IMG/VR virus record: IMGVR_UViG_3300042516_005475
Location: 62,001-126,000 of that record
Strand: one strand, 5' to 3'
DNA length: 64,000 nt
Notes under the pieces: model-generated
Told to the model about the DNA's origin: nothing
Databases searched by the model: none
Seen by the model: the letters and a program-made list of their open reading frames with translations, nothing else
Position numbers and translations under genes: made by a program
In this document: piece by piece, positions 1 to 64,000 of the stretch
Position numbering within the stretch: the first letter of the stretch is position 1
How the letters are laid out: the number at the start of each line of letters is the position of its first letter

Positions 1-46
1 GATACAATAAATAAGAGTACACAAGACAAGAAGAAAAAGACTACCG

Positions 47-763
47 ATGAACGAGCTATTTAATATAATCAAAAATTCCTTAAGAACAAATTCCTTTTAC
101 ATTCCAAGCCAGAACACATATGTAAATGGTTGCTCTCTTACTATTAAGCAATACAATGATTTGTTAGAGCTTGACGCAACACTTGAATTCGGCTTTGAGC
201 AGTATATCAAACATTCTATCTTAACTGATAGCATTATAAAAGAAAATGTTGATAATTACGAAAGTCTGCTTTATTTTGACAAGCCATTCCTACTAGCTCA
301 AATTAAATTAGCTCAAGAAAGCAACTTTCTAGGTTTTTCTTTGGGGGAATATAAAGAAGGTATTTCTAATAGAATTAGTACTGTAACCCTATCTTCATAC
401 GAGGCAGTATACAACAGTAATAATCTTGTTATAAGCTTTGGGTTGAACACATTTAAAGATGTTCAGCTGATTAATAAAGAATATTTTGAAACATTAAACG
501 GTAAGTACAATTTGGCTGGAGATGTAATATCATTAGAGATTTTCAAACACTTAAAAGAAATTTCTTATCTTAATCAAAGCATTGGTAGTGTAAGAAATAT
601 TAAAGAGCTCAAACCATTAATTGATCAAATGCCTGCTGGCTTGGTTGAAACCTTTAATGGGTTGCTTAGTAAAGTAAACGAAGATATAAGAGAGCTTAAT
701 AAGTTCGAAATTGACGGTGAAAACTTTGTTTTTAATCCTTCGCTAGAGTTTATGTTGTCGTAA
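47..763 (+). CDS. Putative baseplate hub protein, T4 gp26-like
   Basis: 238 aa. Pattern SLTIKQYNDLL...LLYFDKPFLLAQIK resembles the gp26 family; lies directly upstream of tape-measure-like and gp53-like genes. Confidence 0.45.
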   Translation: MNELFNIIKNSLRTNSFYIPSQNTYVNGCSLTIKQYNDLLELDATLEFGFEQYIKHSILTDSIIKENVDNYESLLYFDKPFLLAQIKLAQESNFLGFSLGEYKEGISNRISTVTLSSYEAVYNSNNLVISFGLNTFKDVQLINKEYFETLNGKYNLAGDVISLEIFKHLKEISYLNQSIGSVRNIKELKPLIDQMPAGLVETFNGLLSKVNEDIRELNKFEIDGENFVFNPSLEFMLS

Positions 764-774
764 TAAATATTTAC

Positions 775-3135
775 ATGGGTGTAAAAGATAGTAACACACA
801 GGCTATAATAGATGCCATTACAAATCTTGTAAAAGAGACGCAGCAATCCAACCGTATTGTTGAAAGAGAGATTAAAAATCTAAGCGTCAACACCAAGTCT
901 TACATTGAGAAAGCACAAAGTAGTGCAAACTTTGAAAAGGTTTTTGAGTCCTTTTCAAAAGAATTCTCTACAAATATATCTGAATCAATTAATGAAACTG
1001 TTAAAGATGCAAATGAGAAGACCTTTAAGCAGCTAAAAGAAGGTATTCAGTCTAAAAAGCAGGAGATAGAAAAAAGAAAAAAGGATTTAAAGAGCTCTGC
1101 ATCCCTTGGACCTGAGTTTCAAAAAGATCTTAACAAAAAAATTAAGCAATCTGAAAAAGAGTTAAGAGAGCTTATTGAAAACTACGATAAAACTGCTAGA
1201 ACAAACAACCAGAATTTAATTCAGCAGATTAGAGAATCTCAAGCTAAACTAACAGAAGAGCTTACTGGTGGTCTACAGGAATTTGGTAAATCTTCCTTTA
1301 AAAACTATGTAAAAGAAACAAACAATGTAGATGAAGCACTAGTAAAATATAAAAACGCTTTAAAAGAACAGTATACTTCCCTTGAAAAAAATGTAGAGAC
1401 AAGAAAAAAACTTGGCTTAACTGACAAGAAAATGGAAGAAATAAAAGAAGATCTTTATGATTCTTATTTTAAGGAACTAGAAGCTCAGGGTAACAGAGCA
1501 GATATTGATGAAAAGACAAGAAAAGTTCTCACTGACAAATTAAAGAGAGAGCAAATATTAGCTGGTAGATCTACCTATGAACAAACTTATGGTAAGACTT
1601 CTTCTATAGGCCAGCTAGCTGGTAGATTAGCTGATTTTACTACAAGTAGATACAAAAAGCAAGATCAAAATACCTCTGCTTTGGGTAAAGCCTTTAACGC
1701 AGGTTTAGGTGCTTTATTTAAAGGTAAAGATGCTAAGGAACCTTTCCTAGAAGCAGATAAAAACGACTTATCAACAAAACCATCTATTACTCAAAAAGAT
1801 ATAGAAGGTGGAGAAGGTAGCACTTATATTAAACCATATAGTGAATCAGAAAATAAAGAAACTGTTGAAACAGCTGAAGCAGATAAAATAGCAGCTGAAA
1901 ATGCAAATGCTTCTGTAAATCCTTCTGCTCAAGTAGAGGCTCTAGAAGCTATTCAACAATCATTTGAAGAAGCAAAAGAAAATGTACCGTTTAAGGTAGT
2001 TATATCTGACCTTGATCCAAAAGCTCAAAAAGGAATGACTGCTGCATTTAATGAGGCTTTTAAAGAATCTTTAGAGCCAATAGTAAAAGATGCTTTAGCT
2101 ATTGCAATACAAGGCGGTCAAAAAGGTATGGTTAAAGCTTTAGGTAAGCCAGAAAAAAAAGAAAAGGAGGATGGTTCTATAATAGACGTAGAAGATATAA
2201 TAGATTTAATCCCAAAAGGTAAAAAAGGTTTCTTTAAAAAGACTGCTCAAAGAGGGAGAATTGCTGCTAAAAAAGCTGCGAGAGGTATTGGGAGAGCTGC
2301 GAGAGGTCTTTCAAGAGTAGCTACAGGAGGTGTTGGTGTAGGTGGTTTACTAGGTACAAATGTAGGAGCAATTGGTAGTTTAGGAGCAGGTGCTGTAGCA
2401 ACTTCTGGTCTTTTAGCTGCTGGTACAGCCTATGGTGGTTACAAAGCTGGAGAGGCTCTAGAAGAAAACTTTGGTTTAGGTACTAAGGCTATTGAAGCAG
2501 TAGGAGTAAACAAAGAAACAAACCAACTAGAAAAAACTCAAGAAGATTTAAACAGCAAATTGCAAGATGTTTCAAAAATTAAAGATCCAAACGAGAGGAG
2601 AATAGCATATTTTGAGACTCAATTAGACACTTTAGAAAAACAGAAAACAATTCAGTCTGGAGATGATAAAGCTCAAACTGAACGTATGATTACTGTTGTT
2701 AAAGGTAAGTTAGAAAAACTTAAAAACCCACCTAAAGTTGAACCTGCTCCAGCTGCTAAACAGGCTTCTAACCCTGAAATAGGCGCAGCAGCTAATGTTG
2801 CTCCAGCTGTTATATCAGCTGCTACTCCTGCAATTGGTGTTGCAGCTAATGTTGCTCCAGCTACAACAGCCTCTCCAATAGCTGGAGCAACAATGCCAAC
2901 AATTACAGCTAATATTCCTCAACCAAAAGATGTTTCTCCAGAGCTTAACACAAATAACAAGCTAACTGAGCAAACCAATCAAATACTTGGAGATTTGGTT
3001 AAAGTTATGGCTGGAAAAGACTATAACCCTACATCTATTACACCAATAATGGTTTCTCAGGCTGCTCCTAGCCAATCGACTGGACAAACACAAAGTCCTG
3101 CTTATCAATTTAGATCACAGAACAGGCTAGAATAA
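775..3135 (+). CDS. Tape-measure / baseplate hub (gp29-like) coiled-coil protein
   Basis: 786 aa. Long K/E-rich helical N-half, Gly/Ala-rich hydrophobic stretch (GAGAVATSGLLAAGTAYGGYKAG), low-complexity C-terminus; position in the tail module. Confidence 0.45.
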   Translation: MGVKDSNTQAIIDAITNLVKETQQSNRIVEREIKNLSVNTKSYIEKAQSSANFEKVFESFSKEFSTNISESINETVKDANEKTFKQLKEGIQSKKQEIEKRKKDLKSSASLGPEFQKDLNKKIKQSEKELRELIENYDKTARTNNQNLIQQIRESQAKLTEELTGGLQEFGKSSFKNYVKETNNVDEALVKYKNALKEQYTSLEKNVETRKKLGLTDKKMEEIKEDLYDSYFKELEAQGNRADIDEKTRKVLTDKLKREQILAGRSTYEQTYGKTSSIGQLAGRLADFTTSRYKKQDQNTSALGKAFNAGLGALFKGKDAKEPFLEADKNDLSTKPSITQKDIEGGEGSTYIKPYSESENKETVETAEADKIAAENANASVNPSAQVEALEAIQQSFEEAKENVPFKVVISDLDPKAQKGMTAAFNEAFKESLEPIVKDALAIAIQGGQKGMVKALGKPEKKEKEDGSIIDVEDIIDLIPKGKKGFFKKTAQRGRIAAKKAARGIGRAARGLSRVATGGVGVGGLLGTNVGAIGSLGAGAVATSGLLAAGTAYGGYKAGEALEENFGLGTKAIEAVGVNKETNQLEKTQEDLNSKLQDVSKIKDPNERRIAYFETQLDTLEKQKTIQSGDDKAQTERMITVVKGKLEKLKNPPKVEPAPAAKQASNPEIGAAANVAPAVISAATPAIGVAANVAPATTASPIAGATMPTITANIPQPKDVSPELNTNNKLTEQTNQILGDLVKVMAGKDYNPTSITPIMVSQAAPSQSTGQTQSPAYQFRSQNRLE

Positions 3136-3146
3136 TAAATAATTAT

Positions 3147-4640
3147 ATGGCCAGTACGTCCCAACAGCAAATAGTAAGTCAGTCTAGTGTACTTTTTAAA
3201 TTTGAAGTACCTAACTATGATGATGGAATTGCTGGTTCAAACAGAGTTCTAAATAGTGAGTTTGTTGCTATGGCGAGTGACAAATTTAACGGTACTAGCA
3301 ACGCTGGTATTACAACCCCATTCGCTGGATTGTTAGGACCATCTTCAAAAGCTCCTAAACTAGTCCCTATATCTTCTGCTCCTATTGATATAAAAAATAA
3401 TTTTGCATGGACTTCTAGTAAGGCTGACCCAGCAAGAGCTGACATGCCATATGTCTATTTAACAGAAAAAATTGTAGATAGGTCCTCTCGCTTACAAAAC
3501 CTAATGTATAGCACAGTTTCTTTGCTACAAAGCCCATTAGGAACAGTTGCTGGTGCTGCTATAGGAGCTGGAGCAGGTTCTTCTCTAGGTTCTAGTGCTG
3601 CAGCTGCTATTGGAGCTACTGGAAAATTGGCTTCTGGTTTAAAATTTGCCGGAGCTGTAGTGGGTGGTGCTGGTGGAGCTGTTGGAGCTGATACAGTAGC
3701 AAGCGCATTTTCACAAACATCTCTAGGTGGAGATGTTTACACCAAAAACTTAAAAGCCTTTTCAGGTTTATATAGCACAACACCAACCAATTTTAGCTAT
3801 AAATTACCATTTGTAAAAACTTCTGGTTCAATTAGCAAAGGCATTTCCCAGAATTGGAATGAAGAATCTAATACAATTGGTAATTCCCTTGAAAATATTA
3901 ATTCTAAACTAGAAGAAACAGTAGGCTCTTCAGCAGCTGAAGGTCTTGTTGGCGCTGCTTCTCGTGGAATTGGTACAGCTCAATTACTTGCGAAAGCTGC
4001 TGATGATGTTAATAGCATGGTTTCCGACATGAACAAAAATGTTTTTGCTGCTGCTTATACAGAATCTGCTAAGACATTTGGTTACGGTGGAGCCCCTGGT
4101 TTTGACATTAGTTTTTATTTGTTTAATAACTTGACTTGGGCTGATACAGTAAAAAATTGGTATGTTGTTTTTGCTTTACAGTATCAAAATCTACCAAATA
4201 GATTAAACAGATTAATTTTAACACCTTCAGTTATATACGAGGCTGTTGTACCTGGTTATTTTTATAGCATGTACACATACATAAAGAACCTAAATGTTAC
4301 TTTTTTAGGCTCAAATCTACTAATTGATATTCCAATTATACAGACAAATACCTCAGATGATTCAGTTAGAAACATATCAACTAACCAGGCCCCTTCATCT
4401 GAATCTACTATTAAAGTAATAATGCCTGAAGTGTATAAAATTGATATTTCATTTGAAAGTCTCGTACCAGAATCTCAAAACTTGTTGTATGAGGCTATGG
4501 TACAAACAAGAAGTAATGGTTCAGTCTCACAGGCTGTAGCTGGTCAACAGGTTACATTCCCTAACCCACAAAATAATATAATTCCTAACTCCTCCCGTAA
4601 TGCTGTTCCAATCAACATAACTGGAAATCCAAATTTTTAA
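3147..4640 (+). CDS. Putative baseplate tail-tube initiator/cap (gp48/gp54-like)
   Basis: 497 aa. C-terminal FDISFYLFN...YQNLPNR...PSVIYE...PG...IKNLNVTF resembles the tube-initiator fold; precedes gp53-like gene. Confidence 0.45.
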   Translation: MASTSQQQIVSQSSVLFKFEVPNYDDGIAGSNRVLNSEFVAMASDKFNGTSNAGITTPFAGLLGPSSKAPKLVPISSAPIDIKNNFAWTSSKADPARADMPYVYLTEKIVDRSSRLQNLMYSTVSLLQSPLGTVAGAAIGAGAGSSLGSSAAAAIGATGKLASGLKFAGAVVGGAGGAVGADTVASAFSQTSLGGDVYTKNLKAFSGLYSTTPTNFSYKLPFVKTSGSISKGISQNWNEESNTIGNSLENINSKLEETVGSSAAEGLVGAASRGIGTAQLLAKAADDVNSMVSDMNKNVFAAAYTESAKTFGYGGAPGFDISFYLFNNLTWADTVKNWYVVFALQYQNLPNRLNRLILTPSVIYEAVVPGYFYSMYTYIKNLNVTFLGSNLLIDIPIIQTNTSDDSVRNISTNQAPSSESTIKVIMPEVYKIDISFESLVPESQNLLYEAMVQTRSNGSVSQAVAGQQVTFPNPQNNIIPNSSRNAVPINITGNPNF

Positions 4641-4641
4641 T

Positions 4642-5034
4642 ATGGCTAACACTGTTACAGAAATAGGTCTATATATTAGCGACATACCAACTTATGTAGA
4701 AGTTGAGAATGTTTCGTATGAGAATTTCTTTAAGCTTCACATCTATAACGATGAGTTTGCTTTCTTTAATCTATTAAAAAAGATTAACATCCTCACAAGC
4801 ACTAATGATGCGGACCCAACGTATTTTATTACCTACAATGTAGACGTAGATATTCCTTGGGTAGTATTAAGCTATAAAATTTATGGAACATTAAATTTGT
4901 GGTGGTTGCTTTGTTTAGTAAACAATATTCAAGATGCTACTAAAAATCCTGCTTTAGGTACACAAATTAAAGCAATTAAGCCTCAATTTGTAAATACAGT
5001 AGTAAATCAAATTAACATTCAATTAAGAGTATAA
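4642..5034 (+). CDS. Baseplate wedge protein, T4 gp53-like (LysM-like)
   Basis: Motif LSYKIYGTLNLWWLLCLVNNIQD..NP..GTQIK is typical of gp53/LysM baseplate proteins. Confidence 0.8.
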   Translation: MANTVTEIGLYISDIPTYVEVENVSYENFFKLHIYNDEFAFFNLLKKINILTSTNDADPTYFITYNVDVDIPWVVLSYKIYGTLNLWWLLCLVNNIQDATKNPALGTQIKAIKPQFVNTVVNQINIQLRV

Positions 5035-6602
5035 TGGCTGAAGCAAAAACTTATACAATAGTAACATATAATAATACTCAATACGAATTCGAATTGGTAT
5101 TAGTAAACGAGTTTTTTAACATTTATATCCCGCATAATATTGTTGAATCGATTATTATTGTAGATGACTTATACAATGTTTTTACTTCTGCTACAATAGT
5201 TTTAAACAACTCAAGAAATAATATTGATATCTACTCAAATTATAAAAGAGGGGTTAAGCAGATAACAGAAAACAAATCTTACAACTTTTTAGGTTCTGGT
5301 AATGACTTTTTCTTACTACATTTAAAACCAAAAACACAAAACACTCAAAACGCAGATCAAAGCAGACTGAATGAAGATATATTTGCTCTAGACCTTCAAC
5401 TTACAATTCAAGATGAAGATGAAGTTTTAACTGGTAACGGTCAAAAGAGAAAAATCTTTCAATGTATTGATGTTAGAGAATATATTTTACAGACAGATAA
5501 AAGAGGTTTTTCTTCTATAAACGAACCTAACTTCGCTAAAAATAGTTTCAGAGTAAAACAACTAGACAATACTTCTAGAGTAGCTCCTTCTGGAGATATT
5601 ATAAAATATATTCTTTCTGAATCATTAAAAGAAACTAATCCTACGTTTGCACAGCAATGGGACTCAGGAGAAAGTAAGCTATTTTATTCTTCTCCACAAA
5701 ATTTCTCTGCTTATGATGACGTCGAATACCTACTAGACTTCCACGTTTCTTCAGTAATTAAAGATAATAGCTTATTAAAATTGCAGAGAGATGGAACATT
5801 TTCTTTAAAGTCTTTTTCTGATTACTTTGCATCTAATAGAAACGGGAATTCTGCTGGACCATATATGCAAGATTTCTTTGCATATGAAGATAATACTTCT
5901 AAGAATGCTAATACATCTGCACCAATAGATAAAAAAGACAACCAAATAACAACCCCTATTAAGTTCTCTTTTGATAATATTACTAACATTGCTAACTTAC
6001 CTCAATTACCAGAGTTTAACTTTCTCAACAGAACCGGTATTGATGGTTATTCTTATTTAATTTCCTACGGTATTAGTACCTATGACTTAGGGTCAAAGAA
6101 CTTCTCGATTCTACAGCCTGTAAATCACGTAGATAATCAAAAAGCATTTATTGATGAGCATTATACTAAAAAATTTGGTGGGGCTAATCCAACTACTGCT
6201 TATTACATTGATAACGTTAAGAGAAGTAACGTAGTATTTAAATCTGATTTTTGTTTGCCTATTGATTCTAACAGCTTTCAAAAATATGGATTAAATGTTG
6301 CCTTAAAAAAATACATTGATTCCTCTCCATGTATTAGCTTTGATACAGAAGGTTTTTCACATAGAGAAAGCGGTAAATTTATGTCTTTAGTTAATTCTCA
6401 ATTTGAGACTGAATCTGTATTTGCTAGCTTATTCTCTGGAGAGTGGTTAACTACAAAGATTGTACATAATTTTACAGGTAATAAATACACTAATAATATT
6501 ACTGGCATTAAGACATACTTTTATGATAGAGTGTCTGCTGCTAATGCTACAGATGACCCTAAGCTTGCTGACAAGATAAATAAGATTGAATCATTAGGAT
6601 AA
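5034..6602 (+). CDS. Putative baseplate hub protein (gp27-like)
   Basis: 522 aa. N-terminal SIIIVDDLYNVFTSATIVL and C-terminal FSGEWLTTKIVHNFTGNKY match hub/late-control protein patterns; follows gp53-like gene. Confidence 0.55.
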   Translation: MAEAKTYTIVTYNNTQYEFELVLVNEFFNIYIPHNIVESIIIVDDLYNVFTSATIVLNNSRNNIDIYSNYKRGVKQITENKSYNFLGSGNDFFLLHLKPKTQNTQNADQSRLNEDIFALDLQLTIQDEDEVLTGNGQKRKIFQCIDVREYILQTDKRGFSSINEPNFAKNSFRVKQLDNTSRVAPSGDIIKYILSESLKETNPTFAQQWDSGESKLFYSSPQNFSAYDDVEYLLDFHVSSVIKDNSLLKLQRDGTFSLKSFSDYFASNRNGNSAGPYMQDFFAYEDNTSKNANTSAPIDKKDNQITTPIKFSFDNITNIANLPQLPEFNFLNRTGIDGYSYLISYGISTYDLGSKNFSILQPVNHVDNQKAFIDEHYTKKFGGANPTTAYYIDNVKRSNVVFKSDFCLPIDSNSFQKYGLNVALKKYIDSSPCISFDTEGFSHRESGKFMSLVNSQFETESVFASLFSGEWLTTKIVHNFTGNKYTNNITGIKTYFYDRVSAANATDDPKLADKINKIESLG

Positions 6603-6603
6603 T

Positions 6604-7749
6604 ATGTCTAGCCAACCACAAAATACAGGTATTCCTTACTTAGTAGATCAAAATCTATTTAATACGTTAGATTTTTTAATTGCTGCAGGTAATCTTAACT
6701 CTCTTGTACAAACATTCCCTAATGAAATTTGCGTAGCATACCTATATAACTATACCAAGACAACTAACGACCCTATTACTTCTCAGGCTATATTCTTTAA
6801 AGAAATAAACAAGAATTTGTTACAGCTTAAAAATAATTTTAGGTGCACTAAAAACCCAAATGTTAAACAATATAGCTTCATTAAGGATAGTCTTAGCATT
6901 GGTAAAGATGAAGAAATTACTACTGACTCTGTAGGAAATAACTTTACAAGAATTAATCCTGATACAGGCAATCTAGAAATTCAAGTAAACATAATTAACG
7001 AAAAGAATAGAACAAGATTTGTTGAAGTCTTAACCAATGTATCTGCAGAAGTAAATTCAATTTTAGAAACAGTAGAAGATGGATACGGTCAAAGTTCTCT
7101 TAGTGAAGAGTTTTGCCAATATTGGATAAACGTATTCAATAACAGTTTAGCACAAGTAAAAGAAGAGTATAAAAAGCTAGATCCAGATTACGAAAAAGGA
7201 ATTTTTCAAACTCTTAGCGACAGTATTAGACTGTATACAAGATACAAAGAAAACTTTGATGTAGTAAACGGCCCACTATCTGACCCTTATTACGAGTATA
7301 ATCAATTATTGCCAAGACACTTTCCTTCATTTATTGGTGATAAACTAGATGATGAATTTCAGAGACTATTAATTGAATTCTCTCAAAAAACTTCTTACGT
7401 TCATAGACACAACCTACAAGGAGTTTATACTAACCCAACAGTAGTTTATCCTGCTACAACAGCTCACGGAAACAATCTAGTAACTGACGACAAGTATTAT
7501 GAGTATATTGGAACTATAAATGATTCGTTATTAGGAGCTGTAAACAACTATTTAGATGTCGGTTCTCGTATATTTGAGTATAGGGTGCTTGTTGGTTTAT
7601 CTACTGAGGGTAACAGACAGGAAATAACCAAAGCCCTAATTAACAAGATTATTCAAAACACTTCTTGTACGGTAGACTTCTTCCAACAATTATTTCAAAA
7701 TATTCAGAATAAGAATACAACTAATGCTATGCTGAGTGTGTTACGTTAA
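6604..7749 (+). CDS. Hypothetical protein, probably virion-associated
   Basis: 381 aa ORF starting 1 nt after the hub-gene stop; no recognisable motif. Confidence 0.6.
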   Translation: MSSQPQNTGIPYLVDQNLFNTLDFLIAAGNLNSLVQTFPNEICVAYLYNYTKTTNDPITSQAIFFKEINKNLLQLKNNFRCTKNPNVKQYSFIKDSLSIGKDEEITTDSVGNNFTRINPDTGNLEIQVNIINEKNRTRFVEVLTNVSAEVNSILETVEDGYGQSSLSEEFCQYWINVFNNSLAQVKEEYKKLDPDYEKGIFQTLSDSIRLYTRYKENFDVVNGPLSDPYYEYNQLLPRHFPSFIGDKLDDEFQRLLIEFSQKTSYVHRHNLQGVYTNPTVVYPATTAHGNNLVTDDKYYEYIGTINDSLLGAVNNYLDVGSRIFEYRVLVGLSTEGNRQEITKALINKIIQNTSCTVDFFQQLFQNIQNKNTTNAMLSVLR

Positions 7750-8200
7750 TCTCACTTTGCTGATTATTCTTTGCTGATAGCATCATTTTTAAAATCTCCT
7801 CTCTTGAGGCCATAACTTTTACAGCATGGTCGTTAGATTGGAGTTCCTTTTTATTCTCAACATCCATTTTCTTAATTTCAATTGCAGCGTCATTTTTCTT
7901 TTTTTGCAGAAGTAGTTTTGTAAGAGTGTCTAAGGCATTGGTAGAAGCATTAACTAATTCAGAGTAGGCTGCCATCTCTTCTGCTCCTTGAACTGTTTGA
8001 ACAACTCCTTCCATATTTTTAAGCATGCTAATTGAGGAATTAACAATTTCACTGCTATTTTTAAGAACAAATTCCTCAAGATTGTCTATTGTCGCGACAG
8101 TATCTCTAGGCACGTTAACTGTAGATTGCTCTGCACGTATGGTTTGCAGGTCGTTTAAGAATTGTGCGACTGATTCATCTGGGATGTTGGCTTCGTCCAT
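7727..8200 (-). CDS. Helical protein, possibly terminase small subunit (gp16-like)
   Basis: 157 aa. ELVNASTNALDTLTKLLLQKKK...VMASREEILKMM loosely resembles T4-like small terminases; TAAATA lies 5 nt upstream of the ATG. ORF is solid, function is tentative. Confidence 0.4.
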   Translation of the reverse strand: MDEANIPDESVAQFLNDLQTIRAEQSTVNVPRDTVATIDNLEEFVLKNSSEIVNSSISMLKNMEGVVQTVQGAEEMAAYSELVNASTNALDTLTKLLLQKKKNDAAIEIKKMDVENKKELQSNDHAVKVMASREEILKMMLSAKNNQQSEINVTHSA

Positions 8201-8205
8201 ATAAT

Positions 8206-8241
8206 TATTTACTTGAATAATGGTTTTTTCTATGCTATACT
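8206..8241. promoter_or_regulatory. Back-to-back promoters: TAAATA (minus, 8206-8211) and sigma70-like TTGAAT-N17-TATACT (plus, 8213-8241)
   Basis: TTGAAT 8213-8218, TG at 8233-8234 (extended -10), TATACT 8236-8241, dut ATG at 8248. Minus-strand TAAATA lies 5 nt before the ATG at 8200. Confidence 0.7.
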
Positions 8242-8247
8242 CATGTC

Positions 8248-8703
8248 ATGAATATGAAAGAAGAGGTAAAAATCCTGTTTAAACGTACTCACGATCTTGC
8301 TAAGCTCCCTGTTAAGGCTAATCCTGAACCAGCGACCGGCGATTCTGGGTATGATGTATTTGCGGTTGAACAAGTCGTTATTCCTGCTCGAGGTTCAGCA
8401 GTTGTTCCGGTTGGTCTTCAACTAGCATTTATTACTCTTGGTTATTGGTTCCGAATTGAACCTAAGAGTGGTCTGGGCTTCAAGCATGGTTTGCAACCAC
8501 ACTTGGGAATCATCGATAATCAGTATCGTGGAGGCATGGGTATTAAAATCTACAACTTTTCTGATGTTGATTATACCTATAACGTTGGGGATAAAGTCGC
8601 TCAATTCGTTGTCTACGAGTTGGTGAATTCTACTGTTGACTGGAGTGATACCGTTTATGAAACTAATAGAGGATCAAAGGGCTTTGGCTCAACTGGCCGA
8701 TAA
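8248..8703 (+). CDS. dut: Trimeric dUTPase
   Basis: All five motifs present: GDSGYD, PKSG, GIIDNQYRG, VAQ, RGSKGFGSTG. Confidence 0.95.
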   Translation: MNMKEEVKILFKRTHDLAKLPVKANPEPATGDSGYDVFAVEQVVIPARGSAVVPVGLQLAFITLGYWFRIEPKSGLGFKHGLQPHLGIIDNQYRGGMGIKIYNFSDVDYTYNVGDKVAQFVVYELVNSTVDWSDTVYETNRGSKGFGSTGR

Positions 8704-8869
8704 CATTAACATTGAATCAATTGATTGCCCAGAAAGTGGAGAATGTGATGTCAAATACAAAGTCAAACCTGGTTTTTTCGACCTTATTGAAAAGCAAAAA
8801 TTCAAGAAAATGTTCGAAGGAATGGATCTTGACTCTATCGTAAAAACTGTTATACTTGAATACCTGTGA
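8657..8869 (+). CDS. Small hypothetical protein, start uncertain
   Basis: Fills the gap between dut and the clamp loader; its stop overlaps the clamp-loader start (GTGA). In-frame ATG at 8657 overlaps the dut 3' end. Confidence 0.45.
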   Translation: MKLIEDQRALAQLADNINIESIDCPESGECDVKYKVKPGFFDLIEKQKFKKMFEGMDLDSIVKTVILEYL

Positions 8870-9786
8870 ATAAACCTCCGGCTAGTTACATTTGGTTCGA
8901 AAAGTACCGCCCTCAGTCTCTGGAAGAGATTATTCTTCCAGATAACATCAAGGCTACTATTGAAGGTTATGGTCGTGACGAGAAGATACCTCATTTGATG
9001 TTTGTTGGTAAGCCTGGCTTGGGTAAAACCAGTCTTGCAAAGATTATTGCTAAGAGTGTTCTAAAGTGTCAGTATCTGTATATTAATGCTTCAGATGAGA
9101 ATGGTATCGATGCAATTAGAACTAAGGTTGTTGCATTTTCTCAGACTAAATCAATCGACGGTCGAATCAAGATTATTATTCTTGATGAATGTGATGGGTT
9201 GACTCAAGACGCACAAAAGGCCTTGCGTAACGTAATGGAAGAGTTCCATAAAGTAACTAGTTTCATTCTTACAGCCAACTATGGTCACAAGATTATCGGT
9301 GCGTTAACTAGCCGGTGTCAGAAGTTCGATATTCAAATCTCAAAGACTCAATTTGAGAACCAATTGGCTAATATTCTTAATAAAGAGAATGTTACCTTTG
9401 AAAAGGTTCAAGTTGAGACTATTACAGAGCAGTATTATCCTGACTTGCGTATTGCTATTAATGAATTGCAGAAGAATAGCAGGTCAGGATCTCTTCAGAC
9501 AGCTTCTAATAAGCAGAACATTGCTCTTGTAAAAGGCATCTTAATTAATGTTCTTTCTAAGAAAGACTGTACTATTATTCGTCGTCATGTAATTGAGAAC
9601 GAAGAAGTGTTTAACGGAGATTATGTTGGACTGATGCGTCAGCTATTCAACTTCATTAATGAGTTTGAATTTGACGAAAAAAATAAGCGTAAAATGCTCG
9701 TCACCATTGCGGATCACTTGTATAAGTCTGCTTTTGTAATGGATCAAGAGATCAACTTTTACGCTTGTTTGTTGGCGATGGTTTAA
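8866..9786 (+). CDS. Sliding-clamp loader AAA+ subunit (T4 gp44 / RFC small subunit-like)
   Basis: WFEKYRPQ, Walker A GKPGLGKT, NASDENG, Walker B ILDECD, SRC motif. Confidence 0.95.
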   Translation: MNKPPASYIWFEKYRPQSLEEIILPDNIKATIEGYGRDEKIPHLMFVGKPGLGKTSLAKIIAKSVLKCQYLYINASDENGIDAIRTKVVAFSQTKSIDGRIKIIILDECDGLTQDAQKALRNVMEEFHKVTSFILTANYGHKIIGALTSRCQKFDIQISKTQFENQLANILNKENVTFEKVQVETITEQYYPDLRIAINELQKNSRSGSLQTASNKQNIALVKGILINVLSKKDCTIIRRHVIENEEVFNGDYVGLMRQLFNFINEFEFDEKNKRKMLVTIADHLYKSAFVMDQEINFYACLLAMV

Positions 9787-10400
9787 TAACCCTTCATGTA
9801 ACTACCATAACCCATCTTATGCTTCTGTGTATAAGATAGGGTTGTGTTAGTTGTAGGGTTACCTGTTACATTCTTATCTGTCTGAGGAATATTACCTGGA
9901 TCTTCATTACCAGGAAGAGCATCGATCTTAGGGTAGCTTGGGTGTTGAGTATCCATATATCTAGCTGTGCTATTAATTGGCTTAACTGCTTCTGGTTTAA
10001 TAATCTCATTATTTGGTCTTACAAGCTTTGGATTAATAGGTGTTTGAGTTCTATTCTCACCACCTGTCATCATTAATTCAACTAGGTAAGAAGGTACAGT
10101 TATTTTGTCTGTAAAGAGACCTGGTGCAATTTCTCTTGTAATATCAAGATAAAAGGCATCTGGTTCATAATCTTTACCGTTAGCACTGAAACCATATGGG
10201 GATTTAATATGGCTAACACGCAAATAATCACCTGATGTAGCAAGCTCTCTAAGCATGTTGATTTTCTCAACAGACTGAGTCTTAGACCAAGGACCTGTGA
10301 AGGCTTCTTGTTTAATTCTAACTAGATCACCGCAAAGAAACCCGTTGCGAGTAAATCTGTCATAATGTTCTTTTATTACTTGTTCAAATCGAGATGCCAT
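9783..10400 (-). CDS. Hypothetical protein
   Basis: Start refined to ATG 10400 (MASRFEQVIKE) because minus-strand TAAATA lies at 10408-10413; convergent with the clamp loader. Confidence 0.65.
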   Translation of the reverse strand: MASRFEQVIKEHYDRFTRNGFLCGDLVRIKQEAFTGPWSKTQSVEKINMLRELATSGDYLRVSHIKSPYGFSANGKDYEPDAFYLDITREIAPGLFTDKITVPSYLVELMMTGGENRTQTPINPKLVRPNNEIIKPEAVKPINSTARYMDTQHPSYPKIDALPGNEDPGNIPQTDKNVTGNPTTNTTLSYTQKHKMGYGSYMKGY

Positions 10401-10407
10401 ATATAAA

Positions 10408-10440
10408 TATTTATGTAATTCGTTCAAAAATTTATAAATA
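10408..10440. promoter_or_regulatory. Divergent T4-type late promoters
   Basis: Minus-strand TAAATA at 10408-10413; perfect plus-strand TATAAATA at 10433-10440, 8 nt before the gp25-like ATG. Confidence 0.7.
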
Positions 10441-10448
10441 ATTAACAG

Positions 10449-10928
10449 ATGGCAACAGTAAACTTAAACAATCTCTTTAAGAAGCCAGTCAATCCTAATA
10501 GTGCTATAAAGTACATTTATCAGGACTTTAATGTCATGTCTATGGAAACACTTTATACCAATAACATTGCTGCTCGTAAAGTAAAGACTGACCTTAATGT
10601 TTCTTACGATGTCGCTGCTGTTAAAAACAGTATTTCTAATCTTTTAACAACAAAGAAGAGTGAAAAGATATTAAGCCCAGAATACGGTTTAAGAATAGAA
10701 GATTTTTTGTTTGAACCAGTTACAAGCACAACAGCTACTGCCATTGCCAACGAGATTGTCAATGCTTTAACAATATTTGAACCAAGAGTTCAAATAGTAG
10801 ATTTGCAAGTGATACCTTATCCAGATCAATACCTTTATGTAATTAATCTGGCATTGAGAATACCAACATTAAAACAATCTTTTTCCTTGCAAGGAACATT
10901 TCAAGGAGACGCAATAACAATTTTATAA
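10449..10928 (+). CDS. Baseplate wedge subunit, T4 gp25-like
   Basis: AVKNSISNLLTTKKSEKILSPEYG...FLFEP...FEPRV matches the gp25/GPW family signature. Confidence 0.9.
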   Translation: MATVNLNNLFKKPVNPNSAIKYIYQDFNVMSMETLYTNNIAARKVKTDLNVSYDVAAVKNSISNLLTTKKSEKILSPEYGLRIEDFLFEPVTSTTATAIANEIVNALTIFEPRVQIVDLQVIPYPDQYLYVINLALRIPTLKQSFSLQGTFQGDAITIL

Positions 10929-10929
10929 T

Positions 10930-12738
10930 ATGGCTACAGGTGTTTTTCCAGAATTCAAATTAGCTCCAAATGCCTATACAGCATTTGACGCCACTAGTCT
11001 TAAGCGCTTAATGATTGAGCGTCTTAACACTCCATCAAATACCGTTTTTACAGATCAGAATTTTGAAGGCAGTAATTTAAATGCGATAATTGATATTGTA
11101 GCATATTCCTACCAGACATTACTCTTTTATCTAAACCAAACATCCAGCGAATCTGTTTTCACAGAGTCTCAATTATATGAGAACATTAACAGAATTGTAA
11201 AGCTTCTAAATTATAACCCAGTTGGACCTCAAACCTGTGCATTACCTTTCGTAGCTAATTCCTCATTACTGAGCGCTGGTGTTTATACAATTCCAAGATA
11301 TTCATACTTAAACGTAAATGGTATTAACTATACTTTTACTAATGATGTTACTTTTGAGAAAACAACTCAAGCAGGAATTAATGAAACCTTAAAACAATTT
11401 AGCTCTACTTATTTGCTCTATCAGGGTAAAATGGTTGAATATCCAACACAGTCCTCTGCTGGAGTAGCATTCGAGACTATTGCTCTATTACCAGGCAATT
11501 CAGTTATTGTTGATAACTTTAATATTTTTGTTTATGTATTTGAAAGACAAACAGGAACATATGTTGAATATAGAAGAGTGGATAGCTTATTCTTATATGG
11601 TCCTCAGGATAGAGTTTGTGAGATTAGATTAAACGAAAATAAGCACTACGAAGTTAAATTCGGAGATAATATTACTGGTCGTCAGTTACAAGGTGGAGAT
11701 TTAATTGCGTTGTATTTCTTACAATCTGATGGAGTAGATGGTCAAGTTAACTCTAACAAGTTAAATGATACCGCAATTTCTCTTTACAACACACCTAGAT
11801 TTAATCAAATTTTCGCTTCTGTAAGAGATGAAAATTTGACATATTTAACTGCTTTACAGGTATTAGGTCTTAATATTAATAACGAGGTAGACTCAACAGC
11901 CTTCTTTGATGCTGAAACAGTAGAATCAATTAGAACAAGAGCACCTCAAACATTTACATCTCAATACAGATTAGTAAATGCTACTGACTATGAAAACTTT
12001 GTTTATACAAACTTTGCTAGCTTTGTATTCTCTACAAAAGTATTAAGCAACTCACAATATTTAAATTCTCATTTAAAGTATTTGACAGACAACTTAAAAC
12101 TAAATGACCCAAATTTAGATACAAATGTATTATCTAATCAAATACTGTTTTCTTCTTCTTGTAATTTTAACAATGTTTATATCTATTGTGTACCAAAAAC
12201 ATCTGCATCTAAAATTACCACGATTACAAAGAATAACTTCGTAACACCAGCTCAAAAGAACTTTGTTATTTCAGCTATTAATTCAGTAAAAACAGTAACC
12301 GCTGAACCAATAATTATGGATCCAGTTTATATGGCATTTCAATTTGGATATGGTTCAAGCGTAGACGACTCTGCAATTCAAGATACTAATTTCGGTGCTA
12401 GGATAATAATAACAACAAACCCTAATATTGTTGTAAATAGAGACAAAATTAAGAGTGTTATTATTAGTACAATTCAGAGTTATTTTGATTTACAATCTCT
12501 AGGTGGTACTGTAAACATAACTGACTTAAATGCTCAAATTCTTGATATTGCTGGGGTACAATCAATTCAAACTGCTAATATAAATGGAGCTAGAAACGGG
12601 CTAAGCTTCGTTTACTATAATTTTCAATACCCAAATATCGATGTAAAATCTTCTGTATCTTCTGTTGTACTTCAAGATTTTATGTTCCCATATTTGCCTG
12701 ACTACTTTACCTTATCTAACTTAATTACTATTCTCTAA
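10930..12738 (+). CDS. Baseplate wedge subunit, T4 gp6-like
   Basis: FTDQNFEGSNL..IIDIVAY, LLNYNP, YEVKFGD, ETVESIRTRAP...SQYRLVNATDYE; follows gp25-like gene. Confidence 0.9.
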   Translation: MATGVFPEFKLAPNAYTAFDATSLKRLMIERLNTPSNTVFTDQNFEGSNLNAIIDIVAYSYQTLLFYLNQTSSESVFTESQLYENINRIVKLLNYNPVGPQTCALPFVANSSLLSAGVYTIPRYSYLNVNGINYTFTNDVTFEKTTQAGINETLKQFSSTYLLYQGKMVEYPTQSSAGVAFETIALLPGNSVIVDNFNIFVYVFERQTGTYVEYRRVDSLFLYGPQDRVCEIRLNENKHYEVKFGDNITGRQLQGGDLIALYFLQSDGVDGQVNSNKLNDTAISLYNTPRFNQIFASVRDENLTYLTALQVLGLNINNEVDSTAFFDAETVESIRTRAPQTFTSQYRLVNATDYENFVYTNFASFVFSTKVLSNSQYLNSHLKYLTDNLKLNDPNLDTNVLSNQILFSSSCNFNNVYIYCVPKTSASKITTITKNNFVTPAQKNFVISAINSVKTVTAEPIIMDPVYMAFQFGYGSSVDDSAIQDTNFGARIIITTNPNIVVNRDKIKSVIISTIQSYFDLQSLGGTVNITDLNAQILDIAGVQSIQTANINGARNGLSFVYYNFQYPNIDVKSSVSSVVLQDFMFPYLPDYFTLSNLITIL

Positions 12739-15071
12739 TGAGTGTACCGTTTTCAATTATAACTGGCAAGGGAAGCACAAGGGAATACGTTGTTAGCAAC
12801 AACAATGTTTTCCCAGTTTCTTCTTACACTGGGATGCCTGTAACTCTAAGTGTTTCTCTATCTAGTTTACCTTTATCTGCCGACAAAGACTTTATTGTAT
12901 TTGCTGTTAATGATAAATTTGTTTTAAAAGAAAACAACTCAGTCTATGATTTTCCATTGCCTGGGGTTTATAAAATTACTTTATTTACTGCTGATTTAAA
13001 TGGTGAACCGATTGAGAGTTATACAACCTATCTTTCAGCTTATAATTACATTACAGATGTAATTAACCCATCCATTGTTCCTGTTAATGATGTTTATTAT
13101 AATTCTTCAACTACAACTTCGGGTATTAATCAAAGCAGAACGTATGTTGATAACATGACAGCTTTTGCTGCTCAATTTACTGACCCTGTTTATGTCTATA
13201 GATATAATACTTGGCAGCTATGTAACAGCTTATCTTCTATAGATTACAAGATTGAATTATATTGTGATGGTAGCTTTTCTAACGACTACGAAAATAGAAC
13301 ATATTACCAAACAAATTGGTACCATTTAGTTCCTTTCTGGCAATTTACAAACGAGAACCAAACAACAATTATTAGGTCTCTAAGTACAGACAGTACAAAT
13401 CTCTACTTAACATATGATGGTTATACTGGTAATGTGAGTACACTAAGCAGTGTAAATAGTATTTTCGTTGGATCTAGCGGTCAAAATGTATTTTATTTTA
13501 AAGACGATTCTCCTTCTAGAGAAACTCTTGAGAGGCTTTATCTAACACAGAATTTAAAAGATGTACCTTTAGCACAACAGATTTTAAATAACAAGTTATT
13601 TTCTATTTTTGAGAAGGGGTTACCATTTATTAACAATTCAAGTACAATTATTGACTTGTATGTTAATTATACAGTCCCAGTTTCCTGGAGCTTCACTAGC
13701 AATGGTTTAACTCAGCCACCGTTACCTAACATTATGTTTAACGGAACATCTTTTCCGTTGTTTATTGCTCCTGCAGATAGTGAAGGTAACATTTTAAAAT
13801 ACTATGGGCAAATGCACTATATTCCTGCTAGTGCAACTATTTCAACAAACTCCTTTAAGTTAGCTTTACTTTCTGCTGATGGAACAAAAGATGCCTTTGG
13901 TAACAATAATTTATTCCCTACAAATTTTCAGTACAATGCTTATGATACAAACAACATATCAACAGAGTTATTAAGCAGTTTTTATGCTGGTGTTTTATCA
14001 GCAAATTATACTAATAGCTTTGCAAGCATAGGAGCTACTACTAACTTTTCTCTAAGTACAGCCTACACAAACATACAGGTTCCTTTTGCAGTAAATCCTG
14101 TTGTATTATCAGCATTCGGTTACGCAATGGATACAGACGGTTTTGGTCAATACATCGAAGGTATATATGTGTTTAATTATTATCCTGAGTATGTAGAGTA
14201 TAACATAATGAAGATTAATGAAAACTTCGATTATGTTGAAACTTTAAAGAGCTATGCGTTAATGCCTAGACTAAAAGATCAAACATCTTTGTTTGATGAT
14301 TTCTTTGCATATGTTGGTGGTACTCAAGAAAGCAGCCCTAATAGCATTGGTAAGAGATATTATGAAAAAATTGCAAATTTCGTTGACAATAACGCTAATG
14401 TTGACGGCGCAAACATTACTCAGCTATATGGTCTCTTTGAAGAAATAAACTACAAAGATAAGAACTACAACATAAAGTTCCCATCTGATGTTCAAAGGGT
14501 AATGGACTTGTTGAGCATTAATTATTCAAGATTACTAGGTTCCGATACAGGCTTTAATAGTAATTACGAAAAGTATGCTAGTGTAGATGCTCAATACTCT
14601 CAAACAAATTTAGGAGCACAGCTTACTAATAGTAGTATCATTTCTGCTGGTTCTAACATTATTTCTTATCAATTTTTTGGAAACGTCTACACAACAATTA
14701 CCCCATCAACAGTTGCATGTAATACCACTGCTTTAGCTACATATTCTGCTGCTAACCCTAGCAGTGTAGATGTTACATTTAATGGTTTATCTTCCTACCC
14801 GTTATCAGCCTATCAGAATAATTGGAATTGGGGATTGCCTACTGATATAAACTGGAACAGTATAACTCAGCAATACAGTTTTTATTTACAGACACCAACT
14901 GTTGTTTCTGACATAAATAAGATTGATGGTTATATTGACTGGAGTAACAATTTGACTACGTTAACTGCTATTCAATTTGATAGTAACTTATCAACATATT
15001 TTACTATGTCTGGTGGGTTAATGGAACAATATCTCGGAAATGCTCTTAGAAGGGGAGTAGGATTAATTTAA
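12738..15071 (+). CDS. Putative baseplate/virion structural protein (gp7-like position)
   Basis: 777 aa, coupled to the gp6-like gene by TAATG overlap; PKD-like YDFPLPGVYKITL; S/T/N/Y-rich. Confidence 0.55.
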   Translation: MSVPFSIITGKGSTREYVVSNNNVFPVSSYTGMPVTLSVSLSSLPLSADKDFIVFAVNDKFVLKENNSVYDFPLPGVYKITLFTADLNGEPIESYTTYLSAYNYITDVINPSIVPVNDVYYNSSTTTSGINQSRTYVDNMTAFAAQFTDPVYVYRYNTWQLCNSLSSIDYKIELYCDGSFSNDYENRTYYQTNWYHLVPFWQFTNENQTTIIRSLSTDSTNLYLTYDGYTGNVSTLSSVNSIFVGSSGQNVFYFKDDSPSRETLERLYLTQNLKDVPLAQQILNNKLFSIFEKGLPFINNSSTIIDLYVNYTVPVSWSFTSNGLTQPPLPNIMFNGTSFPLFIAPADSEGNILKYYGQMHYIPASATISTNSFKLALLSADGTKDAFGNNNLFPTNFQYNAYDTNNISTELLSSFYAGVLSANYTNSFASIGATTNFSLSTAYTNIQVPFAVNPVVLSAFGYAMDTDGFGQYIEGIYVFNYYPEYVEYNIMKINENFDYVETLKSYALMPRLKDQTSLFDDFFAYVGGTQESSPNSIGKRYYEKIANFVDNNANVDGANITQLYGLFEEINYKDKNYNIKFPSDVQRVMDLLSINYSRLLGSDTGFNSNYEKYASVDAQYSQTNLGAQLTNSSIISAGSNIISYQFFGNVYTTITPSTVACNTTALATYSAANPSSVDVTFNGLSSYPLSAYQNNWNWGLPTDINWNSITQQYSFYLQTPTVVSDINKIDGYIDWSNNLTTLTAIQFDSNLSTYFTMSGGLMEQYLGNALRRGVGLI

Positions 15072-17065
15072 TGAACGGAAATATTGCATCATTCATAAAC
15101 TTCTCAAAGACTAAAAAAGGGATCAACCAAAATTCCATATCTACTGAGTTGGAGTATAAGGGGTATATTTCAGAAAAGAGTGTACCTCAAGCAACTCTCA
15201 ATACAGATGAGAAAAATATCATAAGGGATGAGTACATTTCTGCGATACAATATGTATTGCTCAACCTCACAACCCCTCAAGAACGGGTTTTCTTTAAAGA
15301 CTTAGACCTTTCTAATAATAACAACTTAGCTACCGTGATTCCCTTAGTTTCACAGAAGCTAAAAGAGGTAGCAATTTATATTGCCAAGGAAAGAGAAAGA
15401 GCAAAATTCTCAACCATTAAATATAACCTCAAGGGTTCTGATTATGGTACAACAATTTATGTAAAGAACTATGTATACACTCTTTACAATGACCCTGATT
15501 TTACTTCTTTATTTTTAACATTCCCACCACTTTCCTCAATTAACTATCTTGATGCGAGTCTAAACTACTATTATGCTCAAAACGTAGACTTATATGACAA
15601 AGATTACGCAGTAGGTTTACAGGATCCAGGGCTTTATAATGGTGGAGACTATGAAAAGTTAAACCTGTTGTATTTCAACAAGGATTTATATTTTCCTGCC
15701 TTGAGCAGTAATGTAATTAGGCAGTATACTGCCCTCAATTTAAAGTTTTTAAAAACTAGCAACAATAAAACTATTGTTGTTAATAGCAAACAAAAACTTA
15801 AAGTTAAGTATGTTTCTACCAACATTAATGATTTAGAGGCAAAATACTTTTTATACGGTGAGAAAACAGAAGCTAACCTAATTTTTAACATAATTAAAAA
15901 CGGTGTAGCAGGTGCTCAAAGCGCTCTAGGTTCTAACAAGTTCCTTGGTAATAATTTAGTGTATGTAGCTGATGCTAATACATCTAACCCGCTTTCTGGT
16001 GCCTTAGTTGAGGCTGGACAAAGGTATGCTAACATTTTAAACTATCGCAATTACACCTTACAGGCACTTGAATCTAATTTTGCTATTAGAAAGCTCAATC
16101 AAATTGGTGGCTTTTTCTTACCTGAAAAGCAAGGTTTAAGTGTTGCTTTGAGTAAGCAATATAGTTTTTACTACAATACTTCTCTTTCTGGTCTAAATGT
16201 TACAGTTGATCCAGCCTTAGCAATTAACCCTAGAGGTAATTCTAAACTACAATACCCAAATGTGTTCTATTTTACAGAGAACGCTAGTTGGATTATTAAT
16301 GATTTAGCTGGGCAGTATAATTGGGGTAGAATTAAAGACATTAAACCGTATCAAAAGCTTAATGGCTATCAGTCTTATGAAGAAGTTAACTTTGAATACA
16401 AGTCTGGTATCAACAAAGTAACAGATAGCTTTGATTTCTTTACCGGTCCTGAGAGAAATATATGGGCAAATTCAGATGTTTACAGTGTTACGGTTGGTCA
16501 ACCCTTGCCTCTTAATACAAGAGAGGAAAGTTATAACACAGGTGTAGAAGACATCTATAGATGGCAAGGAGATATATACGGCAATAACTATGCTTTGTAT
16601 AAGAGACTCAACAACTATGATGTACCTGAACAATTTAATCAGCAATATAGTAATACAGCTGCATTGAATCTGGAAGACTTTCAAGCAAATGTAGGTTTAA
16701 TTACAGCTTCTGATGAAGTAGCCTTCTTATATAGATTAAGCTCGTTCGATACTGATGTTCAATCTCTTTCTACAACAACAATTTACAATACTATTCATGA
16801 AAAGTATCAAAAGTTTGGAGAGGTTTACGTTAGAACCTTTAATAATACAGCATTGAAAACTTTATCAGATGCATTTAGCGCTGTGTTTTCTAAGTACAGT
16901 ACAGCTATTCAAAATGAAATTAGGAATAGCGTAAAAACATTCAACATAATTAACGATGTTATTATTATTAAGACTGAAAACTATAAGGTGATGGAGAGAT
17001 TTGTGTTTGATATTGATCAAGACACATTTGTTCCATTTTACACATTTAGAACAGAACTTCAGTAG
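15071..17065 (+). CDS. Putative virion structural protein
   Basis: 664 aa, TAATG-coupled within the baseplate operon; no specific motif. Confidence 0.55.
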   Translation: MNGNIASFINFSKTKKGINQNSISTELEYKGYISEKSVPQATLNTDEKNIIRDEYISAIQYVLLNLTTPQERVFFKDLDLSNNNNLATVIPLVSQKLKEVAIYIAKERERAKFSTIKYNLKGSDYGTTIYVKNYVYTLYNDPDFTSLFLTFPPLSSINYLDASLNYYYAQNVDLYDKDYAVGLQDPGLYNGGDYEKLNLLYFNKDLYFPALSSNVIRQYTALNLKFLKTSNNKTIVVNSKQKLKVKYVSTNINDLEAKYFLYGEKTEANLIFNIIKNGVAGAQSALGSNKFLGNNLVYVADANTSNPLSGALVEAGQRYANILNYRNYTLQALESNFAIRKLNQIGGFFLPEKQGLSVALSKQYSFYYNTSLSGLNVTVDPALAINPRGNSKLQYPNVFYFTENASWIINDLAGQYNWGRIKDIKPYQKLNGYQSYEEVNFEYKSGINKVTDSFDFFTGPERNIWANSDVYSVTVGQPLPLNTREESYNTGVEDIYRWQGDIYGNNYALYKRLNNYDVPEQFNQQYSNTAALNLEDFQANVGLITASDEVAFLYRLSSFDTDVQSLSTTTIYNTIHEKYQKFGEVYVRTFNNTALKTLSDAFSAVFSKYSTAIQNEIRNSVKTFNIINDVIIIKTENYKVMERFVFDIDQDTFVPFYTFRTELQ

Positions 17066-17096
17066 TAGAAATAACAAAAATAGATAAATAATTTCG

Positions 17097-19409
17097 ATGG
17101 TTTGCTCTGTACCTAACTTAACTGGATCTTTTGGAAGCTGCGCGCAAGACATTGTTGCAAGCGATTTTAACAAAGATTCTGTGTTTTGGTATATAGAAAA
17201 TGAAGATTCTGTATACAATTTTAAGCTAACTCTCTGCCCTTTCCTATCAGCTACACCATTAAAAATTGTTTATCCAGAAATTGAAATTTTTAATTTAAAG
17301 ACGTTTAATAAAACATACGCTTTCCCTTCATTTAACACAGTTGACGAGCAATCTTTTCCAAGTTTACTACCATTCTCTGTTAATAGCTTACCAAGCGGAG
17401 CAGAGTATAATATAAAAAGTATAGACCAACCAGTATTAAGTTACAACTCAATTAATAACATTTTTGATTTATCTTTTATTGGTAGATTTCCTGCTGGAGT
17501 AGAGGGTTTATCAATTTTTAATTACCGTTTCTTAAAGAATAATCAGACAGTTAATCCTTACGCAATAAACATTTATACTCCAAGTCAGTTTATTTTCTCT
17601 TCTAACTTTGCTGATGGTTATTTCTCTAAGTTCTTAGATTTACAAACATATCCTAAGAGTGTTGGTTTTTATGTGTTGCCCCTTTCAGTTAATACAATAG
17701 AATATCCTTGTAATTATGAACCCCCCTGCCAAAGTATTACAGCTGTTCACAATTTAGCTAATGACAGCTTAAAGTTTAACTCTGCTAGTGTTGATACTTT
17801 AAGCACATTTGGTAACAATGTTACTTTTTTAAACTATGTTTGCGGTTTTAACCCTGATAAAGACATACAGATAGTATTTGATGCTGCAGCTTATATTTTT
17901 AATAATGAGCAGGTTTTAGGTACAGTTAATAGTACAGAAATTTGTTCTGCTAGAACAGTTACTAATTTTACTAGAGGGGGAGCAGGAGAAGGTTTTTGTG
18001 TTTATTTTTACCAATTAACAAGCTTTGCTGATTTTATTGGTTCAGGACCAGCTTCTTGTTTTGGCTATGCTCCTGGCTCAGCTGTTGATGTAGACTACTT
18101 AAACGGAACACCTATGATGTTTCCGTTTGGTATGTATGGTGGTTATTTGGGGTTAGGTTTTGATATTGGTGGAGATTTCGGTACTCGTTTACATGGAAAA
18201 AGTGCTGTTGGGTCTGCTTCTCCTAATGCAAAACGTCCAAACACTATTACATTAAGAAGCAGTCAATTAGATAATTTTAATGTTTTAACAACAACAAATA
18301 ATTTAACAGCATACAATTTATATCTTGCACAACAAGTCACTTCTGTAGATGAAGTTAAGTTTAACACCTACAAAGTTGTATTAGATAATCACGGCAAAAG
18401 AATTAGAGCAAGTGTATTAGATTGTCTTTCAAACGAGTTTATAGATATTTTTTGCTATGAGGTTGACTTTGCAGATGGCTGTGATGCTTCTCCTTCAATT
18501 TTATTTCCTGGAATAAGCTTTTCTACAAGTGAATATACATGTAATTTTGAAATTAAAAATGTTTCATTTATAGGAGCCTTAGCTGACACTGAAGCAGATG
18601 CTTGTGGTAGAGTGCGTATACCAACACCAACTCCAACCTGCCCAATCTTCCTGCTATCTCCTACACCTACACCAACAAGTTCTGTTACACCAACACCAAC
18701 ACCTTCAATATCAGTATCTTCTACAGTTACACCAACTGTCACACCTACAAATACAGTAACCCCAACTTTAACACCTACAAAAACAGTTACACCTACAAAT
18801 ACTGTTACACCTACTCCTACTTTAACTCCTTTATACTCCCCAACCCCAACAAGTACTGCAACTCAAACAGTTACACCTACACCTACCATTACCCCAACTT
18901 TAACAGTTACACCTACAAAAACAGTTACACCTACACCTACCATTACCCCATCAGTAACAGTTACTCCAACACCATCCCCTGCTGCAACAAATGTGTATTG
19001 TTGGTTTACTCCTTCAATTTACATTTATCTTTCTAGCTTTGCCTCTTGTAGAGCTTATTTTACTGCTAATGGTATTTCTGAGCAATCAGGTGGAGTTATT
19101 ATTAGGAGTAATATTGCGGCGCTGGGTGGTATTGATTTAACCAAGATATTAAGATTTATTTTCAATAGACTGCCAACTGTTTCAAATATTTCTAGTACTA
19201 ATAATTGGGGTATATATGGATCAACTACACCAAACTATTATGTAAACTACACATACGATTCTGGTAATAATGATTATACTGTTGACATTTATAGAACAAG
19301 CGATAATGCTAATATTGCCAGTATTTCAAGCTTATCGTTCGTAAATAATGATGCAGCTCAGGAATCGTTTATAGCCTGCCAGTGTTTGTATGTAGCCTTA
19401 TACGTATAA
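17097..19409 (+). CDS. Putative virion adhesin: L-type lectin-like domain + Thr/Pro linker + Cys-containing C-terminal domain
   Basis: [11 protein letters not shown]...GPASCFGY...[14 protein letters not shown]...PNTITLR resembles bacterial L-type lectin domains. TPT repeats at about 18621-18980. C-terminal domain is shared with the 3533-aa protein. Confidence 0.65.
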
Positions 19410-19410
19410 T

Positions 19411-21150
19411 ATGAATAGAGTAAGCTCAAATTTTTATTTTGCCCCATCTTCAACCCAGACAAATTATCTTTCGTCTGGTAACCTAAGCGCTTTCTCTACT
19501 ACTAACTTTTCTCTTTCTACTGATGGTTTAACTAATCTTGTTTTAAGCTTATCAAATGTTCAAGAAAATTTTGACAGATATCAAAAGGTATTAGTTGATT
19601 GGGGTCAAGGCAAGGAGTATTATGAGGCTACAATTAACCCAATTTCTACTCAATCTATAAGTGATTTTATTTTTCAAAACTTTTTTACTACATCTTCTAC
19701 TAATGACCCGAACACCTTTAACGTTTCATTAAGTTTATTTAGATTGCCTTTTAATAATGTTTTTGATACAATTAATATTGATCTTAACATTTTTCAACCA
19801 AGCTTTACTGACGAGTATAATATAAAGTTATTAAAAAACTATAACTATTATGACCCAGATACTAAGATTAATAATTTAGTATTATTTATTGAGCAGCAAA
19901 ATAATAATGGTATTTCTGTTGTTTATAATGAGATAGGTAATAATTTAACTAATTTTGTTGATACAAGAATTAGTGCAGCTCTTGTAAATTTTGTACCAGA
20001 TGTTTCCGTAGAAGGCATCGCTGAGTATCATTTAAGTGCTTGTGATTGTAACGGATTACTAGCAGTAAATAGAGCCTCTGATGGTGTAGGACCAGCAATG
20101 GTAATTGTTACAGCCTTAACAGCAGACTTTTTATATACTTCTAGCACTAATACAGTTTATTATCCAGTAACAGGTTTTACATATTCAGCCTTGACTGAAA
20201 CAGCTAAAGTGATTAATTGGAGCTCTAATGAAACAGGTATAAAGTACTTCTCGGTACCGATTTATGTACCTGACTTATATGTAAATACACCTCAGTTCTT
20301 CTTAGTAACAATTGAAAATCTTTTTAACACTTTTGTTGACCCAACTTCAACACAGGCGTTTGTATTATTAGACCCATATTCTGATTGTATGTTAGATATG
20401 GAACCATGTGGAGTTGCTCCTATACCATCCCCAACAGTTACACCTACAATCACTCCTACAAATACAATCACTCCTACAATCACACCTACAATCACACCAA
20501 CGACTGGTTTATCTCCAACTGTTACCCCAACTGTAACCCCAACTAAAACTGTAACCCCAACTGTAACCCCAACTAAAACTGTAACCCCAACTTCTACCCC
20601 TACAGCTACCCCAACTGTAACCCCAACAAAGACATTAACACCTACTAACACAGTTACACCACCAGCTACAGTCACGCCAACAGTTACACCAACCACAACA
20701 CCACCAGCTACAGTTACACCAACAGTTACAGTCACCCCAACCGCAACACCACCAGCTACAGTTACACAAACAGTTACAGTTACTCCTTCACCAACACCTC
20801 AAGATCCAACATGCGCAGAGGCTTTGCAATTAGTCACCCTTACAGTTTATAACCCTTTCTCGGCAACTGTAACAGATTTAACTTGGTCAATTAATGACAC
20901 TGAAGAATCTCAGATGGCTATTTTTGCTACTCAACCGCTATCTGTTAGCCAATATGGAAACCCAACAATTGGAATAGTACGGTCTTGTTGTACTTTTGAT
21001 GATCCAACATGGAAAATAACATTCTACTGGACAAGCCCTGATGGGAAAGGACCCCAAAACTTTGTATTCCCTGATGATGTTTCTGATGGACCTTGGACAG
21101 TTTGTACATATGGAGCGCTATATAGTACATGGCAGGTCAATCTTAGCTAA
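19411..21150 (+). CDS. Putative virion protein: Calx-beta-like domain + Thr/Pro linker + Cys-rich C-terminal domain
   Basis: VINWSSNETGIKYFSVPIY...FLVTIEN resembles Calx-beta. TPT repeats at about 20420-20800. Confidence 0.55.
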   Translation: MNRVSSNFYFAPSSTQTNYLSSGNLSAFSTTNFSLSTDGLTNLVLSLSNVQENFDRYQKVLVDWGQGKEYYEATINPISTQSISDFIFQNFFTTSSTNDPNTFNVSLSLFRLPFNNVFDTINIDLNIFQPSFTDEYNIKLLKNYNYYDPDTKINNLVLFIEQQNNNGISVVYNEIGNNLTNFVDTRISAALVNFVPDVSVEGIAEYHLSACDCNGLLAVNRASDGVGPAMVIVTALTADFLYTSSTNTVYYPVTGFTYSALTETAKVINWSSNETGIKYFSVPIYVPDLYVNTPQFFLVTIENLFNTFVDPTSTQAFVLLDPYSDCMLDMEPCGVAPIPSPTVTPTITPTNTITPTITPTITPTTGLSPTVTPTVTPTKTVTPTVTPTKTVTPTSTPTATPTVTPTKTLTPTNTVTPPATVTPTVTPTTTPPATVTPTVTVTPTATPPATVTQTVTVTPSPTPQDPTCAEALQLVTLTVYNPFSATVTDLTWSINDTEESQMAIFATQPLSVSQYGNPTIGIVRSCCTFDDPTWKITFYWTSPDGKGPQNFVFPDDVSDGPWTVCTYGALYSTWQVNLS

Positions 21151-21183
21151 TTGAAAAATAATTAAGGTGGTATAAATCCTCGT

Positions 21184-22473
21184 ATGAGTTCCGCCTCTAA
21201 CGATAAGATTTTTTGCCAAATAGCTGCATATAGAGACCCCCAACTAATCCCAACGCTTAGAAGCATGATTGACAATGCTTCGAACCCAGACAACCTTGTA
21301 TTTTGTATTGCCTGGCAACGCGACAAGAGAGATGAGTTTGATAATCTAGAGATTTTTAGCCAGGATCCTAGATTTATTATTATTGAAATTCCTGCTATGG
21401 AGAGCAAAGGAGCCTGTTGGGCTCGTAACTTAATCCAGCAGCGCTATAATGGGGAAGGTTATACTCTTCAAATTGACAGCCACATGCGCTTTGTAAAAGA
21501 TTGGGACAGTAAATGCATCAGTATGATTAAGCAGCTACAAGAAACTGGCTATGAAAAGCCTTTGTTAACAAGCTATGTTAGCTCTTTTGACCCTGATGAT
21601 GATACTAAGTTTGTAAAAGAGCCATGGAAGATGAAGTTTGATCGCTTTATTCCAGAAGGAGCAATATTCTTCTTACCTGAAACAATTGATGAATGGCAGC
21701 ACTTAACAACACCTGTAAAGGCTAGATTCTATTCAGCTCACTTTTGCTTTACTTTGGGCACAATGTGTCAAGAGGTTCCACATGACCCAAATTATTATTT
21801 CCATGGTGAAGAAATTTCAATTGCTGTAAGAGCCTTTACTCACGGCTATGATTTATTCCACCCACATATGATTATTTGCTGGCATGAATATACTCGTAAG
21901 GGTAGAACCAAGCATTGGGATGACCACGTTGAGTCAAATAAAGAGGTGGTACCGTGGCATATTCGTAACAATGATTGCCACAAGCGTAATAGATGCTTGT
22001 TTAGCATGGATGGTGAGAAACATGAGTCTGTTGATTGGGGTATGTATGGTTTTGGTACTAAGCGTACTCTAAAAGATTATGAGGACTATGCTGGTATTAA
22101 TTTTAAGCTAAGACTTGCTCATAAGTTTACTACAGACAATGTTGATTATCCTCCTAATCCAATTGTTTATAAGAATGATGAAGAGTGGAAGTCTAAGTGC
22201 TTGAAGAATTACGACATACAGGTTCAGATAAAAGAAGAATATGAAAATAACCCAGACGTTCTATTTTGGTTCTTTGGAGTTCACAACGCCTCTGGAGATG
22301 AATTGTTCAGAAAAGACTTTACCTATGATATGTTAGAGAAGATTAGAAATGAGAACATTAAGTCTGAACTTGTAACAATTCGCACTAATGATAAGCCCGC
22401 TAAGTATATTATTTGGGTGCACAAGAAAGAAACCGGTTGGGGGCAAAGATTTGAAATACCAATTAACGTATGA
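21184..22473 (+). CDS. GT60-family (Pfam GlcNAc; Skp1-hydroxyproline / mucin-type alpha-GlcNAc transferase-like) glycosyltransferase
   Basis: IFCQIAAYRDPQL, SKGACWAR, YTLQIDSHMRF (DSH metal motif), VPHDP..YFHGEEI..AVRAFTHGYDLFHP...WHEY.R. Confidence 0.85.
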   Translation: MSSASNDKIFCQIAAYRDPQLIPTLRSMIDNASNPDNLVFCIAWQRDKRDEFDNLEIFSQDPRFIIIEIPAMESKGACWARNLIQQRYNGEGYTLQIDSHMRFVKDWDSKCISMIKQLQETGYEKPLLTSYVSSFDPDDDTKFVKEPWKMKFDRFIPEGAIFFLPETIDEWQHLTTPVKARFYSAHFCFTLGTMCQEVPHDPNYYFHGEEISIAVRAFTHGYDLFHPHMIICWHEYTRKGRTKHWDDHVESNKEVVPWHIRNNDCHKRNRCLFSMDGEKHESVDWGMYGFGTKRTLKDYEDYAGINFKLRLAHKFTTDNVDYPPNPIVYKNDEEWKSKCLKNYDIQVQIKEEYENNPDVLFWFFGVHNASGDELFRKDFTYDMLEKIRNENIKSELVTIRTNDKPAKYIIWVHKKETGWGQRFEIPINV

Positions 22474-24146
22474 ATAACGAAGTAACATTTGTAACAGGTC
22501 TTTGGGATTTAGGTAGAGATAAAATTGGAGGTGGTTTTAGGAGAGATTTTAACTCTCATTACCTGCCACAATTTCAAAACTTACTTGCTCAAAATATTAA
22601 TTTAATTATTTTTTGTGATAAAGATGTAGAAGAGTTTGTGTGGAGACATAGAGAACCTCGTAACACCCTTGTTATTAACAAACCTCTTGAATCCTTTAAA
22701 ACAAATTTTGATTTTTACAATCAAGTCCAGAATATTCGTAACAAACCTGAATGGAAAAATCAGGCTGGTTGGTTAGCTGACAGCCCGCAGAGCTCTCTTG
22801 AATATTATAACCCAGTTGTAATGAGTAAGTTCTTTATGTTGCATGATAGCTGCATAATGAACCCATTTAATACTGAGCATTTTTATTGGATTGATGCAGG
22901 TATTTCATCTACTGTTAACCTAAGTTATTTTTCAACATTTAATGTTCATAATAAACTTTCAAAATACATTTCCAGTTTATTGTTTGTTTGTTTCCCGTAT
23001 GATGGACAAGTAGAAATTCATGGGTTTACTAAGAGTAAATTTAATGAGTGCTGTAATGCTGACTCACAATATGTTGCAAGAGGTGGTTTTTTTGGTGGTA
23101 AGAGTGACTATATTAAGAAGTTTAACCCCAAATATTATGATACTCTTCGCTCTACTTTAAGTGAGGGTTATATGGGTACAGAGGAGAGTATTTTCACAAT
23201 TCTTTGCTATCTTTACCCAGAAGATATTTGCAGAGTAATGATTGAAGATAATGGTTTGCTTAATACTATATTTGAGGCTCTTAAAAACGACTCTATTGTA
23301 GTAGAAAGACCTATAAACTCTAAAAATTTTAAAATTCCAACATTAGAAGAGATTAAAATTTATGTATTAACATTCAATAGCTGCTCACAACTTGAATTGC
23401 TATTAAACAATTTTACTATTACGTATCCTGAATTGATATCAATTAAAGATAAAGTATTAATTAACAATAGTACAGAAAGAAGCTATGATGAGTGCTATAA
23501 AGAAATAGCTGATAAATATGGGTTCACTATTCAAAACTTCGACAACATTGGTATTTGTGGCGCGCGTCAATGGGTAGCTGAAGATTTTGAAAAATCTGAT
23601 AAGAGTTATTATATCTTCTTTGAAGATGATATGTTGTTTAATACTGATTTTACTTATTGTAAGAATGGTTTTAGCACCAAAGCTAATGATTTGTTTAACA
23701 AGAGCCTTAAAATTGTTGAAAAAGAAGCATTAGACTATCTTAAAATAAGCTTTTCAGAGTTTTTTGGTGGTAATAACCAACAGTGGGCTTATTGTAATGT
23801 GCCTCAGCAAGTAAGGCTAGATAATTTTGGTGATTTAAAGCTACAATTTCCAAGAGATTATGACAAGATTCCAGGGACTGTTACTTATTCTATAGGCTCT
23901 TTTGAAGGATTGCCATATGCTATTGGGGAGTTTTACTATTGTAACTGGCCATTACTGTTCACAAAACAAGGCAATCGCAAGGTTTTCCTTGATACTAAGT
24001 GGGGACACCCGTATGAACAAACATGGATGTCGTATGTATTTCAGGAGCAGCGTAAGAAAAACATAAAGGCTGGTTGTTTGTTACTCTCTCCAATAGCTCA
24101 TAACAGAGTTTATTTCTATAAAGCACAGGATAGAAGAGAGAGCTAA
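22470..24146 (+). CDS. Bifunctional glycosyltransferase: HtrL/YibB-like N-domain + GT-A (GT2-like) C-domain
   Basis: N-half TFVTGLWDLGR...YNPVVMSKF...NPFNTEHFYWIDAG...GGFFGG...GTEESIFT. C-half NIGICGARQW...YYIFFEDDM (DxD-like). Overlaps the GT60 stop (ATGA). Confidence 0.75.
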   Translation: MNNEVTFVTGLWDLGRDKIGGGFRRDFNSHYLPQFQNLLAQNINLIIFCDKDVEEFVWRHREPRNTLVINKPLESFKTNFDFYNQVQNIRNKPEWKNQAGWLADSPQSSLEYYNPVVMSKFFMLHDSCIMNPFNTEHFYWIDAGISSTVNLSYFSTFNVHNKLSKYISSLLFVCFPYDGQVEIHGFTKSKFNECCNADSQYVARGGFFGGKSDYIKKFNPKYYDTLRSTLSEGYMGTEESIFTILCYLYPEDICRVMIEDNGLLNTIFEALKNDSIVVERPINSKNFKIPTLEEIKIYVLTFNSCSQLELLLNNFTITYPELISIKDKVLINNSTERSYDECYKEIADKYGFTIQNFDNIGICGARQWVAEDFEKSDKSYYIFFEDDMLFNTDFTYCKNGFSTKANDLFNKSLKIVEKEALDYLKISFSEFFGGNNQQWAYCNVPQQVRLDNFGDLKLQFPRDYDKIPGTVTYSIGSFEGLPYAIGEFYYCNWPLLFTKQGNRKVFLDTKWGHPYEQTWMSYVFQEQRKKNIKAGCLLLSPIAHNRVYFYKAQDRRES

Positions 24147-24158
24147 ATAAATATTAAT

Positions 24159-25061
24159 ATGGCTGATGATACAGAATATATTTCAGATCTAGAACCGATA
24201 CTAGAACTAGCCCCAACTGATAGTTTTCCAGTAGAAACTCTAGAGGGTACTAAGAGAATAGAGTTTAAAGATGTTATTCTCGGTCCAGACAACATTAGCT
24301 TTTACGAAGAGGTAGCAACAAATACACTGGCAATTGTTGTACTATCGTCTGAAGTTTTAGATCTTGATGCGAGTGTCACCAACATTAACTCCGGTTTAAC
24401 TGGCTTATCTGCAGCATATGATGAAGCAATTAAGAGCGGTTTTTGCTATGTTAGCTTCAATGATGCAGGTACTTTATCAGTATTAGCTAGCTCTTCTAAC
24501 GTAGCGGGTATTATATCAACTGATGGTGGTTCTAGAATTCAAATTACAGGTAATAATGTTTCTAATTTAATTTTTGCTTCAATAAATGTTACATTAAACA
24601 ACAATATTTCAGCCTCTACTTCTACAGATGACTTCTTAACATATACACCAGTAATTGACAGTAGAACTTCTAATACATTTAAAGTTGGTATAAATTCAGT
24701 ATTGAATCATTTTACAACAGTTTCTTTACCAACAGCTATTAACGTTACCTCTGAAGCCTTTAGTCCAATTACAAGCTTAAATGTTACCCCAGCTTCTATT
24801 ACACCTGTAACACAGGTTGTACCTACATCTGTCTCAGTATTATTAAACCCTACTGGTAACGGTAACGTAGTTGAATCTATTGCAGTAACTAACTTACCTT
24901 CCGCAATAGTTGAAACAGTTACTGGTAATACAACAACTAAAAACATTGTAAGTAATGTAGCTGTAACTGATACCTCGTTTAATTTATCTTTAATTACAGA
25001 TCAAGGCAGTGGTTTACCTTTAAGAAATACAGAAATTAATATCTCTTTTAGATACAGATAA
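24159..25061 (+). CDS. Putative fibre/virion structural protein
   Basis: N-terminal ISDLEP.....TDSFPVET..GTKRI resembles common phage fibre N-termini; T/S/V-rich; TAAATA-N5-ATG upstream. Confidence 0.55.
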   Translation: MADDTEYISDLEPILELAPTDSFPVETLEGTKRIEFKDVILGPDNISFYEEVATNTLAIVVLSSEVLDLDASVTNINSGLTGLSAAYDEAIKSGFCYVSFNDAGTLSVLASSSNVAGIISTDGGSRIQITGNNVSNLIFASINVTLNNNISASTSTDDFLTYTPVIDSRTSNTFKVGINSVLNHFTTVSLPTAINVTSEAFSPITSLNVTPASITPVTQVVPTSVSVLLNPTGNGNVVESIAVTNLPSAIVETVTGNTTTKNIVSNVAVTDTSFNLSLITDQGSGLPLRNTEINISFRYR

Positions 25062-28000
25062 TGAATGTTCTAAATTTATCAGCTCTAATACCAATGGAGG
25101 TAGAATACTCCTTGGATGGTAATGTTAATTTAACAAATAACATTACAAACTATTTCTATGGTTTAAATCTTTACAGTACAGAGCTGTTTAATTTTGCTAG
25201 AGATCTTTCAATCAACTACTATAACACCTTTATCTTAACAGATAAACTGGATAAACCCGACTTTCTCACCTTAAGCGAACCAATTACAGCTTCTTATCCT
25301 AAGACAATTAGTACAACTGTTCAATGTGTTGGTCTTTCTTCTACTGGTCTAGGTTTTTGGGAAGATTATGCTGCTAATTACTCTTCTACAAGCCCGTACT
25401 TATCTTGCGGAGAGGGAATATTTTCAACAGGTAGCATTTGGAATTTAGGTTCTTGGAATATGTATGATATTGAGTTTTTGAATGCAAATCAATGTTACAT
25501 TTCCAAGCTAAGAAACAATAATTCAGTATTAACTCAGCTACAAACAAAAGAATATCTTGGACCTGCATTTACAGAGGATGTAAACTACCTTACATTTTCA
25601 TCAACTCCTTACACTTTTAACTACATCTATAATGAGCAAAACAATACTATTGTATTTTATTTTAATTATGCTCCTAATGGTAGTAGCTCTAACAGCTTAT
25701 TTTTAATTACACAAGAAGAAAATAGAGTAGTTTTAAAGTCTGTAGATGAATATGTGATTTCTGATCTTGGTCTTTATAATTTAAGCGCAGTTTTCTGTTT
25801 ATCTTACAGAGATGCTAATACAAGATTGGCAGAATTTACTACTAACTATAATGCATATAAAAGAACATATTTTCCAACAGCTGAAACTTCTTTATGTGAT
25901 AGCTATGATGGGTTGAAGAACAACTATTTAGTATCAAGCAACGTTGTATTTACGGATAATAAGTTCCTTGTTAACTTTCAACCACTTAAAAATCAGCTAG
26001 ATTTAAATTATAACTTTACTGCAACCAATAGCTTCATTGGCCAACCGTTTGATAATAGAGATTATCAATCTATTGTATCTGGAACTGACCAAGAATTAGG
26101 CTTTCCAAACCTAACATTAACATTTTATACATATAACGCTCCTATTACGTTCAAGAAAGGAGCCTTAACCTATTTTCACTTCCCAGTTAGTGCTACTCCG
26201 TTTGATAAACTCAATGTAAACGATTCAACTTTGGTTGATTGTGGCTCTTTTGCAGGGCAAAACCCATTAGATGCTGATAAGGTCTTTAAAAAGCTATTAC
26301 CAACTGTAGCTGGCAACAATATAGATAAGAATCAAACAGGTACTTACTTGTGTACTTGGTTGTATATATCAGCTTTTGACAGTAGACCTATTTGGATGGA
26401 TCGTTATTACAATCCAAACTTTACTTCTCTACAAACAGCCTATACCCAAAACTTTAATTCAGACTTTGTAAACACTGTTACTACTCTTAGTGCCAAGAAT
26501 TTTACATATTTTGATAAAGTTAGTGATTTAACCTTTGAGCCTAATAGTACATATAGCTATTATAGACTATCTGAGGCAGATATTGCTCGTATTAATAACA
26601 ATCTTTATGAGAATCAGATTAATTCTGATGTTATTAATGTTTATGATGCTAATTTAAACCTCCAACAGGCTGGAGCCGCTTCTTTTGAATATGGTTTCAA
26701 TACTGGTTCACTTGTTCAAAAGACTTCTGCCTCAGGAGATTATAGTATTTGCTTCAATATAAAGAGCAAAGACTTTAAAAAGAAGTTTGGTAATACCTTA
26801 TTAAACAATTTTTATAATTTAAACGGGTTGAATATTACAAATTATGACAATTTAAACAACTTAATACTGTTTACCTCTGGTTCAGAGATTGTTGTAAGTA
26901 ATACTAATTTTGATTCATTAAGAAATGTAAAGGTGCTTTTAGAGAAATCTATTTTTAAGACACCAGATGCCTTATTAAGCATTGATTTTAACAATAACGT
27001 TGAGGGGTTTTATGTTACCAGTATTAGTACCCTTTCAAGCAACGTCGGTATTAATTTAAATGTAGGTCCAAACACTTCAGACTTCTATCTTTCTAAGTTA
27101 GATAAGAACTTCACTACATTAAATACAATACTTTTAACTTCCTTCTCTGGTGGAACCTATAATTTTGTTAGTTCTAACATAGATGATACTTACTACTACG
27201 CGCTTTTCAATACATTTAATACTCAAGTAGCTGCAACTAATCAAAATTACTTTTTAATTAAGTATCCTTTGTCTGGAATGTTATTAAGTCAGCCTATTAA
27301 TACTCCAGTTAACTTGCAGCTCCCTAGATATGGTTCAGTTAATGGTAATAGCATTACAATTTCTGACTTTACTTTGTGTAGAAGTACCTATAACTTTATT
27401 CTTTCTGCTGGTTTACCTGTTTATTATTTGACTGATTATGCAAATAACAGCATTTGTTCTGATGTAAACAACAGAGCCTGGTATATTTATAATAATATTT
27501 TATATCATTCTGTTACTGATTTAGGTAATTTAGATGGTTTTAATCTATCATATCTTAAAGATTCAAATAACAATCAAACTATTACTAATGTAACAACTGA
27601 TAACAGTGGTAACATTTACTTAATTTCTGATAACGGTACAGATAGTTACTTGTATAAGCTTGATAATAATAGAAAACCTATTTACTTTCAGTCTCTTTCT
27701 TCAAGCTTTGGTGCACCTACAACGAAATATTTGGATATTTTGTATGTAAACAACAATGGAGTTATAGAACCAAGACCTTATGTTATATATGACCCGTACC
27801 AACCAAGTAGTTTATCAGCCAGAAGCTTTAAAGAGGTTAATGTTTTTGATGCTAGTGGCAATTTAATTTATATTAAGCCACTAGAATATGAAACTGATAC
27901 GTTTAACATAAGCAATCAGAACAGAAAAGGGTTTAGAAGAACGCTTTCTAATGTTGAGCAGGTTAATAATCTGTTTGAAGTAGATGGTAACCCAATTAAA

Positions 28001-28597
28001 TTTAACTATTATGTGTCAGATGTAGCAGGGGATGTAGAAAAGATTACTTTACAGGCTAATTTAGAAACATTAGCTAACCAAGATTTATTCTTTACATTTA
28101 CTTTTAATTCTCTTACTGGTGGTTCTAAGCTCTATATTAATAGTATCTTGGTTGAAGAATCTGATACTACTAATATTAAGTATTCCAAGACCCCTATCTC
28201 TGGTTCTATAGCCTTAAATTCTATTTCATTGACTGACCCAGCCTTTGAGTCTACTCAATTCAAGTGTCAAAACCTTGAGATGTACGGTATAAAGGCCTTC
28301 AACACAGTGTTATCAAAATATGATATTAGAAATCTGTTTATTAGATCAGCTAGAATTACAGATATAAACTGGAACGTTCCAGCAGGCAAGAGAAACATAA
28401 CTGAAACCATTCAGCAGAACTTTAAGTTTAGTTTACCAGGTTATAAGACCAACTTGTTTGATATTATTGTTTCAGGAGCTCAAGGATTAAACGATGTACA
28501 AAGAGAAGCAATTGCTGAAAAAATAAGAGAGTACATAAAGGGTAACATTCCGATAAATACTATTATTAACGAGGTTAACATCAGAAGTAATGAATAA
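25061..28597 (+). CDS. Large virion structural protein (beta-rich; LamG-like segment near C-terminus)
   Basis: 1178 aa, TAATG-coupled; FFTFTFNSLTGGSKLYINSILV resembles LamG/ConA strands. Confidence 0.55.
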   Translation: MNVLNLSALIPMEVEYSLDGNVNLTNNITNYFYGLNLYSTELFNFARDLSINYYNTFILTDKLDKPDFLTLSEPITASYPKTISTTVQCVGLSSTGLGFWEDYAANYSSTSPYLSCGEGIFSTGSIWNLGSWNMYDIEFLNANQCYISKLRNNNSVLTQLQTKEYLGPAFTEDVNYLTFSSTPYTFNYIYNEQNNTIVFYFNYAPNGSSSNSLFLITQEENRVVLKSVDEYVISDLGLYNLSAVFCLSYRDANTRLAEFTTNYNAYKRTYFPTAETSLCDSYDGLKNNYLVSSNVVFTDNKFLVNFQPLKNQLDLNYNFTATNSFIGQPFDNRDYQSIVSGTDQELGFPNLTLTFYTYNAPITFKKGALTYFHFPVSATPFDKLNVNDSTLVDCGSFAGQNPLDADKVFKKLLPTVAGNNIDKNQTGTYLCTWLYISAFDSRPIWMDRYYNPNFTSLQTAYTQNFNSDFVNTVTTLSAKNFTYFDKVSDLTFEPNSTYSYYRLSEADIARINNNLYENQINSDVINVYDANLNLQQAGAASFEYGFNTGSLVQKTSASGDYSICFNIKSKDFKKKFGNTLLNNFYNLNGLNITNYDNLNNLILFTSGSEIVVSNTNFDSLRNVKVLLEKSIFKTPDALLSIDFNNNVEGFYVTSISTLSSNVGINLNVGPNTSDFYLSKLDKNFTTLNTILLTSFSGGTYNFVSSNIDDTYYYALFNTFNTQVAATNQNYFLIKYPLSGMLLSQPINTPVNLQLPRYGSVNGNSITISDFTLCRSTYNFILSAGLPVYYLTDYANNSICSDVNNRAWYIYNNILYHSVTDLGNLDGFNLSYLKDSNNNQTITNVTTDNSGNIYLISDNGTDSYLYKLDNNRKPIYFQSLSSSFGAPTTKYLDILYVNNNGVIEPRPYVIYDPYQPSSLSARSFKEVNVFDASGNLIYIKPLEYETDTFNISNQNRKGFRRTLSNVEQVNNLFEVDGNPIKFNYYVSDVAGDVEKITLQANLETLANQDLFFTFTFNSLTGGSKLYINSILVEESDTTNIKYSKTPISGSIALNSISLTDPAFESTQFKCQNLEMYGIKAFNTVLSKYDIRNLFIRSARITDINWNVPAGKRNITETIQQNFKFSLPGYKTNLFDIIVSGAQGLNDVQREAIAEKIREYIKGNIPINTIINEVNIRSNE

Positions 28598-31500
28598 TCT
28601 ATATTCAGTTGTATCAAATTCATTAGGGTTCAACAGAGCAATTTCTATTGAACCAGAAAAATTCCCTGTATTGCTAGAGGATATTTTAATCAAACCTAAT
28701 GATTTTCTAACAGAGAATAATTTTAACTTTTCTCTATCCTGCTTATATCAAGACTTTTTGTCTATTGTAAGTGATAGCTATGTTTATAGTCCCAATTTTC
28801 CAGTAACAAACCCGTTTTTTGATAATATTAATAACATTGTAGGTACTCTTTGTGGTACATTAGTTCCTTCTAACTATTCAACTGAAGGAACAGCTTCTAT
28901 TAGATATTTTGTAAATGGTATTCCGCACAGTAATGCAGCTTTTAACATAATTTACAACACTCATGATTTCGTTATCAGTGGTAATTATTTGACTTTAGCA
29001 GTAGGTATTTTAAGCACTACAACTTTATCTCCTATTCTTTCTTCTAATGTTTATTATCCTGCTTTAGGAGTTTATAACTACCCTCTTTCAGCTATTTTTA
29101 ATAATGGAGAGGTAACAAATAGTAGTGAATTTCCTAATCAAGGTTTCCAAGAAAGCGCTGTTGTACCTAATTTTGGTGTTGTAACAAAGTTCTTAAATAA
29201 GAACTTGAATTTAAAGTATAACTCAATTTCAAAACTTAAGATAGCCAATGAAAGGTTGTATGTTTTAGATAATATTAGTAACAAGTTTTTAATTTACGAC
29301 ATTAGTGATGTTATAGTTAATAGAACAAATAAAACAACTTTTGAGGTACCGCTTGAAACATTAGGTTTCGCAACATCTTCAAGAACAAATATAAGAAAGA
29401 TTAGCTCTTTTTGTGTTAATGAGAACTATGTTGTATTCTTTAACTATGTTAACAACGCTCTTTCTATTTTCTCAACTAATTTAAACCAGTTATATGATTA
29501 TTCTCAAGACAAAGTATCTGTTTCTGGGTTTAGAAATACAGAAGTATTTGCAGATATAGAGTTTGATCCGTTCGGTAATTTGTATTTGTTAACGCAAAGT
29601 GGCACTGTTTATGTTTATACAGTTTCAAATACCGCTTTAACAAGAGTAAAAACATATAATATCCAACCACAAAACACAAACGTATTTTCTTCTTTATCTG
29701 CAATTCAAGTTACCTATCAGAAAGAGATATTTAAAAAGATATCATTCTCAAAATCTGATACAAATGTATTTTATGTATCTACAGATACTAACATCTACAA
29801 GAGATTTGTAGATAGAAATGTAAACATTGGTCAGTTTAATAACTTTGTTAATAACACAACATATTATTCTACTCTAAGTAATATTGCTGACCCATTTAAT
29901 ACGTTAATGGGTTGCTGTTTTGCTGAATATCCTGCTGAAAAGACCTCTCTAGACTTTTTAAAGTATCAAATTAATAGCACTAACAGTATTAGTTATAACG
30001 GTTATGAGATTTTTTCTGTATGCTTTACAGATAACTGTACGTACGCCTCTCAAAACGCTGGCCCTGGCTTTGTTTTAAATGTTGGTTCATATGGTTCAAT
30101 TGATTTTTTAACAGCTAATCTAACATATGGATTAAACCCGGTTTCTGCCTCTGGTATTACATTTGTTGTAGATAGGCCTAACTATATAAATTTAAATAAT
30201 GACGATTTATCAGCTGTTCTGGTTTATTCCTTTGATGACATCAAGGTAAAGGCAGATGAATTCATTACAGACTTTACAATAAACAAGTCTTTGCGCAAGC
30301 TGTTATATAATATTTTTAATTATCAGACTTATCAAGCCTTTAAACCTGTTGTAGATATTGATATTAACAATAATGCAATTTATAAAAAGCTTGATTACAT
30401 TGTTTCTTACAATAAAAATCAAAATATTACTAATTTTGATAATTTTATAGGTATAAATGAAATTACAAGCACAGTATTTTTAAATAGATGTTTTACTAAA
30501 GTTTACGAATTGCTTGCAACAATGCAAGCCAATTTTAACTCTAGAGTAATTAATATCTACCCTAGATATGCAGATTCAGTTTTGTTAAACCAAACAACAC
30601 AAAAATATGCATCGTTTTATAATGATAGTGAGACGTTTATTACTGGTGAGTTTGACACTGAAATTGAACCTTTAAATCCTAATCTCTGTGTTGTTGAGAA
30701 TGCTAGTACAATTGTAGTGTCTCCAACACCATCCCAGACCCCTTTAGTTTCTCCAATAGTCTTTGTTACACCTACACCTACACCAGCCCCTTCTCCTACA
30801 ATGCCGCCAACACCTACATCTTCCGGGTATGTGTTGGTGAATAAATCTATTCAACATGTCGCTACAGTTTATCTAAACAACGAGTACGAAATTCCAGTAC
30901 CAATAGCACCTTTCCCAAACTACGACATTAAGCCTCTTTCAGCTATTTATGATGGGACAGGAATTGATACTATTGTTTCAGAGTTTAGTGCATATTTTGA
31001 CCAGGGAGAGTTTTATATTGAGCTAGCTAAAGTTAACGGTGATTATGAAAAATTAGTAGGTAAGCAATTTGGTGATTACATACTTCAGAGTTATACACCA
31101 TCGAATAATAGTGAGTTTATTTTAGGGGCAAGAACGTGTTTACAAGAAACACACACCATAGAAAGTTTATCTCCTACACCAACACCATCTATAACCCCAA
31201 CCAATACAGTTACACCTACAGTAACACCGACTATTACCCCAACTAGTACAGTTACCCCTACAGTAACACCGACTATAACTACAACACCCGCTAATACAGT
31301 TACTCCAACCAACACTGTTACCCCTACAGTAACACCAACTAACACTGTTACTCCAACCAATACGGTTACACCTACAGTAACTCCTTCTGTAACCCCAACA
31401 ACAGGTCTTTCTCCAACACCAACTCAAACAATAACCCCTACAAATACAGTTACTCCTACAGTAACACCAACTAACTCTGTAACCCCTACAGTAACACCAA

Positions 31501-32318
31501 CCAATACAGTTACACCAACCAATACAGTTACACCAACAAACACAGTAACCCCAACAGTAACACCACCAGTTACAGTAACACCAACTAACTCTGTAACCCC
31601 TACAGTAACACCAACCAATACAGTTACACCAACCAATACAGTTACACCAACAAACACAGTAACCCCAACAGTAACCCCAACAGTTACAGTAACACCAACT
31701 AACTCTGTTACTCCAACAGTTACAGTAACACCAACAGTAACACCACCAGTTACAGTAACACCAACTAACTCTGTTACTCCAACAGTTACAGTAACCCCAA
31801 CAGTAACACCACCAGTTACAGTAACACCTACAGTTACAGTAACACCACCAGCTACAGTAACACCTACAGTTACAGTAACCCCAGCAGCTACAGTTACTCC
31901 AACACCAACCCCCTCATCCCCACAATCTTGCCTTGAGCCCCTAACAACAGTTAGATGGGTATTGTGGAACCCTTACAATGATACAGACCCTTCGACTTTA
32001 GTTAATGCTGTAGTTAATTATACTCTCTCTAATAATTCAGGTAGCTCAACTTTCGGTTCCGGTACTCAATCCGTTCCAGTTGGAGCTTTTGGACAATCAC
32101 CAGCTGGTACATATTATACTTTAGGTACAACAAGTGATTGTTGTTCAGCGCCTTATACAGGTACTTTATTTTACACCTTATCTTGGGTAAATAGTTATGG
32201 GGTTTCTCGAGCAAATCGAGATATACCAGATTATTCAAACTCAGAAAACTACTGTAGTTGGGCAGCATCGTTACCTGTAGAGAGTGGTTTACCGACGTTT
32301 ACTTTAACTCTTAGTTAA
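28590..32318 (+). CDS. Large virion protein with propeller-like region, long Thr/Pro linker and Cys-containing C-terminal domain
   Basis: 1242 aa. NHL-like DIEFDPFGNLYLL and [15 protein letters not shown] repeats at about 31170-31920. Confidence 0.65.
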   Translation: MNNLYSVVSNSLGFNRAISIEPEKFPVLLEDILIKPNDFLTENNFNFSLSCLYQDFLSIVSDSYVYSPNFPVTNPFFDNINNIVGTLCGTLVPSNYSTEGTASIRYFVNGIPHSNAAFNIIYNTHDFVISGNYLTLAVGILSTTTLSPILSSNVYYPALGVYNYPLSAIFNNGEVTNSSEFPNQGFQESAVVPNFGVVTKFLNKNLNLKYNSISKLKIANERLYVLDNISNKFLIYDISDVIVNRTNKTTFEVPLETLGFATSSRTNIRKISSFCVNENYVVFFNYVNNALSIFSTNLNQLYDYSQDKVSVSGFRNTEVFADIEFDPFGNLYLLTQSGTVYVYTVSNTALTRVKTYNIQPQNTNVFSSLSAIQVTYQKEIFKKISFSKSDTNVFYVSTDTNIYKRFVDRNVNIGQFNNFVNNTTYYSTLSNIADPFNTLMGCCFAEYPAEKTSLDFLKYQINSTNSISYNGYEIFSVCFTDNCTYASQNAGPGFVLNVGSYGSIDFLTANLTYGLNPVSASGITFVVDRPNYINLNNDDLSAVLVYSFDDIKVKADEFITDFTINKSLRKLLYNIFNYQTYQAFKPVVDIDINNNAIYKKLDYIVSYNKNQNITNFDNFIGINEITSTVFLNRCFTKVYELLATMQANFNSRVINIYPRYADSVLLNQTTQKYASFYNDSETFITGEFDTEIEPLNPNLCVVENASTIVVSPTPSQTPLVSPIVFVTPTPTPAPSPTMPPTPTSSGYVLVNKSIQHVATVYLNNEYEIPVPIAPFPNYDIKPLSAIYDGTGIDTIVSEFSAYFDQGEFYIELAKVNGDYEKLVGKQFGDYILQSYTPSNNSEFILGARTCLQETHTIESLSPTPTPSITPTNTVTPTVTPTITPTSTVTPTVTPTITTTPANTVTPTNTVTPTVTPTNTVTPTNTVTPTVTPSVTPTTGLSPTPTQTITPTNTVTPTVTPTNSVTPTVTPTNTVTPTNTVTPTNTVTPTVTPPVTVTPTNSVTPTVTPTNTVTPTNTVTPTNTVTPTVTPTVTVTPTNSVTPTVTVTPTVTPPVTVTPTNSVTPTVTVTPTVTPPVTVTPTVTVTPPATVTPTVTVTPAATVTPTPTPSSPQSCLEPLTTVRWVLWNPYNDTDPSTLVNAVVNYTLSNNSGSSTFGSGTQSVPVGAFGQSPAGTYYTLGTTSDCCSAPYTGTLFYTLSWVNSYGVSRANRDIPDYSNSENYCSWAASLPVESGLPTFTLTLS

Positions 32319-32380
32319 TGAAAAAAATTGTTTGTAAATAGTTCAGCTATATTTTTAGCCCACTTTAATAAATAATAATA

Positions 32381-35300
32381 ATGGAATACGATAAGCCAGC
32401 AAAAATTGTATGGGTAGCTAAGCTATCAGCCACTGGGTTATATGATACTCCATTTTTAAAAATCGTTGACCCAACTACAGCACCTCAAAATATAGTCAAT
32501 GAATATACGGATTTAGGGTTAGAAAACTATACAATAAATAATTATTTTGTTAATACAAATTTACTTTTTAGTATAACAGATAATGAATTAAACACTAATA
32601 GAAAAACCTTTAACTGGACTTTTAGTGCCTATAAGGGACCATCTCAGGCTGCTTCTGCAATGATAGCGGTTAATTATTTTAACAATTATACTGCTAACGA
32701 TATGGGGTTGGTTATTAATTATAATAACCAGTATCTATCCCCACCATTTTATTTTGATCCTTATGAAACAAGCCCTAACCCTACCGCTTCTAAAACATTT
32801 ATAGTTCCTGCTGGTGCTCAAAATTTTCCTATACCGCTATGGGTGAGAGTAAATGATGGTTCTGCCATATCAACTTTTACATGTTTAGTTTGTACTAACC
32901 CTTCTATTATTTTAACTAATAATATTGCGAGATATTCCAATATATTTGTTACCCCATCACCAACACCAACAAATACAGTTACTCCAACTACTGGATTATC
33001 TCCAACTGCGACTCCTACTAATACACCTACCAACACCGTAACCCCTACAAATACCCCAACCAATACTGTTACTCCTACAAATACTCCAACCAATACTGTA
33101 ACACCAACAGTTACTCCAACTAATACTGTAACAGTAACACCCACTATCACCCCAACCAACACAGTTACTCCAACCAATACAGTAACACCAACCAATACTG
33201 TTACACCAACTAATACTGTTACACCAACAGTAACACCAACAAATACTGGTACTCCAAACAATACAGTTACACCAACAAATACAGTAACACCTACAGTTAC
33301 ACCAACCAACACAATCACCCCAACCAACACAGTAACACCAACCAATACAGTAACACCAACCAATACTGTTACACCAACTAATACAGTAACACCAACTAAT
33401 ACGGTTACCCCTACAAATACTGTTACTCCAACCATTACACCAACCAATACAGTAACACCAACTAATACAGTAACACCAACTAATACAGTAACACCAACAA
33501 TTACTCCTTCCAACACAGTAACACCAACCAACACAGTAACTCCAACAATTACACCAACAATTACCGTCACTCCTACAAACACAGTAACACCTACAATTAC
33601 TCCTTCCAACACAGTAACACCAACCAACACAGTAACACCAACAATTACACCAACCAATACTGTTACACCAACCAATACTGTCACACCTACCAATACAGTA
33701 ACACCAACAATTACTCCTTCCAACACAGTAACTCCAACAAATACGGTTACTCCAACTAATACAATTACACCTACAAATACGGTTACACCTACAAATACTG
33801 TTACACCAACAGTAACAGTAACACCAACCAATACAGTAACACCAACCAATACAGTAACACCAACAATTACTCCTACACCACCACAACCACCGAGCAAGAG
33901 AGCGATATTTGGTTTCGGTAGTACAACTTTTGGTGGTTTTGGGTCTCCTACTTCTCTTTCCAACATAGTATCAGATACTGGTGTATTGGCTTCAGATGTA
34001 ACTAATGTTGGTACGTCTGCTAGACTTTATCTAGCTGCTGCTAGTTTTGGTGATGGTTTAGCTATTTTTGGTTTCGGTTATAATAATGGTAATGCTGTTG
34101 GGGTGTATAACCCTGTAAATAATAGCGGAGAAATTGGAATTGATGATACCCGTGGTAGTTTTACTGCTAGATATCAGTTAGCGGCTGCAAGTTACGGTGG
34201 AGATAAAGCAATATTCGGGTTCGGTTCCACAACCTCAGGAGTAAGTTCTATTACAAATCTGGTAGATAATTTAGGTCAAATGGGTAATAATGTATCTACT
34301 GTTGGTACAGCTAGAAATAACCTCGCCGCTGCAGGTTATGGTACAGATAAAGCTATATTTGGTTTTGGTTTTTCAACAGCTATAACAAATATAACAAACC
34401 TTGTATCCAATACTGGTGTAATAGCTGCAGATGTAACAACCATTGGTACAGCAAGACAGATATTAGCTGCAGCTAGTTATGGTGGAGATAAAGCTATTTT
34501 TGGTTATGGTTATACTTCAAGCTTTGTTTCTTTAACAAATGTAGTAACTAACACAGGAGTAGTTGGAAGTGATGTAGGAGGGATTGGAACAGCTAGAGGC
34601 TATCTAGCAGCAGCAGGATACGGAACGGATAAAGCAATATTCGGGTTTGGTATAAACGGGTTTGGTGGTTCTACTTTGTCAATGACAAACCTAGTATCTA
34701 ACACAGGTGTTGTTGCTAATGATAATAGTACAGTTGGTACAGCTAGAATGGGTTTAGCAGCAGCAAGCTTCACTCAATATTTTGCACCTTCTCCAACACC
34801 TACTCCATCTATAACACCTTCTGAGACAGTTACACCAACAATTACTCCAACGGTTACACCTACAAATACGGTTACCTCAACCAATACAGTAACACCAACA
34901 ATTACCCCAACCAATACAGTTACACCAACAATTACCCCAACCAATACAGTTACACCAACCAATACAGTTACCCCAACAATTACACCAACCAATACAGTTA
35001 CACCAACCAATACAGTTACACCAACCAATACAGTTACACCAACAATTACCCCTACACCTGGAGCTACATCTACACCAACCAACACAGTAACACCAACAGT
35101 TACAGTTACACCAACCAATACAGTTACACCAACCAATACTGTTACACCAACCAATACTGTTACTCCAACAATAACCCCAACAAACTCATATACTGGTCCA
35201 GATAGAGCTATATTTGGTTTCGGACAATCATCTGGAAACACAGGTACAAATATAACTAATTTAGTTTCAGATACTGGCGTTGTAGCTTCTGATCTTTCTG

Positions 35301-38300
35301 GAGTAGGTACTGAAAGATCGCAACTTGCTGCTGCAAGCTATGGTTTTGATAAGGCTATTTTTGGTTATGGTGGTGGTCCATCCAACGCCTACAATAATGT
35401 TTCTACTTTAGTAAACAATTTAGGTGTAGTAGTTACTGATCAATTAGGTGTTGGTACTGGCAGAAAAGGTCTAGCAGCAGCTGGTTATGGTTACGATAAG
35501 GCGATTTTTGCTTTTGGGCGAACCTCTTCTGGAAATGTAAATATTTCAAATCTTGTGACTAATTTTGGTGTTATTGGCACAGATAATGCAAGTGTAGCCA
35601 CTTCTAAAGAAAACTTAGCAGCAGCTGTTTATGGTTACGATAAAGCAATTTTTGCATATGGTAGTAATTCAGGTGTTACAAATACAACCAACATTGTTTC
35701 AAATCTAGGAGTAATTTCTACAGATACAGCAGGAGTAGGAACAGCAAGATCAAGTCTCGCAGCAACAGGTTATGGCATGGATAAGGCAATATTTGGTTTT
35801 GGCTCTACAACTATTAATGTAAATATTACCTCGTTATTTTCAAATACAGGCTCTTATGTTAGTGAGAGTTCTGGTGTCGGTACTGCTAGAATTTATCTAG
35901 CAGCCACAGGTTACAATCAAGATAAAGCAATATTTGGTTTTGGTTTCGCTGGATTCTTTGCCTCCATGACAAATCTTGTTTCTAATATTGGCAATATTGC
36001 TGCTGATAATAGTACAGTAGGTACTGGAAGGTATGGGTTAGCTGCTGCAAGATTTGGTGGTATACTTCCAACTCCAACAGCTACTCCAACAGTTACTCCA
36101 ACAGTTACTCCAACTACCGGGCTATCTTCTACTCCAACTAATACAATTACACCAACTAATACAGTAACACCTACAATAACACCTACAATAACACCTACAG
36201 TAACACCTACCAATACAGTTACACCTACAATCACTCCAACGATTACTCCTACTCCAGCACCAATACAAAATTATAGTGGTATTTTTGGTTTCGGTACAAG
36301 TACTTCTGGAGGGAATACATCAATTACTAATTTATTAGTATCTAACATTGGTATTCTTGAAAATGATGTAACTACTGTTGCTACTGCCAGAAGTGAATTA
36401 GCAGCAGCAACTTACGGTACAGATAAAGCCATATTTGCTTTTGGGTATATTAACTCTGTCGGTGTTCAAAATATATCTAATTTAGTAACTAATGAGGGAG
36501 TTGTTGGAACCGATCAATCAACAGTAGGTACTTCTAGAAACCGTCTTGCAGCAGCTGGTTATGGTATAGATAAAGCTATTTTTGGTTACGGTTATAATGG
36601 AGGCTATTTGTCATTGACAAATATAGTTACTAATACCGGTGTTGTTGGTAGTGATCAAGGGGGGATTGGTACTGCTAGAGCTGATCTAGCAGCTGCTACT
36701 TTTGATAGAGATAGGGCAATTTTCGGTTTTGGAACTAATAACACTAATTTGTCAATGACAAATATAGTTACTAATACCGGTGTTGTTGGTAATGATGTAT
36801 CAAGTATTGGTACTGCTAGAAGAGGTCTAGCAGCTGCTACTTATGATGTAAATAAAGTTATATTTGGTTTCGGTAGTGTAGGAATTAGTGCTCCTGTATC
36901 AATAACCAATTTGGTTTCTAATACTGGTATTGTTGCTTCTGATACCTCTAATGTTCAAACAGCTAGAAGCGGTCTTGCTGCAGTAAGTATTGGTACTGAT
37001 AGAGCTATGTTTGGTTTTGGCTTTAGTAATACTGCTACAAATATTACAAATCTAATTAGTAATTTAGGAACAATTGTTACAGAAAATTTTGGTACTGGCA
37101 CTACAAGATACAGTCTAGCAGCTGCGAGCTTTGTTTATGTAGCCCCTACACCTTCCCCAACAATTACTCCAACAATTACTCCAACAATTACTCCAACAAA
37201 TACAGTAACACCAACTAATACACCTACCAATACAGTAACACCTACAGTTACACCTACCAATACAGTTACACCAACGAATACACCACCAAATACACCACCA
37301 CCTCAATCAGATAAGAGCGCAATATTTGGATATGGTACCAATGGTAGTTTTGGAAATAACTTATCAATGACCAATTTAGTATCTAACGCTGGTGTTGTTA
37401 CTATAGATCAAACCGGGGTTGGAACTGCAAGATATGGTTTAGCTGCTGCAAGCTATGGTGGAGACAAGGCAATATTTGGATATGGTTATGTTTCAGCTGG
37501 GTCTGGAGTACAGAATATAACCAACAAAGTTTCAAATCTTGGTATAGTTGCTAATGATGATGCTGGTGTCGGTACTCAAAGATTCTATTTAGCTGCAGCT
37601 ACCTATGGTACTGATAAAGCAATATTTGGATATGGTCAAAATAGTTCATTTGTTGGAGTTACAATAACCAATTTAGTGAATAACATTGGTAATGTTGCTT
37701 CAGACGTAACTAGTGCTGGTACTGCAAGAAGCGCATTAACATCTGCTAGCTACGGTTACGATAAGGCAATATTTGCTTTAGGTAACGGAAGTGTAATTAA
37801 TAAGATTTCAAACACTGGTATTGTTGCTTCAGATTCAAGTGGTACACCTCCAACAGCTCGAAATGGTGCTTTCGGTGCTGGGTATGGTTATGATACAGCT
37901 ATACTTGGTTTTGGTTATGATGGAACACATTTAAATACTATAACACTAATTAACAACCAAGGAGACGTTGTCACTAATACTACTGGAGGTGGTTCTTCTA
38001 GAGCTTTTGGTGCTTCAGCAAGCTATAGTACTGATAAGGCAATATTTGGTTATGGTAGTACTACTAGTTCTGCTTCGTCTGTAATAACTCTTATTTCAAA
38101 CACAGGTACAGTCGCATCAGAATCATCCGGAGTTGGTACAGCAAGAAGCAGTCTAGCTGGAGCAAGCTATGTTTCTGGTATTGCTCCGTCACCTACAGCT
38201 ACAACAACAATTACACCAACAGTAACACCTACCAATACAGTTACACCAACCAACACAGTAACACCAACTAACACACCAACTAACACAGTTACTCCAACAG

Positions 38301-41300
38301 TTACAGTTACACCAACCAATACAGTTACACCAACAAACACAGTTACACCAACTAACACAGTTACACCAACAATTACCCCAACTAATACAGTTACAGTTAC
38401 ACCTACTAACACAGTAACACCTACTAACACAGTAACACCAACACCTACGAGTACACCAGGTGCTTCTGTAACACCAACAGCTACTCCATTTGCTTTAACA
38501 AATAAAAATGCAATATTTGGTTTTGGACAAAATAATAGTGGCTCTCCCGTTTCTATGACTAACATAGTAGCTACTAATGGTAATGTGGCTTCAGATGTAA
38601 CTAGTGTTAATACAGCAAGAAGTGGTTTGGCTGCAGCTAGCTATGGTGGAGATAAGGCAATATTCGGATATGGTTATTCTAATACATTTGTTTCTATTAC
38701 TAACTTAGTTTCCGGTGCTGGTGTTGTTGCTTCAGATGTATCTAGTGCTGGTACTGCTAGATGGGCCTTAGCTGCAGCAAGTTTTGGTACTGATCAAGCG
38801 ATATTTGGTTACGGTTATAATGGTGCAGGTATTTCTATAACTAATAAAGTTTCTAACACTGGTATTGTTTCTTCTAATAATAGTACAGTTGGCTCAGCAA
38901 GAGGTAGATTAGCGGCAGCAGGTTATGGTTATGATAAAGCAATATTCGGTTATGGTTATATTTTTGAAAGCTTTGCATATGTTTCTATCTCTAATTTAGT
39001 ATCTAATACAGGTAATGTTGCTGCAGATGTTACAAATGCCGGTTCAAGACAATACCTAGCTGCGGCTGGATATGGTGGAGATAAAGCTATTTTTGGTTTT
39101 GGTGACTTTGGTAGTTATACAAATATTACAAACAAGGTTTCAAACACCGGTATTGTTGCAGCTAATACAAATGTTACTGGTACAGCTAGAAATGGTCTAG
39201 CAGCTGCTAGCTATAGTACAAATTTAGCAATATTTGGTTATGGTTATACCGGTTCAGCGTTATCAATGACCAATAAAATAAATTCAGATGGGGATGTAGC
39301 TTCTGATATAACTGGGGTTGGTACAGCTAGATATTATTTAGCTGCAGCAAGTTTTGGTCCTGAAATAATACCAACCCCAACAACTACTGCTTCAAACACA
39401 CCGACTAATACAGTGACCCCTACAGTTACACCAACTAACACAGTAACTCCAACTAACACAGTAACTCCAACCAATACTGTTACCCCTACAAATACAGTTA
39501 CACCAACTAACACTGTAACTCCAACTAACACTGTTACTCCTACAAATACAGTTACTCCAACAATTACACCAACTAATACAGTTACACCAACTAATACAGT
39601 TACTCCAACCATTACAGTTACACCAACAAACACACCAACTAACTCTGTTACACCAACAGTTACAGTTACTCCAACAATTACACCAACAATTACACCTACA
39701 CAAGATAATACATATTGCTTCCAAACTCCAGTACAAACTGTATATTTAAATAACTTTGATATTTGTCAAAATTATATAAAAGACCAACTTTTTGCCTCAA
39801 ATCTTCAATCAAGAGGGGCTTCTGATCTTCGAAAAATTCTCCTTTATATTACTCAAGTACTACCAACTACAAGCAACATATTAAATAATTCTAACTGGGG
39901 AGACTTTGGTACTACTAACGCTGCTTATAGTGTAATTTACACTTTTAATGGAATAGTTGGCGGTAAAAATCAATATTATGTATCAATAGAATGGTCATAT
40001 TCTGGTAATGTTGAACCCTATCAAATAGCTTATATTAGCTATCTATCATATAATAATAATACTGGTCAATGCGCGATTGATATGTGCTTGTTGAATGTTA
40101 TTCAATATTTTAATGTAACACCAACCCCAACAGTTACACCAACAGTTACAGTAACTCCAACCAATACAGTAACACCAACAAATACAGTTACACCAACAGT
40201 TACACCAACCACTACAGTAACCCCAACAAATACTGTTACCCCTACTGTTACCCCTACTGTTACAACGACAACTGGTTTATCTCCTACAATTACCCCTACA
40301 ATTACTCCAACAAACACTGTAACTCCAACAATTACACCAACCAATACAGTAACACCAACAATCACACCAACCAGCACAGTTACTCCTACAAATACTGTTA
40401 CTCCTACAAATACTGTTACACCTACAAATACTGTAACTCCAACCAATACAGTAACACCAACAGCTACTGTAACTCCAACTATCACTGTTACACCAACTAA
40501 TACAGTAACTCCACCCAATACTGTTACTCCAACCATTACAGTTACACCAACAATCACACCAACTAACTCTGTTACACCAACAATCACACCAACCAATACA
40601 ATCACACCAACAATTACACCCACACAAGATAACACATATTGTTTTCAGACTCTTAGAGTCCCAGTATATTTAAACAGCTTTGCAAGTTGTCAGGGTTATA
40701 TTTCTGGCTTAATTAGTTCTTCTAACATTGGTTCAAGAGGAGCAACAGATATTGTTAAGATTCTACGATACATTGTTAATAACTATAACCCTAGTGTTAA
40801 TATTTTAAATAATACAGACTGGGGAATTTATGGAACAACTGGTGGTGCTTATAGTGTACTTTATACTTATAATGGAATAGTATCTGGTAACAATGAATAT
40901 TATGTTTCTATTGAGTACACAACAGGGACACAGCAAATTCAAGTTGCTTATATCAGCTGGATGACTACAAATCTATCCCCTGGTTCTTGTATATTTGACA
41001 TGTGTTTAATTAATATTCTAACTTTTACTAATATTGATCCAACACCTACCCCAACTCCATCAGTAACTCCAACCAATACAGTAACTCCAACAAATACAGT
41101 TACACCAACCAACACAGTAACTCCAACTAATACAGTTACACCAACCAACACAGTAACACCAACAATTACACCAACTAATACAGTTACACCAACAGTTACA
41201 CCAACTAATACAGTTACACCAACCAACACAGTAACGCCAACAATTACACCAACTAATACAGTTACACCAACTAATACAGTTACACCAACAGTTACACCAA

Positions 41301-42982
41301 CTAATACAGTTACACCAACCAACACAGTAACGCCAACAATTACACCAACCACCACAGTAACGCCAACAATTACACCAACTAATACAGTTACACCAACAAT
41401 CACTCCCACAATTACACCTACACAAAAGAATACATATTGCTTCCAGTCTCCGGATACTGAACCATACATTAATAATTTTGCCGATAGTAAGAATTATATA
41501 ATTAATGCTATTGATTCTTCTAATATTGCTTCAAGAGGCGCAACTGATATAGCTAAGATTCTTAAGTTTGTTGTAAGCAGACTATATTTAGTTGGAAATA
41601 TATTTAATAATTATAGTTGGGGAGCATATGGTACAACTTCAGCAGCCTATAACGTAGTTTTCACTAATTTCGGTCCAGAGGGTAGCAATCAGAAATATTA
41701 CTTTGAAATTCAGCCAAGTTATGTAACACCAACTCAATATATTGCATATTGTTCATATTTGTTCTTCAATATGAATACTGGTACAATGTTAGTTGATATG
41801 TGTTTACTTAATATTTTTGATTATAGTAACTTCCCAGCAACACCAACACCTACAATTACTGTTACTCCAACTCAATCGTTAACACCAACTAATACAGTTA
41901 CACCAACTAATACAGTTACACCAACTATAACTCCAACCAAAACAGTTACCCCTACACCAAATAGTACCTTAACTACTCCAACTACCCCAACTTTAACTCC
42001 AACCAAGACAGTTACACCAACAGTTACAGTAACACCAACAGTAACTGTAACACCAACAGTAACTGTAACACCAACAGTAACCCCAACAGCCTCTCCTGTT
42101 TTAACAAATAAACAAGCTATTTTTGGTTATGGTCAAGGGGATAGCGGTATACTTTCAAAATCTAACACAGTTACAAATCTTGGTGTAGTTAATATAGATC
42201 AAACCGGGGTTGGAACTGCAAGATATGGTTTAGCTGCTGCAAGTTACGGTGGAGATAAGGCAATATTTGGATATGGCGCAAGTGATATTAAGCTTTCTAT
42301 AACCAATACTGTTACAAATCTTGGTATAGTTAATGCTGATCAAGCAGGAGTTGGTACAGCAAGACTTTATTTAGCTGCTGCAAGTTATGGTGGAGATAAG
42401 GCAATATTTGGCTTTGGCTTCGATGGAGGTTATACAAGTACAACCAACACTGTTACAAATCTTGGTATTGTTAATTCAGATACAAGTAGCGTAGCCACAT
42501 CAAGAGCTAATTTAGCTGCTGCAAGTTATGGTGGAGATAAAGTAATATTTGGTTTTGGAGCAACATACTCAGCGGGTAATGTTTTCTATAATAAAACCTC
42601 ACTATTTTCTAATACAGGTGTGTATGTTAGTGAAACTGACAATATTGTAACTGAAAGAGGTTTCCTCGCTGCAGCTGGTTACGGAACAGATAAAGCAATA
42701 TTTGCTTATGGTTTTAATAATAGCGGGTTCCTTTTATTAACTAATAAAGTTACAAATACAGGCACTCTTGGTTCAGATACTACTGTTGCCGGTACTGCTA
42801 GATACGCTTTAGCAGCAGCTGGTTATGGTGGAGATAAGGCGATATTTGGGTTTGGTTTCTCAAGCGACTATAGTGTTGTTAATACTACTACCTTATTTGA
42901 CAATCAAGGTAATTTTGTTAGTGAAAATTCTGGGGTTGGTACTGCAAGATACGATCTTGCAGCAGCAAGCTTTGGTAGCTAA
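32381..42982 (+). CDS. Giant (3533 aa) mucin-like multidomain protein: six Kelch-like 6-bladed propellers, three YCFQ domains, nine Thr/Pro linkers
   Basis: Continuous ORF. 36 copies of a ~47-aa unit AIFG(F/Y)G...TN.VSNTG.V..D...VGTAR..LAAA.YG.DK, in groups of six separated by TPTNTV arrays. Confidence 0.8.
32951..33890 (+). repeat. Degenerate coding tandem repeat (18-nt TPTNTV and 12-nt TPTI/TPTV units), longest of the Thr/Pro arrays
   Basis: Recurring ACACCAACYAAYACAGTW units. Similar arrays at about 18621-18980, 20420-20800, 31170-31920, 34787-35182, 36068-36260, 37144-37300, 38185-38487, 39371-39700, 40118-40625, 41039-41422 and 41840-42095. Confidence 0.95.
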
Positions 42983-43022
42983 TGCATCTTGTTTTTTGTG
43001 AAGTTTCTTGTTAATAACATTG

Positions 43023-45437
43023 ATGAAGAAAGATTCACCTCTAATCAAGAAGTTGCTAGAAGACGCAAAGCAAGAGGCTAAAAAGAGAAAAAATAAATAT
43101 GCTGGTACTGAGCATATTCTTTTGGCTTTGCTTAAGTGTAATAGCACTATCTTAATTAACTTGTTTAAGAATCTAAAGGTTGATTACAACAACATCGTAT
43201 TCATTATAGACAATGTTTTGTTTTATAGCAACGTAGAAAAACCACCAACCTTAGAAGAGATTCAATTTACCCCTAAAGTAGAAAAGATTTTTGCATTAGC
43301 TGAGCAGATTTGTGAGAAGCTCGAGCAAAAAGAGCTTACCCCTGTTCATGTCTTTTTAGGTTTACTCTACGACGATCAAGGTAGCGCAATTAACATTTTA
43401 AAATCAGAAGGAGTCTTTTATAAAAACGTAAAAGAGGTTGTTTGTAAACATTTAGACGGGGAGTTGTTACCTAATGAACCAAAAGTCTCAGAGGCTATTC
43501 CAGTATTAACTGATGATGATATGATGGAAGAGGAATCAAACGACATTCTTGATGTGTTTGGTACTAATTTAAATGAAACTAATTTACCTCTCAACGTTAT
43601 TGGTGGGGAGAATTATATTTCAAGAATGGTTGAGATTCTTTGTCGTAAAAATAAAAGCAATGTTATTCTTATTGGTGAGCCTGGAGTTGGAAAAACAACC
43701 CAGGTATTAAATCTCGCAAGAAAAATTAGAGATAATGATGTACCTGAGTTCTTGCAGAACAAGACAGTTTACAGTCTTGATTTAAACAAGCTTATTTCTG
43801 GTACTAGATTCAGAGGAGATTTCGAAGAACGTATTCAAGGGCTTATTCACGCACTTTTAACAAAGAAAGACCTTATTGTCTACATTGATGAGATTCAAAA
43901 CCTGACTAGTTTAGGTAAATCCTCTGGGGTTGATCTAGGGAATACATTAAAGTCTGTTCTTACAGCTGAAAATGTTAGAATAATTGGCTCAACCACCTTC
44001 AGTGATTACAAGGCTTCATTCGAACAAGACAAGGCTCTTGAGAGAAGGTTTCAAAAAGTAATATTTAAAGAGCCTAACACTAATGAGACGTTGTGTATTC
44101 TCAAAGGAGTAAAGAAAGATTACGAGAATTACTATAAATGCCACATTAATGACACAATTTTAAAGCGTATTGTTCATCTTTCTGACAGGTTTGTTACTAA
44201 TAGAAAGTTTCCAGACAAGGCTATTGACATTTTAGATGAAGTTGGCTCATTTGTCTACAATAAAAAGAATGTAATACCAAAGAATATAGTTAAGACACAG
44301 AACATTGTACTAAAGACAATGCAGAAGAAAGAGCAGTTCTTGTTTAAAAACAACTTTGAAAAGGCTTTATTGTATAAAGAACAAGAAGAACAAGAGACTG
44401 CTGTGTTGAACAAGCAGTTAGACGACTGGAAAAAGAGTATTACTTCCTTTGCACCAATAAAAGTCAATGATGTTGATGCTGTTGTAAGTAAGTTGACTAA
44501 CATTCCAATTAATAAAATCAAAGTTAATGAAGAATACTTTAAGGAACTCAGAACATATTTAGAGAATAACGTGTTTGGACAGTCTCAGGCTATCCAAAAG
44601 ATTGTTAAAATCATTAAAAAGTCTAAGTTGGATTTACAGGATCCAAATAAACCCCTTGGATCTTTCTTACTAGCCGGGACTACTGGTGTTGGCAAGACAT
44701 TACTAGTGAGAAAGCTCCATGAATTTTTAAATAACAGCACTCCAGAGTCGTTTGTAGTGTTTGATATGTCTGAATTTGCTGAGGCTCATTCAATTGCCAA
44801 GCTAATCGGCGCACCTCCAGGATATGTTGGGTATGGGAAGGGTGGTTTGCTTACTGAAAAGATAAAGAACTTTCCTAATAGCATCATTTTATTTGATGAA
44901 ATTGAAAAGGCTCACCCAGAAGTATATACTGTTTTATTGCAAGTGCTAGATAGTGGTAGGTTAACTGACTCTTCTGGCGAAGAAATAAACCTTAAGAACT
45001 GTTATTTCTTTGCTACAACCAATGTTGGTGCTTCAACTGAGAGATCCATGGGTTTCGGTGCACAGAACTTTACAGAAAACTTCGTTAGCTCTATTGAGAA
45101 GCACTTTAAACCTGAGTTTCTGAACCGCTTTGATGATATTATCGTGTTCGATAAGGTAACTGATAATAATACTATAAATCAAATTATCAATAAGGAACTA
45201 GAAATTATTATTAATAGAGTTAAACAGAAGACCGGTATACGTTCTGTCTCCTTCTCTGAATCTATTGTAAAGTATATTTCAGATAAAAGCCAGACTGAGA
45301 AGTATGGGGCACGGGAAATTAAGAGAATTGTTGAAAAGCTTATTTTTAACCCAATGATTGACTTCATTTCCTCTAAAAATAAGGTTAAAACTCTAAAGAT
45401 TTCAGAAGAAAATAAAGAAATTAATTTTTCTGCTTGA
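43023..45437 (+). CDS. clpC: ClpC-type Hsp100 AAA+ ATPase
   Basis: Clp-N GTEHILLALL; NBD1 GEPGVGKT, IDEI, ALERRFQ, FPDKAIDILDE; UVR-like coil; NBD2 GTTGVGKT, LIGAPPGYVGY, LFDEIEKAH; SMGF loop; YGAR. Start set to first in-frame ATG. Confidence 0.9.
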   Translation: MKKDSPLIKKLLEDAKQEAKKRKNKYAGTEHILLALLKCNSTILINLFKNLKVDYNNIVFIIDNVLFYSNVEKPPTLEEIQFTPKVEKIFALAEQICEKLEQKELTPVHVFLGLLYDDQGSAINILKSEGVFYKNVKEVVCKHLDGELLPNEPKVSEAIPVLTDDDMMEEESNDILDVFGTNLNETNLPLNVIGGENYISRMVEILCRKNKSNVILIGEPGVGKTTQVLNLARKIRDNDVPEFLQNKTVYSLDLNKLISGTRFRGDFEERIQGLIHALLTKKDLIVYIDEIQNLTSLGKSSGVDLGNTLKSVLTAENVRIIGSTTFSDYKASFEQDKALERRFQKVIFKEPNTNETLCILKGVKKDYENYYKCHINDTILKRIVHLSDRFVTNRKFPDKAIDILDEVGSFVYNKKNVIPKNIVKTQNIVLKTMQKKEQFLFKNNFEKALLYKEQEEQETAVLNKQLDDWKKSITSFAPIKVNDVDAVVSKLTNIPINKIKVNEEYFKELRTYLENNVFGQSQAIQKIVKIIKKSKLDLQDPNKPLGSFLLAGTTGVGKTLLVRKLHEFLNNSTPESFVVFDMSEFAEAHSIAKLIGAPPGYVGYGKGGLLTEKIKNFPNSIILFDEIEKAHPEVYTVLLQVLDSGRLTDSSGEEINLKNCYFFATTNVGASTERSMGFGAQNFTENFVSSIEKHFKPEFLNRFDDIIVFDKVTDNNTINQIINKELEIIINRVKQKTGIRSVSFSESIVKYISDKSQTEKYGAREIKRIVEKLIFNPMIDFISSKNKVKTLKISEENKEINFSA

Positions 45438-45461
45438 TTCATAAACTAGACCATCTATAAT
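45434..45461 (+). promoter_or_regulatory. Sigma70-like promoter TTGATT-N16-TATAAT
   Basis: -35 at 45434-45439, -10 at 45456-45461, ATG 7 nt downstream at 45469. Confidence 0.6.
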
Positions 45462-45468
45462 GTTGGTC

Positions 45469-45660
45469 ATGAAGAGTTACAAAGTCGTTATTCGCAACTT
45501 CCACAATCACGATTGCCGCGACATCGAGATCTCTGGAAAGAACGTTCAGCTTGCTCATAAGCTCGCCTTGAAGCAGGTGAAGTTTGAGGAAGATATTCTG
45601 GAAATGTATAATGCTGACGGCAACCTTGCCTACCATCTGCAAAAAGGTTGGAGGGAGTAA
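45469..45660 (+). CDS. Small hypothetical protein
   Basis: MKSYKVVIRNF... (63 aa) directly after a sigma70-like promoter. Confidence 0.65.
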   Translation: MKSYKVVIRNFHNHDCRDIEISGKNVQLAHKLALKQVKFEEDILEMYNADGNLAYHLQKGWRE

Positions 45661-45705
45661 ACTTTCCTGTTGCCTTTTTCTGATATCGAGACTATAAATA
45701 ATGGT

Positions 45706-46650
45706 ATGACAAGCAATCTTATCTCTCTCGACACGAAGCTTGGAACCGAAATCACTGGTGTTACCGACTTCGACGAGTTGATTACACGAGCTAATCTTGA
45801 CTTTAAGCTCGAGAAGGAGCCGCTGTTTGACCGCAATGGCAAACAGATCAAGGATAAGTTCATTATTCGCAACACCAACAACGATTCTGTGCTTGGTATT
45901 GTTGGTAAGCGTTATAACATTGTTGATGTTCCTACTATGGTTGAACCTTTCCACAAGAACATTGTTAAAAAGTTCGATCTTGAGTATGAGAACGCTGGTA
46001 TCATTGAAAACGGGCGAAAGTGCTGGGTAGCAGCTCGATTTAAGAATCCGATGAGTCTCAAGTACCGTCCCATGGATACAATTAACAATCGTATCTTCTG
46101 TTTGATTACTAACGATGGTACTTTTCGAAACTCTTATTTGAGTATGGCTCATCGAATCTTCTGTAACAATCAGTTGAAGCTCATGGTTAAGGCTGCTTCT
46201 GAGTCTGGTCTTGGTGTTATGCACACCAAGAATCACCAACGCAAGATTGATACTAATATGATTCTTATCAATAGCTTCTTGGATGCAGGCAAGGGTTTTG
46301 TTGAACAGGCTGATGCTCTTAACGATAAGATTATGAATGCTCAGGAGGCTAAAAACTTTCTTGATAAGCTTATGCCTAAGAACGCTAAGAAGGCTAATTC
46401 AAAGCAGTCTATGCGTCTTATTCACCGCAAGGCTCATATCATTGAGCTGTTTAATAACGGTGCTGGTAACATTGGGCGTACTCGTTGGGATATGTTCAAT
46501 GCAGTTACGGAGTATTTTGACCATCATAATAATCCGAATAAGATTCTTAAGCACGGTAAAATTGCTCTTGAAAAACGTTTTGTAGCTAATACAATCTTTG
46601 GGCAGGGTGTACAAATTAAGCAAAAAGCTCTGGATTTGTTGCTTAATTGA
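45706..46650 (+). CDS. DUF932 / TIGR03299-family phage protein
   Basis: LGIVGKRY, AGIIENGRKCW, HRIFCNNQL, TRWDMFNAVTEYFDH, KQKALDLL. Start refined to ATG 45706, 5 nt after TATAAATA (45693-45700). Confidence 0.85.
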   Translation: MTSNLISLDTKLGTEITGVTDFDELITRANLDFKLEKEPLFDRNGKQIKDKFIIRNTNNDSVLGIVGKRYNIVDVPTMVEPFHKNIVKKFDLEYENAGIIENGRKCWVAARFKNPMSLKYRPMDTINNRIFCLITNDGTFRNSYLSMAHRIFCNNQLKLMVKAASESGLGVMHTKNHQRKIDTNMILINSFLDAGKGFVEQADALNDKIMNAQEAKNFLDKLMPKNAKKANSKQSMRLIHRKAHIIELFNNGAGNIGRTRWDMFNAVTEYFDHHNNPNKILKHGKIALEKRFVANTIFGQGVQIKQKALDLLLN

Positions 46651-46664
46651 TTAAATAATAACAC

Positions 46665-46739
46665 GGGAGGTTAGCTCAGCGGCAGAGCAGATCCTTTACA
46701 CGGATAAGGCCAGAGGTTCAAATCCTCTACTTCCCACCA
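46665..46739 (+). tRNA. tRNA-Val(TAC)
   Basis: Acceptor GGGAGGT/ACTTCCC, anticodon loop TT-TAC-AC, T-arm AGAGG-TTCAAAT-CCTCT, encoded CCA. Confidence 0.93.
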
Positions 46740-46744
46740 TTTAT

Positions 46745-46818
46745 CGGTCACAAGTGTTACGGTAGCATACATGCTTTGGGAGCATGCGGAGACAGTTCAA
46801 TTCTGTCGTGGCCGACCA
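46745..46818 (+). tRNA. tRNA-Pro(TGG), atypical core (A8/U14)
   Basis: Acceptor CGGTCAC/GTGGCCG, anticodon stem CATGC/GCATG with TT-TGG-GA loop, T-arm GACAG-TTCAATT-CTGTC, G72/A73, CCA. Confidence 0.9.
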
Positions 46819-46869
46819 TTTTAATTCGAGAGGTTGTCTCAAACCCATACAATTTGAATAAATAATTGT

Positions 46870-47343
46870 ATGGGTAAAGTTTTTATAAAGTGTTCTTCTT
46901 GTTTAATTCAGATTGAAAAATGGGATTATGAATTAAAAAACATCAAACAAAAAGAGAATTACACCTGTAAAGTTTGTAAAGTTAACAAAAGCAAGCAAAT
47001 TAGTACTTGCCCGATTTGTAAAAACAATTTTATTACATCAGTAAAGAGACCTAGCACAACTTGTTCATATGCTTGCTCAAATAAGTTGTTTAGAACCGGA
47101 CCTAATAACGGTAACTGGAAAGAAGACAGCTATAGAACTACTTGTTTTCATTATCATAAAAAAGAATGTATTGTTTGCAAAGAAAATTTAATTGTTGAAG
47201 TTCATCATTACGATGGAAATCACGATAATAATAATCCAAACAATTTAATTCCGCTGTGTCCAACTCACCATCAGTACATGCACAGCAGTTATAGAGATAA
47301 AATAAATACCATTGTAGAAGAATATAAGAAGAATTTTAAATAG
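46870..47343 (+). CDS. HNH endonuclease with N-terminal CxxC zinc-ribbon repeats (putative homing endonuclease)
   Basis: EVHHYDGNHDNNNPNNLIPLCPTHH; several CxxC pairs; immediately downstream of the tRNA pair. Confidence 0.85.
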   Translation: MGKVFIKCSSCLIQIEKWDYELKNIKQKENYTCKVCKVNKSKQISTCPICKNNFITSVKRPSTTCSYACSNKLFRTGPNNGNWKEDSYRTTCFHYHKKECIVCKENLIVEVHHYDGNHDNNNPNNLIPLCPTHHQYMHSSYRDKINTIVEEYKKNFK

Positions 47344-48382
47344 CCATGATCTTCATGGCTGTGCTATAACCAGAGCCAGTTGACCAGTCGTAATTAAATC
47401 TCCAATCTTTTTTCTTTTCTAAGAGTTGGCTTACTGGAATGTTAGAATTGACAAGATCAATCTTAATATCAGTACTTTCACAATCAAAGGCTAATAGGTA
47501 ATCGAAGTTCTTATTGAGCTGGTAGCACTTTAATTGTATAAAGCCAACTAGCCTCAATAAATCGTCAGCCTGAGATAAGGTTCTCTTGTCGATGTATTTG
47601 GTTCTGATGCTTCTTACAATAGAAGACTTTCTGCTTTCAATATAAGAATCAAGAGTGCCACTAATTAGCTCCTCTTTACCTGGATCATCAATATCATATC
47701 CAGCTAATACAGAGACCAAGTCTTTAATATCTTCTAAGTCACCTTCTGCAGCCTTGCGACCTAGATCTTCTTTGCTAGCTCCTTCTGTTCTCTCTGTCTC
47801 TAATCTAGCACCTGGAGTAGACTTAATTTCAAAAGTCTTCCCATCTAGTTCCATATCACCTACAGAGGCGCTAGTACCACCTGCGAAAATCTCAAAGAAA
47901 ATTTCACCTGGACCAACAGCCTTACCTTTTTTAGCCTCTGTCTTTTGTTTTACTAGGCGAGTAAGTTCTGGAATATGAGAAGAAACGTTGCCTTTGTAAC
48001 AGGTAGTAAGAATCTCAACAAGAGAACCACTATCGCTGCTTTCTCCGTAGAGTTTTAAAATCTTGGCAAACTCATCTTGATTTTCTTTCTTGAAAGTCAT
48101 ACCAGTCTCCTTGATAAAGACTGCAAATGAGTTGGCGATATCAGAGCCTGGAGCAACTCCAGCCTTTATAAGAGACTCTTTAAACAAGACTGTGTCAACT
48201 TCTTCTCCAGAAACATCGTTTGCCTTAAGAGCTCTTCTGAGAACATTGTTGTAGTAGACTTTATCCAAGGTGGCAATGTGCTCAACTGAGTCTTGATCAG
48301 GGTCCTGCTTAAAGATTTTCACCTCATCCTGTTCTCTGAGGACTTTTCGGGCATAGATATCTTTGAGCTTTGATACGATCAT
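47336..48382 (-). CDS. Hypothetical protein with PD-(D/E)xK-like motif
   Basis: VGPGEI...VGDMELDGKTFEIKS. Start refined to ATG 48382, 5 nt after minus-strand TAAATA (48388-48393). Confidence 0.55.
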   Translation of the reverse strand: MIVSKLKDIYARKVLREQDEVKIFKQDPDQDSVEHIATLDKVYYNNVLRRALKANDVSGEEVDTVLFKESLIKAGVAPGSDIANSFAVFIKETGMTFKKENQDEFAKILKLYGESSDSGSLVEILTTCYKGNVSSHIPELTRLVKQKTEAKKGKAVGPGEIFFEIFAGGTSASVGDMELDGKTFEIKSTPGARLETERTEGASKEDLGRKAAEGDLEDIKDLVSVLAGYDIDDPGKEELISGTLDSYIESRKSSIVRSIRTKYIDKRTLSQADDLLRLVGFIQLKCYQLNKNFDYLLAFDCESTDIKIDLVNSNIPVSQLLEKKKDWRFNYDWSTGSGYSTAMKIMAI

Positions 48383-48416
48383 AGAAATATTTATGCGCTG
48401 ACCTAAATAAAAACAG

Positions 48417-48444
48417 TTGCTTTTTTTTGGCAACGCTTTATAAT
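48417..48444 (+). promoter_or_regulatory. Sigma70-like promoter TTGCTT-N16-TATAAT for the beta-barrel gene
   Basis: -35 at 48417-48422, -10 at 48439-48444, ATG at 48455. A GTTGC...GCAAC inverted repeat overlaps the -35. Confidence 0.6.
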
Positions 48445-48454
48445 ATTACTCGAT

Positions 48455-49162
48455 ATGAAAAACATGTTTAAGTCCCTCGTGGCGATCGCATCTTTGGTTG
48501 TCGCCCTTTCTATCACTGCCGCTGATAACGCCTCTGTTGGGGTTACGGCAGGATACAATAATAACTACGTCGTTAATGGTGTTGTTCGTAACAATGCCTC
48601 AGCATTGATTGCTGTTGATGCCAGCAAGACTCTTAAGTATGCTGATGTCTACCTCAAGGGCACGTTGCTCCCCAACAACGACTTGGATCAGTCTCATTGG
48701 ACGCTTGGAACTGGAAAGGCATTTGATCTTTTCAGTGATTTCTCTTTGCGTGCTGATGCTGATATTACTCGTCACCAAAGCGGTGTGACTGGTATTCCTA
48801 ATTCCACTGAGTTTGGAGCTAAGCTTGCTCTTAAGAACCCATATGTCACTCCTTATGTTCGCGGTTCTTATGATTACAACCTCGATCAGACTGGTGTTAG
48901 TGCAGGTCTTTATCGCGTTCAGGCTCTCCCGTTCGGCTTCTCTGTGACTCCTCTTGCTGAGTATGGTAAGTTCACCGATTATGAGGCCTTCGTTGGTAAG
49001 GTTACTGTTGCTCGTCCGTTTGAGCTCTCCTTTGGAACCCTTACTCCGTTTGCTGATGTTAGTTATGTTGATAACAACTTTAGCACTAGCAAGTTTAACT
49101 TCGCTACTAAGGAGCTTAATGGTTCAGTTGTTGTTTCCGCTGGCTTGAACTTCCGCTTCTAA
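48455..49162 (+). CDS. Outer-membrane beta-barrel protein (putative porin, TorF/TIGR02001-like)
   Basis: Sec signal peptide (MKNMFKSLVAIASLVVALSITA), alternating amphipathic strands, C-terminal LNFRF ending in Phe; has its own promoter and terminator. Confidence 0.75.
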   Translation: MKNMFKSLVAIASLVVALSITAADNASVGVTAGYNNNYVVNGVVRNNASALIAVDASKTLKYADVYLKGTLLPNNDLDQSHWTLGTGKAFDLFSDFSLRADADITRHQSGVTGIPNSTEFGAKLALKNPYVTPYVRGSYDYNLDQTGVSAGLYRVQALPFGFSVTPLAEYGKFTDYEAFVGKVTVARPFELSFGTLTPFADVSYVDNNFSTSKFNFATKELNGSVVVSAGLNFRF

Positions 49163-49180
49163 TCAGAATCAGTCAGTTAG

Positions 49181-49212
49181 CCCGCTGAGATTAATTTCTC
49201 AGCGGGTTTTTT
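49181..49212 (+). terminator. Rho-independent terminator
   Basis: Perfect 10-bp stem CCCGCTGAGA/TCTCAGCGGG with TTAATT loop, followed by TTTTTT. Confidence 0.9.
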
Positions 49213-49251
49213 GTTGCTTTTATCTAGGAGATAGTAAATAATATAGTCAAT

Positions 49252-49327
49252 GCGGTATTCGTATAGTGGCTTATTATGCGAGCTTGCCAAGCTTGAGACG
49301 AGGGTTCGATTCCCTCATACCGCACCA
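49252..49327 (+). tRNA. tRNA-Gly(GCC)
   Basis: Acceptor GCGGTAT/ATACCGC, anticodon loop TT-GCC-AA, T-arm GAGGG-TTCGATT-CCCTC, CCA. Confidence 0.93.
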
Positions 49328-49367
49328 TTTCTCTCTAAAAAATAATCGTAGCCTAATAAATATTGAC

Positions 49368-49784
49368 ATGGCTAGACCTACCAAAACGAGAGATTCTTTT
49401 AAATGCTTAAACTGTGGAGCTGAAAAAGAAATGATGCATCACTTAGTTTCAAAAAACAAGTTTTGCAACCCTGCTTGCAGAGGAGAATAAAAACAATTCT
49501 TAAACAAGCAAAAGTGGTTAAATGGGGATTCTCAAGTAATTGAAAGAACAACAATTCGTAGATATATTACAGAAGAGAGAGGCTATAAGTGTGAGTGTTG
49601 CAATATATCTAATTGGAATAACAAGCCGTTAACACTACAAGTAGACCATATAGACGGAAACCCTAGTAACCATAAACCCAATAATGTTAGATTAATATGC
49701 CCAAATTGTCATAGCCAGCAAGAAAACTGGGGAGCAAGAAATAAAGGATCTGGTAGAAAAAGCAGGGGCATGTCTTTAGCATAA
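49368..49784 (+). pseudogene. HNH endonuclease interrupted by an in-frame TAA
   Basis: TAAATA-N5-ATG start at 49368. Reading through TAA (49488-49490) in the same frame gives YKCECC...LQVDHIDGNPSNHKPNNVRLICPNCHSQ and a stop at 49782-49784. Confidence 0.85.
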
Positions 49785-49800
49785 CAAATAAATAATAGAA

Positions 49801-50544
49801 ATGAACTTTTTAAATCATTATCTTATTCAAGAGAGTAAAGAAAGAGAACAGCTTGATAAAACAATAGACTACTTGTCTAAGAAAGAAAAAGTTCTTCTTC
49901 TCACCACTTCTAATCGTTGGACAGGTCATACTGACGATATTCCTAAGTCTACTCAATTAGCTATCTATGTTCAGGAACAATTAGGAAAGCAAAAGGCTAC
50001 ATTAATTGAAGTACCTAAGCTAAAGATCTATCCATGTGAAGGAAATGTTAGTAGCAGCCCTGATAAAGGTGGTAATCACTGTGGTACTAAGGATGCCTTG
50101 TTAAAAGACAAAGAAAAGAACCCTAGTGGTTTTCATAGATGCTGGGCTAGTATCAATAACAAGGATGACGAACTTTGGAAGATTAGTAAACCGTTGTTCG
50201 AGAGTGATGCAGTTCAGATATTTGGTTCAGTTAGATGGGGACAAACAAATGGTTACTATCAAAAGCTAATTGAGCGTTTAACCTGGATCGAAAACAGACA
50301 TTCAACGCTGGGTGAGAAGAACATTGTATCTAATATTGATGCTGGTTTAATATTGATTGGTCAGAACTGGAATGGAAAAGATGTATTAGATACTCAAAAG
50401 CAGGTATTAGAGTTTTTTGGATTTAAAACACCTAAAGAGATGTTCTGGAACTGGCAATACACACAAAATGCTACTTTAGAAACAAAAGAGTCGTATAAGA
50501 AGGCTTATACGACATTCGAGAAGCAATTTGTTATTGAAGATTAA
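49801..50544 (+). CDS. Flavodoxin-like / NADPH-dependent FMN reductase family protein
   Basis: LLLTTSNR...KSTQLA, IYPCEG...C...RCWAS, ESDAVQIFGSVRWG...KLIERL. Confidence 0.75.
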   Translation: MNFLNHYLIQESKEREQLDKTIDYLSKKEKVLLLTTSNRWTGHTDDIPKSTQLAIYVQEQLGKQKATLIEVPKLKIYPCEGNVSSSPDKGGNHCGTKDALLKDKEKNPSGFHRCWASINNKDDELWKISKPLFESDAVQIFGSVRWGQTNGYYQKLIERLTWIENRHSTLGEKNIVSNIDAGLILIGQNWNGKDVLDTQKQVLEFFGFKTPKEMFWNWQYTQNATLETKESYKKAYTTFEKQFVIED

Positions 50545-50907
50545 TTACTCTAAGGTCAATAGATACTTGAGCTTATTGAGTTCAGCAAGCATCTCGTCTC
50601 TGATGTTCATAAGATCTGTATCAGCATTCTTATCAGGAATCTCTAAAGCTACAATATACTCTACAGCATTATTTACAAAACCATCTACAGGCAATTGATC
50701 TGTATTAAACAAGTCAACTGTAGAAGAACCACCTTTGGCTTCTATTCTACCGTATTTACCCATGTATACTTCAATGAATTGATCAATCAAACCATTGAGA
50801 GCATCATAGGCTCCACCAAGAGCCTGATGTTGAGCATAGCTAGTAGTCTGCCAATGATAGACTTTGAGCTGATTGAGAATAGTAAGTAGATTCTTAATAT
50901 ATTTCAT
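50545..50907 (-). CDS. Ferritin/Dps-like protein (DUF5856-like)
   Basis: QLKVYHWQTTSYAQHQAL...DQFIEVYMGKYG...DLMNIRDEML..LNKLKYLLTL. Start refined to ATG 50907 (TAAATA-N5-ATG). Confidence 0.8.
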   Translation of the reverse strand: MKYIKNLLTILNQLKVYHWQTTSYAQHQALGGAYDALNGLIDQFIEVYMGKYGRIEAKGGSSTVDLFNTDQLPVDGFVNNAVEYIVALEIPDKNADTDLMNIRDEMLAELNKLKYLLTLE

Positions 50908-50911
50908 ATAG

Positions 50912-51370
50912 TTATTTATTAAACAATAGTCTAAAAGTTCGTTGAAAGTGCTTAGTTGAATAGTGTCTAGCATCTACTTCCCAAACATTCCAATAGTACT
51001 TATCTGTTTTATTATCTACATCGTGAGCTGTATAATCAAGTTCCTTTTCTTTTACTTTTAGCAGTTTATCTTGTATCCAGTGCCTGAATTCGTGTAATAA
51101 ATCTCTTAAAAATATACGTCTTCTTGACTTCTTATCATATTTCTTCCTAAATGGAGCAACCCCAATATCTAAAGTATTACTCCCGAAGTAATAACCACTA
51201 TCTAAGAATCGAGAATCAGCCTTAATGTTTATGTGTCTTTTAATTTTTTTACCTGGAAACTCTTTTTCTAATAATTTTTCAAAGGCTAATTGTAATTTCT
51301 TTCTTTCTATGCCAAATCTCAAGAACCAATCGGCTGTTTTCTTTCCGTACCGTACTTGGATTTTAACCAT
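50912..51370 (-). CDS. Putative zinc metallopeptidase (HEXXH)
   Basis: LLHEFRHWIQ with downstream WEVDAR third-ligand pattern. Confidence 0.6.
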   Translation of the reverse strand: MVKIQVRYGKKTADWFLRFGIERKKLQLAFEKLLEKEFPGKKIKRHINIKADSRFLDSGYYFGSNTLDIGVAPFRKKYDKKSRRRIFLRDLLHEFRHWIQDKLLKVKEKELDYTAHDVDNKTDKYYWNVWEVDARHYSTKHFQRTFRLLFNK

Positions 51371-51463
51371 ATGAATATTAATTCAGATTATTTATTTTTA
51401 CAAGTTGCACTTTGCAGAATAGAAAAATAAGTAAATTTGTACGATGAATCGTGCAAAACACAT

Positions 51464-51715
51464 ATGAAAACATCACAAACAAACACGGTTAGCACTGCAA
51501 ACAAAAACGCCTATGAGATTAGACTTGAGGTTCTCCAGATGGCAAAGGATCTGGAAATGCATAACATTTATCTCAGGCAAGAAGAAGTGCGAAGCAACAG
51601 CGATGGTTCCAAGGAGTTCCTAGAATATCCTGAATCTGTACTTGCAAACGAGAGACTTTACGACAAGATTCTCGGTACCGCAAATAAACTTTATTCTTTC
51701 ATCGAACGAAAGTAG
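51464..51715 (+). CDS. Small conserved T4-like phage hypothetical protein
   Basis: NAYEIRLEVLQMAKD...YP...ANKLYSFI pattern recalled from T4-like phages; first in-frame ATG used. Confidence 0.65.
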   Translation: MKTSQTNTVSTANKNAYEIRLEVLQMAKDLEMHNIYLRQEEVRSNSDGSKEFLEYPESVLANERLYDKILGTANKLYSFIERK

Positions 51716-51753
51716 ATTTCACGAGAGAATAAATATATACTACACTTATAACA

Positions 51754-51781
51754 GAGAGTAGAGGGGTAACCTTCTACTTTT
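51754..51781 (+). promoter_or_regulatory. Stem-loop with GTAA tetraloop upstream of nrdJ (terminator or 5' UTR element)
   Basis: AGTAGAGGG-GTAA-CCTTCTACT (51757-51778), extendable by G-T pairs; downstream of TAAATA at 51730-51735. Confidence 0.5.
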
Positions 51782-51796
51782 CTTCATCTAAACTAT

Positions 51797-53920
51797 ATGG
51801 GAACTACAACTGAAAATAAACCGGTAAACGGGCTCGAAGAAATCGCTCGTTTTGTTTTTACTACGAAATACGCTCGTTACAACGAGAAGAATAAGAGACG
51901 TGAGACTTGGGATGAGACAATCGGTCGAGTCGAGTCTATGCATTTGCAAAAGTTTAAGCATCTTTCTGTAGAAGATAAGAAGCTGATTTCAGAGGCCTTT
52001 GATTATGTTCGTGCCAAGAAGGTTGTTCCTTCTATGCGTTCTATGCAATTCGGTGGCAAGGCTGTTTTCGCTCACAACGCCCGCCTTTTTAACTGTGCGG
52101 TTCGCCACGTAGACTCAGTGAGAAGCTTTTCTGAGATCTTTTACCTACTTTTGTGTGGTTGTGGTGTTGGGATTGGTCTCTCCAAGACCTTCTTGGACCG
52201 CTTGCCCGACTTGGTTACTGCAGCAGATAAGACAGGAACGGTTGTTACTTATACTGTGCAGGATACTATTGAAGGTTGGGCTGATTCAGTCGAAGTCTTG
52301 TTGAATTGTTATACTCGTAACAATGCCTTGTCTGGTCGTAAGATTGTTTTCGACTATAGCAAGATTCGTCCAGAAGGTGCAAAGATTAAGACTGGTGGTG
52401 GCAAGGCTCCTGGTTACAGAGGTCTTAAGTCTGCTCACAAGAAGATCAAGGATTTCTTGGATCATTTGATTGAGAAGCAAGAGCATGCTCGTCTTCGCTC
52501 TGTTGATGCTTATGATATCTTGATGCATTGTTCTGATGCTGTTCTTTCTGGTGGTATTCGTCGTTCTGCTACTTCTGTTATCTTCATGAAGGAAGATGAA
52601 GACATGCTCAATGCAAAGACTAACTTTGCAATAACTAAGCACTCTAAGTTCCATAAGGAAGACAATGGTCAATACTCTGGCAAGGTTATTGTTAACAAGA
52701 AAGAGTATGAAGTTACTGTTTCTGAGTGGGAATATCAGAATACAATTACCAAGGATATGATGATTGGTTGGCATCATATTGAACCTCAGCGCGCTCGTTC
52801 TAACAACAGTATTCTTCTTTTGCGAAATCAGACTACTCTGGAAGACTTTCGCAAGATCATTGAACGCACTCGTCAGTATGGTGAACCTGGGTTCGTATTT
52901 GCAGATCATCCTCAGCAATTGTTGAATCCTTGCTTTGAGATTTCATTCGTTCCTGTTACTGAAGATGGTGTTTGTGGTGTTCAGTTCTGTAACTTGACTT
53001 CTATCAATGGAGCCAAGGTTAAGACTAAGCAGGACTTTATTGAGGCTTCTAGAGCTGCTTCTTTGATTGGTACTTTACAGGCTGCATATACTGACTTTAA
53101 GTATCTTAGCAATGCTGCTAAGAAGCTTACTGATGACGAGGCTCTTTTGGGTGTATCTATTACTGGCATGATGGATAATCCTAGTGTGTTGCTTGATCCC
53201 GACTGTCAGAACCTTGCCAGTGCTGCTGCTGTAGAGACTAATCGTGTTTGGGCTGACAAGATTGGTATCAAGCAGGCTGCTCGTGTTACTTGTATCAAGC
53301 CTGAAGGAACCTCTAGCCTTGTACTAGAGTCTGCTTCTGGTATTCACCCTCATCACTCTCGCAAGTACTTCCGTAGAGTGCAGATGAACAAGATTGATAA
53401 TGTTTATCAGTTCTTCAAGATGTACAATTCTCATATGTGCGAACCTAGCGTTTGGTCTGCTAATAAGACTGACGACGTTGTTTGCTTCCCTATTGAGGTT
53501 AGCCCAGAGGCTATTGTTAAGGGGGACTTGTCCGCTAAGCAGCACTTGGAGTACATCAAGTCTACTCAGACAAACTGGGTTATCCCTGGAACTAACGATT
53601 ATGAGAAGCCTATTCATCATAACGTTAGCTGTACTGTTAGCGTCAAGGATGACGAATGGGACTTTGTGACCAAGTACTTGTTTGATAATCGTCAGTACTT
53701 CTGTGCTGTGTCGTTGTTGCCTGACTTTGGTGATAAGCTCTATGCTCAAGCACCTAATGAATCAGTATCTACTGAGGCTGACAAGCAGAAGTATGAGGCT
53801 ATTATCAAAAACATGAGTAGTGTAGACTATACCAAGCTACAAGAAAATGAGGATGAGACGTCTGTTCAGGCTACTGTTGCCTGTGCTGGTAATGCCTGTG
53901 AGTTTGTCTTTAACTCTTAA
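51797..53920 (+). CDS. nrdJ: Class II (adenosylcobalamin-dependent, RTPR-type) ribonucleotide reductase
   Basis: RRETW, PSMRSMQFGG, FNC, LLLCGCGVG, VLSGGIRRSA, NPCFEI, FCNL, TCIKPEGT, C-terminal CAGNAC. Confidence 0.93.
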   Translation: MGTTTENKPVNGLEEIARFVFTTKYARYNEKNKRRETWDETIGRVESMHLQKFKHLSVEDKKLISEAFDYVRAKKVVPSMRSMQFGGKAVFAHNARLFNCAVRHVDSVRSFSEIFYLLLCGCGVGIGLSKTFLDRLPDLVTAADKTGTVVTYTVQDTIEGWADSVEVLLNCYTRNNALSGRKIVFDYSKIRPEGAKIKTGGGKAPGYRGLKSAHKKIKDFLDHLIEKQEHARLRSVDAYDILMHCSDAVLSGGIRRSATSVIFMKEDEDMLNAKTNFAITKHSKFHKEDNGQYSGKVIVNKKEYEVTVSEWEYQNTITKDMMIGWHHIEPQRARSNNSILLLRNQTTLEDFRKIIERTRQYGEPGFVFADHPQQLLNPCFEISFVPVTEDGVCGVQFCNLTSINGAKVKTKQDFIEASRAASLIGTLQAAYTDFKYLSNAAKKLTDDEALLGVSITGMMDNPSVLLDPDCQNLASAAAVETNRVWADKIGIKQAARVTCIKPEGTSSLVLESASGIHPHHSRKYFRRVQMNKIDNVYQFFKMYNSHMCEPSVWSANKTDDVVCFPIEVSPEAIVKGDLSAKQHLEYIKSTQTNWVIPGTNDYEKPIHHNVSCTVSVKDDEWDFVTKYLFDNRQYFCAVSLLPDFGDKLYAQAPNESVSTEADKQKYEAIIKNMSSVDYTKLQENEDETSVQATVACAGNACEFVFNS

Positions 53921-54425
53921 TAGTTTCAGTTGTAGTTAAACCGCAAGAGGGTAACGTGTAAATGTTACCCTCATTTTTTTGTAGATATAGTTCGTAATCA
54001 TCTAACAAATCAGGGTAATAAAATTTAAAGTTGCTATTATAGTTAGCTCCAAACAACTTATAGTTGTTTTTATACTCATAATAAACAATTTCACTTCTAG
54101 TCAAGGCATCTTGAAACAACACTGAAGGGTCTTTAGTTAGCACTGTTTTAACATCTATATACAAAAACTGCTGAGGTTTAGTGAGGAACCCAGCTAAAAA
54201 GCTGTGCTCTAGACTTTCATGTAAGTGAATATTTGACTTAAGTCTTAGCATTTTAAAGGTTCTATGCACTTCTTTATCGTTAAAAATAAAGTTTAGACGC
54301 TCGTTAAACCCCAATCTTTTGGATCGGTAATAAAAAGGTATAGCATGCTCTAATTCGTTGTTATCTACTAGTGTAAAAACAAACATATGTAATAAGTAAT
54401 TACCATTAAACCTGTTGGTTTTCAA
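53910..54425 (-). CDS. Hypothetical protein, possibly a degenerate nucleotide-sugar transferase-like fold
   Basis: FLYIDVKTVLTKDPSVLF resembles the hhhDxD...DP..LF segment of GT-A enzymes but lacks the second Asp; start uncertain. Confidence 0.4.
   Translation of the reverse strand: MKTNRFNGNYLLHMFVFTLVDNNELEHAIPFYYRSKRLGFNERLNFIFNDKEVHRTFKMLRLKSNIHLHESLEHSFLAGFLTKPQQFLYIDVKTVLTKDPSVLFQDALTRSEIVYYEYKNNYKLFGANYNSNFKFYYPDLLDDYELYLQKNEGNIYTLPSCGLTTTETIKS
53947..53980 (+). terminator. Rho-independent terminator of nrdJ, embedded in the antisense CDS
   Basis: GAGGGTAACGT-GTAA-ATGTTACCCTC then ATTTTTTT, 26 nt after the nrdJ stop. Confidence 0.8.
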
Positions 54426-54442
54426 TAAATATTTTCACTAAT

Positions 54443-57400
54443 ATGGCAGACATACAAGTAATACCAGGAGTAGCGGTAATATCTTTCTCAGGAGTAGCTA
54501 CAAACACTGTATATCTTTCTTCAAGCGACGCTGGTGTAGCAATCTTAGAAGGACCAAGCGGGTCAATGTTTACAGCAGATGGTAATACTAACGAGATGAC
54601 TATACATTCTACGTTATCTGCTTCAAACTTTGTAATTAATACCCCAGATATAGATGCATCTGGACTTGATACTCTAGTAGACCCACTCTCAGTCTTAGCA
54701 CTTTCAGCTGGTAAATTTTATGTTACAACTGCCGGTAAAATAGGAGCCCCTGGAGAATCTGGAGCTAGTGGTTTACCTGGCTCTCCTGGTATCTCCGGTA
54801 TTCCTGGTATCTCCGGTATTCCTGGTATTAGCGGAACTCCTGGTTTCAGCGGACTGCCTGGAGCTAGCGGACTACCAGGAGCCAGTGGCTTGCCTGGAGC
54901 AAGCGGTCTTCCTGGAGCAAGTGGGTTACCAGGAGCAAGTGGTGTACCAGGCATTAGCGGTATTCCGGGTATCTCTGGTACTCCTGGTATTAGTGGAACG
55001 CCCGGTATCTCTGGTATTCCAGGCGCAAGTGGGCTGCCTGGCGCAAGTGGTCTTCCTGGAGCAAGTGGGTTACCAGGAGCAAGCGGTCTCCTTGGCACTA
55101 GCGGCATACCAGGCATCTCTGGTACACCAGGCATAAGTGGTGTACCGGGTATTAGTGGCATACCAGGCATCTCTGGTACACCAGGCATCTCTGGTACACC
55201 AGGAGCAAGCGGTCTACCTGGTATTCAAGGTATATCTGGGGCTCCTGGTATTTCAGGTATTCCTGGTATTAGTGGTCTTCCAGGAATATCAGGAATACCC
55301 GGAATTAGTGGTACTCCAGGAACTTCAGGCAATCCTGGCGCTAGTGGATTACCAGGTGTTCAAGGCCCATCAGGAACCTCAGGAGAAAGTGGGTTGCCTG
55401 GAACAAGTGGGTTGAGCGGCAAGCCTGGAGATAGTGGTTTGCCAGGCATTAGTGGCTCTCCAGGGGATAGTGGTTTGCAAGGCATTAGCGGCTCTCCAGG
55501 CATTAGCGGCTTACCTGGTACAGTAGGTACTCAGGGTATTAGCGGTTTACCTGGATTTAGCGGCATCCCTGGTATTAGTGGTACTCCAGGAGCAAGTGGT
55601 TTGCCAGGGACTAACGGAATTCCTGGAGATAGTGGTTTTCCAGGTATTAGCGGTGTTCCAGGTATTAGCGGTCTTCCTGGAGCAAGAGGTTTTCCAGGAG
55701 ATTCTGGTGTTCCTGGAATTAGTGGAACACCAGGAGACTCTGGAACCCCTGGAATAAGCGGTCTACCAGGTGCTAGCGGTCTACCAGGTGCTAGCGGTGG
55801 TCTTGGTATTAGTGGTACTCCTGGTATCAGCGGGGTTCCTGGGGTCTCCGGTGCTCCAGGTATTAGCGGCCCTCCTGGGGTCTCTGGTCTTCCTGGAGCA
55901 AGTGGTTTGCCAGGTATTAGTGGTACTACAGGAGAATCTGGAGTACCAGGTATCAGCGGCACTCCTGGTGACTCTGGTCTTCCTGGAGCAAGTGGTTTGC
56001 TAGGTGTCTCTGGTCTTCCTGGAGAATCTGGAGTACCAGGTATCAGCGGCACTCCTGGGGTCTACGGTACTCCAGGTATTAGCGGGGTTCCTGGTGTCTC
56101 CGGTACTCCAGGTATTAGCGGGGTTCCTGGTGTCTCCGGTACTCCAGGTATTAGCGGGGTTCCTGGTGTCTCTGGTCTTCCTGGAGCAAGCGGACAGTCA
56201 GGGGATAGTGGTACTACAGGAGCAAGCGGGTTGTCTGGTATTAGTGGTACTCCTGGTGTCTCCGGTACTCCAGGTATTAGCGGTGTTCCTGGTATTAGTG
56301 GTTTACCAGGAGCAAGTGGTTTACCAGGAGCAAGAGGTATTGCTGGTGGTGCAACGTATTACTTAAACAACTCAGTTACATCTTTATCTGGTTGGAAAGA
56401 GTGGAGTACAACTCCAGTACTTTTAGCACAGACAGTTGATACAATAACTTTAAGTGCCAGTGAAACAGGTGTTATTCAAAGTTTCATTACTCCAGAGAAC
56501 GACCCTTATTTAACATTCATTACACCTGGTATTTGGGCATTTTATTTGCACTGTGTAAGAGGTGGTAACAATACAATTTTTGATGTATATGCTCAAGTTT
56601 ACCGATACAACACTAATTTAGGCACCTTAACCTATTTATTATCAACTGCTCCTGTTGCTGTTGTTTCAAACACTACACCACAGATGCAACTTTCAGACTC
56701 GTTCTTTAATGGGGCATCTGCATTATTAAATGATCGATTGTATGTTGAAATTAAAGCTGTAAATAATGGTAATAATACTAATACAGTTTCTCTTTATTCA
56801 GAGGGAGAGACAAATTATTCCTTCAGTATTACTCCAATTGGTGCAACAGGTAACAGCGGTCTTCCTGGTATAAGCGGAACTCCTGGTATTAGTGGGTTAC
56901 CTGGCGCTAGCGGTTTGTCTGGCTACAGTGGTCTGCCAGGTATTAGCGGTTTACCTGGCCACAGTGGTCTGCCAGGTATTAGCGGTTTACCTGGCCACAG
57001 TGGTCTGCCTGGCTTTAGTGGTCTGCCAGGCGATAGCGGTCTGCCTGGTGTTAGCGGTGGTCCTGGTGTTAGCGGTGGTCCTGGTGTTAGCGGTGGTCCT
57101 GGTATTAGTGGAGCACCAGGTATCAGCGGAGCTTTAGGTGGTAGTGGTTTGCCAGGTGTTAGTGGTTTGCCAGGTATGGTTGGATTGTCAGGCGATAGCG
57201 GTCTGCCTGGTTACAGTGGGTTACCTGGTATTAGTGGTGGTCCTGGTATTAGTGGTACTCCTGGAATTAGCGGTCCTCCTGGTGTCTCCGGTGCTCCAGG
57301 TATTAGCGGTCCTCCTGGAGTCTCTGGTCTTCCTGGAGCAAGTGGTTTGCCAGGTAAAGATGGTGGTCAATTAACTGTAAGCAATTATGTAGCAAGCGGG

Positions 57401-58564
57401 AAGTTGAATTCTTCTACTCAAACAATAACAGCTGGAGCTGATACAGTAGTCCAATTTGTTGATTATTTTGACCCACAAAACTGGTGGAATGCCTCTACAT
57501 ATCAATTCAAACCAACCGTTGAAGGTTATTATGAAATAACTTTTGCTGTATGGTGGGGCGCAGCAGATGTTACTACAACTAACCAAACTAATATTCAAAT
57601 ACGTAAGAATGGTACAACCCAAATGGGTATTAGCCAACATTCATTACAAGCTGGTATTGGTATTTCTCAAATCTTAACAAAGATAATCTTTCTCAATGGT
57701 GGTGCTGACTATTTAGATTTTACCGTTTTTACTGCAGATACTGGAACACAAGACATCCAACAAGGCAATACTGAAGGAAGCGGTACATATTTTTCTGCAG
57801 CATTAATTGTTGGTGGAACATCATCTGGTTTACCTGGTGCATCTGGTTTACCTGGTGAATCTGGTTTACCTGGTGCTGTAGGTTTACCTGGTCATAGCGG
57901 TTTACCTGGTGTTTCTGGTGTTTCTGGTTTTTCTGGTTTACCTGGTGCTGTAGGTTTACCTGGCCATAGCGGTTTACCTGGTGTTTCTGGTTTACCTGGC
58001 TTCTCAGGTCAGCCTGGTCATAGCGGTTTACCCGGTCATAGCGGTTTACCTGGAGCATCTGGTTTACCTGGTACATCTGGTTTACCAGGCTTCTCAGGTC
58101 AGCCTGGTGCTGGAGTATCAGGTGGAACCACTAACACAATTGCGAAATTTAGCAGCTCTACAACAGTTGCAAATTCTTCAATGACTGATGATGGTACAAC
58201 AGTTACAATATCTGCAGTAAGTAATATAAGAGGTGTTAAGGAAACTTTCAATAATGTTTCCCCTTCAGCTGGGGTTGTTACTATAGATCTTAACACAACA
58301 ACCGTTGCGCGTCTTACTCTTAATGCTAGCGTCACTAGCTTTACTATTAGTAATCTAACTGCAGGTAGGGCAAATTCATTTACAATAATAACAATACCTA
58401 ATGGTTCTGTATTCACAATAACCTGGTCCTTTGGTGGGGTTTCTGTTAAGTGGCCAGGAGGTACAGCACCAACTCTAACAACAACAAATACTAAATTTGA
58501 TATTTTTAGCTTTATATATGACGGTACAAACTGGTATGGTTTTAACGGAGGTCAAAATTTTTAA
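54443..58564 (+). CDS. Collagen-like fibre protein: three Gly-X-Y tracts, internal C1q-like domain, phage fibre C-terminal module
   Basis: Gly-X-Y at about 54743-56345, 56840-57365 and 57827-58125. C1q-like VVQF...WNASTYQFKPTVEGYYEI...KNG...LNGGADYL...TYFSAALI. C-terminal VKWPGGTAPTLT...DIFSFIYDGTNWYG. Confidence 0.9.
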   Translation: MADIQVIPGVAVISFSGVATNTVYLSSSDAGVAILEGPSGSMFTADGNTNEMTIHSTLSASNFVINTPDIDASGLDTLVDPLSVLALSAGKFYVTTAGKIGAPGESGASGLPGSPGISGIPGISGIPGISGTPGFSGLPGASGLPGASGLPGASGLPGASGLPGASGVPGISGIPGISGTPGISGTPGISGIPGASGLPGASGLPGASGLPGASGLLGTSGIPGISGTPGISGVPGISGIPGISGTPGISGTPGASGLPGIQGISGAPGISGIPGISGLPGISGIPGISGTPGTSGNPGASGLPGVQGPSGTSGESGLPGTSGLSGKPGDSGLPGISGSPGDSGLQGISGSPGISGLPGTVGTQGISGLPGFSGIPGISGTPGASGLPGTNGIPGDSGFPGISGVPGISGLPGARGFPGDSGVPGISGTPGDSGTPGISGLPGASGLPGASGGLGISGTPGISGVPGVSGAPGISGPPGVSGLPGASGLPGISGTTGESGVPGISGTPGDSGLPGASGLLGVSGLPGESGVPGISGTPGVYGTPGISGVPGVSGTPGISGVPGVSGTPGISGVPGVSGLPGASGQSGDSGTTGASGLSGISGTPGVSGTPGISGVPGISGLPGASGLPGARGIAGGATYYLNNSVTSLSGWKEWSTTPVLLAQTVDTITLSASETGVIQSFITPENDPYLTFITPGIWAFYLHCVRGGNNTIFDVYAQVYRYNTNLGTLTYLLSTAPVAVVSNTTPQMQLSDSFFNGASALLNDRLYVEIKAVNNGNNTNTVSLYSEGETNYSFSITPIGATGNSGLPGISGTPGISGLPGASGLSGYSGLPGISGLPGHSGLPGISGLPGHSGLPGFSGLPGDSGLPGVSGGPGVSGGPGVSGGPGISGAPGISGALGGSGLPGVSGLPGMVGLSGDSGLPGYSGLPGISGGPGISGTPGISGPPGVSGAPGISGPPGVSGLPGASGLPGKDGGQLTVSNYVASGKLNSSTQTITAGADTVVQFVDYFDPQNWWNASTYQFKPTVEGYYEITFAVWWGAADVTTTNQTNIQIRKNGTTQMGISQHSLQAGIGISQILTKIIFLNGGADYLDFTVFTADTGTQDIQQGNTEGSGTYFSAALIVGGTSSGLPGASGLPGESGLPGAVGLPGHSGLPGVSGVSGFSGLPGAVGLPGHSGLPGVSGLPGFSGQPGHSGLPGHSGLPGASGLPGTSGLPGFSGQPGAGVSGGTTNTIAKFSSSTTVANSSMTDDGTTVTISAVSNIRGVKETFNNVSPSAGVVTIDLNTTTVARLTLNASVTSFTISNLTAGRANSFTIITIPNGSVFTITWSFGGVSVKWPGGTAPTLTTTNTKFDIFSFIYDGTNWYGFNGGQNF

Positions 58565-58569
58565 TTTTT

Positions 58570-59385
58570 ATGGCTACTATAGGTTCTGGTCGCGGACCAT
58601 TAATAAGAAGTAAAGGTGGCGGTGGTTTTACACCAGTAGAAGTTTTAGTACTAAGTGTAGGTTCTGGTTCAAGTACCGTTCCATCTGGAGCCACAAGCGC
58701 AGTTGTAGAAGCTTGGGGTGGAGGAGGAGGAAGCACTGGAGGTGATATAAGTACTGGAACTGGTGCGGGAGGAGCTTATGCAAGATCTACTATTACAGGA
58801 ATAAGTGGTGGGAATATTTTTTATTATACTGTTGGAGCTGGAGGAGTTGGTACTGGTTCATCAAGTGCAACAGCAGGTGGTGATAGTTGGGTAAATTATA
58901 ATTCTAACTCTGTACCTACGTCTTCAACTACTGGCTGTAAAGCGGTTGGTGGAGCAACACATCCAACTACAATACCAAATAATTCAACTCAATTAGCTAA
59001 TTCTATTGGCACAATAAGATATATTGGCGGATCAGGAGGTGGTGGTCCAGAAGGTGGTGGAGGAGGATCAGCAGGAACAACTGCAAATGGAGTCAATGGA
59101 ACTGGTGGAAGCGGTGCAGCGGGAGGCGCTTCTGGAAGCGGTGCAGCGGGAGGGTGTGGAGGTGGAGGTTCCAATTCAGGTGGAAATGGACAAAGTACTG
59201 TCAACGGAGGAGGTGGAGGGGGTGGTTCATATAATAATGCAGGAGGTAATGGTGGAGTTCCTGGAGGAGCTGGTGGTATGGGATGGTCAAGTCAAAATGC
59301 AGTTTGTGCAGGAGGTACAAATACAAATACCGCAGGAACTGGTGGTGATGGTGGAAGAGGTCAAGTCAGAATAACTTATAATTAA
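58570..59385 (+). CDS. Glycine-rich tail-fibre tip / receptor-binding-type protein
   Basis: TVPSGATSAVVEAWGGGGG...YTVGAGG...GDSW...GDGGRGQVRITY is the phage Gly-rich domain pattern. Confidence 0.75.
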   Translation: MATIGSGRGPLIRSKGGGGFTPVEVLVLSVGSGSSTVPSGATSAVVEAWGGGGGSTGGDISTGTGAGGAYARSTITGISGGNIFYYTVGAGGVGTGSSSATAGGDSWVNYNSNSVPTSSTTGCKAVGGATHPTTIPNNSTQLANSIGTIRYIGGSGGGGPEGGGGGSAGTTANGVNGTGGSGAAGGASGSGAAGGCGGGGSNSGGNGQSTVNGGGGGGGSYNNAGGNGGVPGGAGGMGWSSQNAVCAGGTNTNTAGTGGDGGRGQVRITYN

Positions 59386-59389
59386 AATT

Positions 59390-59851
59390 ATGAAAGTAGC
59401 AACAATAATCGACAATAATATTACAATACAAAATATTTATGAAATGTATCCTCATGTATCTTTTCCAGATACTGGTGTACCAGATTCATTTTTACAAGAA
59501 AATAACTTGTATAGAGTTATTGACACATTACCATACAATCCAGAAACGCAAATTTTTAATTTGTTGGATAAACCAGTGTTAGTAGATAATTTAGTTTATA
59601 CTGTTGTAGTGTTTGCAAAAACAGAAGAAGAAATTAAATCAGACAAGCTTTTAAAAGTCAGACAGTATCGTAATGATCTTTTAAATGCATCTGATAATTA
59701 CGTAACTATTGATAGGTGGGAAACATATTCAGAAGATAAAAAATTTGCTTGGAGACAGTATAGACAAGCCTTAAGGGATTTACCTCAATACACAGAAGAT
59801 CTGGATAATATCCTATGGCCAGTAAGTCCCGCTGCTCCACCAGCGCGCTAA
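59390..59851 (+). CDS. Tail fibre assembly chaperone
   Basis: VRQYRNDLLNASD...AWRQYRQALRDLPQ...ILWPVSP. Confidence 0.85.
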   Translation: MKVATIIDNNITIQNIYEMYPHVSFPDTGVPDSFLQENNLYRVIDTLPYNPETQIFNLLDKPVLVDNLVYTVVVFAKTEEEIKSDKLLKVRQYRNDLLNASDNYVTIDRWETYSEDKKFAWRQYRQALRDLPQYTEDLDNILWPVSPAAPPAR

Positions 59852-59892
59852 ATGTTAATTGATTTCAATCGAAAATAATATACATATTTTGT

Positions 59893-60675
59893 ATGACGGT
59901 ATTACATCAGGATATTGGAAAGGTAATCCAGCCTAAAATTAATCCAAATCTCATTATTCAGGAACTAGCTAGTACATTTAAATCTACTGGCAGATTAGAA
60001 ATTCCTGAATTTTTAGATGCTGCTACTGCTGATCATATGCATTATTTTTATAATGAACTGTATCCTTCAGAATGGTGGTCTTCCTCAAGTGTGCCAGCCA
60101 TATTTAAAAATTATGTAACTAACACTGAGATCTATGATGAGTATAATCAAGGAGATCGTTTTCAAAACACTCCTGATAATCAGGCTGCAATTAAAATTAC
60201 ATACGAGGCAGCTCATAAGGCTAATGGGGAGGGTAAATTTGCATATTTCTTCTATAGATCTTTTAATGATCACCCAGTAGATTGTGTTTGTCAAGAATGT
60301 CAGCTAACTAGATTCTTTAGCGCTCCTGAGTTTATAGTGTTTTTAAATGCTATTACTGGTAATACACTGAATATTGTTGCTCCCTTTACAATTTTTACTA
60401 GCAAATACTCTCAAGGCTGCTTCCTTAATACCCATTCTGATGATATGAATGGTAAACTAGCCTTTGTCTATCATCTTACTAAGGATTGGAGACCTGACTA
60501 CGGTGGCTTATTTACAGCTCAAGATAAGGATAGAAACGTGCTAAAAACCATTGTTCCTAGCTTTAACAAGTTTGTTTGCTTTAGAGTTGGAGATTATGTT
60601 ACTCCTCATAGTGTCACTCAGGTTTCTCACCACGTACAGAAGCATAGAATGTCGTTAACTGGTTGGTATAAGTGA
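59893..60675 (+). CDS. 2OG-Fe(II) oxygenase, prolyl-hydroxylase-like
   Basis: FLNTHSD (HxD), LAFVYHLTKDWRPDYGG, PSFN, PHSV (distal His), RMSLTGW (RxS). Confidence 0.85.
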   Translation: MTVLHQDIGKVIQPKINPNLIIQELASTFKSTGRLEIPEFLDAATADHMHYFYNELYPSEWWSSSSVPAIFKNYVTNTEIYDEYNQGDRFQNTPDNQAAIKITYEAAHKANGEGKFAYFFYRSFNDHPVDCVCQECQLTRFFSAPEFIVFLNAITGNTLNIVAPFTIFTSKYSQGCFLNTHSDDMNGKLAFVYHLTKDWRPDYGGLFTAQDKDRNVLKTIVPSFNKFVCFRVGDYVTPHSVTQVSHHVQKHRMSLTGWYK

Positions 60676-60690
60676 GAACATTAAAACAAG

Positions 60691-60742
60691 ATAAAACCCG
60701 TTGTCTCCCTGTTATAGTGACGGAGAACAACGGGTTTATTTT
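60691..60742. terminator. Bidirectional terminator between convergent genes
   Basis: AAACCCGTTGT-CTCC...GGAG-A-ACAACGGGTTT hairpin with T-rich tails on both strands. Confidence 0.8.
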
Positions 60743-60757
60743 GTGTTAAAACTTAGA

Positions 60758-61075
60758 TTAATGTCTAAAGTGGTGATAGTGATGAAAAGTAGCAGGGAAA
60801 TACACAGTTACAGGGGTTGGGCAAACAATTCCAATAGGAGTTGGATATACAACCGGAGCAGGAGCTGGAACATATACAACAGGAGCAGGGGAATATATTA
60901 CCTGTCTTGGCAAATAAACAGGTGTTGTATAAACTACAGGAGCGGGAGTATAAACTACAGGAGCTGGGGTATAAAAAGGAATTCCAATGTTTACACTAAC
61001 TCCCCAACCTCCTGCATATGCAGAGGTTGTGATAAACAAACCAACTATTACCAACATTAACTTTTTCATAGTCAT
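60758..61075 (-). CDS. Secreted PXPV-repeat protein
   Basis: Signal peptide MKKLMLVIVGLFITTSAYA, then GVSVNIG, repeated PAPVVY and a His-rich tail. Start may be ATG 61069. Confidence 0.75.
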   Translation of the reverse strand: MTMKKLMLVIVGLFITTSAYAGGWGVSVNIGIPFYTPAPVVYTPAPVVYTTPVYLPRQVIYSPAPVVYVPAPAPVVYPTPIGIVCPTPVTVYFPATFHHYHHFRH

Positions 61076-61084
61076 ATATATTTA

Positions 61085-61723
61085 TTAGGTTTTAATAAAG
61101 ATCTTCCAGTCTTCATGTCTAATACTAACGTAGTGAGTGCCTGGAGCAGGAGCCTTAGGAACTCTTAAAAGCTTATATCCAGCCTCATCAGGCATTTTAT
61201 TACCAATCTTTTGATTGAGGGTAACATCGCAAAGCACCATGTTTTCCCATGAATCTTTCCCACCACGGCTCTTAGGTGTAACGTGATGAATACTACCATT
61301 ATGCTTATCAAGCTTCTTGCCGGTAAGCTGACAGATATAGTTATCCCGCTTCCAAATAGCAGTCTTAGTAACCCTTTCTAGACGTTTAGGCATAGAACCA
61401 TAGTTCTTAGCAATAAGAACAGTAGGAATTCGCATAATCCTATTGTTAGCACACTTAATAAATGGAGAGTATTTAAAAACTGGTTGAAAATACCATTCGT
61501 TGCGAGACACAGTCTTTATAGTGTAATTGGAATAATCATATCCAGTCACATTTCCAGTCTTAGAATCAGTTTGCTCTTTATAGTCGATGCAAATAGCCTC
61601 CCAGCCGTTAGAGTCTTCTTGGCTAAGAAACTGAGTCATGGTGTCTTTGACAGTTTTGGTTTCTCCAGTAAACTCCCAGTTCTTGTTTAGAACAATAGTA
61701 TAGACATCGTTTTCGACTGACAT
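61085..61723 (-). CDS. HNH endonuclease (McrA-like bacterial type)
   Basis: IWKRDNYICQLTG...SIHHVTPKSRGGKDSWENMVLC...N..IGNKMPDEAG. Upstream TTGCCA-N17-TAATAT (61758-61730). Confidence 0.85.
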   Translation of the reverse strand: MSVENDVYTIVLNKNWEFTGETKTVKDTMTQFLSQEDSNGWEAICIDYKEQTDSKTGNVTGYDYSNYTIKTVSRNEWYFQPVFKYSPFIKCANNRIMRIPTVLIAKNYGSMPKRLERVTKTAIWKRDNYICQLTGKKLDKHNGSIHHVTPKSRGGKDSWENMVLCDVTLNQKIGNKMPDEAGYKLLRVPKAPAPGTHYVSIRHEDWKIFIKT

Positions 61724-61758
61724 GCCTATATATTATCAGCTTTTAGAAATTTTGGCAA

Positions 61759-62463
61759 CTATTTTCCAGGATTTGTTTTTGGTTCATTAAAGAATTTAGA
61801 ACCTTTTAACTTTTTAATGGAATTTTCTACTCTTGTCTTGACTCCTGTTTCTGCTCCTTGAATACGACTTCTTATTAAATTAGTTGCTTGTTCTTTCTCA
61901 CCAGCTAAAAGCAACTTAGTTACATCGTATTTTAAATCCCCTCTATAAACTAAATCAAACAAGGCTTGTTGAGTGTTGTAATCATACTTAAAAAAGTCTG
62001 GATACAATCTTTTTAAAGTTGATAGTCTAGACTTAACGTCGTAATCTAATATCTTTTCTGCTTGCTGTTCAGTTAGTTCTGCAGGTTTTTGTTTGTTAAA
62101 GATTTCCTCAAATTTAAACTCAGGTATAACTTTATTAAAGATAGCCTTTGATTGGTTTGTATGCTTTAGGCTATGCCCCCAACCAATAGTAGGGTCTTTA
62201 GGTGCTCTATGCAACTTTTTAACTAGATTAAAATCAGAGCTACCCTCTCTCTTTTTTAGATCATGTTTAATTTTGTACATAAACTCTTCTTCAGAAGAAG
62301 GTTTAATAGATTTCTGAACTATAGCTGGTTGTTCTTTTTGAGGTATTTCTTTAGCAGCTCCAGGAGCAGCAATTAAACCAGCAGCAAGAAGACTTTTCCA
62401 ATCAAGCTTTTCTTCAACTTGATACTGCTTTAACACATCATTATATGTTTTAGAAAAGCTCAT
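61759..62463 (-). CDS. Lysozyme-like (GH24-type) muramidase
   Basis: LKKREG...PTIGWGH...LTEQQAEKILDYDV...QQALFDLVYRG. Confidence 0.7.
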   Translation of the reverse strand: MSFSKTYNDVLKQYQVEEKLDWKSLLAAGLIAAPGAAKEIPQKEQPAIVQKSIKPSSEEEFMYKIKHDLKKREGSSDFNLVKKLHRAPKDPTIGWGHSLKHTNQSKAIFNKVIPEFKFEEIFNKQKPAELTEQQAEKILDYDVKSRLSTLKRLYPDFFKYDYNTQQALFDLVYRGDLKYDVTKLLLAGEKEQATNLIRSRIQGAETGVKTRVENSIKKLKGSKFFNEPKTNPGK

Positions 62464-62825
62464 TGTGTAGGAGGTTGTGGGTTGATTGAAGCAGAGGTAA
62501 ATGTAGGTTTCTTAGGACCAGGTGGTAATCCTTGAGCTTTTCTTAAAGCATCGCTTAACGAGGAAACCATTGTTTGTAAATCCTTTATTTGCTTATATGA
62601 GTTCTGAACATAAGCATTAGTTTGCTGGTCAATTTTGCTTGGTTGAGCGTTTGGAGAACTATCTGTAGCAGCTTCTGTGTCTGAGTATTGAGACTTTACG
62701 CTTGTTTGTGGAGCGTTGATAAGCTGTTTACCACCCGGAGCAGTTAAATTAACCTTAGGTACAGCTGGCATCGTAATACCAGGAGCTTCTTCTAAAAGGC
62801 TCTTACACAATTGATCGAAAGTCAT
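62460..62825 (-). CDS. Hypothetical low-complexity protein
   Basis: Start refined to ATG 62825 (MTFDQLCKSLLEE) by TAAATA-N5-ATG; stop overlaps the lysozyme start. Confidence 0.65.
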   Translation of the reverse strand: MTFDQLCKSLLEEAPGITMPAVPKVNLTAPGGKQLINAPQTSVKSQYSDTEAATDSSPNAQPSKIDQQTNAYVQNSYKQIKDLQTMVSSLSDALRKAQGLPPGPKKPTFTSASINPQPPTQ

Positions 62826-62826
62826 G

Positions 62827-63999
62827 TTAATATTTATTGAAGCTATTAACAATTTTGTCAACTTCTGTTTGCACTGTATCAACAGATATGCTTTTCATAC
62901 AGTTTGCTCTAAACGGATTCAAATGATCTTTTATCCATTTTAAATGTTCAAAGTCTTCCTTTACTTTACCAACAATATATGTTGTAGACGGCCAAAACGC
63001 GTGATCATTATGAGCAGGAGTAACAACAATACCTTTTTTACCCATTAAGCCACACAAATGCTGAAAGAATGTATCTAAACCTAAAAAGAATCTACTAGTT
63101 ATTATTAAAGCAACTAACTCTCCAAAGCTTCTGTTAAAAAAGTATTCATTTACGTTATTAACTTTAAAATCTTCCTTAACACCTACTTGGATTATGTAAT
63201 AGCCTTTGCTTTGCAGATTAGAAACAATTTGTTCCCACCTACTAAACTCCCATGTTTTATTACTTAGCATTAACCCGTTACTTGGACCTTCTCTATTAGA
63301 AGCTGATGGAGCCAGCAATACTATCTCTTTACCAGAAAATTCGTTTCTTATTTTAGAAACATCATCTAAATTGTAAAAGTATTTCCATCTTCTATCATCA
63401 AACAGGTCTTCTTCTCCATTCATAGAGAAGTAAGCATACTCGAGTGTTTTGCTTTTATTTTCACTACCATGTTCGTAAACATTAAAACCTAACCCGTTTA
63501 ATTCCCACAAATCATATCTCATTTTTATATCACCTGATAAATCGTATAAAAATGGATAGGCTGTTCCTACAGTTAGACTATTAGTCTTTTTTAAAGATTC
63601 AAGAAGATTAAATGCACAAACGTTATCTCCAAGAGCCTCGTGAATATTAATCCATCTAGTGGAATTGTCTAATAATCTCTTTTCTTTCTTTGTTTCGAAC
63701 CTAGCTTTATCTTCTTTATGGTATTCCGGCTCACTAATTTCGTCTCCCATTCTAACTGCGAAATCGTAAATAGCCCACTCTAATGTTATATACTTAAAGT
63801 CTATACCACCAATCTTCCTAGCCTTTTTAATATCAGAAATATAAATGTATCCCTTTGTGTATTTTTTCTCAAAAGCAAATTCCTCTATGTTAAAGTCATC
63901 ATTTGTTAACAATACTTTTTTTGTTCTGCAAATGTTTATTAACTTATTCCAGTTATAAGCATTTTCATTTGTCTCATAACCTGTTTCACTGTGTCTGGT
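62827..63999 (-). CDS. GT9-family (heptosyltransferase-like) glycosyltransferase, 5' end outside the window
   Basis: Frame is open to the window edge. KTWEFSRWEQIV...IIQVG...ALIITSRFFLGLDTFFQHL...GKKGIVV...CMKSISVDTV. Confidence 0.75.
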   Translation of the reverse strand, partial: TRHSETGYETNENAYNWNKLINICRTKKVLLTNDDFNIEEFAFEKKYTKGYIYISDIKKARKIGGIDFKYITLEWAIYDFAVRMGDEISEPEYHKEDKARFETKKEKRLLDNSTRWINIHEALGDNVCAFNLLESLKKTNSLTVGTAYPFLYDLSGDIKMRYDLWELNGLGFNVYEHGSENKSKTLEYAYFSMNGEEDLFDDRRWKYFYNLDDVSKIRNEFSGKEIVLLAPSASNREGPSNGLMLSNKTWEFSRWEQIVSNLQSKGYYIIQVGVKEDFKVNNVNEYFFNRSFGELVALIITSRFFLGLDTFFQHLCGLMGKKGIVVTPAHNDHAFWPSTTYIVGKVKEDFEHLKWIKDHLNPFRANCMKSISVDTVQTEVDKIVNSFNKY

Positions 64000-64000
64000 A

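Follow-up and report, generated by a model that had tools for sequence, protein, structure and literature searches.

The window analysed here, a stretch of 64,000 nucleotides from the IMG/VR virus record IMGVR_UViG_3300042516_005475, raises the question what a gene for 3,533 amino acids, largely made of repeats, contributes to a bacteriophage, and whether such a gene is real at all. The source phage is uncultured and known solely through lake-water metagenomes; its genome of 230 kb is rated 100% complete. The adhesin-like gene (32381-42982, plus strand) consists of a single, stop-free ATG-to-TAA frame. The DNA of its Thr/Pro-coding linkers is highly repetitive, and short-read unitigs end in every one of these linkers, which speaks for an assembly artefact, or for a decaying pseudogene swollen by repeat mis-assembly. 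Against this stands, besides the 10.6 kb of open frame, a second assembly in IMG/VR, derived from a different sample. It is identical (100.000%) to the gene region over 11,383 nt, a match that covers the gene to within 29 nt of its stop codon, where the fetched locus ends. Moreover, the linker repeats are merely 70-80% alike at the DNA level, a sister phage carries an intact orthologue of 2,710 aa, and in four lake-water runs most of the unique domains were matched exactly, with even depth among the matches listed. The 3′ part of the gene (domains C3 to M6, described below) was present in 20 lake-water runs, and one lake run contained a strain variant of propeller M4 with 22 differences in 459 nt. 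The giant gene is not an assembly artefact, the open reading frame named in a preliminary description of this DNA is borne out by its intact frame and the letter-for-letter identical independent assembly, and we give next to no credence to an artefact or a swollen pseudogene.

Segmentation of the protein into domains and linkers revealed a chain of ten globular beads, namely an N-terminal domain, six propellers and three orphan domains, separated by Thr/Pro linkers and all encoded on the plus strand. The chain opens with the N-terminal globular domain (32381..32953, aa 1-191), the presumed virion anchor, and with linker 1 (32954..33892, aa 192-504), which at 313 aa is the longest tether (T 47%, P 20%, V 13%, N 13%) and is encoded by about 42 imperfect 18-nt repeats with a 70% match. 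Propeller M1 (33893..34783, aa 505-801) is joined by linker 2 (34784..35188, 135 aa) to M2 (35189..36067, aa 937-1229), which linker 3 (36068..36259, 64 aa) connects to M3 (36260..37147, aa 1294-1589). After linker 4 (37148..37303, 52 aa) follow M4 (37304..38191, aa 1642-1937), linker 5 (38192..38479, 96 aa), M5 (38480..39364, aa 2034-2328) and linker 6 (39365..39709, 115 aa). The orphan domain C1 (39710..40117, aa 2444-2579), a Cys-containing α/β domain, linker 7 (40118..40630, 171 aa), the orphan domain C2 (40631..41029, aa 2751-2883), linker 8 (41030..41425, 132 aa), the orphan domain C3 (41426..41836, aa 3016-3152) and linker 9 (41837..42094, 86 aa) lead to the C-terminal propeller M6 (42095..42982 including the stop codon, aa 3239-3533), which served as the modelled module. 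Each propeller comprises six blades, blades 4 and 5 of M4 being the most degenerate. The preliminary description had seen six beads on a string; its six propellers and the Thr/Pro tethers between them are real, but its count was incomplete, as it overlooked the three Cys-containing domains of about 135 aa between propellers 5 and 6. The parts of the giant protein are of known kinds, while their combination is unusual.

The nine linkers (52-313 aa each) add up to 1,164 aa or 33% of the chain, with an overall composition of T 47%, P 20%, V 13% and N 11% and 553 Thr codons. Their repeat unit is an imperfect TPTNTV hexapeptide, and as long Pro/Thr/Ser-rich tandem repeats they are mucin-like (PTS) sequences. 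Because the underlying 18-nt DNA repeat matches at only 70-80%, the units are not recent perfect copies. Strains as well as positions differ in linker length, which spans 41 to 351 aa. Extended PT-rich spacers between autonomous modules in a beads-on-a-string arrangement are likewise found in bacterial cellulases and scaffoldins. In these secreted bacterial enzymes the Pro/Thr linkers part carbohydrate-binding from catalytic modules, are often glycosylated and usually measure 20-100 aa, whereas the phage linkers reach 313 aa and are encoded in a viral structural cluster.

A pattern scan of the giant protein located the starts of 36 blades, grouped six by six, with the groups opening at nt 33902, 35207, 36278, 37319, 38510 and 42116. 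The blades have a length of 43-53 aa and are about 48-50% identical to one another irrespective of their position, and the six groups are collinear from end to end with identities of 49-55%. The AF2 model of M6 (pLDDT 97.2, pTM 0.93) shows a closed six-bladed propeller. A Foldseek search of the PDB with this model retrieved Kelch domains (TM 0.80-0.84, E 4e-16), and superposition with KLHL17 by VIA-align gave a Z of 33.7 and an rmsd of 2.4 Å over 282 of 293 residues. M1-M5 align collinearly with the modelled M6 and should therefore be six-bladed propellers too. The preliminary description had noted six modules with exactly six repeats of about 47 aa, with starts that agree with ours within a few bases, and had inferred closed six-bladed rings; for M6 the model is indeed a ring and not a solenoid.

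The relationship to Kelch proteins is confined to the fold. Even with E allowed up to 1, modules 1 and 6 matched no Pfam Kelch model; PF01344, searched against all six frames of the genome, matched 0 of 48 blades, and the profile of the propeller family retrieved no Kelch chain from the PDB at E <10. Since no Kelch sequence model matches, we regard the propeller as Kelch-like by fold only. The Kelch consensus consists of four hydrophobic residues and a Gly doublet, followed by a conserved Tyr and Trp. In the phage blades, the motif AIFG[FY]G provides a hydrophobic run and G-x-G, and an Arg before strand A as well as a Tyr after it are nearly invariant; a conserved Trp was found in none of the blades. 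The phage module and human Kelch domains (KLHL17, KLHL12, KLHL20, Keap1; PDB 6hrl, 2vpj, 8cia, 6fmp) share six four-stranded antiparallel blades of about 47-50 aa, a hydrophobic strand with a terminal Gly pair, behind which comes a long variable B-C loop, a conserved Arg before strand A, and a module that opens with a B strand and closes with an A strand. They differ in sequence (12-18% identity only, no conserved Trp) and in setting, as the phage protein lacks BTB/BACK partners, is viral and presumably extracellular, and repeats whole propellers six times in one chain.

Across the 36 blades, column entropy peaked at columns 7-17, the loop of variable length behind the FG.G motif, and at columns 43-44, the two positions following T-A-R, as the preliminary description had noted; a third, weaker patch occupies columns 34-36. 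Orthologous propellers of two phages differ at 29% of positions in the B-C loops and 21-33% in the D-A loops, compared with 8% in the C-D turn and 6-9% in strands A and B. S, G, T, N and Y abound at the variable positions, where charged residues account for <5%. In Kelch domains, the loops after strand B and before strand A share one face, which is the ligand-binding one. By analogy with this topology, the variable loops would form one face of the phage propeller. The best sequence hint to a lectin, the Photorhabdus protein PHL, was below significance (E 0.098).

M1-M6 belong to a large, unnamed phage propeller family of 834 clusters at 50% identity, which is entirely unannotated and has no Pfam model. 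Among sampled members the propeller is located at the C-terminus in 262 of 280 proteins, a group has six blades in 256 of 285 cases, and the blades form a single run in 276 of 280 proteins, a count in which modules separated by short linkers, as in P0279 with its four, are taken as one run. Six propellers per chain is the highest number among the proteins sampled. Partner domains include Laminin_G_3, Mtd_N and collagen, and the contexts are phage-like; a Thr/Pro linker occurs in only 17 of 178 longer members and measures at most 155 aa. Family members such as UniProt A0A6J7XFV6 ("uncharacterized protein, uncultured Caudovirales phage") and the metagenomic P0279 are homologues of the present modules at 45-61% identity and E down to 1e-155, with six blades, on phage contigs and usually as the C-terminal tip. 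What sets the giant protein apart from them is its six modules, its linkers totalling 1,164 aa and its three orphan domains.

The AF2 model of C1 (pLDDT 79.7, pTM 0.82) found no structural relatives, the best hits reaching Z 5.0 and, in AFDB, TM <0.4. C2 is 53% identical to C1, and a further copy of this domain (38% identity to C1, 28 invariant columns in the alignment) forms the C-terminus of a 770-aa protein (17097..19409, plus strand) with its own N-terminal part and a Thr/Pro linker. The N-terminal domain (aa 1-191) matched nothing in Pfam, PHROG or the Atlas, has no paralogue in the 230-kb genome, and does not begin with a signal peptide-like sequence.

Comparison with related phages separates a conserved N-terminus from exchangeable distal parts, as expected for receptor-binding proteins. 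The N-terminal domain is 97% identical in the sister phage and 76% in a second related contig and is thereby more conserved than the propellers, whose identities to the sister phage are 95% (M1), 54% (M2), 77% (M3), 73% (M4) and 87% (M6). The orthologue of the sister phage comprises five propellers and one orphan domain: M5, C1 and C2 are absent, and C3 (93% identity) is the sole orphan-domain copy kept. M2 and its positional counterpart share just 54% identity, so M2 was swapped or replaced. Furthermore, the modules are closer to those of other phages (56-61% identity) than to their siblings (47-56%) and are hence not recent tandem copies.

The genomic context points to the tail. Genes similar to gp25 and gp6 of the baseplate wedge (10449..12738, plus strand, the gp6-like gene starting at 10930) were recognised by PF04965 (E 8e-15) with phrog_261 and by phrog_219 (E 7e-35), with about 28% identity to cyanophage gp6. 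They open a tightly packed co-directional run which the giant gene closes, so that the latter lies within a tail/baseplate module, the place typical of receptor-binding proteins. The run is interrupted by two glycosyltransferases and other unannotated genes, and the term "tail operon" would be a reading of gene order only. The N-terminal domain as anchor would fit both this position at the end of the gp25/gp6 cluster and the gradient of conservation. The upstream neighbour (28590..32318, plus strand, 1,242 aa) combines a Thr/Pro linker of about 250 aa, which varies in length between two assemblies that are otherwise 99.4-100% identical, with a different Cys-containing C-terminal domain. A ClpB-like chaperone gene directly follows the giant gene, a collagen-like tail fibre is encoded nearby (54443-58564), and the same genome encodes two single-propeller proteins.

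One of the two glycosyltransferases (21184..22473, plus strand) is of GT60 type, with strong matches to PF11397 ("GlcNAc", E 8e-73, 246 bits against a cut-off of 21) and phrog_24687 (E 5e-159), and is a candidate linker modifier. The second, putative one (22470..24146, plus strand) has an HtrL_YibB-like N-terminal part (PF09612, E 8e-16) and a weak phrog_842 match over aa 328-430. The GT60 family starts mucin-type O-glycosylation on Thr in protists, Trypanosoma cruzi and Dictyostelium (PMC8724618, PMC3769586). Thr/Pro-rich tandem repeats are common to protist mucin-type PTS domains and the phage linkers, and here, too, a PF11397 enzyme is at hand, encoded in the same gene cluster. Because the baseplate cluster holds such a polypeptide GlcNAc-transferase, the tethers may be truly mucin-like. 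In other viral contigs, a Thr/Pro-linker ORF lies upstream of GT60-type homologues in 45 of 48 loci and downstream in 0 of 76, although these loci represent only 2-5 sequence lineages. Unlike the protist enzymes, that of the phage could have DNA or host glycans as substrates instead of the linkers, which are candidate targets; the homologue of Xanthomonas phage XacN1 is located among replication genes. We tentatively consider it possible, though doubtful, that the GT60-type and the adjoining transferase O-glycosylate about 550 tether Thr residues together with the Thr/Pro linkers in at least six further proteins encoded in the genome, creating a viral mucin.

With moderate confidence we propose that the product of the giant gene is a late structural protein of a T4-like jumbo myovirus from fresh water, probably a long, flexible fibre that binds the host through many heads. 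The N-terminal domain, conserved and 191 aa long, would fix the chain to the baseplate or tail, and the nine extended Thr/Pro tethers, possibly O-glycosylated, would act as spacers with a reach of about 0.3 µm if fully stretched (1,164 residues at about 0.3 nm each). The B-C and D-A loops would present a variable, nearly charge-free face to ligands on the host surface, most likely glycans. With a different face on each propeller, the first contact with the cell could be multivalent, multi-specific and reversible, and the capture radius of the virion larger. Through recombination in the repetitive linker DNA, modules are acquired, lost and exchanged, as the comparison with the sister phage shows, and the host range would be retuned in this way. 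A propeller as glycan-binding head has a phage precedent in Gp45 of Staphylococcus phage φ11, which binds through a β-propeller platform. Phage φ11 needs GlcNAc on wall teichoic acid, and Gp45 (PDB 5efv) is its baseplate receptor-binding protein (PMC4901313). Gp45 differs in its five-bladed propeller, its rigid trimer and its one propeller per chain. Flexible, tentacle-like phage adhesins, with a lectin-type head, a chain of small domains and an anchor at one end, were previously proposed as tentaclins (PMC10743442). These differ from the giant protein by a C-type lectin head, Ig domains, a length of 313-650 aa and diversification by DGR (PMC10743442). A reverse transcriptase (PF00078), as demanded for a DGR, was absent from the 230-kb genome; in the giant protein, module swapping supplies the diversity.

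A flexible chain with ten beads on tethers hardly resembles a rigid fibre that transmits a signal, and it might instead be a decoration or "hair" by which the virion adheres not to the infection receptor but to material other than its host, for instance particles, algal mucilage or biofilm matrix. Ig-like capsid decorations hold phages in mucus, and the collagen-like and single-propeller proteins would supply the genome with more conventional fibres. We consider this unlikely, as the gene lies among baseplate and not head genes, module swapping behind a conserved N-terminus is the pattern of host-range determinants, and across its family the propeller caps fibre-like proteins at the C-terminus. 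Somewhat less probable still is a classical homotrimeric tail fibre, whose ordered shaft would be built from the TPTNTV repeats of three chains, with the propellers as its nodules or tip domains. The well-studied T4-type baseplate fibres are all trimers, and the strict T-x-T-x-T-x alternation could in principle build a regular β-structure; nevertheless, one Pro per six residues and 47% Thr are typical of extended disordered linkers, the free variation of linker length sits uneasily with a shaft in register, and Kelch-type propellers are autonomous monomeric folds.

An enzymatic role of the propellers on the surface polysaccharide of the host, as glycosidase, sialidase-like enzyme or oxidase in the manner of tailspike depolymerases, appears highly unlikely. 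Six-bladed propellers do include sialidases and galactose oxidase, and sialidases were among the structural matches (Z 15-18), but Kelch binding domains scored about twice as high (Z 31-34) and covered the whole model. Moreover, the Gly, Asn, Arg, Tyr, Phe and Asp residues conserved in the family occupy scaffold positions of every blade, and the surface loops, where an active site would be expected, are the most variable part. Equally improbable is a non-virion protein displayed by or released from the infected cell, serving superinfection exclusion or acting in decoy or aggregation. The adjacent ClpB-like chaperone gene would suit such a role, and we infer rather than observe the location on the particle; yet the N-terminus does not resemble a signal peptide, the gene belongs to the structural cluster, and family members are fused to fibre-type domains.

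Host recognition by phages is usually pictured as the task of fibres or spikes that are rigid, trimeric and equipped with a single binding tip. The many-headed fibre that we propose suggests another design, in which one chain carries up to ten autonomous heads on flexible, sub-micron tethers, and heads are added, dropped and swapped between close relatives. Defining the propeller family would allow thousands of metagenomic phage proteins to be annotated as probable receptor-binding tips, and single propellers, as small and confidently foldable scaffolds with CDR-like loops, may be of interest as natural binder libraries. To our knowledge, a few mycobacteriophages are so far the only phages for which virion glycosylation is documented; the conserved association of a GT60-type transferase with Thr/Pro-linker proteins offers a concrete case for mucin-type protein glycosylation in bacteriophages. 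If this holds true, stiff, protease-resistant bottle-brush stalks would carry exchangeable lectin-like propellers, and a mucin-type glycosylation system of a bacteriophage would be coupled to a cassette system for host-range modules.

The giant open reading frame at window positions 32381–42982 (+ strand) is a single open frame of 3,533 codons. The preliminary description of six groups of six Kelch-like blades on mucin-like spacers was confirmed and extended: 36 blade starts form six runs of six, only a few bases off the positions first read, and three Cys-containing domains of ~135 aa, not listed before, lie between propellers 5 and 6. The six propeller groups, designated M1 to M6, are collinear on the alignment with 49–55% identity. 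Single blades share ~48–50% identity regardless of their position, and a weak positional signal was found in blades 1 and 6 only. Sequence entropy over the 36 blades is highest where variation had been noticed, in the loop of variable length behind FG.G and at the two residues after T-A-R, with a third, weaker patch ahead of G-T-A-R. Nine Thr/Pro linkers of 52–313 aa contribute 1,164 residues in total (T 47%, P 20%, V 13%, N 11%) and are encoded by imperfect 18-nt repeats matching at 70–80%.

The gene was recovered independently of the assembled record. A second assembly (IMGVR_UViG_3300044535_002945) agrees at 100.000% identity along 11,383 nt that span the gene as far as the fetched locus extends, which is 29 nt before the stop codon, and the 3′ part of the gene, from the third orphan domain (C3) to M6, is present in 20 lake-water metagenome runs from 2020–2024. 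Short contigs from four further lake runs end within every linker, as expected of repeats; their listed M4, M5, C1, C2, C3 and M6 pieces are nearly all free of mismatches, and the depth of the domains is even where listed (14.6–20.8 in run X2). Joints between read contigs were not accepted as structural variants, as all of them had sides of less than ~50 nt inside repeats. A strain variant of M4 (window 37773–38231) with 22 differences in 459 nt occurs in a single lake run, where the other listed domains are identical except for C2 with 6 differences in 231 nt. A variant module beside identical domains points to module-specific microdiversity.

For structural modelling of module 6, 96 family sequences were aligned (alignment A2) and used as input to AlphaFold2, which gave a pLDDT of 97.2 and a pTM of 0.93 in all five models. 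The top Foldseek matches of this model are the Kelch domains of KLHL17, KLHL12, KLHL20 and Keap1 (TM 0.80–0.84, E 4e-16); designed six-bladed Kelch proteins rank alongside them. An exhaustive structural aligner superimposed the model on KLHL17 with Z 33.7 and an rmsd of 2.4 Å over 282 of 293 residues, and sialidases and other six-bladed propellers reached about half of this Z. Because the model is confident and superposes on Kelch domains, the modules are predicted to be closed six-bladed rings and not a solenoid, and together with the collinearity of the groups this supports the structural interpretation proposed earlier. Mapping of the DSSP string assigned LAAA.Y to strand A, AIFG.G to strand B, the variable loop to the B–C loop, S.TN.V to strand C and G-T-A-R-x-x to the end of the D–A loop. 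Every module begins with strand B and ends with strand A, which is the usual ring closure of such propellers. In Kelch domains the B–C and D–A loops lie on one, ligand-binding face, as established for Keap1 and the KLHL proteins; from this topology, the variable residues of the phage propellers would likewise be grouped on one face.

The modules appear to be Kelch-like by fold only. None of the Pfam Kelch models matched modules 1 and 6 at E values up to 1, PF01344 matched none of 48 blades over the whole genome, and a search of the PDB with the propeller-family profile returned no Kelch chain at E below 10, the best match being the Photorhabdus propeller lectin PHL with a non-significant E of 0.098. 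Pfam and PHROG scans of the N-domain (aa 1–191), the propellers and the orphan domain gave nothing meaningful; phrog_15511 matches the Thr/Pro linker only. The N-domain had no usable match in the ESM Atlas, and complex prediction of three N-domain copies from a three-row alignment scored 0.00 with a fold pLDDT of ~30, a result that speaks neither for a trimer nor against one.

According to profile searches, the family of the giant protein's propellers is large and lacks annotation. With a profile built from eight modules, 834 clusters (50% identity) were retrieved, 330 having E below 1e-30, and a word-indexed search gave over 2,700 clusters (90% identity), every one named ‘hypothetical’; the closest viral models are titled ‘uncharacterized protein, uncultured Caudovirales phage’. 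In a sample of 280 members, 256 of the 285 blade groups consist of six blades exactly, and the propeller reaches the C-terminus in 262 proteins. Fusion partners include Laminin_G_3, Toxin_R_bind_N-like jelly rolls, Mtd_N and collagen, in phage-like contexts. Multi-module chains are rare: two modules were found in three proteins, four in one (P0279) and partial copies in another (P0275). Six per chain is the maximum among the proteins sampled. Of 178 longer family members, only 17 have Thr/Pro linkers, with no more than 155 aa.

The modular layout differs already in a sister phage (contig IMGVR_UViG_3300017754_004939), whose flanks are ~92% identical. Its 2,710-aa orthologue retains the propeller-and-orphan-domain architecture, but the number of six propellers and three orphan domains did not hold there: it has five and one. 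The N-domain and M1 are conserved at 97% and 95% identity, M2 is replaced (54%), M3 and M4 are 77% and 73% identical, M5, C1 and C2 are absent, and C3 and M6 reach 93% and 87%. Orthologous propellers differ at 29% of positions in B–C loops and 21–33% in D–A loops, compared with 6–9% in strands A and B and 8% in C–D turns. Ser, Gly, Thr, Asn and Tyr abound at the variable positions, which bear hardly any charge. The modules are closer to those of other phages (56–61% identity) than to siblings in the same chain (47–56%); the array was therefore assembled or diverged long ago and is not a product of recent tandem duplication. The genome is without a reverse transcriptase, which rules out a DGR behind the loop diversity. 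In the upstream gene for a 1,242-aa protein, the length of the Thr/Pro linker differs between assemblies that are otherwise 99.4–100% identical (window 31571–31784 against 8351–8684 of the extracted locus L009), which indicates a repeat-number polymorphism. Repetitive linker DNA is therefore a plausible substrate for recombination.

The orphan α/β domain, with its three copies within window 39710–41836, also forms the C-terminus of a 770-aa neighbour (17097–19409), and homologues were found only within this phage clade. AlphaFold2 modelling from six sequences (pLDDT 79.7, pTM 0.82) gave two helices on an antiparallel sheet. Fold searches gave no relative, with at best Z 5.0 in the PDB and TM values below 0.4 among AFDB clusters, and the ESM Atlas yielded no usable match.

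At least seven proteins of the genome consist of an N-terminal part, the same Thr/Pro linker and a C-terminal domain. Two adjacent paralogues of 462 and 773 aa, encoded 110 kb away on the minus strand (genome record G000:C1:216520–220257; loci L002/L008), end in one six-bladed propeller each, and the 773-aa protein opens with a separate set of five ~70-aa repeats (motif PIQLSQVTNY). Proteins of 579 and 1,242 aa (window 19411–21150 and 28590–32318) carry C-terminal Cys-containing domains which may be related, with 23% identity, a pairwise E of 0.005 and aligned Cys residues. Another member of this linker ‘toolkit’ is a 458-aa protein (G000:C1:6118–7494, minus strand), in which a Thr/Pro linker joins four or five repeats of ~30 aa at the N-terminus (SSNLTETIYITSEYVSGGNTY...) to a further domain at the C-terminus.

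Within the fibre cluster lies a glycosyltransferase island (window 21184–25061) of two glycosyltransferase genes and an unannotated 300-aa ORF. The first gene (21184–22473, + strand) matches PF11397, which we take to be CAZy family GT60, with 246 bits against a cut-off of 21 and encodes a polypeptide GlcNAc-transferase-like protein; the second (22470–24146) encodes an HtrL_YibB-like protein with a second, weak glycosyltransferase-like part. GT60 enzymes of Dictyostelium and Trypanosoma cruzi are polypeptide α-GlcNAc-transferases by which mucin-type O-glycosylation of Thr residues begins (PMC8724618, PMC3769586). Homologues of the PF11397 enzyme (~50% identity) were located in 80 viral loci, with at least 3 kb of upstream sequence in 48 and at least 3 kb downstream in 76. 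Thr/Pro-linker ORFs lie upstream in 45 of the 48, on the same strand and within 400 nt in 38, and downstream in 0 of the 76; they carry Laminin_G_3 and ‘virion structural protein’ domains. No propeller modules were found within 10 kb of the homologues in other lineages, so the pairing with linkers is independent of the propeller. The synteny is partly due to shared descent, because the enzymes of the 80 loci fall into only 2–5 sequence clusters, and in Xanthomonas phage XacN1 the homologue lies among replication genes. For these two reasons, glycosylation of the Thr/Pro tethers is offered as a hypothesis that we consider less likely than not. The giant ORF325 of XacN1, which adjoins the homologue, was rejected as a relative, being unrelated and having only short PT linkers.

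The window covers positions 62001–126000 of the source virus record, which comprises 230,047 bp and is rated 100% complete by IMG/VR; the GC content around the giant gene is ~31–40%. By homology, the gene neighbourhood is of a distant T4-like myovirus type: genes for a gp25-like wedge protein (10449–10928; PF04965, E 8e-15) and a gp6-like wedge protein (10930–12738; phrog_219, E 7e-35; ~28% identity to cyanophage gp6) are followed by a run of large co-directional ORFs. dUTPase and clamp-loader genes at 8248–9786 lie between wedge-like genes at 4642–5034 and 10449–10928, so the structural cluster is interrupted by replication genes. Over the window as a whole there is no enrichment of the T4 late-promoter motif TATAAATA, which occurs 4 times against 9.6 expected; two exact T4-type copies are located directly upstream of the gp25-like gene, at 10402–10409 and 10433–10440. 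Among cultured phages, blastn and tblastn gave no relative for either the propeller or the region, and none was close. The lineage of the ‘moraphage’ jumbo-phage paper (PMC12619734) was also considered, but Kelch, propeller, ClpB and collagen are all unmentioned there and no link was established.

Starting 25 nt past the giant gene, a ClpB/ClpA-type double AAA+ chaperone (43008–45437; Clp_N, AAA, AAA_2, ClpB_D2-small) may help in folding or assembly or else serve the takeover of the host. Its homologues come from many bacterial phyla, all 29–39% identical, and were thus uninformative about the host. Genes for tRNA-Val(UAC) and tRNA-Pro(UGG) follow the giant gene at a distance of 3.7 kb (window 46665–46818 and 49252–49327), and Thr(UGU) and Asn(GUU) are also among the 24 tRNAs of the whole genome. 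The four named here are cognate to the main linker codons ACA, CCA, GTA and AAY, a match that is not specific given the near-complete tRNA set. A 1,373-aa protein (54443–58564) with 15 Collagen stretches and a tail-fibre-type C-terminus is a candidate for a conventional fibre of the same phage.

The giant protein is best read as a virion-anchored, multivalent and flexible adhesin, which we regard as probable. It would unite a phage receptor-binding protein tipped by propellers and a beads-on-a-string design based on Pro/Thr linkers, each of a kind already known.

What the first reader, a model, noticed from the sequence alone, without database searches (positions are those of the whole stretch)
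54443..60675. Collagen with Pro and Ser in the Y position next to a prolyl-hydroxylase-like oxygenase
Seen: the Gly-X-Y tracts mostly alternate G-x-S and G-x-P (GISGIP, GASGLP, GISGTP), so Y is nearly always Ser or Pro. The first tract runs about 178 triplets. A 2OG-Fe(II) oxygenase with HxD...H...RxS lies three genes downstream on the same strand. Established: animal collagen is stabilised by 4-hydroxylation of Y-position Pro, while typical bacterial collagens put Pro in X and lack Hyp. Glycosylated Y-position Thr stabilises some collagens, and a prolyl hydroxylase plus a GT60 form the two-step Skp1 pathway in protists. Inference: this phage makes an animal-style hydroxylated, possibly Ser- or Hyp-glycosylated, collagen fibre.
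Basis: partly seen in the sequence, partly recalled or inferred. Interest (0 to 1): 0.78.

Follow-up and report, generated by a model that had tools for sequence, protein, structure and literature searches.

The report
Phage collagen fibre with prolyl-hydroxylase-like neighbour

Summary
ORF 54443-58564 (1373 aa) has three uninterrupted Gly-X-Y tracts of 180, 59 and 32 triplets. Y is Ser 129 and Pro 117 of 271, strictly alternating, so the unit is G-x-S-G-x-P. Pro is almost absent from X.

Three genes downstream on the same strand lies a 260-aa 2OG-Fe(II) oxygenase with H181-x-D183, H239 and R252. By sequence and by a confident model, its nearest characterised relatives are protein prolyl hydroxylases: OGFOD1/Tpa1/Ofd1 first, then PPHD and PHD2. 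Collagen-type P4Hs are not among the matches.

In relatives (45-84% identity) the oxygenase always follows a Y-Pro collagen fibre on the same strand, even where the fibre tip or chaperone cassette is swapped or absent. Twenty-five other phage collagens have at most 6% Y-Pro.

Against this, sister-clade oxygenases sit beside collagens that contain no Pro, and the wider family is often fused to glycosyltransferases and sugar-nucleotide enzymes.

The GT60 link is not supported. That gene lies about 32 kb upstream of the fibre gene. In 70 of 80 viral loci its homologues sit next to Thr/Pro-rich mucin-like proteins, never next to this oxygenase.

Verdict: partly supported. It is a new variant of a known kind, and hydroxylation remains to be shown.

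The parts
54443..58564 (+). Collagen-like tail-fibre gene, 1373 aa
   Evidence: Pfam Collagen 5.7e-123. PHROG tail-fibre families score down to 3.3e-104. Composition is tabulated.
54443..54733 (+). N-terminal non-collagen domain (aa 1-97), probably the virion-proximal attachment end
   Evidence: 91% identical to the L003 fibre, the most conserved part. The attachment role is inferred.
54734..56353 (+). Collagen tract 1: 180 uninterrupted G-X-Y triplets, G-x-S-G-x-P hexads, about 154 nm if triple-helical
   Evidence: 18-nt period and its multiples.
56354..56839 (+). Non-collagen node NC1 (aa 638-799)
   Evidence: 84% identical to L003. No PDB sequence match. Atlas lead only: phage-specific beta-sandwich-like clusters.
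56840..57370 (+). Collagen tract 2: 59 triplets
57371..57826 (+). Non-collagen node NC2 (aa 977-1128)
   Evidence: 53% identical to L003. No PDB match.
57827..58114 (+). Collagen tract 3: 32 triplets
58115..58561 (+). C-terminal fibre domain (aa 1225-1373)
   Evidence: PHROG 9017 tail fiber 2.3e-9. Atlas neighbours are phage tail-fibre C-terminal clusters, some carrying Collagen. 46% identical to L003 over 79 aligned residues.
58570..59385 (+). Glycine-rich 271-aa protein, possibly a distal tip or adhesin
   Evidence: Weak PF21722 Gly_rich_2 hit, 0.0038, below the cut-off. No similarity to the gene at this position in L003. The role is inferred from position.
59390..59851 (+). Tail-fibre assembly chaperone, 153 aa
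   Evidence: PF16778 Phage_tail_APC 3.1e-14. PHROG tail fibre assembly families.
59893..60675 (+). Single-domain 2OG-Fe(II) oxygenase of the OGFOD1/PHD (prolyl-hydroxylase) branch, 260 aa; H181, D183, H239, R252
   Evidence: AF2 model pLDDT 93.5. Foldseek against PDB, Swiss-Prot and BFVD.

Best explanation
The region is the tail-fibre module of an uncultured, roughly 230-kb lake-water jumbo phage.

The 1373-aa protein is a trimeric collagen-like fibre. It would have about 230 nm of triple helix in three segments, separated by globular nodes. The helix is built from G-x-S-G-x-P hexads with few charged residues and about 15% imino acid.

The last gene of the same co-directional gene string is a single-domain 2OG/Fe(II) oxygenase of the OGFOD1/PHD prolyl-hydroxylase branch. 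The most likely reading is that it hydroxylates Pro residues of the fibre during late-gene expression. The abundant Y-position Pro is the most probable target. Hydroxylation would raise the stability of a helix that lacks the usual bacterial stabilisers: X-Pro, Y-Thr/Gln and charge pairs.

Shown: the composition, the enzyme class, intact catalytic residues, and conserved gene linkage in relatives.

Inferred: the substrate, the regiochemistry (3- versus 4-hydroxylation) and the effect on stability.

The GT60 elsewhere in the window is not part of this system.
For: - Composition and hexad periodicity.
- Fibre identity and a tail-fibre chaperone next door.
- Intergenic gaps are 5, 4 and 41 nt, with no convincing terminator in between.
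- Oxygenase profile against the PDB: OGFOD1 3.7e-27, Tpa1 4e-19, PHD2 and PPHD about 1e-6.
- The pLDDT 93.5 model matches OGFOD1 and Ofd1 best (TM by query 0.57-0.63), then PPHD, PHD2 and Dictyostelium PhyA.
- Relatives: L003 (80%), L004 (84%), L222 (80%) and L086-L089 (45%) all have a Y-Pro collagen fibre (Y-Pro 40-61%) directly upstream on the same strand. The tip and chaperone genes are unrelated in L003 and missing in L222 and L086, where the fibre ends in an S74-type self-cleaving chaperone. In L091 (62%) only the S74-like C-terminal end of the upstream gene lies on the contig.
- All 12 rows of one oxygenase clade have a collagen-like ORF within 10 kb, against 2 of 22 rows outside it.
- 25 other phage collagen ORFs have Y-Pro of 6% or less.
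- Long G-x-S/T-G-x-P arrays in 2.9 million viral contigs occur only in this clade.
- An Ofd1-like hydroxylase was found in a cyanophage virion proteome (PMC12801897).
Against: - There is no chemical evidence.
- The nearest characterised enzymes act on ribosomal protein uS12 or EF-Tu, not collagen. Collagen-type P4Hs are absent from the profile hits at E<=1 and from the Foldseek top 50.
- In the sister subclade the nearby collagens are G-[ST]-S with zero Pro (L111, L124) or have Pro only in X, and they usually lie on the opposite strand. The clade-wide linkage could therefore be synteny within related phages.
- The linkage in the Y-Pro subclade may amount to one or two evolutionary events.
- The wider family is often fused to GT2, GT4, GT25, GT28, FUT8-like, methyltransferase and NDP-sugar epimerase/dehydratase domains. 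This points to glycan chemistry.
- Other Y-Pro-rich viral collagens were found without this oxygenase in the flanks fetched.
Confidence: 0.4

Rival explanations
1. The oxygenase belongs to a glycosylation or glycan-tailoring toolkit. It would modify a sugar, a nucleotide-sugar or a glycosylated residue, on the virion or on the host envelope. Its position after the fibre gene would reflect the usual clustering of accessory genes near fibre genes.
For: - The same domain is fused to GT2, GT4, GT25, GT28, FUT8-like and methyltransferase domains.
- Atlas structural neighbours include viral fusions to NDP-sugar epimerase/dehydratase (206 members) and to GT2 (180 members).
- A BFVD hit is annotated 'GDP-mannose 4,6 dehydratase', 616 aa.
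- A conserved GT9-like gene lies just downstream in the window, L003, L004 and L086. L086 also carries GT4-, DUF5672- and MGAT2-like genes.
- PolD, a small-molecule hydroxylase, is among the structural hits.
Against: - The best sequence and structure matches are all protein prolyl hydroxylases.
- The enzyme here is a stand-alone domain.
- Hydroxylase-plus-glycosyltransferase fusions are also what one expects for hydroxylate-then-glycosylate protein pathways, so the fusions do not exclude a protein substrate.
Confidence: 0.2
2. The oxygenase modifies nothing in the collagen, and the fibre is functional unmodified. The linkage would be inherited gene order in one phage lineage.
For: - Sister-clade oxygenases sit by Pro-free collagens.
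- Downstream HNH, lysozyme-like and GT9-like genes are syntenic across the clade, so common descent explains much of the linkage.
- Bacterial collagens fold without Hyp (PMC8968730).
- A lake phage works at low temperature, where 15% imino acid may suffice (inference).
Against: - Linkage survives replacement or loss of the genes between the fibre and the oxygenase, and a change of fibre C-terminus type.
- The catalytic residues are invariant.
- Y-Pro is found only in fibres that have the co-directional oxygenase.
Confidence: 0.2
3. The oxygenase is a host-takeover enzyme that hydroxylates a host translation protein such as uS12 or EF-Tu, as OGFOD1/Tpa1 and PPHD do.
For: The closest characterised relatives are OGFOD1, Tpa1, Ofd1 and PPHD. 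One source names a homologue 'Rps23 Pro-64 3,4-dihydroxylase Tpa1-like'.
Against: - It sits at the end of a structural fibre operon, not among early genes.
- It lacks the second (Ofd1_CTDD) domain of OGFOD1/Tpa1.
- Collagen linkage across the clade is unexplained by this reading.
Confidence: 0.1

Closest known systems
OGFOD1 / Tpa1 / Ofd1 / Sudestada1 (ribosomal protein uS12 prolyl 3- or 3,4-hydroxylases)
   Same: Best sequence match (profile E 3.7e-27 and 4e-19) and best structural match (TM by query 0.57-0.63). Same HxD...H...R catalytic set and PF13661 membership.
   Different: Those enzymes have two double-stranded beta-helix domains in 500-650 aa and act on a ribosomal protein. This one is a single 260-aa domain with a conserved CxCxxC motif, encoded in a phage fibre operon. 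Identity is only 16-18%.
Mimivirus L230 with collagen L71, and chlorovirus PBCV-1 prolyl 4-hydroxylase (from my own knowledge)
   Same: These are virus-encoded 2OG oxygenases that modify, or can modify, collagen-like or Pro-rich viral substrates. The concept of a virus tailoring its own collagen is the same.
   Different: Both are viruses of eukaryotes. L230 is a lysyl hydroxylase/glucosyltransferase. PBCV-1 P4H is of the collagen/plant P4H type. Neither type appeared among the matches here.
Bacillus anthracis P4H and the BclA collagen-like exosporium fibre
   Same: A prokaryotic collagen-like filament with a globular C-terminal domain, post-translational modification of the collagen region (BclA glycosylation), and a bacterial P4H able to hydroxylate collagen peptides (PMC8968730).
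   Different: BclA uses GXT repeats, and its in vivo hydroxylation is not established. BaP4H is of the collagen-P4H type and is not adjacent to bclA (my knowledge). Here the repeat is G-x-S-G-x-P and the enzyme gene is adjacent to the fibre module.
Ordinary phage collagen-like tail fibres (PHROGs 6320, 5073, 1806; E. coli prophage collagens)
   Same: Gly-X-Y tracts between globular domains, a tail-fibre chaperone or S74 self-chaperone, and a variable distal end.
   Different: Typical phage and bacterial collagens put Pro in X and Thr, Gln or Ser in Y. The 25 others sampled here have Y-Pro of 6% or less (PMC8968730). Tract length is also exceptional: 180 uninterrupted triplets here and 636 triplets in total in L003.
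Skp1 pathway of protists (PhyA prolyl 4-hydroxylase followed by the GT60 enzyme Gnt1)
   Same: Both enzyme classes are encoded in the window. The GT60 is a strong PF11397 member, and PhyA is a detectable structural relative of the oxygenase (6t8m, E 2.4e-7).
   Different: There is no genomic or phyletic coupling of the two genes. The oxygenase is nearer to OGFOD1 than to PhyA. The GT60 is coupled to Thr/Pro-rich proteins, which resembles the trypanosome mucin Thr-GlcNAc transferases of the same family.

Membership tests
Collagen triple-helix repeat protein (PF01391) | Gly at every third residue over long uninterrupted runs | tested here: met
   180, 59 and 32 perfect triplets. Pfam 401 bits against a cut-off of 27.2.
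Collagen triple-helix repeat protein (PF01391) | Forms a trimeric triple helix | not testable with these tools
   Needs circular dichroism, protease resistance or electron microscopy of the protein.
Phage tail fibre | Homology to tail-fibre families and a tail-fibre assembly chaperone in the operon | tested here: met
   PHROG tail fiber hits. PF16778 3.1e-14 two genes downstream. Conservation falls from proximal to distal: 91, 84, 53, 46%. The baseplate module lies upstream.
2OG-Fe(II) oxygenase, PHD/OGFOD1 branch (PF13661/PF13640) | HxD...H iron triad plus the 2OG-binding Arg on a double-stranded beta-helix | tested here: met
   H181, D183, H239 and R252 are invariant in 60 sequences. They align to OGFOD1 H155/D157/H218/R230; those residue numbers are from my knowledge and the alignment is. 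Model pLDDT 93.5. Pfam 69.5 bits against 27.
OGFOD1/Tpa1/Ofd1 family proper | Two-domain architecture with a C-terminal Ofd1_CTDD domain | tested here: not met
   260 aa and a single domain, with no PF10637 hit for the window protein.
OGFOD1/Tpa1/Ofd1 family proper | Hydroxylates a conserved Pro of ribosomal protein uS12 | not testable with these tools
   Biochemical assay needed.
Collagen-type prolyl 4-hydroxylase (animal C-P4H, Cr-P4H, BaP4H, PBCV-1 P4H) | Closest sequence or structure relatives are collagen-type P4Hs | tested here: not met
   None is recognisable among the 47 profile hits at E<=1. Only one chain, 9ei6, is named 'P4H alpha subunit domain' (2.7e-6), and P3H1 scores 0.28. None is in the Foldseek PDB top 50.
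Collagen-type prolyl 4-hydroxylase (animal C-P4H, Cr-P4H, BaP4H, PBCV-1 P4H) | Hydroxylates X-Pro-Gly peptides | not testable with these tools
   Enzyme assay or mass spectrometry needed.
Skp1-type hydroxylation-glycosylation pathway | The GT60 enzyme and the prolyl hydroxylase are functionally coupled, shown by co-occurrence or co-location | tested here: not met
   None of the 78 GT60 loci outside the window's own sequence has this oxygenase within 10 kb. No contig other than the window's own appears in both lists. The genes are 38 kb apart here.
GT60 (PF11397) glycosyltransferase | Family profile match and a conserved metal-binding D-x-H motif | tested here: met
   246 bits against a cut-off of 21. 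D98-S99-H100 is invariant in 9 homologues. PHROG 24687 4.8e-159.

The most novel reading that the evidence does not exclude
A bacteriophage makes hydroxyproline collagen. A stand-alone OGFOD1-like prolyl hydroxylase, co-transcribed with the fibre, would convert the Y-position Pro of G-x-S-G-x-P hexads to Hyp. That would permit exceptionally long triple-helical tail fibres, about 230 nm here and over 500 nm in a relative. It would be the first Hyp-stabilised collagen system in a virus of bacteria, and a recruitment of the ribosomal-hydroxylase branch to collagen that is independent of animal P4H.
Probability: 0.33. Interest if true: 0.8.

Novelty: new variant of a known kind. Interest (0 to 1): 0.6.

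Why it matters
Hydroxyproline-stabilised collagen is treated as a eukaryotic trait, with giant-virus exceptions. Prokaryotic collagens are thought to manage without it. A phage fibre with animal-level Y-Pro, no X-Pro, few charges and a dedicated prolyl-hydroxylase-like gene makes that assumption directly testable. The test needs only two small genes.

If hydroxylation is confirmed, three things follow:
- Collagen hydroxylation would have arisen independently from a different hydroxylase branch.
- It would explain how very long phage fibres stay folded.
- It would provide a compact enzyme-substrate pair for making hydroxylated recombinant collagen in bacteria.

If it is refuted, the function of a large family of phage and bacterial OGFOD1-like single-domain oxygenases is still open. 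That family has about 3500 representative clusters and is often fused to glycosyltransferases.

Tried and rejected
- **GT60 as the collagen glycosyltransferase: rejected.** None of the 78 GT60 loci outside the window's own sequence has this oxygenase, and only 8 of the 78 have a collagen-like ORF, all G-[ST]-S. In contrast, 70 of the 80 GT60 loci fetched have a Thr/Pro-rich ORF, usually directly upstream.
- **Cultured relatives: none found.** No cultured phage carries a close oxygenase homologue; the only hit is a 25% match in a faecal contig. RNR and ClpB-like queries gave only distant hits.
- **Non-collagen fibre domains.** They have no solved-structure relatives by sequence and are not detectably related to one another.
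- **Resemblance between the fibre C-terminus and that of L111.** I saw this by eye. BLASTP did not support it (E 1.8), so I dropped it.
- **Bacterial homologues.** Loci L005, L090 and L227-L234 show no collagen linkage. The one collagen-like ORF nearby is an 18-triplet ORF on L227, a low-GC MAG contig that may itself be phage.
- **Other Y-Pro-rich viral collagens.** L181 and L179 showed no 2OG oxygenase in the flanks fetched.
- **NCBIfam:** nothing useful.
- **Promoter and terminator scans:** at chance level.
- **The listing of cluster members:** switched off.
- **Literature searches:** no report of a hydroxylated phage collagen or of phage GT60 substrates.
Full report
**What the window is.** The window lies on IMG/VR contig 3300042516_005475 (230,047 bp; loci L002 and L006 match at 100%). 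It has about 33-37% G+C outside the repeat genes. It carries a gp25-like and a gp6-like baseplate gene, a tail-fibre assembly chaperone, a class II-like ribonucleotide reductase and three tRNA genes. The same DNA occurs in at least 19 lake-water metagenome runs from 2020 and 2024. It is therefore an uncultured freshwater jumbo phage with a contractile-tail baseplate. No cultured phage is close.

**The observation.** ORF 54443-58564 encodes 1373 aa with three uninterrupted Gly-X-Y tracts: aa 98-637 (180 triplets), 800-976 (59) and 1129-1224 (32). Over 271 triplets, Y is Ser 129 and Pro 117. X is Leu, Ile, Ala, Thr or Val, with Pro only 4 times.
- The two Y residues alternate. 213 of 268 neighbouring pairs are S/P, against 111 +/- 7.5 after shuffling. 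The real unit is a G-x-S-G-x-P hexad, seen at DNA level as an 18-nt period and its multiples.
- Ser is encoded by both AGY (87) and TCN (45) codons. The residue is therefore under selection, not just a copied DNA repeat.
- Tracts contain 14.9% imino acid and only 26 charged residues in 813.
- Published figures for bacterial collagens are 19-31% Pro in X and 32-48% Thr in Y. Human collagens have 34-42% Pro/Hyp in Y (PMC8968730). This protein therefore has an animal-like Y position and an X position unlike either group.
- At 0.286 nm per residue the three tracts would span about 154, 51 and 27 nm (inference).

**The protein is a fibre.** It matches many PHROG tail-fibre and collagen-like minor tail families. 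It is followed at 5 nt by a Gly-rich 271-aa protein and at 4 nt by a PF16778 tail-fibre assembly chaperone. Against the homologue in L003, identity falls from the N-terminus (91%) through NC1 (84%) and NC2 (53%) to the C-terminal domain (46%). This is the usual pattern of a conserved virion-proximal end and a variable receptor end. A near-identical contig (L001) differs by a 12-residue, two-hexad insertion. L003 has 636 triplets in a 2462-aa protein.

**The oxygenase.** ORF 59893-60675 starts 41 nt after the chaperone gene and is the last gene before the strand switches.
- It hits PF13661 and PF13640 above threshold.
- H181, D183, H239 and R252 are invariant across 60 homologues.
- A profile of the family finds OGFOD1 (3.7e-27) and Tpa1 (4e-19) far ahead of PolD (9blq), PHD2, PPHD and a 'P4H alpha domain' chain (about 1e-6 to 1e-8). 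P3H1 scores 0.28.
- An AlphaFold2 model with pLDDT 93.5 matches OGFOD1, Tpa1 and Ofd1 best (TM by query 0.57-0.63). PPHD, a Burkholderia oxygenase, PolD, PHD2 and Dictyostelium PhyA follow.
- The best viral match is a giant-virus 'TPA1/OFD1 N-terminal domain' protein (TM 0.77).
- Collagen-type P4Hs do not appear.

The enzyme is thus a member of the prolyl-hydroxylase branch. It lacks the second domain of OGFOD1/Tpa1 and is not a collagen P4H homologue in the narrow sense.

- Close relatives keep the arrangement. In L003 (80% identical oxygenase) and L004 (84%), a Y-Pro collagen fibre is followed by two or three genes and then the oxygenase. The genes in between are unrelated to those of the window.
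- In L221-L224 (80%), a G-I-S-G-T-P collagen ends in an S74-type self-cleaving chaperone domain, and the oxygenase follows 29 nt later.
- In L086-L089 (45%) the same is true, with Y being Pro 45, Val 19 and Ser 18 of 113.
- In L091 (62%) the upstream gene ends with an S74-like C-terminus at the contig edge.
- The many contigs that break just upstream of the oxygenase fit an assembly-breaking repeat there.
- In a tree of 34 family members, one clade (support 90/87) holds every phage oxygenase with a collagen-like ORF within 10 kb: 12 of 12 rows, against 2 of 22 outside.
- Y-Pro is peculiar to the fibres of the co-directional subclade. 25 other distinct phage collagen ORFs, fetched for unrelated reasons, have Y-Pro of 6% or less, with a median of 0.
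- A scan of 2.9 million viral contigs for four consecutive G-x-[S/T]-G-x-P hexads found 73 stretches. Only this phage and its relatives had more than four matches.

**What weakens the hydroxylated-collagen reading.**
- In the sister subclade the nearby collagens are G-[ST]-S with no Pro at all (L111, L124) or have Pro in X only. They usually lie on the other strand. Collagen proline cannot be the family-wide substrate, and part of the linkage may be inherited gene order.
- HNH, lysozyme-like and GT9-like genes downstream are also syntenic.
- Across about 3500 representative clusters, the domain is repeatedly fused to GT2, GT4, GT25, GT28 and FUT8-like glycosyltransferases and to methyltransferases. 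In viruses it is also fused to NDP-sugar epimerase/dehydratase domains. This fits either hydroxylate-then-glycosylate protein pathways or glycan tailoring.
- Bacterial homologues show no collagen context.
- One metatranscriptome contig covers 218 nt of the gene, which does not prove transcription.

**The GT60.** ORF 21184-22473 is a strong PF11397 member with a conserved D-S-H motif. Its end lies 32 kb upstream of the fibre gene. None of the 78 viral loci carrying a homologue, beyond the window's own sequence, has this oxygenase within 10 kb. No contig other than the window's own appears in both the GT60 and the oxygenase lists.
- The genes flanking it carry long (T-P-T-N-T-V)n tracts. These are 17097-19409, 19411-21150 (ending 33 nt before the GT60), 28590-32318 and the 3533-aa ORF 32381-42982.
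- 70 of 80 GT60 loci have such a Thr/Pro-rich ORF within 10 kb, usually directly upstream on the same strand. None of the 64 oxygenase loci does.
- GT60 enzymes are known to add GlcNAc to Thr of trypanosome mucins or to Hyp of Skp1 (my knowledge). The parsimonious substrate here is the mucin-like linkers, not the collagen. The Skp1-like two-step pathway is therefore not supported.

**Conclusion.** The anatomy is real and unusual. The substrate is inferred, and the analogy to animal P4H is functional, not homologous. I put hydroxylation of fibre proline at about 0.4 (about 0.33 for the full 'Hyp-stabilised phage collagen' reading). A glycan-related role and 'no modification of the collagen' are each at about 0.2, and a host translation target is at about 0.1. 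No paper in the searchable library describes a phage collagen paired with a prolyl hydroxylase. Mass spectrometry after co-expression of two small genes would settle it.

Noticed in passing
window 17097-21150, 21184-22473, 28590-42982: The GT60 gene is embedded among structural ORFs that carry long mucin-like (T-P-T-N-T-V)n tracts. In 70 of 80 viral loci with a GT60 homologue, a Thr/Pro-rich ORF lies within 10 kb, usually directly upstream. This suggests phage-encoded mucin-type O-GlcNAc glycosylation of virion linkers. GT60 homologues are very common, with at least 7396 clusters. They occur in the cultured jumbo phages XacN1, Xoo-sp13, CM1 and RAS14.
   Followed up: partly
window 32381-42982 (+): A 3533-aa ORF with 22.6% Thr and at least six TPTNTV-type tracts has no Pfam hit. 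It accounts for the strongly negative GC skew at 30-34 kb and 40-42 kb. XacN1 has a comparably large ORF near its GT60 region.
   Followed up: no
window 46665-46739, 46745-46818, 49252-49327: The window holds tRNA-Val(TAC), tRNA-Pro(TGG) and tRNA-Gly(GCC) genes. These amino acids dominate the repeat proteins. In the collagen, 206 of 280 Gly codons are GGT or GGC and 44 Pro codons are CCA.
   Followed up: no
window 58570-59851 versus L003 7786-9989: The genes between the fibre and the oxygenase are unrelated in the two phages, although the flanking genes are 80-91% identical. Here they are a Gly-rich protein and a chaperone. In L003 they encode proteins of 325, 218 and 185 aa. This looks like a swapped tip or host-range cassette.
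   Followed up: partly
window 62827-64000 (-), running off the window end: The 361-aa ORF listed by the ORF listing is the C-terminal part of a roughly 568-aa gene. It is 80% identical to L003 12927-14633 and 36% to a gene in L086 that carries a weak GT9 (heptosyltransferase) hit. This glycosyltransferase-like gene is conserved near the fibre-oxygenase module.
   Followed up: partly
L001 versus window 54443-58564: A contig with an identical oxygenase has a fibre 12 residues (two hexads) longer, 275 against 271 triplets. Tract length is therefore polymorphic in whole hexads.
   Followed up: yes
L139 6965-10705: In an unrelated phage, a collagen fibre with Pro in X and an S74 chaperone end is followed by two 2OG oxygenases. 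One is PiuC-like (PF13640, 197 aa) and one belongs to this family. A TPR/methyltransferase-like gene comes next.
   Followed up: partly
L181 7657-12966 and L179 (contig 3300031951_000034): Three tandem collagen-like genes have both X-Pro (about 0.45) and Y-Pro (about 0.4), which is 'GPP-like'. No 2OG oxygenase was found in the flanks fetched, but a GT4 gene is nearby.
   Followed up: partly
window 22470-24146 (+): A 558-aa ORF overlaps the GT60 stop. It has an HtrL/YibB-like N-terminal domain and a weak PHROG hit to a glucosyl-HMC glucosyltransferase. It may be a second glycosyltransferase of the same module.
   Followed up: no
window 53947-53972 (+): A strong terminator-like hairpin (11 pairs followed by a T run) sits just after the ribonucleotide reductase gene and before the fibre gene. 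The fibre operon therefore probably starts a new transcription unit.
   Followed up: no
window 59906-60123: A 218-nt contig from a freshwater metatranscriptome library matches the oxygenase gene with one mismatch. DNA carry-over cannot be excluded.
   Followed up: no
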